24,224 nucleotides of DNA, from NCBI GenBank assembly GCA_964499705.1, contig CAZCME010000019.1, positions 62,001 to 86,224 of the forward strand. Reading direction: 5' to 3'. Shown in pieces: positions 1 to 24,224 of this stretch (the stretch's first letter is position 1; every line of letters begins with the position of its first letter). The notes below the pieces were generated by a model that saw nothing but the letters and a program-made list of their open reading frames with translations, made no database searches and was not told where the DNA came from. The translations under genes and the position numbers were made by a program. The DNA comes from an uncultured bacterium (GTDB lineage Bacteria; UBA8481).

Positions 1-2580
1 GGAAGCCTGAAAGACGTAGCGGACGGTCGTGTCCGGGCCGGTATCGGCGACGGCTGCGACGCGGAAGCTGGGCGTCGTCACGGTCGTGCTCGTTCCGTTT
101 CGCGGAGCGAGGATGGCTGGCGCGGGTGGCGGCGTGGAGTCGAAGCGGATGGCGATCGTATCGCTCCATGATCCGAAAGTTCCCGCGTTCGATCTCGCCC
201 GCACGCGCGTGATATAGGTGGTCTCTGCGAAGTTATTGATGCTGGCCGAATACGACGTCGCGCTGGTGATGAAACTGGTGTCGGCAACGGTCGAGTCCAA
301 AAGTGTCGAGATGCGGAGATTGTAGCCGTTTAGTCCGGAGGCAGGGAGCGAACCGGATGCGACCCACGAGAATGTCGTCGGCCCCGGCCGCGCGATCAGG
401 TTGGCCACCGGCGCCGTGAAGGACGGCTTCGGTGGCGGAGAGGTTTCGAGCGTGAAGTTGGCGACGCCGGAGAAACTGGAGACATTGCCGAGCGTATCCT
501 CGGCGGCGACACGCCAGTACCAGGTACCCGCAGAAAAACCTGCGCCGCTGGAAGCGCTTGTCGTGTCGGCCGTCGCGGTCGAGATCGGGATCGTCGCGAA
601 TGTGGAATCCGCGGACGCATGGAGAATATAGCGCTTGAGCGGCGCGCCGAGGTTCGCGGCGTCGGTCCAGTCGAAGCTGATCGTCGTATCGCCGACGAAT
701 TGACCTGAGATCGGACTGACCGGGACGGGCACGGACGGCGGCACGGAGATGATTTGGAAAGTATCGAATACCGAAGCGGTCGTGTTGCCGGCGGTATCCT
801 CCGCGACGACGCGCCAGTACCACGTGTTCTGGCTGAAGCCGGCCACGACGATCGTCGCGGATGTTCCCTCGCCCGTGAGAACAGGCGACGAGAATGTTCC
901 CGATGTATCGACCTGGACAATATAGCGCCGGAGGCCGCTGACGGACGCGCCCGTTCCGGAGTCGGAACTGGCCGTGAACCGGAACGCGACCGTTCCGACC
1001 GACGTGTCCTCGCCGCTTGTGGGCCTGATGAGCGGCGAGGGCGCCGCCGGCGGCACCGTGTCCGTGATGACGGCGCGTGTCGTCTGCGACAGAGTCTGGT
1101 TCGACGATCCGTCGATCGCGATGACTCTCCAGTACAGAACGGCGTTGGCCGGGAGTGGCAGCGACTTTGTATCGATGGAAGACGCGACGGTCGTGTCGTG
1201 GAGCATGCTGGCGAACGCGGAGTCGTCATCGACCTGGATCCGGTACTGCGATACTCCGGACGGCGTGTCCGTCGTGAGCGCCCACTGGAACGTTACGGAC
1301 GCCACGTTGGTGTAGGAATTATTTCCGGGTTCCATGAGCGAGAAGGAAGAAGGCGGGCTCGTGTCGACGATGACTCCTCCCGTATCGATGGTGACGCTTC
1401 GCCAGTTCGATGTGTCCGAATTGCCGGCGGTATCGGCGGCGATCACGCGCCAATAATACGTATTACCGGCCAGTGTTGCGCCAGGCTGGAAGGACGTGGC
1501 CTTCTGCGTCGATGCGAGGACAATCGTGGGTACGATTGTGTCCGTCGCGAGCTGGAACGTGAATGTATCCTTGTGGACGCCGGTCATGTTCGAGAGCCAG
1601 AGGAAGACGGGACGGGAGTCGGATGTTGTTGTGGCGTCGGGGGGCGAGAAGAGCGCGACGGTGCAGATCGTGTCGGTGGAGAGAATGCGCGACGACGAGT
1701 TCGTCGTGAGGCTCGCGGCGTTGGTGACAAGAATTCGCCAGTAGTACGTTGCGTTCGCGTTGAGAGTCCTGGTGGTCGACGTCGCCAGTCCGTTGGCGGA
1801 ATCGATCGCGGGTGAGGTGAAGGACGAGGATGTGTCAATCTGGAGCCGATAGCCGGCAATCGTCGAGAAGGAATCGGTGGACGCGCTCCATGAGAATGTG
1901 AACGTTGTGGAACGCGTCTCGACCCTGTCTTCCGGCGCGAGGAGTGTCGGTGCGGTCGGACCGGCACCGATAATCGTGAGCCGCTTCGAATCCGAGGCCG
2001 CCGTGTTGCCGGCGGTGTCCTCCGCGAGGACGCGCCAGTAATACGTCGCGCTTGCCGCGAGCGTCCGGCTCGCGGCGAGATTCAGGCCGACCGTGGAATC
2101 GATCGTGATCGAGGCGAAGGCGGCGTCGGATGCGAACTGGAGCCGGTACTGTTTCAGGCCGGAGAATGTGTCGGTTGCGGCGGACCAGGCGAAGCCAACC
2201 GCGGTCGCGATCGTGTCGTGATTCGCCGGCGGTTGGGAAGAGGCGGGCTTCGAAGGCGCGATGAGATCGAGCCTGAAGAATCCGGTATCGGTGGAGGCCT
2301 TCGAATTTCCGTTGGCGTCGTACGCCTGGATCCGCCAGTAGAAGCTGTCGACGCCTCCGGAGGCGGGAGAGAGAAGCGGCGTCAGTGAACGCGACAGACC
2401 CGTCGAGGTATCGGCGACGAGCGTGGAGAAGTTCGCGAAGCGGGAGACCTGGGCTTTATACGCCGAGAGACCCGAACCGCCGTCGGAGCTGGCGTTCCAG
2501 CGGAGATTGACGGCCGTCGTCGAGGTGTCGTGATTCGCGGCAGGCGAGAGAAGCGTGAAGGGATTGGGCGGATTCAGGTC
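1..2580 (-). repeat. Tandem FN3-like domains (~100 aa; about 8 complete plus 1 truncated by the window edge)
   Basis: Recurring P..P.L..P.....T......F.W....D..SG...Y.LQ......F...YWR(V/I).A.D..GN about every 300 bp: FYWRIQAYD, YYWRVLAED, YYWRILVTN, YYWRVIAAD, LYWRVIAID, WYWRVVAED, WYWRVAAED, YITRVRARS. Confidence 0.82.
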
Positions 2581-5500
2581 GAAGATCGTGAACGCCGCCG
2601 GCGCCGCGAAGGCGATGGCCGGGCCGCCCGTCTTCAGCGAAGTAGTGCAGGATCCGGCGGGAATTTTCGCGTGAACCGTTTCCCCCGACGTTGCGGTGTC
2701 GCGGTATGAGAGAACGACGAGGAAGGAATCGGCGCCGGTCACTCCGAGCGTGCATCCGAGGAAGTTGATCTTGTATGTCTGTCCCGATGTGTTGATGAGG
2801 CCGGAGATGTACTGCTCCGCGCCCGAATCGAAGTTGCCGTTCTTATTGAGGTCGCGATAGAGAAGAATGTATTCCAGGCGCGACGCCGCGCCGGCGTTTC
2901 CGTTCAGGGTGACGCCGAAATTCTGGAGCGTGTCGCCTGCTCCTCCGGCGATCGTCAAGGACATGACGCGCGAGAGGTCGACGTTCAGGGGCGAGATGGT
3001 CTCCGACAGAGTGTTTGCGTTCACAAGGATCCGGACGATCGTCGAGACGCCGGACTCCGTGAGGAATGTCGCCGGCGCGTAGGTGGCCGAGCTCGGAACG
3101 GTCTCGCGATTCGTCGTCTTGACGGCGTTCGCGGGGATGTACGCGCGGAGCGTATCGGAACCCGGGACCGTGTCGCGGATCGAGACCACGATCAGGAAGG
3201 AATCGAGCCCGGTCGAACCGAGCGCCCAGGGAGACGTAAGCCGCCATGCCGATGCGGAAAGCGTGAGCGTGGCGAGAGCGGTATCGCCCGCGGTGAGCGT
3301 CGCGGAGCGATCGGCGTCGCGATAGAGGAAGACGGTGTCGAGTTGAGCGGCCTGGCCCGCGTTACCATTGAACGCGACGGAGAGAACGGTGAGCGAATCG
3401 TTCGACGCGCCCGCGATCGTCATCGCCATGACCGCGGTCAGGTCCGTGCCTGACGGTGAGATGGACGCTCCCGCGGGTTTCAACGGATCGACGGCGAGGG
3501 TCGTGAAGGCGGCCGCTACGGTGAACGTCGCGGGCGAGGACGCGTCGGCGGCGGGAGCGGTTTCGCGCAGCTGAGTCTTCACCATGCCGGAGGGGATCGT
3601 CGCGCGGAGCGTATCCCCCGGGGTGGCTGTGTCGCGGAGCGTGACGAGAACGAGGAACGAATCGAATCCGCTCTTGAAGTCCGGAAGTGTCGCGGAAAGG
3701 GAAGACGAGCCGAAGGTCGTGCCGGACACGAGCGGCAAAAGCGCCGCGATCGTGTCGAGCCCCGCCTCGTAGGTTCCGTTCTCGTTGCCGTCCTTGTAGA
3801 GCGCAATGGAATCGACGACGGATGCGGCTCCGGCATTTCCGGCGAGGCGGACATGGAACTGCGTCAACGTGTCGCCGGTCGCTGCTCCGCCGATGGAGAG
3901 CGCCATGACAACGGTCCGGTCGGTGTCGACGGCGGTGATCGAGCCGTTGGCCGGAGTCGCCTGATCCACGGAGACGATGGTCGAGGCGACGTAGCTGATC
4001 GTGAAGAGACCCGGCGCCGAGATCGAAACCGACGGTGACGTGTCGCGATTTCCGGTCTTAATACCGAGCGCAGGGACGGACGCTCGCACGGTTTCACCGA
4101 CCGGTGTCGTGTCGCGGAATCGAGCCGCGACGATGAAGGAATCGCCGGAGCCGATCATCCAGCCAAGCCCGAACCGGTAAGTCTGCCCTGTAATGAACGG
4201 ATAAGACGCGAGAACGGTATCGACGGAAGTATCGAGCGTGGCGTTCCGGTTCGCGTCGCGATAAAGGAAGACGGATTCCGTCCGGTTCATCGCACCGGCA
4301 TTTCCCTCGAGATCCACCGTGAACATCTGGAGCATGTCGGCGGTATCGCCCACGACGGAGACGGAGATGAGCGCCGTGAGATCGACGCCGACGGGATTGA
4401 TATTCGCGCCCGCGGGCAGGGATGGATGAACGGCGATATTCGCAGGCGCGACCGCGGAGGCCGTATCGATCCGGAAGGATCTCGTGCCGAACGTGTTGAC
4501 ATTCTGTGCCGAATCGATCGCGAGCACGCGCCAGTAGTACGTGTCGCCGGGAGGAAGCGTTTCCGCGAGTGTCGTGGCGGTCGTGAAGCTGTCGACGACG
4601 AGCGAAGAGAAGAGACCGGTCGAGTCTATCTGGAGCTTGTAGCCGAGGAGGCCGGAGATGGAATCCGCGGAAGCCGTCCATGTGAAGGCTATGGCGATGG
4701 CGGATGTGTTGGCGCCGTCGGCAGGCGATACCTGCAGAGAGGCCGCCGGAAGTGTCGTGTCGACCCGGAAGAATCGATTCGCCGAGATCGCCGTGTTGTT
4801 TGCACTGTCGACCGCGATGATACGCCAGAAATACGAATCATTGGCGGTGAGTGTGAGCGATGCGTTCGTGAAGAGAATGAAGGAGTCGACGAAGGGAGAA
4901 GCGAACGCTCCGGAAGTATCAACCTGAAGTCGATATCCCTGGATGCCGCTCGAATCCGACGATGAGGACCATGAGAAAGGTATCGGGAGAAGGTTTGTAT
5001 CGAGAAGCGAGGATGGCGCCATGAGAACGGGAACGGATGGCGGAGTGGAGTCGGGAGTCTGAGCGGCCGAAATGGAGTCGGAGAAGAAGGATTGGTTTTC
5101 ACGCGCCGCCGCGTCGAATGCCGTGACGCGATAGAAATACGTCTCAAAAATACCGAGGCCCGAGTCGACGAATGCGAGCGTCGCAGGTCCGACGGCGCCG
5201 CGGAGAATCCAGAGAGAGGTATCCCGGATCCTGGAAGAATAGGCGCGATATCCGGAAAGACCGATGGCTCCGCCGTTGGATTCCTCGATCGACGTGACCG
5301 CCGACCATGTGATGAGAATTGACGACTCCGTGAATCCAAATGCCGCGACGGTATCCGGGCCATCCGGCGCGGTCGTGTCCGCGGAAGCGGCTGTATCCAC
5401 GATACCAAGGCGATACGGCAGGAACGTGATCGACTCGGCGCCTGCGCCATAGAAGGAGCCGCGAATTGCGGCGGAGTCGATCGTGCCCCACCAGTTGCGA

Positions 5501-8500
5501 ACGACGTTTCGAGCACCGCCGGTTTCGTTCTCGAATTGGTGCGTATCGAAATGAAAATTGTTCTTGGAGATCAGGAGCATGGAACCGACGCTCGAGCGAA
5601 CCAGGACACCCGTGTCGTTGCCCTGGAAATCGTTCTGCTCGACAGTGATCGAATTGCCGGCACTCAGCTTCAGTCCTGCTCGTCGATTCGACCGGAACTG
5701 ATTCCCGCGGATCAGGATCGATTCCGCCGCGCCGCGAACATCGAGACCGTGTGTATTGGCGAAGTTGAAGGTATTGCCGAAGATGACGACGTCCGTGCAA
5801 CCGATCAGATCCATGTTGTTGCTTCCTGTGGAATCGCAGGAGTTGTTTCGGATGACCAGCGAACGCGCGCCATTGGCCGAGATGCCCGTTGAGTTGACCT
5901 GAGCGAAGGCGTTGCTCTCGAGAATGCTGCTCCGGTTGGCGGCGATGCTCAATCCGGCGCTGTTTCCGAGGAGCTGGTTCTGCCTGATCGTGATCGAGTC
6001 GGCGGATGTCAACGCGGAGATTCCGGTGGAGTTGGACTGCGCCGTGTTCGAAAAGACAAGATGCGAATTGCCGACGCCGATTCTGATCCCGGTGAGCGTG
6101 TTATTTCGCGTATAGCAGCCGGTAATCAGGCCTCCCGTAGAACTGTCGGTCACGTCGATGCCATTGGAGGAATTGTAGGAAACGCTGTCGCTCTGCAGTG
6201 TGAAGGTGGAAATATTTCGGAACTGGATACCGGTAGTCGCTCCGCGAACGCCGAGAAATTGGATCGAGATTGAGGTTTGAGTATCCGCGTAGATGCCGAT
6301 GTTGGAGCCTGGCGGATCGATCACGGTTACGAGCGAGTCCTTGCCGATGAGCCAGATGCTGTTCGTGTCGATGACGATCGTCTCAGTATAGAGTCCCGCG
6401 TCGATATAGACCGTGTCGCCCGTCGATAGCTGGTTCATGACGGCGGCGATCGTCCGCTTCGGCGTCGCGGGAGTGAGTCCGAAGTAGAAATCGTTTCCGG
6501 TGGCGGTCGTCCAGGAATCTCCGGAGATCGACGTGTCGTTGACATACCAGACATTCGGCCCCGACGTATCGCCCGTCGTCATCGCGATCGCGATCGAATC
6601 GGAGAGATACGATTGATTCTCGATCGCGGACGAATCGAAGGAGGTGACGCGGTAGTGGCGCGTCTGGCTTGCGGCAAGCGTGGTGTCATCGAATGTGGGC
6701 GACGCCGTCTGCCCGAGAAGCGTCCAGAGCGGCGTGTCGGCCGTCGGAGAGTGGTACACGCGATAGCCCGCGAGGTTGGTCGTTCCCTCCGCTTCCTCGC
6801 TGGCCGTCACCGTTCCCCACATGACGCGGATCGTGCTCGGGCCGACTCCCGCGGCGGTCACGGTGTCGGGCGCGCGGGGCGCGACGGAGTCGGATGCGAT
6901 GGCGGTGTCCGCGGGACCGAATCGGAAAGGCGTATGCTGCACGAAGGCTCGTCCCGATCCCCAGATCCTCGCGCCGATCGCGCCGGTATCGCGCGTGCTC
7001 CACCAGTTCCTCGTCATGCGAACGCTGTTCGCCGTGAGGTTGATGACGCCGGAGTCCGGCAGCGCGGCGGGAGGATGGATATTGTTCTTCGTCACCGTGT
7101 CGTTGGCGCTCGAGCCGATGAACCGGAAGGCCCAGGCATTGGAGTCGCACTGGTTCTGCGTGAGCGTGTTGTTGGAGTCGCTCGAGAGATGGAAACCGGA
7201 GATCGAGTTGTTGGAGGCGATGTTATGCGAGAGCCGGTTTCCGTTCGACCCCGTCGTCAGTTCGTACCCGTGCCCCTGCCTCTGCGCATAATTCCGGACG
7301 AGGATGTTGTTGTTCGACGAGGCCAGTTCGAAGCCCGCGCCGCCGTTTTGAGAGGACGTATCGGAGTCGAAGGTGTTGCCGTTCGAGCTGGAACCGATGA
7401 GGAAACCGTGCGAGCTGTTGCCGTAGGAAAGGCTGCCCGTGATCGCATTGCCGGTCGAGTTGTTCAGCTCCAGTCCCGCGCCCGCATTCGTGCACGTCGC
7501 TATGCCGGCCACGGTGCAACCGCTGGAGCCGGTGAAGTACAGGCCGGCGTTGCCGTTCTGGACAAAGGCGGAGAGGAAGATGGTGTTGCCATTGGAACTC
7601 TGAATCACCATTCCCGCGTTTCCGTTCAAGGCGGAAGTGCATGCGGAAAGCGCATTGTTGTTCGAACCGTTCGTCAGCCAGAATCCGTAAAGGCCTGCGC
7701 CATCGACCTGGATGGAGTTCAGCTGAGAAGAATCGACGTTGGCCCAGCTGATTCCATATCGGCCGGCGGTGACACGGAAATCCTTGAATGTCAGGTATGA
7801 CCTGTTGACGGCGAAAATCGCTTTCTGGCCGGAGACTGTATTGTCGCCGAAGCTGATGATCGTCGAATCCGCGCCTCGGCCGACAATCCAGATGCAATTT
7901 GTGTCGATCCGGAAAGTATCGGGCTCGTAGTAATCGCCCGCGTCCAGGAGGATCGTGTCTCCCTCCGTGAGAAAGGGCTCGACGTCATTGAGCGTCCGCA
8001 GCGGCGAGGAGGGCGCGAGGCCGTTGTTGGAGGAACTGCCGGTCGCGCTCGTAAAACCGTCTCCTGTCGTCGCCGTGTCGTTCACATACCAGATATTCGG
8101 CACGGTCGTATCGAGCGTCGTCGTGTCGGAGGGGATCGAGTCGGAGAAGAAGGACTGGTTCTGGATGCCGGAATTGTCCGCCGCCGTCACGCGATAGTAG
8201 TAACCGGTCAGCATTCCTATCCCGGAGTCATCGTAGGAGAGAGCGCCTGCGCCGACGGCGCCGCGAAGCAGCCATAAGGTCGTGTCGCGATTTGGAGCGC
8301 GATAGATCCGGTAGAAAGTCAGATTGACCGATGATTCCGGTTCTTCCGAGGTCGTGACGGAGCTCCATGTGACACGGAGCGTATTCGGTCCGAACGCCGC
8401 GACGGCGACCGTGTCCGGCGCGCGTGGCGCGACCGAGTCGCCGTTGATCGTGGTATCGACGATGCCGAACCGGAAGGGGAGATAAACGACGGAATCGCGC

Positions 8501-11500
8501 GCCGAGCCCCAGATCATGTTCCGCACGTTTCCCGAGTCCTGCGTGTTCCACGCGTTCCTGATGAAGGAGAACATGACTCCGGCGACAGTGGAACCGTTGA
8601 AGACACCGGATTCGGGGAAGGCGGGGGAGGTGCGCATGTTGTTCTTCTGGACGGTATCGCCGGAGGTTGGTCCGGTGATGAAGACCTGGTACTGGCGATT
8701 CGAATCGACGAGGTTGGACACGACGAGGTTGTTCGTCGCGGTGTTGAGGTAGACTCCGTGCGCCAGATTGTTCGAGACGAGATTCTGGCGGGCGACGTTT
8801 CCGATGCCGTACAGTGCGATGCCGCTCCAGAGATTGCCGGCGACCACGTTGGATGTGATGATGGTGCGGTCCGCTCCGACAAAGGCGACGATGCCGTCGT
8901 TGGTGTTCTGCCGGACCGTGTTCGCGTTCAGAATATTGTCGACTCCGGCTCCAAGATAGATCCCGTTCACCAGGTTCGAGCTGGCAATATTGAGATTAAG
9001 AAGGTTCGTGTCGCAACCGTCCGAAAGATAAATTCCCTTGTCGCCGCACGCCGTCACCGAGTCCATGCGTATCCAGGAGCTGTCCACGTTGATCCAACGG
9101 ACGCCGTTGAATGCCCCGGTCAGTCCCAGGTCGCGGATATCGAGCCCGACCTGGGAATCGGCAAAGACGGCGTAGAGCCCTCCTGTCGCCGCCGGTCCCG
9201 GAGGATCGATGACGGTGAGGTTGGAGTCGACTCCGCGGAGATGGATGTGGTTCGTATCGATGACGACTGTTTCCGCATAAGTGCCGGCGTCGATATAGAC
9301 CGTGTCGCCGATCGTCAGCTGGTTCATGACCGAGGTGATCGTTCGCTTCGGAGCAGAGCGCAACAGGCCGTGGTTGGCGTCGTTTCCGATGGCGCTGGTG
9401 TATGAGTCGCCGGTTGTGGATGTGTCGTTCACGTACCAGACGTTTGGTCCCGAGGAGTCGGGCGTCGTGCTGTCGGAAGGAATCGAGTCGGAGAAGAAGC
9501 TCTGGTTTTCGTAGGGCGCGTGATTGTCGAAGGCCGTGACGCGGTAGTAGAAGCCCTGCTGGGCCGAGAGGCCGGAGTCGTCGTAGGTCGTCGTGCCCGT
9601 GCCGACCGCGCCGCGGAGGAGCCAGGAGGAGGTGTCGCGATTCGGAGCTCGATAGACGCGGTAGCCGGAGAGGTCGATGGTGGTCTCGGATTCCTCGGAA
9701 GCGGAGACGGAGGACCATGTGACGCGGATGATCGCAGGGCCTACTCCAAGAACGGCGACGGTGTCCGGCGCGCGCGGCGCGACGGTATCCGCGAGTGGAG
9801 CCGTATCGACGAGGCCGAGGCGGAAGGGGACATACGAAATGGAATCCGGCTTCGTGCCTCCCAGCTTCCTCCGGATCGCGGCACTGTCCGTCGTGCCCCA
9901 CCAGTTTCTTTGGAAATCGAACCTGTTGCCGATCGAGTTGTAGACGCCGGAGTCGGGCCGGTAGGGTGACGGAATGACGATATTCTTGTTGAACGAATCG
10001 CCCGTGGTGATCGATGAGATGCCGATGACCTCGAATGCCCATGTTCCGGGCGAATCGATTGTGTTCTGAGAGAGGACATTGAAGGAGGAATTGAAAATCT
10101 GGAATCCTGAGAGCCCGTTGTTGCGGGCGATGTTGCCGTGGATCCGGTTCGTGTCGCTGCTGTTGTTGAAGACATAGTTCTCCTGGGCATTCCCGGTCGC
10201 GATGTTGCCGGCGATCTCGTTCCTGCGGGCGGCGTTGAAGTAGTATCCTTGCTGAGTATTCGATTCGCTCCGGTTATCGAGCAGCATGCCGAAGCTTCCG
10301 TCATAGCGGAAGCCGGCGCCTTTGTTCAGGTCGGCGAGGTTGTTCGACAACGTGTTGAAGTTGGCCGCTACGACGAATCCCTTGGCCCCGGAGCTTGAAC
10401 CGCTCGTGGCGTGATTCCCGGTGAGCGTGTTCGATTCAGATCCGGCATCGAGGTAGACCGCGTTCTCGTTGTTCGTGGAAGCCTTGACCCTTTGAATCGT
10501 GGAGGTATCGACGTTCAACCACCACACACCGCGATAACCATGCGTGACCTGCAGGTCGCGCAGCGTGATCCCGGATTTATTGATGGCGTAAATCATCCGG
10601 AACGCCGTGAAGGATGAATCGACGAAATCGATGATCGTATTCAAGGAATCCGCGCCGATGATCCAGACGGAATTCGCTTCGATGCGGAACGTGTCCGCTT
10701 CGTAGTAGACGCCTGAGTCGACATACACCGTGTCGCCCATCGTGAGGAACGGTTCGACGTCATTCAGCGTCCGTTTCGGCGACGAAATCGAGAGGCCGGA
10801 GTTCGACGACGAGCCGATCGCGGCGGTGAAAGAGTCGCCGGCGGTCGAGGTGTCGTTGACATACCAGACATTCGGGCCCGAGGTATCGAGCGACGTCGTG
10901 TCGGCCGGAATAGAGTCGGAGAAGAAGCTCTGGTTCTCGAACGGCGCGTGGTTGTCGAATGCGGTGACGCGGTAGAAAAATGCGGTGCTTGCGCCGAGAC
11001 CCGAGTCGTCATACGTGTTCGTGCCGGACGGGATCGCGCCTCGGAGAAGCCAGAACGTCGTGTCGCGCGTCGCGGAACGGTAGACCTTGTATCCGTTGAG
11101 CCCGACGGAGGTCTCGGCCTCTTCCGAGGCCGAGACGGTCGACCACGTGACGCGCAGAAAATTCACGCCGAACGCCGCGACGGTAACGGTGTCCGGCGCG
11201 CGGGGCGCGACGGTGTCGGCGAGGAGCGCGGTGTCGATCGTGCCGAGGCGGAAGGGGATGTATGTCACGGAGTCGCGAGTTGAGCCCCAGATCATGTTCC
11301 GGATGACGCCGCTGTCGTCGACACCGAGGCCGTTCCAGATCCAGCGGTTCCGGGTGAAGTCGAAGCGATTGCCGGTGGCGTTCCGGACGCCCGAGTCCGG
11401 ATACGCGGGGGAGGAGGCGATCATGTTCTTGACGTATGTTTCGGAAGATGCCGAGACGAGGTTCACGGCGTAGCCCGTGTTGGAGTCGAACGTCGAAGTC

Positions 11501-14500
11501 GCGACGTAGTTGTCGGCGCTGCTCGAGTGCTCGATACCGTGGCCGAGGTTATCTCGGGAGACGATCCCGGTGATTCTGTTGTTAGAGGCGAAGTTCAATC
11601 GGAACCCGTTCTGTCCGTTCTGGACGGCGGTGTCGCCGTCGAAAATACTACTGTAGGCAGGATCAAGGTTGAAGCCGTGCCCCGAGTTCCGGTCGGCGAG
11701 GTTTCCACGGAAGAAATTATTTTCGCAATTGATGGCGCCGGACGCGTTCTGATGGAAACCAGAGCCGATGTTGAGGATCGCGCGATTGGCGATGAGCGTG
11801 TTGCCACGGGATCCTGCAAAGACGATGCCGCCCTGGGCGTTGGCGACGCAGAGGTTTTCGGTGATGGCGTTTGTGTCCGAAGTGACGATCCAGAAACCAC
11901 TACCCGCGTTGCTTTCGGAGCGATTGCTCGCGAAGGTGTTCCAGCTCGAGTTGGAGTGGATGTAGATACCGTCCGATCCGTGTGCGTCGGTTCGAACGCG
12001 TTCGATCACCGACGAATCGACGTTGCACCAGTCAATTCCGACATATCCTGATCGGATCCGGAGATCGCGGATTGTAAGGTTCGTCTGCGTGTCGGCAAAG
12101 ACGCATCGATACTGTCCGACGGTGATGCTGTTGAATTTGATCTCGGTGGAAGTCGAGTCCATGCCGAGGACCCATATCGAGTTCGTGTCGATACGGAACG
12201 TGTCGGGCTCGTAGTAGAACCCGCCGTCGATGTAGATCGTGTCACCCTCCGTGAGGAACGGCTCGATGTCGTTCAACGTTCGTTTGGGGAAGGCGATCGA
12301 GAGGCCGGTGTTCGCGGAATTGCCGATGGCGGACGTGAACGAGTCGCCCGACGTGGACGTGTCGTTCACGTACCAGACGTTCGGGAAGAGCGTGTCGATC
12401 GTCGTTGTCCCGGCCGCGATCGAGTCGGAGTAGAAGCTCTGGTTCTCGAACGGCGCGATGTTGTCGAAGGCCGTGACCCGGTAATAGCGCGTCAGACCCT
12501 GTGAGAGCCCGGAGTCCGTGAGCGTCGTCGAAGCGGTCGTGCCCCGCAGCTCCCAGGCCGTCGAGTCGGGCGACGTGGACCGGTAGACGCGATACCCGGC
12601 GAGCCCGACCGCGGTTTCGGATTCTTCGGAACTCGTCACCGCGGACCAGGTGACCTGGATCGTCGTCGCGGTTTGGCCGAGCGCTGCGACGGTGTCCGGC
12701 GCGCGCGGCGCGACCGTATCAGCGAGAAGTGATGTGTCGACGATACCAAGGCGGAAGGGGTGATAGAGTGCCGAATCGCGCGACGGAGGGTATATCCGCA
12801 GTCGGATGACGCCGGAATCCGATGTGTTCCACCAGTTTCGCGTCATATCGAATGTTCCGATTGCATCGATGCGCACCGCGGAATCTGCGGCGGGCCCGGA
12901 CGGCTGACCGCGCCAGTAATTCTTCCGAAAGGTGTCGGCCGTGGAACTTCCATCGATGACGATGCCCCAGGAAGCGTTGGAGTCGACCGTGTTCTGACTG
13001 ACGGTGTTGCCTGAAGAACCGCTCAGATTCACGCCGATGCCGCCATTGCCCGAAGAAATGTTACCGGTCAGCGTGTTGCTCGAAGAGCCGCTCAGGTGAA
13101 TGCCGTTACTGCTGTTCGCGGAAGAGGTGTTCGAAGTCAGGATATTTCCCGAGGAATTGGCGATGACGATGCCCAAATTCCCGTTCCCCGAGGAGGAGTT
13201 CGAGGCCAGGGTGTTGTTGTTTGAAGTGGCATTAAGCTGGATGCCGTACCAGGTGTTGCCGAAAGAGCGGTTCGATATCAGCATGTTTCCGTTCGAGTTG
13301 TTGGTGAGCTGGATGCCGAGGTTGTTATTTCCTGACGAGACATTCGTGCTCAACGTGTTGTTCGAGGAGGCGTCGAGATTGAAGCCGACCTGGCCATTCC
13401 CCGACGTGGTGTTGTCGACAAGCTGGTTCGTGTCGCTGCCCGATTCCAGACCGAAGCCGACGAAGCTGTGCGAATCCGACAGGACTCGTTCGCACCGGGA
13501 AAGATCCACGTTGTTCCAGAGAATTCCGTAACGACCGGTTCTCACCGTGAAATCCTTGAAAGTAAGGTTCGTCAGGTTCGTCGCGTAAATAGCCCGCATG
13601 CCCGCCGTTGTGGTGTTGTCGAAAGTGATGATCGTTGACCGTGAATCCGCGCCGATCAGCCAGATCGAGTTCGTCTCGACCGTGATCGTGTCGGTCGGGT
13701 AGTAGACGCCTGAATCGATGTAGACCGTGTCGCCTTCGGTCAGGAGCCCCTCGAGTTCGTTAAGCCCACGCTTGGGGCGATCCAACGCCTGCCCATGATT
13801 CCACGTGTCGCCGACCGCCGAGGTGAATGAATCGCCCGCCGTCGATGTGTCGTTCACATACCAGACGTTTGCCCCGGCATGCGAAGCCGGAGTCCGGTCG
13901 CCGGGGATCGAGTCGGAGAAGAAGCTCTGGTTGTCGAAGGTGCCTGATCCATCTGTGGCTGTAACACGGTAGTACCACGTGTCGAGCGGCGCGATGCCGG
14001 AATCGATATATGCGTCGCCATTCATCGCCCCGCGTCGTTCCCAGAATGTCGAGTCCGGGGTGTTGGAGCGGTAGACGTAGTATGTCGAGACGATCGTCGC
14101 CGTTTCGGGCGATTCTGAACCCGCGGACGTCTTCCATGTCACGCGGATCTGCGTCGGCGACAGCGCGCGCGCGGCAACCGTATCTGGCGCGTTCGGCGCG
14201 ACCGAGTCGACAGTCGGATTTGTGTCAACCGCTCCGAGCCTGAAGGAATGATACGTGATCGAATCTCTCGCTGCGGGCTCGATCCTGTTTCGGATGACGC
14301 TCGAATCGGTCGTGCCCCACCAGTTGCGCTGGAAGTCGAAGCTCCGTGTGGTGAAATTCACGACGAACGACTCCGGCTGGACGATGCCGGAGACGAAGTT
14401 GTTCTTTTGAAATGTGTCGCGCGCCGTCGTGCCGCCCAGGAGGATCCCCCAGACCCCGTTGGAGTCGATCGTGTTCTGGGTGAAAAGATTATCCGTGGCG

Positions 14501-17500
14501 TTGGAGAGTTCGAAGCCGTAGTTGGCGTTGTTGTACGATCGATTGCGGATAAAGAGGCAGCCTCGCGCGCCATCGACGAGGAATCCGTCGTCGGTGTTGC
14601 CTTCGCTCCGGTTGTCCGCGAAGGTGCAGGTATCGGCGCCGAGTTCCGTCGCGATGCCGCGGTATCCGTTCTGCCTGGAGATATTGCCGAGGAAGCTCTG
14701 CTGGACAATGCCGGAGAGATAATATCCATACGACGCGTTCAGATCGCTCATGGTGTTGCGGATCGTGTTGTCGAGGCCGCCGCTGATGAGGAACCCGTCG
14801 AGACCGTGATTGTCAGATCGGACGCGCTCTATCGTCGCGGATTCCACTCCGCCGTTGAAGAAGATGCCGTTGTAACCGCTCGTGATGCGGAGATCCCGGA
14901 AGGTCAGGCGGGAGACATTGGCGGTGAAGATTCCGCGATAGGCGGAGGCCGTCGTGTTGTTGAAGGAAATGACTGTCGTGATCGAATCCATCCCGATGAT
15001 CCAGATCGAGCTGGTGTCGATCCGGAACGTGTCGGGCTCGTAGTAGAATCCTCCGTCGATATAGACCGTATCGCCGGTCGTGAGAAAGGGCTCGATGTCG
15101 TTAAGGGTGCGCTTTGGTTGCGACGGGAGCTGTCCGGAGTTCGCCGAGTTACCGACCGCCGAGGTGAACGAGTCGCCCGACGTCGAGGTGTCGTTGACGT
15201 ACCAGGCGTTCGGGCCGAGCGTATCCTGAAGCGAAGTTCCAGACACGATCGAGTCGGAGTAGAAGGACTGGTTTTCGAACGGAGCGATGTTATCGAACGT
15301 CGTGACGCGATAGAAGAAGGTCTGGTTCGGGGAGAGGCCGGTATCGTCCAGCATCTGCACGCCGGGTGTGCCGCCTCGGAGGATCCATCCGGTCGAGTCG
15401 GCCATGTTCGACCGGTAGACGCGGTATCCGGCAAGCGCGACGGAGGATTCGGTCTCTTCGCTCGATGTGACCGTCGCCCACGTGATCCGGATCGAACTGG
15501 ATCCGAGCGTGAACGTCGCGACGGTGTCTGGCGCACGCGGCGCGACGGTGTCGGCGAACAGCGCGGTGTCGACGATGCCGAGGCGGAAGGGGTGATACGC
15601 GATGGAGTCGCGTCTGGCGGCCGGCCAGATTTTCGCCCGGAGCGACCCGGAGTCGGACGTGCCCCACCAGTTCCTGCGCAGATCCTGCGGGTTGGCCGGA
15701 CTGCTGAAGAGGACGGAGTCCGGGTTCGCGATCGAACCGGCAAAGTTGTTCTTGTGGAAGGTGTCGGTCGTCGAGGAGCCTTCGATGCTGACGGCCCATG
15801 TCGCGTTCGAGTCGCTCGTGTTCTGCTCGAAGATGTTGTTGCTCGACGAAAGCAGGCGGAAGCCGATCGTCCCGTTGCTCGTCACACTGTTCCTGACCAT
15901 GCGCGACGCGCTCGCGTTGTTGAAAAAGAAGCCCGTCGAGCCGTTACCGATCGCGATGTTGTCGGACAGGACATTCTCGGCGCCGAATCCGAGCGATCCG
16001 AGAATGAAGCCGGAGAGCCAGTTGTTTCGCATCGTGGAGCCCGAGATCTGGTTGCCGGAAGAGCCATCGATGGAGAAACCGTTGCCATTGGTTGCGGCTT
16101 CGCCGAGGCAGTTCGTGACGGTGTTGAAATCGGAGCCGACTCGTAGCGAGAAGCCGTTATCCTTGTTGGCGACCGTCGCTACCCGCAGGAGCGAACTGGA
16201 GTCCACATTGGTCCACGTGATTCCGACGACGCCCGCGCGCACGCGCAGATCCCGGATCGTGATCCCGTTGACGCCGGAGCAGTGGAGAAATCGGTTCGAG
16301 GGAACCGTCGTGTCGTTGAAATCGATGACCGTGCTCGCCGAATCGACGCCTAGGAGCCAGAACGCGTTCGTTTCGAACGTGATCGTGTCGGTTGCGTAGT
16401 AGATCCCGGAGTCGATGAGGATCGTGTCGCCCTCCGAGACGAGACCCTCGAGGTCGTTCAGTGAGCGCTTGGGGAACGCGAGCGACTGGCCGTAGTTGTA
16501 GGAGTCGCCCATGGCGCCCGTGTAGCTGTCGCCGGAGAGATCGGTGTCGTTCACGAACCAGAAGTTGGCGCCCGTGTGCGCGACCGGCGTTACGACGAAG
16601 GGCGCCGAGTCCGAAAAGAACGACTGGTTCTCGATCGACTGGCCGTCGACCGACGAGATGCGGTAGAACGCCGTTTCCTGTGGCGCGAGTCCTGAATCGG
16701 TAAAGACGGTCGTGCCCACGGTGATTTGACCGCGATAGACCCAGAATGTGGAGTCGAGCATGTTCGAGCGATAGACGCGATACGCGGAGAGAGACGGCCC
16801 GAGCGCCTCGGATTCTTCGGAGGTCGTGACCGCGTTCCAGAAGATCCGCGCCGTGTTCGGTGACGATGGCTTCGCGGAGACGGAATCGGGCGCCTTTGGC
16901 GCGACGGTGTCGACTCCGGCGGAATCCACCGTGCCGAGCCGGAAGGGAACGTAGAGGATCTTGTCTTGTCCGGTTCCGCCGAGCTTCTTCCGGATGAGAG
17001 AGGAATCCGTCGTTCCCCACCAGTTTCGCGTGAAGTCGAAGGTGTTCGCCGTCGGATTGTAGACGCCGGAGTCGGGATTTTGGGGCGACGTGACGATGAT
17101 ATTCTTGCGGAACGCGTCGTTGTTGCAGAGCGACCCGAGCGCGAAGGCGTACTGGACGTTCGAGTCGGCGACGTTGGCGTCGAGTATATTGCCGGTCGAC
17201 GTGTTTGTGATATTGAAGCCGTGGGCTTGATTATTGCCCGCGAGGTTGCGATAGATAAAGTTGTTGTCGGAGTTGTTGGAGAAGTTGAATCCGCACTGCT
17301 GATTGAAGAGGCTTTTGTTGTTGATCCAGGTGTTACCGGTGGAAGTCCCCTGGCTGAATCCGTGATTCGTGTTCCGGGAAGAGATCGAATTCCGGACCGT
17401 GTTGTTGTTCGCGTTTCCGATATCGAGCCCGATGCCGACGTTCGATGTGATCTCGCAGTTGTTCACGGTGTTATTGGAGGCCCCGCCGGAGATCATGAGC

Positions 17501-20500
17501 GTCACGGAGGCGCCGATCGATCCGCAGTTCGAGAGCCGGACGCCGTCGATGTTGCAGTTGGTGGTGTTAAGGAGCCACACACCGCGCGCCGCGTCGCGGA
17601 CGGCCAGGTTCTGGAGCGTGCATCCGAAGACGGAGTTGAAGTAGAGACCGCGGCTTCCGAGAACAGATGTGTCGTCGAAGTCGATGGTCGTCGAGTTCGA
17701 ATCGACGCCGATGACCGAGATGTTGATTGTGTCGATCCGGAACGTGTCCGGTTCGAAATACGTGCCGGCGTCGATGAAGACCGAGTCCCCTTGGGTGAGG
17801 AAAGGCTCGATCTGGTTCCAGTACAATTTCGGGCAGTCGCGCGCGAGACCCGAGAGCGTCGTGTCGCCGGCCACTGTGGTGAACGAGTCGCCGGATGTGG
17901 AGCCGTCGTTCAAATACCAGACGTTCGGCCCCATCGTGTCCGTGGTCGTCGTGTCGGACGGGATCGAATCGGAGTAGAAGGATTGGTTTTCGCACGGAGA
18001 GTGATTGTCGAAGGAAGCGACGCGATAGAAGAAGGCCGAGTTGTTAGGGACGTTGGAGTCATCGTAAAGAAGCGTCGCCGCGGAGACCGTGCCCCGAAGG
18101 ACCCATGACGATGTGTCGCTCGTCGGAGCGCGGTAGATCCTGTACCCGGAGAGATCGACGGAAGATTCGGTTTCCTCCGAGGCGACGACGGCGTCCCACG
18201 TGACGCGGATCGTGTTCGGGTCGCATGTGTGCGCGGAGACGCTGTCCGGCGCGCGCGGCGCGACCGTGTCCGCGAGCGGCGCGGTGTCGACGATGCCGAG
18301 GCGGAAGGGGTGGTACAGGACCGAATCCCGCGTATTGGCGGGCCAGATGCGGTTGCGAATCGTCGCGGAGTCTGACGTGCTCCACCAGTTGCGCGAGAAA
18401 TCGAAGCGCGCATTCGACGTGGTAATGCAATAGACGCCGGAATCGGCGTAGGAGGAGTAGATGGACGGGATGATGACGTTCTTATGAAACGTATCGCTGT
18501 TGGAGGTTCCGCTCAGTGAAAACGCCCAATTGGCGCTGGAATCGACTGTATTCTGGTACACGCGATTGTTGCTCGAAGTGGAGAAGGAGAACCCGATACC
18601 GGAATTTCCCGAGGCCGTATTGGAAATGATCGTATCATGGAATGATGATGAAAACGCGAAGCCGCCGCCAGAATTCAAGAACGAACTGTTTTGGAGCAAG
18701 GCCTCGTTGTTCGATGCGGTGATCGCGAAACCGGAGCTTCCGTTGCCGGTCGAAATATTTTCGATAAAAGTGTTTCGGTGACTGGACGAATTGACGTCGA
18801 AGCCGCCGCCGGCGTTCCCGGCGGATTTGTTGCCGGCCAGGATATTGCGCTGGGACGCATTCAAGAGCCATCCCGTCGAATTTCCTGTCGCGAGATTCTG
18901 GAGGAACGCATTCGAGTCGCTTCCGTCTCCGGAGCTGTTATCGATGTAGAAGCCGTAGAGGCCGTGTGCGTTGGAGCGAATCCTTTCGAACAAAGAGGAA
19001 TCCGTCGCGCTCAACCAGATGCCCATGCGACCTCCCGTCACGCGAAAATCGCGGAAGACGAGTCCGTTTCTGTTCGATGCGTACAGGGCGCGCAAGGCCG
19101 ATGCTGCCGTCGAATCGAATTGCAGGACGGTGCTTGTCGAATCGACTCCGAGAAGGAGGATCCCGTTTGTGTCGATGGAAACCGTGTCCGTCAGTTGGCA
19201 GGTTCCCGAGTCGATGTAGACGGTGTCTCCTTCAGAGAGAAGCCCTTCGATTTCATTCAATGAGCTTTTCGGATACGACGGGTGTTGCCCGTGGTTCCAC
19301 GAATCGCCGATGGCGCCCGTGAAGGTGTCGCCCGCGAGGGAAGAATCGTTCACGAACCAGGCGTTGGCACCGGCATGGGAAAAAGGTGTCGTTGCGCTCA
19401 TGATCGAATCGGAGAAGAAGCTCGCGTTGACGAATGTCGCGCCGTCCAGCGTCGAGACGCGGTAGTAGTGCGTCTCGTTGGGCCCGACTCCGGAATCGAT
19501 GAAGTTGTCCGCGACGCCGGTTGCGCCGCGGAGCATCCAGTAGTTCGAATCGATCGCGTTGGACCTGTAGACGCGGAAGCCGGCGACGGCGGTCGCGGAT
19601 TCCGGTTCTTCCGAAAGCGTCACGCTCTTCCAGGTCACGCGAACTCCGGTCGGCGAAAACGCCTTTGCGGCGACGGTGTCCGGGGCTTTCGGCGCGACGG
19701 TGTCGGCGCCGATGGAAGTGTCGACGATATCGAGGCGGAAGGGGGCGAAGGGTACTCCATCGACAGCCGAGTTGATCCGCGCAGCGATGACGGCGCTGTC
19801 CGTCGTTCCCCACCAGTTGCGGGTGAACTGGAACGGCGAGCCCGCCTGGTTCCAGACGCCCGACTCCGGCGTGGCACTGGGAAGGATATTGTTCTTCTCG
19901 AATGTATCCGCGCCGCCCGAACCGAGCCGGATGGCGTAGTCGCCGCTACCGTAGATCGTGTTCTGAGCGAAGTAGTTGTTAGAGGTCGTGATGTTGAAGC
20001 CGTAGATACCGGCGTTCGCGGCCGTGTTGCCGATGAAGCGATTGCCGGGGCCGGAGATGAAGAATCCGTTGTTGGCGGACTGCGAGACGAAAACGCGCCG
20101 GAAAACGTTGTCGTTCGAACCGCCCTGGAGCAGGACTCCGTGCGTGGTGGCGTTGTTGATGACGATCTCCTCGAAGAGGCTGCTGTCTCCGGTGACGCTC
20201 AAGCCGTTGTTTCCAGGCGCGTAGATGAGGATGTAGCGGACCGTGTTGTTGTCCGAGCCCGTGCTGAACTCCATACCCACGGAACTGGACGTGTCGATCC
20301 GGATCCGCTCGATCGTCGCCGAATCGACGTTCCGGAGAAGCAGGCCATTCCGGCTGTTGCTGATCTCGAGATCACGTATCGTGATGGAGCTGATGCCCGT
20401 GCAATAGATCGTCCGCGCGGCGGCAGCGGTGTTCAGGTCGAACCGGATGACGGTGGAGGCGGAATCCATGCCGATGACGAAGATCCCGTCCGTATCGATC

Positions 20501-23500
20501 GAGAAGGTGTCCGACTCGTAGAAGAAACCTCCGTCGACATACACCGTGTCACCCGCTGTCAGGAACGGCTCGACGTCGTTCAGATAACGTTTCGGACTGG
20601 AACCGGACAATCCGTAATTCCCGGATAACCCGACCGCGGATGTGAACGAATCTCCGGACGTCGACGTGTCATTGACGTACCAGACGTTCGGAATCGCCGT
20701 GTCGATGACCGTGATGACGCCCGCGTTCTGCCGCGCGGATGTCGGGCCAGTCTCCTCGTCGAAGGAATCGATGACGAAGGCGGGGATGCGCGCCTGGAAC
20801 GTGTCCTTGTTCGTCGCGTTCGGAGCGAAGTCCACGGCGATGAGGAATGTGTCGCCATTGGCGCCGATCGGAATCGCCGCCGCGAAGGTGTCCCATCGGC
20901 GCGGATCGAGTGTGTCGCCGTAGAGTAGTGACACAAACGTGTCCACGCCCAGGTCGAACCGCAGGTTGGCGTTGGCGTCGCGGGCCAGCCGGACGGCGAG
21001 GATGTCGTTCGTATCAAGATTGCCGTCGCTTGCCAGGGTGAAGCGCGTGAGAGTGTCGCCGCCCGCAGCCGTGTCGGCCAGGATGTAGAGCGCCATGACG
21101 GTCACGCTTGGGACTCCTTGCCCGACAGTAACCGACGGAATCGTGTCCGCGATGACGACGGTGACCGTGTCGACCTGGCCCTCGCCGGGGAAAAAGTGCG
21201 AGAAGTGGTTGATCGCGATGGAGAAGGAATCCGCCGTTCGGATGTAGGATGCGGCCGACATTCCGGAGTCCGATTGCGTGACATCGTACCAGTCGCTGTC
21301 GCCCGTGTTCAGCCAGAAGAGTCCCGTCCGATTCGGATTCAGTCCCGTGTTCTTGAATTCGAACGTGAGCGTCGGCGACTCGCCGAAATTCCAGTAGGTG
21401 TCTGGCCGTTTCGCGCCGGTCGAATCGAAGACGGTCACCTCGAGGCGCCACGGAGCGCCGTAGGAATAACCCCGGATCCGCGACGTGTCGGAGGCGCCGA
21501 ATGTCGCGTCCGTGACGCGGCGAACCCGGACGATGTTGCCGGTATCCGAGAACGGAATCTTTACGAGCCAGGTTTCGCGAAAGTCCGGAGCACAGACGGT
21601 GAGCGAGAGCGTATCCGCGCTCGACTGGCCGAAGTGGACGGAGTTGTTCGAGTCGAGGATGTTCAGAACGAGCGTATCATACTGGCCGGTGACACCCGGT
21701 GGCGCGGACGTGTCGGCCGTCAAGCCTCCCGCCGCGGCGGACGGGATCGAGTCGGAGTAGAAGGACTGATTTTCGGTGACGGTCGCGTCGAAGGCCGCGA
21801 CACGATAGAAATGCGTGACGCCCGCCGTCAGGCTGGAATCCGTATAGCTGTTCGTGTTTCCGGTTCGACCCCGAAGTTCCCAGAATGTCGAGTCCGCGGC
21901 ATTCGAACGATAGATCGCGAATCCCTGGAGCGAGACGGAAGCTTCCGGCTCCTCGGATGCGCTGACGTTCGACCACGCGACCTGGACCGTCGTCGCGGAG
22001 GCGCCGCTTGCCGTGACCGTGTCTGGCGCCTTCGGTGCTACCGTATCGCCGCCCGATACCGTGTCGACGACGCCCAGTCGGTACGGCGTGTAGACGATCG
22101 AGTCGCGCGCCGCCGGCGGCGTGATCCGGCCGCGGATGATCGAGGAGTCCGTCGTTCCCCACCAGTTGCGCGTCGCGGCGATACGGGCGACGCCGGCATG
22201 GTAGACGCCGGAATCCGGGCGGTATGACGGCGGGAGGATGATGTTCTTTTCGAATGTGTCCGACGTCGATCCGATGTCGATGTTGACGGCCCAGCCATCG
22301 TTCGAGTCGACCTGGTTCTGCGCGAAATAGTTTCCGCTCGAGGAGCCCACGTAGAATCCTTCGCCGTAATTCCTCCGGATGATGTTGGAACGGAACGAGT
22401 TGTTGTCCGACGTCGACGAGACCGAGAAGGCCGTGTTGAAGTTGTCCTCGACGGTGTTTCCCGTGAAGACATTAGACGTGGAAGTCGACATCACGAAGGC
22501 GGCGCCCGAGTTGGCGTGGAGACGGAGATTCGCGAAGTTGTTGGATCCGGACGCGGCGAGCTGGACGCCGAAGGCGGTGTTGCCGGTGATGGATCCTCCA
22601 TTGAAAGTATTGTTCGAGGAAGCGTTGATGATGACGCCGTTGGCGCCGTTGCCGGACGAGGCGACGTTCAGGAAGAGATTCGCGTCGGAGTTTGTCGTCA
22701 AGCCGATGCCGTGGTCGGCGTTCGTGTCGGCGCGCACGTTCCTGACCGTCGAAGCATCGACGTTCTCGAACCAGAGGCCTCGGAATCCGTTGCCGACGCT
22801 GAAATCGCGGAGCGTCAATCCCGCGACGTTCTGCGCGTAGATGGCCCGCGCCGGGCCTCCGCCGCTCTGATCGAACTGGATCCTCGTCGATCGGGAATCG
22901 ACTCCCACGAGGAAGATTCCGCTTGTGTCGATCCGGAACGTGTCGTTCTCGATGAAGATTCCGGAGTCGACGAAGATCGTGTCGCCCGCGGAGAGTTTTC
23001 CTTCGAGGAAATTGAGCGTCCTGAAGGGGGACGAGCGGAAGTAACCGACATTCGTGTCGGCGCCCGGGGCGCTCGTGTAGGAGTCTCCGGCGGTGGAAGT
23101 ATCGTTGACATACCAGACATTCTGACCGGTCGTATCCGGCGTCTCCTGCTGGACGGCGTTCCAGAGGAGATACCTCGAGGTCTGCGCTCCCACGCCGTCC
23201 CCTCCGCCGATCACGACGAGGCTGTCGCCGATTCGTCCTCCCACCGGAAACATCCGCGCGGTCGGCAGCGAAAACTCGGGAGTCCAGGTGTTGCTGATGA
23301 CATTGAAGATCGTGACCGTGCTGGTTTCCGTGCCGAGCCTCGAACCGCCGATCGTGTAGATCGAGTCGCCGCTCGTGATGAACAGTAAGCCCTGCCGGAA
23401 GGTCGTCATGTTCGTTTTCAATGTCCAGGCGCCGGTCGCAGGATTGAAGCTGCGCAACGAGCGCGTTTCATTTCCAGCCGCGTCCGCTCCACCGCCGACA

Positions 23501-24093
23501 TAGATCTTCCCGGCCACGACCGCGACGCCGAATTGCGTCAACGGATAGGGAAGCGCGGGACCGACTCTCCATTGCGAATCCGTTCCCAGCCGGAAGACCT
23601 CGACGCTGTCGCAGGCCGTGAAAGATGCGTCGTATCCGCCGATGACGTAGAGCGTGTCACCGAGAACGGCCATGCCGTGGTTGTTCCTGGGCGTCAGGAG
23701 CGGCGGGAGCGTATACCAGGAATCCGTGAGGCGATACCAGGCGCTGACATATCCGACGGTCGAGCTTGAAAAAGTCTCGCCCCCCGAGACGAAGAAGGTG
23801 TCGCCGTACCAGGCGCCTGCTGTCCCGACGCGGGGGATCGGAATGTTCTGAAGAGCCTGAGCTGTCGAGAGTCCGTATCTCGTGAACGTTCGCGAGTCGT
23901 CGGTCGAGGTTCGGGCGCCCACGATGTAGATCGAATCGTCGAAGACGGCGAAGGCTCCGCCATCGCGCGCAGGGGAGATAGCGGCTCCGGTTTCCCATAT
24001 GACGGCGGCGGATGCGGGCGGAGGTGCGAAGAGGATGAAAAAGAGCGCGCAGAAGTAACCTGCATGCCTACAAATCCGTTTCTTATGACTCAA
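1..24093 (-). CDS. Giant secreted/surface multidomain protein (>=8,031 aa, C-terminus beyond the window): Kelch propeller + 12 x [right-handed parallel beta-helix + FN3] + DxNxN-loop beta domains + tandem FN3-like domains; probable adhesin or glycan-interacting surface protein
   Basis: Manual translation begins MSHKKRICRHAGYFCALFFILFAPPPASAAVIWETG at TTG 24093 and is in the same frame at the left edge (...PAILAPRNGTSTTVTTPSFRVAAVADTGPDTTVRYVFQAS). All segments I decoded in between are coherent protein in this frame. I found no minus-strand ORF in this frame in the track, which is what is expected if there is no in-frame stop. The nearest upstream in-frame stop is TGA at 24193-24195. An alternative in-frame TTG exists at 24120. 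Confidence 0.95.
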   Translation of the reverse strand, partial: MSHKKRICRHAGYFCALFFILFAPPPASAAVIWETGAAISPARDGGAFAVFDDSIYIVGARTSTDDSRTFTRYGLSTAQALQNIPIPRVGTAGAWYGDTFFVSGGETFSSSTVGYVSAWYRLTDSWYTLPPLLTPRNNHGMAVLGDTLYVIGGYDASFTACDSVEVFRLGTDSQWRVGPALPYPLTQFGVAVVAGKIYVGGGADAAGNETRSLRSFNPATGAWTLKTNMTTFRQGLLFITSGDSIYTIGGSRLGTETSTVTIFNVISNTWTPEFSLPTARMFPVGGRIGDSLVVIGGGDGVGAQTSRYLLWNAVQQETPDTTGQNVWYVNDTSTAGDSYTSAPGADTNVGYFRSSPFRTLNFLEGKLSAGDTIFVDSGIFIENDTFRIDTSGIFLVGVDSRSTRIQFDQSGGGPARAIYAQNVAGLTLRDFSVGNGFRGLWFENVDASTVRNVRADTNADHGIGLTTNSDANLFLNVASSGNGANGVIINASSNNTFNGGSITGNTAFGVQLAASGSNNFANLRLHANSGAAFVMSTSTSNVFTGNTVEDNFNTAFSVSSTSDNNSFRSNIIRRNYGEGFYVGSSSGNYFAQNQVDSNDGWAVNIDIGSTSDTFEKNIILPPSYRPDSGVYHAGVARIAATRNWWGTTDSSIIRGRITPPAARDSIVYTPYRLGVVDTVSGGDTVAPKAPDTVTASGASATTVQVAWSNVSASEEPEASVSLQGFAIYRSNAADSTFWELRGRTGNTNSYTDSSLTAGVTHFYRVAAFDATVTENQSFYSDSIPSAAAGGLTADTSAPPGVTGQYDTLVLNILDSNNSVHFGQSSADTLSLTVCAPDFRETWLVKIPFSDTGNIVRVRRVTDATFGASDTSRIRGYSYGAPWRLEVTVFDSTGAKRPDTYWNFGESPTLTFEFKNTGLNPNRTGLFWLNTGDSDWYDVTQSDSGMSAASYIRTADSFSIAINHFSHFFPGEGQVDTVTVVIADTIPSVTVGQGVPSVTVMALYILADTAAGGDTLTRFTLASDGNLDTNDILAVRLARDANANLRFDLGVDTFVSLLYGDTLDPRRWDTFAAAIPIGANGDTFLIAVDFAPNATNKDTFQARIPAFVIDSFDEETGPTSARQNAGVITVIDTAIPNVWYVNDTSTSGDSFTSAVGLSGNYGLSGSSPKRYLNDVEPFLTAGDTVYVDGGFFYESDTFSIDTDGIFVIGMDSASTVIRFDLNTAAAARTIYCTGISSITIRDLEISNSRNGLLLRNVDSATIERIRIDTSSSVGMEFSTGSDNNTVRYILIYAPGNNGLSVTGDSSLFEEIVINNATTHGVLLQGGSNDNVFRRVFVSQSANNGFFISGPGNRFIGNTAANAGIYGFNITTSNNYFAQNTIYGSGDYAIRLGSGGADTFEKNNILPSATPESGVWNQAGSPFQFTRNWWGTTDSAVIAARINSAVDGVPFAPFRLDIVDTSIGADTVAPKAPDTVAAKAFSPTGVRVTWKSVTLSEEPESATAVAGFRVYRSNAIDSNYWMLRGATGVADNFIDSGVGPNETHYYRVSTLDGATFVNASFFSDSIMSATTPFSHAGANAWFVNDSSLAGDTFTGAIGDSWNHGQHPSYPKSSLNEIEGLLSEGDTVYIDSGTCQLTDTVSIDTNGILLLGVDSTSTVLQFDSTAASALRALYASNRNGLVFRDFRVTGGRMGIWLSATDSSLFERIRSNAHGLYGFYIDNSSGDGSDSNAFLQNLATGNSTGWLLNASQRNILAGNKSAGNAGGGFDVNSSSHRNTFIENISTGNGSSGFAITASNNEALLQNSSFLNSGGGFAFSSSFHDTIISNTASGNSGIGFSFSTSSNNRVYQNTVDSSANWAFSLSGTSNSDTFHKNVIIPSIYSSYADSGVYCITTSNARFDFSRNWWSTSDSATIRNRIWPANTRDSVLYHPFRLGIVDTAPLADTVAPRAPDSVSAHTCDPNTIRVTWDAVVASEETESSVDLSGYRIYRAPTSDTSSWVLRGTVSAATLLYDDSNVPNNSAFFYRVASFDNHSPCENQSFYSDSIPSDTTTTDTMGPNVWYLNDGSTSGDSFTTVAGDTTLSGLARDCPKLYWNQIEPFLTQGDSVFIDAGTYFEPDTFRIDTINISVIGVDSNSTTIDFDDTSVLGSRGLYFNSVFGCTLQNLAVRDAARGVWLLNTTNCNIDGVRLSNCGSIGASVTLMISGGASNNTVNNCEITSNVGIGLDIGNANNNTVRNSISSRNTNHGFSQGTSTGNTWINNKSLFNQQCGFNFSNNSDNNFIYRNLAGNNQAHGFNITNTSTGNILDANVADSNVQYAFALGSLCNNDAFRKNIIVTSPQNPDSGVYNPTANTFDFTRNWWGTTDSSLIRKKLGGTGQDKILYVPFRLGTVDSAGVDTVAPKAPDSVSAKPSSPNTARIFWNAVTTSEESEALGPSLSAYRVYRSNMLDSTFWVYRGQITVGTTVFTDSGLAPQETAFYRISSVDGQSIENQSFFSDSAPFVVTPVAHTGANFWFVNDTDLSGDSYTGAMGDSYNYGQSLAFPKRSLNDLEGLVSEGDTILIDSGIYYATDTITFETNAFWLLGVDSASTVIDFNDTTVPSNRFLHCSGVNGITIRDLRVRAGVVGITWTNVDSSSLLRVATVANKDNGFSLRVGSDFNTVTNCLGEAATNGNGFSIDGSSGNQISGSTMRNNWLSGFILGSLGFGAENVLSDNIAIGNGSTGFFFNNASASRMVRNSVTSNGTIGFRLLSSSNNIFEQNTSDSNATWAVSIEGSSTTDTFHKNNFAGSIANPDSVLFSSPANPQDLRRNWWGTSDSGSLRAKIWPAARRDSIAYHPFRLGIVDTALFADTVAPRAPDTVATFTLGSSSIRITWATVTSSEETESSVALAGYRVYRSNMADSTGWILRGGTPGVQMLDDTGLSPNQTFFYRVTTFDNIAPFENQSFYSDSIVSGTSLQDTLGPNAWYVNDTSTSGDSFTSAVGNSANSGQLPSQPKRTLNDIEPFLTTGDTVYIDGGFYYEPDTFRIDTSSIWIIGMDSITTVISFNNTTASAYRGIFTANVSRLTFRDLRITSGYNGIFFNGGVESATIERVRSDNHGLDGFLISGGLDNTIRNTMSDLNASYGYYLSGIVQQSFLGNISRQNGYRGIATELGADTCTFADNRSEGNTDDGFLVDGARGCLFIRNRSYNNANYGFELSNATDNLFTQNTIDSNGVWGILLGGTTARDTFQKNNFVSGIVQPESFVVNFTTRSFDFQRNWWGTTDSSVIRNRIEPAARDSITYHSFRLGAVDTNPTVDSVAPNAPDTVAARALSPTQIRVTWKTSAGSESPETATIVSTYYVYRSNTPDSTFWERRGAMNGDAYIDSGIAPLDTWYYRVTATDGSGTFDNQSFFSDSIPGDRTPASHAGANVWYVNDTSTAGDSFTSAVGDTWNHGQALDRPKRGLNELEGLLTEGDTVYIDSGVYYPTDTITVETNSIWLIGADSRSTIITFDNTTTAGMRAIYATNLTNLTFKDFTVRTGRYGILWNNVDLSRCERVLSDSHSFVGFGLESGSDTNQLVDNTTSGNGQVGFNLDASSNNTLSTNVSSGNNNLGIQLTNNSNGNMLISNRSFGNTWYGIQLNATSNNNTLASNSSSGNGNLGIVIANSSGNILTSNTSSANSSNGIHLSGSSSNTLTGNISSGNGGIGVNLSGSSGNTVSQNTVDSNASWGIVIDGSSTADTFRKNYWRGQPSGPAADSAVRIDAIGTFDMTRNWWNTSDSGVIRLRIYPPSRDSALYHPFRLGIVDTSLLADTVAPRAPDTVAALGQTATTIQVTWSAVTSSEESETAVGLAGYRVYRSTSPDSTAWELRGTTASTTLTDSGLSQGLTRYYRVTAFDNIAPFENQSFYSDSIAAGTTTIDTLFPNVWYVNDTSTSGDSFTSAIGNSANTGLSIAFPKRTLNDIEPFLTEGDTIYIDGGFYYEPDTFRIDTNSIWVLGMDSTSTEIKFNSITVGQYRCVFADTQTNLTIRDLRIRSGYVGIDWCNVDSSVIERVRTDAHGSDGIYIHSNSSWNTFASNRSESNAGSGFWIVTSDTNAITENLCVANAQGGIVFAGSRGNTLIANRAILNIGSGFHQNASGAINCENNFFRGNLADRNSGHGFNLDPAYSSIFDGDTAVQNGQNGFRLNFASNNRITGIVSRDNLGHGIEHSSSADNYVATSTFDSNTGYAVNLVSASSETYVKNMIASSPAYPDSGVRNATGNRFDFTRNRWIWNGLGVDDSGVIRNMIWGSTRDSVTYIPFRLGTIDTALLADTVAPRAPDTVTVAAFGVNFLRVTWSTVSASEEAETSVGLNGYKVYRSATRDTTFWLLRGAIPSGTNTYDDSGLGASTAFFYRVTAFDNHAPFENQSFFSDSIPADTTSLDTSGPNVWYVNDTSTAGDSFTAAIGSSSNSGLSISSPKRTLNDVEPFLTMGDTVYVDSGVYYEADTFRIEANSVWIIGADSLNTIIDFVDSSFTAFRMIYAINKSGITLRDLQVTHGYRGVWWLNVDTSTIQRVKASTNNENAVYLDAGSESNTLTGNHATSGSSSGAKGFVVAANFNTLSNNLADLNKGAGFRYDGSFGMLLDNRSESNTQQGYYFNAARRNEIAGNIATGNAQENYVFNNSSDTNRIHGNIARNNGLSGFQIFNSSFNVLSQNTIDSPGTWAFEVIGISSITTGDSFNKNIVIPSPYRPDSGVYNSIGNRFDFQRNWWGTTDSAAIRRKLGGTKPDSISYVPFRLGLVDTAPLADTVAPRAPDTVAVLGVGPAIIRVTWSSVSASEESETTIDLSGYRVYRAPNRDTSSWLLRGAVGTGTTTYDDSGLSAQQGFYYRVTAFDNHAPYENQSFFSDSIPSDSTTPDSSGPNVWYVNDTSTTGDSYTSAIGNDANHGLLRSAPKRTITSVMNQLTIGDTVYIDAGTYAETVVIDTNHIHLRGVDSNLTVIDPPGPAATGGLYAVFADSQVGLDIRDLGLTGAFNGVRWINVDSSWIRMDSVTACGDKGIYLSDGCDTNLLNLNIASSNLVNGIYLGAGVDNILNANTVRQNTNDGIVAFVGADRTIITSNVVAGNLWSGIALYGIGNVARQNLVSNNLAHGVYLNTATNNLVVSNLVDSNRQYQVFITGPTSGDTVQKNNMRTSPAFPESGVFNGSTVAGVMFSFIRNAWNTQDSGNVRNMIWGSARDSVVYLPFRFGIVDTTINGDSVAPRAPDTVAVAAFGPNTLRVTWSSVTTSEEPESSVNLTFYRIYRAPNRDTTLWLLRGAVGAGALSYDDSGIGMLTGYYYRVTAADNSGIQNQSFFSDSIPSDTTTLDTTVPNIWYVNDTATTGDGFTSATGSSSNNGLAPSSPLRTLNDVEPFLTEGDTILLDAGDYYEPDTFRIDTNCIWIVGRGADSTIISFGDNTVSGQKAIFAVNRSYLTFKDFRVTAGRYGISWANVDSSQLNSIQVDGAGLYGFWLTNGSNNNALSACTSALNGNAGMVIQSSNGNTIFLSAFVQNGNAGLYFTGSSGCTVAGIATCTNAGAGLELNNSTGNAITGSLSYGNSSHGFLIGSSSNGNTFDSDTSSQNGGAGFELASSNNNILVRNYAQRQGHGYELTTGSNGNRLSHNIASNNSISGFHLSSDSNNTLTQNQCDSNAWAFRFIGSSANDTVTKNNIHPPAALPDSGVINLTANSVRMTRNWWSTRDTGAIGARIWGSGRAFVQHTPFRFGPADTAIASDSVAPRAPDTVTAAGVGPSTIRVMWGTVTASEEAEGTTNLAGYRVYHSPTADTPLWTLLGQTASPTFDDTTLAASQTRHYRVTSFDSSAIENQSYLSDSIAIAMTTGDTSGPNVWYVNDTSISGDSWTTATGNDFYFGLTPATPKRTIAAVMNQLSTGDTVYIDAGLYTETIVIDTNSIWLIGKDSLVTVIDPPGSNIGIYADTQTSISIQFLGVRGATTGIQFRNISTFTLQSDSVSYNSSNGIDVTDSSTGGLITGCYTRNNTLTGIRIGVGNSHLVFSNTAQSNSTGISALTSADSITIRQNQLLGNSAGLSIAANRSSILESNAFAQVNSTGISANGARSLVIRNNSCDSTGSNNMDLIGCTDVVIFGNTFNFANTHGLDVRGAAESILIRGNQFRSNRRAGLKLSAGNSITVEQNDFQGNDTGVLVRSSVGSMLLISKNNFHFDTHQFENETGGARNVVRNWWGTIDSAAIRGSFYGAGAESITFLPYRLGIVDTAASADTTAPDGPDTVAAFGFTESSILITWSAVTSIEESNGGAIGLSGYRAYSSRIRDTSLWILRGAVGPATLAFVDSGLGIFETYFYRVTAFDAAARENQSFFSDSISAAQTPDSTPPSVPVLMAPSSLLDTNLLPIPFSWSSSSDSSGIQGYRLQVDTSGAFASPFVDSFILFTNASLTLTANDSYFWRIIAVDSANNTAISANRFFRVDTTLPAASLQVSPADGANTSAIAIAFTWTASADSISGLLGYKLQIDSTGLFSSLVVDSFTTATTLAETLPPGDTYYWRVLAIDSAQNVNTFGTRSFRIDTASAVAPANIAVHPSLPAGANINPVGVDLTALISVSVVGDTADMLQMFTVDLEGNAGAMNRTESVFLYRDANRNATLDTSVDTVLASYPFITGQTYRFGLGWMIGSGDSFIVAARFRDTTPVGETVRASVPALGIKTGNRDTSPSVSISAPGLFTISYVASTIVSVDQATPANGSITAVDTDRTVVMALSIGGAATGDTLTQFHVRLAGNAGAASVVDSIALYKDGNENGTYEAGLDTIAALLPLVSGTTFGSSSLSATLPDFKSGFDSFLVLVTLRDTATPGDTLRATIPSGMVKTQLRETAPAADASSPATFTVAAAFTTLAVDPLKPAGASISPSGTDLTAVMAMTIAGASNDSLTVLSVAFNGNAGQAAQLDTVFLYRDADRSATLTAGDTALATLTLSASAWRLTSPWALGSTGLDSFLIVVSIRDTVPGSDTLRAYIPANAVKTTNRETVPSSATYAPATFLTESGVSTIVRILVNANTLSETISPLNVDLSRVMSLTIAGGAGDTLQNFGVTLNGNAGAASRLEYILLYRDLNKNGNFDSGAEQYISGLINTSGQTYKINFLGCTLGVTGADSFLVVLSYRDTATSGETVHAKIPAGSCTTSLKTGGPAIAFAAPAAFTIFDLNPPNPFTLLSPAANHDTSTTAVNLRWNASSDGGSGLSAYKAQVSRFANFSTLVADTSTGLSRSLTPLLSPASGGVDSFYWRIQAYDANGNSKASTDTGFFRLDLIAPSKPASSQPPANHDTIATAVGFAWSAATDTFSGLKQYRLQFASDAAFASITIDSTVGLNLAASRTLAASATYYWRVLAEDTAGNTAASDSKRLTIIGAGPTAPTLLAPEDRVETRSTTFTFSWSASTDSFSTIAGYRLQIDTSSSFTSPAIDSANGLATSTTRTLNANATYYWRILVTNAASLTTNSSSRILSTDTICTVALFSPPDATTTSDSRPVFLWLSNMTGVHKDTFTFQLATDTIVPTIVLASTQKATSFQPGATLAGNTYYWRVIAADTAGNSDTSNWRSVTIDTGGVIVDTSPPSSFSLMEPGNNSYTNVASVTFQWALTTDTPSGVSQYRIQVDDDSAFASMLHDTTVASSIDTKSLPLPANAVLYWRVIAIDGSSNQTLSQTTRAVITDTVPPAAPSPLIRPTSGEDTSVGTVAFRFTASSDSGTGASVSGLRRYIVQVDTSGTFSSPVLTGEGTSATIVVAGFSQNTWYWRVVAEDTAGNTTASVFDTFQIISVPPSVPVPVSPISGQFVGDTTISFDWTDAANLGAPLKRYILHASADSTFATIPISTATADTTSASSGAGFSAGTWYWRVAAEDTLGNVSSFSGVANFTLETSPPPKPSFTAPVANLIARPGPTTFSWVASGSLPASGLNGYNLRISTLLDSTVADTSFITSATSYSASINNFAETTYITRVRARSNAGTFGSWSDTIAIRFDSTPPPAPAILAPRNGTSTTVTTPSFRVAAVADTGPDTTVRYVFQAS
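2581..4450 (-). repeat. Four tandem ~150-160-aa beta-rich domains with a LY(R/K)DxNxN(G/A) putative Ca2+-binding loop
   Basis: Copies at about 3994-4450, 3514-3993, 3058-3513 and 2581-3057 share D(T/S/M)L....V...GNAG, then LYRDANRNAT / LYKDGNENGT / LYRDADRSAT / LYRDLNKNGN, then DSF(L/I)(V/I), RDT, and T(L/V)xAx(I/V)P. Confidence 0.8.
4459..5055 (-). repeat. Two tandem FN3-like 'Y(Y/F)WR' domains
   Basis: DSTPPSVPVLMAP...FSWSSSSD...GYRLQVD...SYFWRIIAVDSANN and SPADGA...FTWTASAD...GYKLQID...TYYWRVLAID. Confidence 0.8.
5056..6564 (-). repeat. Module 12 (subtype C): beta-helix + FN3
   Basis: GPNVWYVND...PKRTIAAVMNQLSTGDT...ETIVIDT...TVIDPPG; RNWWGTID; DTTAPDGPDTV; NQSFFSDS. Confidence 0.85.
6565..8106 (-). 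repeat. Module 11 (subtype A): beta-helix + FN3
   Basis: PNIWYVND...PLRTLNDVEPFLTEGDT; RNWWSTRD; DSVAPRAPDTV; NQSYLSDS. Confidence 0.85.
8107..9453 (-). repeat. Module 10 (subtype C): beta-helix + FN3
   Basis: GPNVWYVND...PKRTITSVMNQLTIGDT...ETVVIDT...TVIDPPG; RNAWNTQD; DSVAPRAPDTV; NQSFFSDS. Confidence 0.85.
9454..10881 (-). repeat. Module 9 (subtype A): beta-helix + FN3
   Basis: GPNVWYVND...PKRTLNDVEPFLTMGDT; RNWWGTTD; DTVAPRAPDTV; NQSFFSDS. Confidence 0.85.
10882..12390 (-). repeat. Module 8 (subtype A): beta-helix + FN3
   Basis: FPNVWYVND...PKRTLNDIEPFLTEGDT; variant cap DFTRNRWIWNG; DTVAPRAPDTV; NQSFFSDS. Confidence 0.85.
12391..13884 (-). repeat. Module 7 (subtype B): beta-helix + FN3
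   Basis: SHAGANVWYVND...GDTWNHGQ...LNELEGLLTEGDT; RNWWNTSD; DTVAPRAPDTV; NQSFYSDS. Confidence 0.85.
13885..15219 (-). repeat. Module 6 (subtype A): beta-helix + FN3
   Basis: GPNAWYVND...PKRTLNDIEPFLTTGDT; RNWWGTTD; DSVAPNAPDTV; NQSFFSDS. Confidence 0.85.
15220..16581 (-). repeat. Module 5 (subtype B): beta-helix + FN3
   Basis: AHTGANFWFVND...GDSYNYGQ...LNDLEGLVSEGDT; RNWWGTSD; DTVAPRAPDTV; NQSFYSDS. Confidence 0.85.
16582..17934 (-). repeat. Module 4 (subtype A): beta-helix + FN3
   Basis: GPNVWYLND...WNQIEPFLTQGDS; RNWWGTTD; DTVAPKAPDS; NQSFFSDS. Confidence 0.85.
17935..19380 (-). repeat. Module 3 (subtype B): beta-helix + FN3
   Basis: SHAGANAWFVND...GDSWNHGQ...LNEIEGLLSEGDT; RNWWSTSD; DTVAPRAPDS; NQSFYSDS. 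Confidence 0.85.
19381..20691 (-). repeat. Module 2 (subtype A): beta-helix + FN3
   Basis: PNVWYVND...LNDVEPFLTAGDTVYVDGG; RNWWGTTD; DTVAPKAPDTV; FFSDS. Confidence 0.85.
20695..21180 (-). repeat. DxNxN-loop beta-sandwich-like domain, isolated copy
   Basis: VMALYI...GDTLTRFTL...VRLARDANANLRFDLGVD...GDTFLIAV...DTFQARIPA has the same motif order as the four tandem copies at 2581-4450. Confidence 0.7.
21181..21720 (-). other. Single-copy ~180-aa domain ending in an HFS motif (GPS/GAIN- or ZU5/Nup98-like autoproteolysis candidate)
   Basis: ...SPTLTFEFKNTGLNPNRTGLFWLNTGDSDWYDV...SFSIAINHFSHFFPG. Codons: H 21205-21207, F 21202-21204, S 21199-21201. Confidence 0.6.
21739..23127 (-). repeat. Module 1: parallel beta-helix (PbH1/NosD-like) + FN3
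   Basis: NVWYVNDTSTAGDSYT cap; Asn/Gly-rich ~22-aa rungs (SSNNTF...GN...G); RNWWGTTDS; PYRLGVVDT...DTVAPKAPDTV; FN3 signature VQVAW...AIYRS...YTDSSL...FYRVAAFD...NQSFYSDS. Confidence 0.85.
23131..24003 (-). other. Kelch-repeat beta-propeller (6 blades)
   Basis: Six repeats with the Kelch pattern (PR...hhhhGG...W): SPARDGGAFAVFDDSIYIVGA, IPRVGTAGAWYGDTFFVSGGE, LTPRNNHGMAVLGDTLYVIGGY, LPYPLTQFGVAVVAGKIYVGGG, MTTFRQGLLFITSGDSIYTIGGS, LPTARMFPVGGRIGDSLVVIGGG. Confidence 0.88.
24007..24093 (-). other. Sec/SPI-type signal peptide (residues 1-29)
   Basis: MSHKKRICRH (basic n-region), AGYFCALFFILF (hydrophobic h-region), APPPASA|AVIW (A-x-A cleavage site). No lipobox at the predicted cleavage site. 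Confidence 0.8.
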
Positions 24094-24200
24094 ATCCAGC
24101 GCCAGAACTCCGTGAGACAAGTATATTTTTATGTCAGTTTGAAAGCTAATGAATTGCAAGGGTAATTCGGTCTCATTTTTTACCGTGAAAAATCACATTT
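24094..24200 (-). promoter_or_regulatory. AT-rich upstream region with a candidate sigma70-type -10 box (TATACT, 24120-24125) and weak RBS (GGAG, 24108-24111)
   Basis: GC drops sharply relative to the CDS. TATACT lies 26 nt upstream of the TTG at 24093. GGAG is 14 nt from the start, longer than typical. No convincing -35 at 17-bp spacing (TAGCTT). Confidence 0.45.
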
Positions 24201-24224
24201 TCAGGGAGAGAGGCGGGGAAGTCT

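Follow-up and report, generated by a model that had tools for sequence, protein, structure and literature searches.

An uninterrupted open frame runs on the minus strand from base 24159 to base 1 of the window, by which we mean the whole 24,224-nucleotide stretch of DNA that was analyzed. Counted from a TTG start codon, the full gene in the whole genome encodes 8,636 residues, and 8,031 of these are encoded in the window; the last 605 residues, which include a basal R-F-S domain and a type-IX-style tail, fall beyond it. The protein begins with a plausible signal peptide, as read from the translation (basic n-region, hydrophobic core, and A-S-A-A end), followed by a Kelch propeller region; of the 94 PDB chains that this region matched at E ≤ 0.001, most are Kelch propellers (Table 1). 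The beta-helix module behind it is the first of 12 copies; the 11 others lie at residues 1141-6341 and share 33-45% identity by self-BLAST. Tandem Repeats Finder returned 0 rows on the window.

Table 1. Features of the giant gene within the window, ordered from the predicted N terminus
Feature	Residues	Window positions	Strand	Basis or remark
Start codon TTG 24093 and signal peptide	1-29	24007..24093	-	Translation
Kelch beta-propeller, tip of the head	~82-300	23194..23850	-	Pfam Kelch_1 E 1.9e-20 and related Kelch models
Module 1, right-handed beta-helix with Fn3-like end	330-785	21739..23106	-	Pfam Beta_helix 4.3e-26, NosD 6.5e-19
HFS domain, ~175 residues, probable divergent ZU5/GPS type	~797-970	21184..21705	-	Single copy
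Trp935, invariant column	935	21289..21291	-	Alignment A2; within the most conserved 12-residue stretch, 926-937
His963-Phe964-Ser965; predicted scissile bond F964/S965, S965 putative nucleophile	963-965	21199..21207	-	Conservation and aligned motifs
Post domain, putative first folded domain of the C-terminal fragment, 5 residues after S965	970-1135	20689..21186	-	Post-domain profile
Stalk: modules 2-12, further post-like and Fn3/Ig-like domains	1141-8031	1..20673	-	Gene continues past the window

The first-pass annotation of this DNA had described a single-copy domain that breaks the module array after module 1 and ends in H963-F964-S965, counted from the TTG. Both parts of this description were borne out: self-BLAST of residues 785-975 found no second copy (next best E 0.043), and the motif indeed closes the domain, ending ~5 residues ahead of the next one. 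The HFS domain, as we call it here, separates module 1 from the eleven beta-helix modules that follow in the secreted protein and lies ~7,540 residues away from the C-terminal anchor. The strand after the site is short, reading S-H-F-F and then P-G-E-G, and residues 904-970 contain no cysteine. The triplet HFS is present once in the 8,031 window-encoded residues, and two H-L-S triplets (3666 and 5635) elsewhere in the protein both fall within beta-helix repeats. We regard the motif as more than a chance occurrence because it is conserved; its occurrence in itself is not the basis.

The HFS domain and the post domain behind it form a recurring cassette. At every internal-type site listed except P0008, the match to the post-domain profile begins 7-11 residues past the histidine, and four further post-domain copies were located, at residues 6541-7146 by self-BLAST and at 6573-7174 by the profile. 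The post domain matched no PDB sequence, also when its profile was used, and we found no detectable likeness of the domain to anything. The idea that it is an internalized type-IX tail, the giant being a fusion of cargo genes, was rejected on the hhalign result (0.1%).

At the other end of the protein, the tail scored 14.6 bits against TIGR04183 (cut-off, 23) and E 0.022 against CHU_C, and it has a local match to the C terminus of PorZ (E 5e-8); twenty other open reading frames (ORFs) of the source genome pass TIGR04183. The next gene, whose start lies within the final bases of the giant gene, encodes a PorV/PorQ-family barrel (157.9 bits; cut-off, 90). The genome also contains a SprA-like ORF with a match below cut-off, and no PorU-like sortase was found in it above cut-off.

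Profile relationships of the HFS family

The ZU5/GPS superfamily includes the GAIN domains of adhesion GPCRs, the MAIN domains of bacterial surface proteins, the ZU5 domains of PIDD and FIIND proteins, and Nup98; its defining fold is a beta-sandwich in which the bond to be cut lies in a tight turn ahead of the final strand. MAIN (Microbial Autoproteolysis INducing) domains are GAIN-like and have been described in, for example, Bacillus subtilis YfkN (Brogan and Rudner, bioRxiv 10.64898/2026.05.12.724683). The HFS family is rare, with 16 matches at E ≤ 0.001 among 1,835,955,588 representatives and 13 real clusters. Three weak, repeat-like matches from the representative search (P0011, P0015, and P0017) were dropped because the family profile matched only P0012 of the four proteins given. 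Alignment A2 comprises 19 sequences that are 21-55% identical to the window's copy, and the family profile matches residues 789-995 of the giant (window 21109-21729).

Direct searches with the HFS domain returned no Pfam family at E ≤ 1, and the ZU5, GPS, and GAIN models were absent among 14 members at E ≤ 10. NCBIfam gave no match, and against PDB sequences the single sequence gave one chance match (E 0.77) and the family profile none. When the Pfam ZU5 (PF00791) and GPS (PF01825) models were run over the whole genome, neither matched at the window coordinates. In the Atlas, the homologue P0006 carries only feature matches below 0.9. An Atlas model of another homologue, P0032, is of low confidence (pTM 0.29); its domain residues have neighbors at TM 0.50-0.59, including a cluster with ZU5 on 41% of its members and SLH-anchored Bacillota proteins, which we treat as a lead only.

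A link to the superfamily came instead from a second family in the same genome. In 18 of the 23 tail-bearing ORFs of the source genome, an H-[FL]-[ST] motif stands ~25-30 residues ahead of the tail, and 13 of the 23 are followed at the 3' end by a PorV/PorQ-like ORF. Comparison by hhalign of A2 with A4, an alignment of 18 of these pre-tail domains from the source genome, gave 93.9% (E 1.6e-7), and the H-F-S/T motifs fell opposite each other. This alignment is collinear over 176 columns under relaxed settings, global mode gave 93%, and A2 against a merged 25-sequence profile gave 94.4%. Among the controls, reversed A4 gave 0.1%, ten column shuffles 0.0-0.6%, and the post domain against A4 0.1%.

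The pre-tail family in turn leads outward. Although the Pfam ZU5 model run over the genome finds neither the HFS nor the pre-tail domains, the A4 profile matches the outside proteins P0039 and P0041 over the same stretch that passes Pfam ZU5 (31.1 and 31.9 bits; cut-off, 21). A2 compared directly with seven such outside sequences gave 72% (E 3.4e-5), again with HFS aligned. Pfam GPS weakly matches 3 of the 18 A4 members end to end, at 17.7, 16.0, and 15.7 bits (below the cut-off of 22.5); these are the only GPS matches in the whole genome at E ≤ 1, an E-value at which 7 of 14 control genomes also match. Against PDB sequences, the A4 profile gave one chance match (E 0.52).

The kinship to GAIN, ZU5, and Nup98-type domains that the first-pass annotation had proposed is supported at the level of sequence, where profile comparison links the family to Pfam ZU5 and weakly to GPS. 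Membership in the superfamily rests on this two-step profile chain, since the HFS domain has no direct match to Pfam or PDB sequences. Because of the profile link to the second, pre-tail family, we read the HFS domain as a divergent ZU5/GPS (GAIN/MAIN-type) joint. Judging from their sequences, most type-IX-style cargo proteins of the source genome carry such a ZU5/GPS-type domain at the anchor.

The giant itself is an exception at that position. Its basal domain (genome C19:60513-61133) reads R-F-S, with Arg replacing His, and is distantly related to the HFS domain: the basal R-F-S region aligned to A4 at 91.6% (E 8.2e-7), Arg falling opposite His, and direct hhalign comparison of the HFS family with the basal R-F-S region of the giants gave 0.2%. 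The anchor-side joint lacks the histidine in the giant gene, in two paralogues in the source genome (G000), and in four of five giant-type relatives from other genomes. We do not call the basal copy dead, because Nup98 H862A/Q still cleaves and CARD8 carries Ser at the His position, according to PMC3210808.

Conservation of the motif and the possibility of a noncleaving spacer

Only two columns are invariant among the 19 sequences of A2, Trp935 and His963. After His comes F (12 sequences) or L (7), and then T (10) or S (9). Of 26 copies matched by the profile, 25 reach the site, and every one of these reads H-[FL]-[ST]; with the C33 copy of the source genome (H-N-G) counted in, the motif is kept in 25 of 26 copies spanning the site, so the conservation in homologues on which the first-pass annotation had staked its proposal is indeed found. 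Of the two stretches of the domain that are most conserved, one contains the motif. In a tree of 24 copies, Ser and Thr have switched at least twice, and the window's copy is a lone Ser inside a Thr clade.

Related proteins vary in number and placement of the domain. One paralogue has three copies and an orthologue-like giant from another genus has two, and S8 or C11 peptidases are encoded upstream of the domain in homologues. A sister subtype (P0027-P0031), in which all members read HFT, adjoins a type-IX-style tail directly upstream of it. The domain order predicted for this subtype is the canonical one, namely ectodomain, self-cleaving-type domain, and anchor.

Conservation of this kind bears on whether the domain still cuts. 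It could be a ZU5/GPS-type fold that no longer does so and serves as a structural spacer or binding module, its H-F-S strand kept for folding. Precedent for this exists, as Fu et al. 2023 describe GAIN domains that do not cleave and report the same of many eukaryotic GAIN and ZU5 domains, and one family member in the source genome itself (C33 of G000) reads H-N-G, having lost the nucleophile. However, His is invariant in A2, and the residue at the nucleophile position is Ser or Thr, and no other, in 25 of the 26 copies, down to 21% identity and through repeated switching between the two. A Ser/Thr-only pattern is what would be expected of a catalytic nucleophile, not of a packing residue, and the high conservation of the motif stretch likewise speaks against a spacer, a reading that we consider unlikely.

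A predicted detachable tip on a giant fiber

What we observe directly is the motif with its conservation, the profile link to ZU5/GPS-type domains, and the architecture, along with the type-IX-style tail and the adjoining barrel gene. On balance, it is likely that residues ~797-970 form a sequence-divergent ZU5/GPS cis-autoproteolytic beta-sandwich domain acting as a self-cleaving joint that sheds the head. By analogy with characterized relatives, the head is probably held noncovalently and sheddable. The C-terminal type-IX-style tail and the adjoining PorV/PorQ-family barrel gene give a predicted topology that fits a distal, sheddable tip.

In the mechanism that we propose, which infers the fold and the lasting association of the pieces and borrows cleavage and release by force from those relatives, Ser965 would attack the F964-S965 bond in the periplasm after folding, with His963 assisting and a buried Phe964 serving as strain anchor. 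An N-to-O acyl shift followed by hydrolysis would divide the chain in two. The predicted head (Kelch, module 1, Fn3-like region, and most of the HFS domain) would span residues 30-964, that is, 935 residues and 99.6 kDa, a size that presumes removal of the signal peptide after residue 29, as we read it from the translation. The remaining stalk would comprise 7,672 residues and 815 kDa, and the earlier estimate of a ~935-residue head and a stalk of more than 7,000 residues was arithmetically right. The stalk would start with the strand S-H-F-F, which would remain in the sandwich of the head, with the post domain rigidly next. The type-IX-style tail and the dedicated PorV/PorQ-like barrel would keep the fiber on the outer membrane, making the head the distal tip. 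Were the head bound and the fiber pulled, the strand would slip out and the head would be left behind, so that the joint would behave as a detachable tip or mechanical fuse.

Self-cutting could also be real while the pieces stay together, the nick serving maturation as a flexible joint, as strain relief, or in the folding or translocon passage of the 8,636-residue chain. Lacking an export tail, the head must remain bound to the stalk at least during export, and the three joints in the paralogue and two in the orthologue-like giant could equally be hinges. In contrast, the best-studied relatives cut for release: as described in the preprint, MAIN ectodomains leave cells only if cleavable, and cleaved GAIN domains are detached by a few piconewtons according to Fu et al. 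2023. In both the sister subtype and the second family the domain adjoins the anchor, a position in which a hinge would make little sense. We find a purely maturational nick quite unlikely. It is highly improbable that H-x-x-H (His963 and His966) is a metal or ligand site of an unrelated beta-rich domain whose likeness to self-cleaving domains is coincidental, since, although His966 is kept in 16 of the 19 A2 sequences and the domain has no direct database match naming it, the ZU5/GPS profile link aligns the motif itself and beats all controls, and His966 is replaced by Ile or Asn in 3 of the 19, while every sequence retains Ser/Thr965.

Returning to the self-cleaving joint, a tentative extension is that the giant fibers of this lineage are pre-cut, segmented "break-away" adhesins. 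Each would contain one to three internal HFS/HFT-plus-post joints, with segments held together by a borrowed beta-strand; load would shed the tip (or, in the paralogue, successive segments) and the megadalton stalk would stay on the cell. Loss of the histidine from the anchor-side joint suggests that the breaking point moved from the base of the fiber to its tip.

In these proteins a rare and divergent subfamily, one that escapes current family models, is placed behind the head of megadalton fibers in an uncultured diderm lineage. The fibers are presumably exported by a type-IX-style route, on which the head must ride out on a predicted noncovalent link. If the cut is real, it would offer the cell a simple means of discarding the adhesive tip alone and not the whole of a very costly fiber, extend the idea of a force fuse to outer-membrane-anchored proteins, and provide a compact cassette of ~340 residues for engineering releasable surface display. 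If the break-away reading is also true, these would be the first self-cleaving mechanical fuses placed within a bacterial adhesin, as well as the first to be linked to type IX secretion.

Comparison with known self-cleaving systems

A literature search combining type IX secretion, GAIN domain, autoproteolysis, and adhesin returned nothing relevant by title. Among the matches listed for ZU5 together with a type-IX term, only PMC9424270 contained both, and it appears to deal with Gram-positive toxins; among those listed since 2024 for GAIN domain, bacteria, and autoproteolysis, only the MAIN preprint concerns bacteria. Working self-cleaving GAIN-type domains in bacteria are described only in that 2026 preprint, where they adjoin the wall anchor of Gram-positive proteins and release the ectodomain as a whole. 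What is new here is that the domain lies internally, close to the head, and that paralogues contain it in multiple copies.

MAIN domains offer one close parallel. As reported in the preprint (bioRxiv 10.64898/2026.05.12.724683), the cut falls between F and S of HFS and the products stay associated, S-to-A blocks cutting, and S-to-T restores it; the family was gathered by PSI-BLAST-level similarity to the YfkN MAIN domain, for which the preprint gives a TM score of 0.63. Shared with the HFS family are an H-F-S-type motif ending a beta-rich domain, occurrence in large proteins that are secreted, anchored at the surface, and equipped with adhesion and enzyme domains, a proposed role in releasing the outer part, and interchangeable Ser and Thr. 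However, the MAIN order of signal peptide, adhesion or enzyme domains, MAIN, and anchor is not that of the giant, in which 7,672 residues follow the site and the domain lies near the N terminus, whereas in nearly all MAIN proteins described there the anchor is adjacent; this order is found instead in the sister subtype P0027-P0031 and in the A4 family. The HFS domain also occurs up to three times per protein and has a dedicated post domain (P0008 excepted), and the anchors differ, being a type-IX-style tail with a PorV/PorQ-like barrel here and sortase or SLH in MAIN proteins. Type IX secretion is absent from the main text of the preprint, although its supplementary list of 15,000 proteins may include type-IX-tailed or internal cases.

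The GAIN/GPS domains of adhesion GPCRs and polycystin-1 resemble the HFS domain in their H-[L/F]-[S/T] site and conserved upstream Trp, as well as in a short post-site strand that stays in the sandwich and in detachment by force, both of which we propose here. The HFS domain differs in having no cysteine pairs and in being followed by a soluble beta-rich domain rather than 7TM or 11TM, and Pfam GPS matches only the sister pre-tail family, below cut-off. In the ZU5 domain of PIDD and the ZU5-UPA (FIIND) of NLRP1 and CARD8, as presented by D'Osualdo et al. 2011 (PMC3210808) and Zhang et al. 2012 (PMC3482391), H-F-S or S-F-S likewise ends ZU5 and a second beta domain, following at once, keeps the pieces together, and PIDD has several cleaving copies in one protein. 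The outside relatives of the linked pre-tail family also pass Pfam ZU5. Unlike the giant, however, PIDD, NLRP1, and CARD8 are cytosolic eukaryotic signaling proteins, and the post domain that stands in the place of UPA gave no detectable match to anything.

A similar architecture is described for the ZU5 domains of bacterial polymorphic toxins and large surface proteins, with an autopeptidase near the N terminus of very large secreted filament-like proteins and a proposed role in releasing the filament or parts of it at the cell surface, as outlined in PMC3482391. Those proteins are RHS/TcdB-type toxins, whereas here there is no toxin domain and the predicted cut would free the tip and not the base; the HFS subfamily is, moreover, missed by the Pfam ZU5 model. 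Within the source genome, the HFS domain of the window is an internal subfamily distinct from the cassette of pre-tail ZU5/GPS-type domain, tail, and PorV-like barrel, and the giant carries both kinds, its pre-tail copy with Arg in place of His.

Layout of the giant gene

A single open frame on the minus strand spans the entire window and encodes, in the genome, a protein of which 605 residues lie outside the window. The contig end adjoins the window end, leaving just 131 bases (window 24094-24224) upstream of the start codon. Two non-module domains, an HFS domain and then a post domain, separate module 1 from module 2, and self-BLAST identified 11 further module copies at residues 1141-6341 with 33-45% identity. 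The first-pass annotation had placed here a single-copy domain ending in an HFS motif and likened it to self-cleaving domains. Its coordinates and residue numbering agree with the translation, and the domain is single-copy in this protein: the next self-BLAST match has an E value of 0.043, and the family profile gives one significant match in the open reading frame (ORF). The HFS triplet alone means little; the case rests on conservation and homology.

Features of the giant gene, its partners, and comparable proteins (residues counted from TTG 24093; G000, this genome; G002, another genome of the phylum set; C and L, contigs and loci)
Feature	Position	Strand	Description
Signal peptide	encoded from TTG 24093	minus	from translation
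Six-bladed Kelch propeller	after signal peptide		Pfam Kelch_1, E 1.9e-20; Kelch structures in PDB
Module 1	residues 330-785	minus	right-handed beta-helix with Fn3-like end, 456 residues
HFS domain	residues ~797-970	minus	C-terminal end His963-Phe964-Ser965
His963-Phe964-Ser965	window 21199-21207	minus	
Post domain	residues 970-1135; window 20689-21186	minus	~166 residues
Basal ZU5/GPS-type domain	G000:C19:60513-61133 (L006:2513-3133)	minus	just before tail
PorV/PorQ-family barrel gene	G000:C19:59164-60189 (L019:11164-12189)	minus	157.9 bits, cut-off 90
Pre-tail H-[FL]-[ST] domains (18)	G000 L020-L037, e.g., C8:31495-32115, C1:68820-69440		
Window's giant			8,636 residues: head, module, cassette, 11 modules
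Paralogue	G000:C22		11,547 residues: propeller, post, module, cassette, 2 modules, cassette, 2 modules, cassette, further modules
G002 giant, another genus			9,033 residues: post, module, cassette, module(s), cassette, 5 modules
Second giant	G000:C19:31316-50200	as window's giant	6,295 residues, same contig, no cassette

The post domain, for which Pfam and PDB-sequence searches gave no match, is present in five copies in the window's giant (the four others at residues 6573-7174, window about 2572-4377) and in 13 copies in the C22 paralogue, some of them preceded by an HFS domain and others not. At all internal-type sites listed, it starts 7 to 11 residues past the His, the homologous protein P0008 being the exception, and the internal cassette formed by the two domains is kept as one unit. 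The first cassette comes after the first module in all three cassette-bearing giants. The second giant on the window's contig, ~10 kb downstream, is built from the same module family, has its own PorV/PorQ-like partner, and carries R-F-S at its base; the intervening stretch contains two NHL/TIG-repeat genes.

Conservation of the HFS domain

Current models do not recognize the HFS domain: there was no Pfam match at E ≤ 1, NCBIfam gave nothing, and no PDB sequence was matched with either the single sequence or the family profile as the query. None of the self-cleaving Pfam families matched in the 14 family members scanned at E ≤ 10. A full HMMER pass over 1,835,955,588 representative proteins returned 16 matches at E ≤ 0.001, among which P0011, P0015, and P0017 were discarded as repeat-like matches without confirmation by the family profile, leaving 13 clusters, one of them the window's own protein. 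The domain is carried by proteins of uncultured bacteria, labeled, where a label is given, Candidatus Hydrogenedentota, "bacterium," or Candidatus Dependentiae; within the genome set of the window's phylum, the domain is found in four of five species genomes. NCBI assigns Hydrogenedentota to the FCB group. Family members also occur downstream of an S8 peptidase (P0008 and P0010) or flanking a C11 peptidase (P0007), and a sister subtype (P0027-P0031, all H-F-T) sits in the canonical position directly before the tail.

In an alignment of 19 family sequences with 21-55% identity to the window's copy, only Trp935 and His963 are invariant, and the best-conserved 12-residue stretches surround the Trp (926-937) and the motif (961-972). 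The residue after His963 is Phe in 12 sequences and Leu in seven, and the next is Thr in 10 and Ser in nine. When the profile was run on 23 given sequences, it matched 26 copies, many of them part of its own alignment; all 25 that reach the site carry H-[FL]-[ST], and P0012 stops short of it. A further relative, at G000:C33:2577-3197 in a 2,185-residue ORF, was found with P0027 as the query (E 5e-46), beyond the reach of the profile at 1e-5. This pre-tail subtype copy reads H-N-G where its five relatives elsewhere read H-F-T, and it looks like a family member minus the nucleophile. The motif on which the first-pass annotation built its argument is hence conserved in 25 of the 26 copies covering the site, the H-N-G copy being the exception.

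A tree of 24 full-length copies, calculated with the Ser/Thr column masked, requires at least two Ser/Thr switches and places the window's copy as a lone Ser within a Thr clade. Retention of a hydroxyl residue while its identity drifts between Ser and Thr is the pattern expected of a nucleophile. It is unlikely, beside this pattern, that the HFS domain is a structural domain without a cut, a reading for which the H-N-G copy speaks. An unrelated His-x-x-His ligand site is hardly credible.

Pre-tail domains and the ZU5/GPS superfamily

The type IX-style tail start was sought by regular expression in all ORFs of this genome, yielding 25 ORFs, of which two (307 and 383 residues) were removed by eye as not tail-like. 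About 25 to 30 residues before the tail, the 23 remaining ORFs carry H-[FL]-[ST] (18 ORFs, including one of 9,673 residues on contig C1), R-F-S (three), E-F-S (one), or H-N-G (one). The 18 H-[FL]-[ST] domains share a conserved Trp, an Asp, and F-A-V-L past the motif, and four have a cysteine pair like that of the GPS motif of adhesion GPCRs; because they were picked for having the motif, the invariant His of their alignment is true by construction. Pfam GPS matched three of the 18 along the full length of its 45-position model, at 17.7, 16.0, and 15.7 bits, below the cut-off of 22.5. At E ≤ 1 its matches across the whole genome are confined to these three places, and at that threshold some match also turns up in seven of 14 control genomes. 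The Pfam ZU5 model matched none of the pre-tail domains in this genome. Pre-tail domains of this type occur in each of the five phylum-set genomes (20, 9, 12, 9, and 9 matches). Two such domains share one frame in a 5,865-residue ORF (G000:C23:30624-30959 and 33183-33791), and likewise at G004:C36 and G003:C112 in two other genomes, and tandem use is not restricted to the HFS subfamily, given these two-copy proteins.

A search of the large protein collection with the pre-tail profile yielded 11 proteins (E ≤ 0.001), six of which were covered by a Pfam scan (ZU5 cut-off, 21 bits). P0039 and P0041 pass ZU5 at 31.1 and 31.9 bits, each directly upstream of an adjoining Por_Secre_tail; P0044 falls slightly under the cut-off at 17.1 bits, and P0038, P0040, and P0042 have no match. 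The pre-tail and ZU5 matches span identical residues, and the pre-tail match ends H-F-S. In 10 of these proteins, the aligned site is H-F-[ST] in nine and N-F-S in P0040; in P0042 the domain is paired with an SLH anchor, the Gram-positive arrangement.

Profile-profile comparison joins the HFS family to the pre-tail domains with 93.9% probability (E 1.6e-7); the 60 aligned columns, roughly residues 904-970 of the window's protein, bring together both motifs and the Trp region. The alignment is collinear across 176 columns at a relaxed threshold, and global mode gives 93% probability. Merging the pre-tail set with seven outside sequences gives 94.4%, and those seven by themselves give 72% (E 3.4e-5, 79 columns, HFS aligned). 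As controls, the column-reversed pre-tail alignment gave 0.1%, ten column shuffles gave 0.0-0.6% (best score, 17.5 versus 54.2), and the post domain against the pre-tail alignment gave 0.1%. An Atlas model of the homologue P0032 is of low confidence (pTM 0.29; mean pLDDT 0.62), and the structural neighbors of its HFS-domain residues are a lead that allows no family name; among the ten listed, at TM 0.50-0.59, are one cluster from Bacteroidota in which 41% of members carry ZU5, two Bacillota clusters with SLH anchors, and an Elusimicrobiota cluster in which 16% of members have type IX tails. ZU5, GPS, and the Nup98 domain form one superfamily (Zhang et al. 2012, PMC3482391). Through this two-step profile chain, and not a curated model or fold, the window's HFS domain is in all likelihood a divergent member of it.

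The same protein carries a second domain of this type at its base. The last 200 pre-tail residues of the three giants of this genome align to the pre-tail set (91.6%, E 8.2e-7, 82 columns) with Arg in the His column and without the Trp; all three read R-F-S before the tail. Against the HFS family there was no direct link (0.2%). Among eight loci examined in relatives, five are giant-type, and their basal site is K-F-S in G001, G004, and the G002 giant (a carrier of two internal cassettes), Q-F-S in G003:C77, and H-F-S in G003:C66, so that four of five lack the basal His. It is striking that carriers of internal cassettes are without it. Loss of the His need not abolish cleavage: in Nup98, the H862A/Q mutants are cut nearly as well as normal, and in CARD8 this position is Ser (D'Osualdo et al. 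2011, PMC3210808).

Anchoring, proposed head release, and known systems

The final 90 residues of the giant bear a weak likeness to the type IX sorting domain (TIGR04183, 14.6 bits; cut-off, 23), and the PorZ C terminus matches the tail locally (E 5e-8). The likely start codon of the adjoining PorV/PorQ-family gene lies 7 bases inside the giant gene's end, and a similar barrel ORF stands at the 3' end of 13 of the 23 tail-bearing ORFs. Elsewhere in the genome, 20 ORFs pass TIGR04183, a SprA-like ORF scores below its cut-off, and no PorU-like sortase scored above the cut-off. The tail likeness and the adjoining barrel therefore suggest that the giant fiber is very probably exported and held via its C terminus, with the Kelch head at the far end.

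The window's HFS domain probably cleaves itself, judging from its conservation and relationships. It would fold in the periplasm, where Ser965 would attack the Phe964-Ser965 bond; the resulting 99.6-kDa head and 815-kDa stalk would be exported together by a type IX-style route, held by the short strand past the cut and by the post domain rigidly joined to it. If a bound head came under tension, the strand could then be pulled out, just as a few piconewtons suffice to detach GAIN domains after cleavage (Fu et al. 2023). We lean towards this whole sequence of periplasmic self-cutting, joint export, and tension-driven release. That head release, as the first-pass annotation envisaged, is the function of the joint is possible, at slightly less than an even chance. 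A role of the cut in maturation or flexibility, with no shedding of the head, is quite unlikely; in MAIN, a bacterial GAIN-like domain, the products of cleavage at the Phe-Ser bond of HFS remain associated, and MAIN proteins can be stripped from cells only if cleavable (Brogan and Rudner 2026 preprint). In the same preprint, replacing the Ser with Ala abolishes cleavage, and Thr at this position restores it.

The kind of domain proposed here is already known, as ZU5 in bacterial surface proteins since 2012, where it lies near the N terminus in giant RHS toxins and is also found in further large surface proteins (PMC3482391), and as MAIN, with experiments, since 2026. Type IX secretion is absent from the main text of the MAIN preprint, and the literature searched yielded no paper on self-cleaving domains in type IX cargo, although the preprint's supplementary tables may list some. 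What is new is a subfamily that current models miss, the internal place of a self-cleaving-type domain behind a head, as many as three HFS-domain copies per protein, an obligate post domain (at the internal-type sites listed, P0008 excepted), and the pairing of an internal HFS domain with a basal copy without His.
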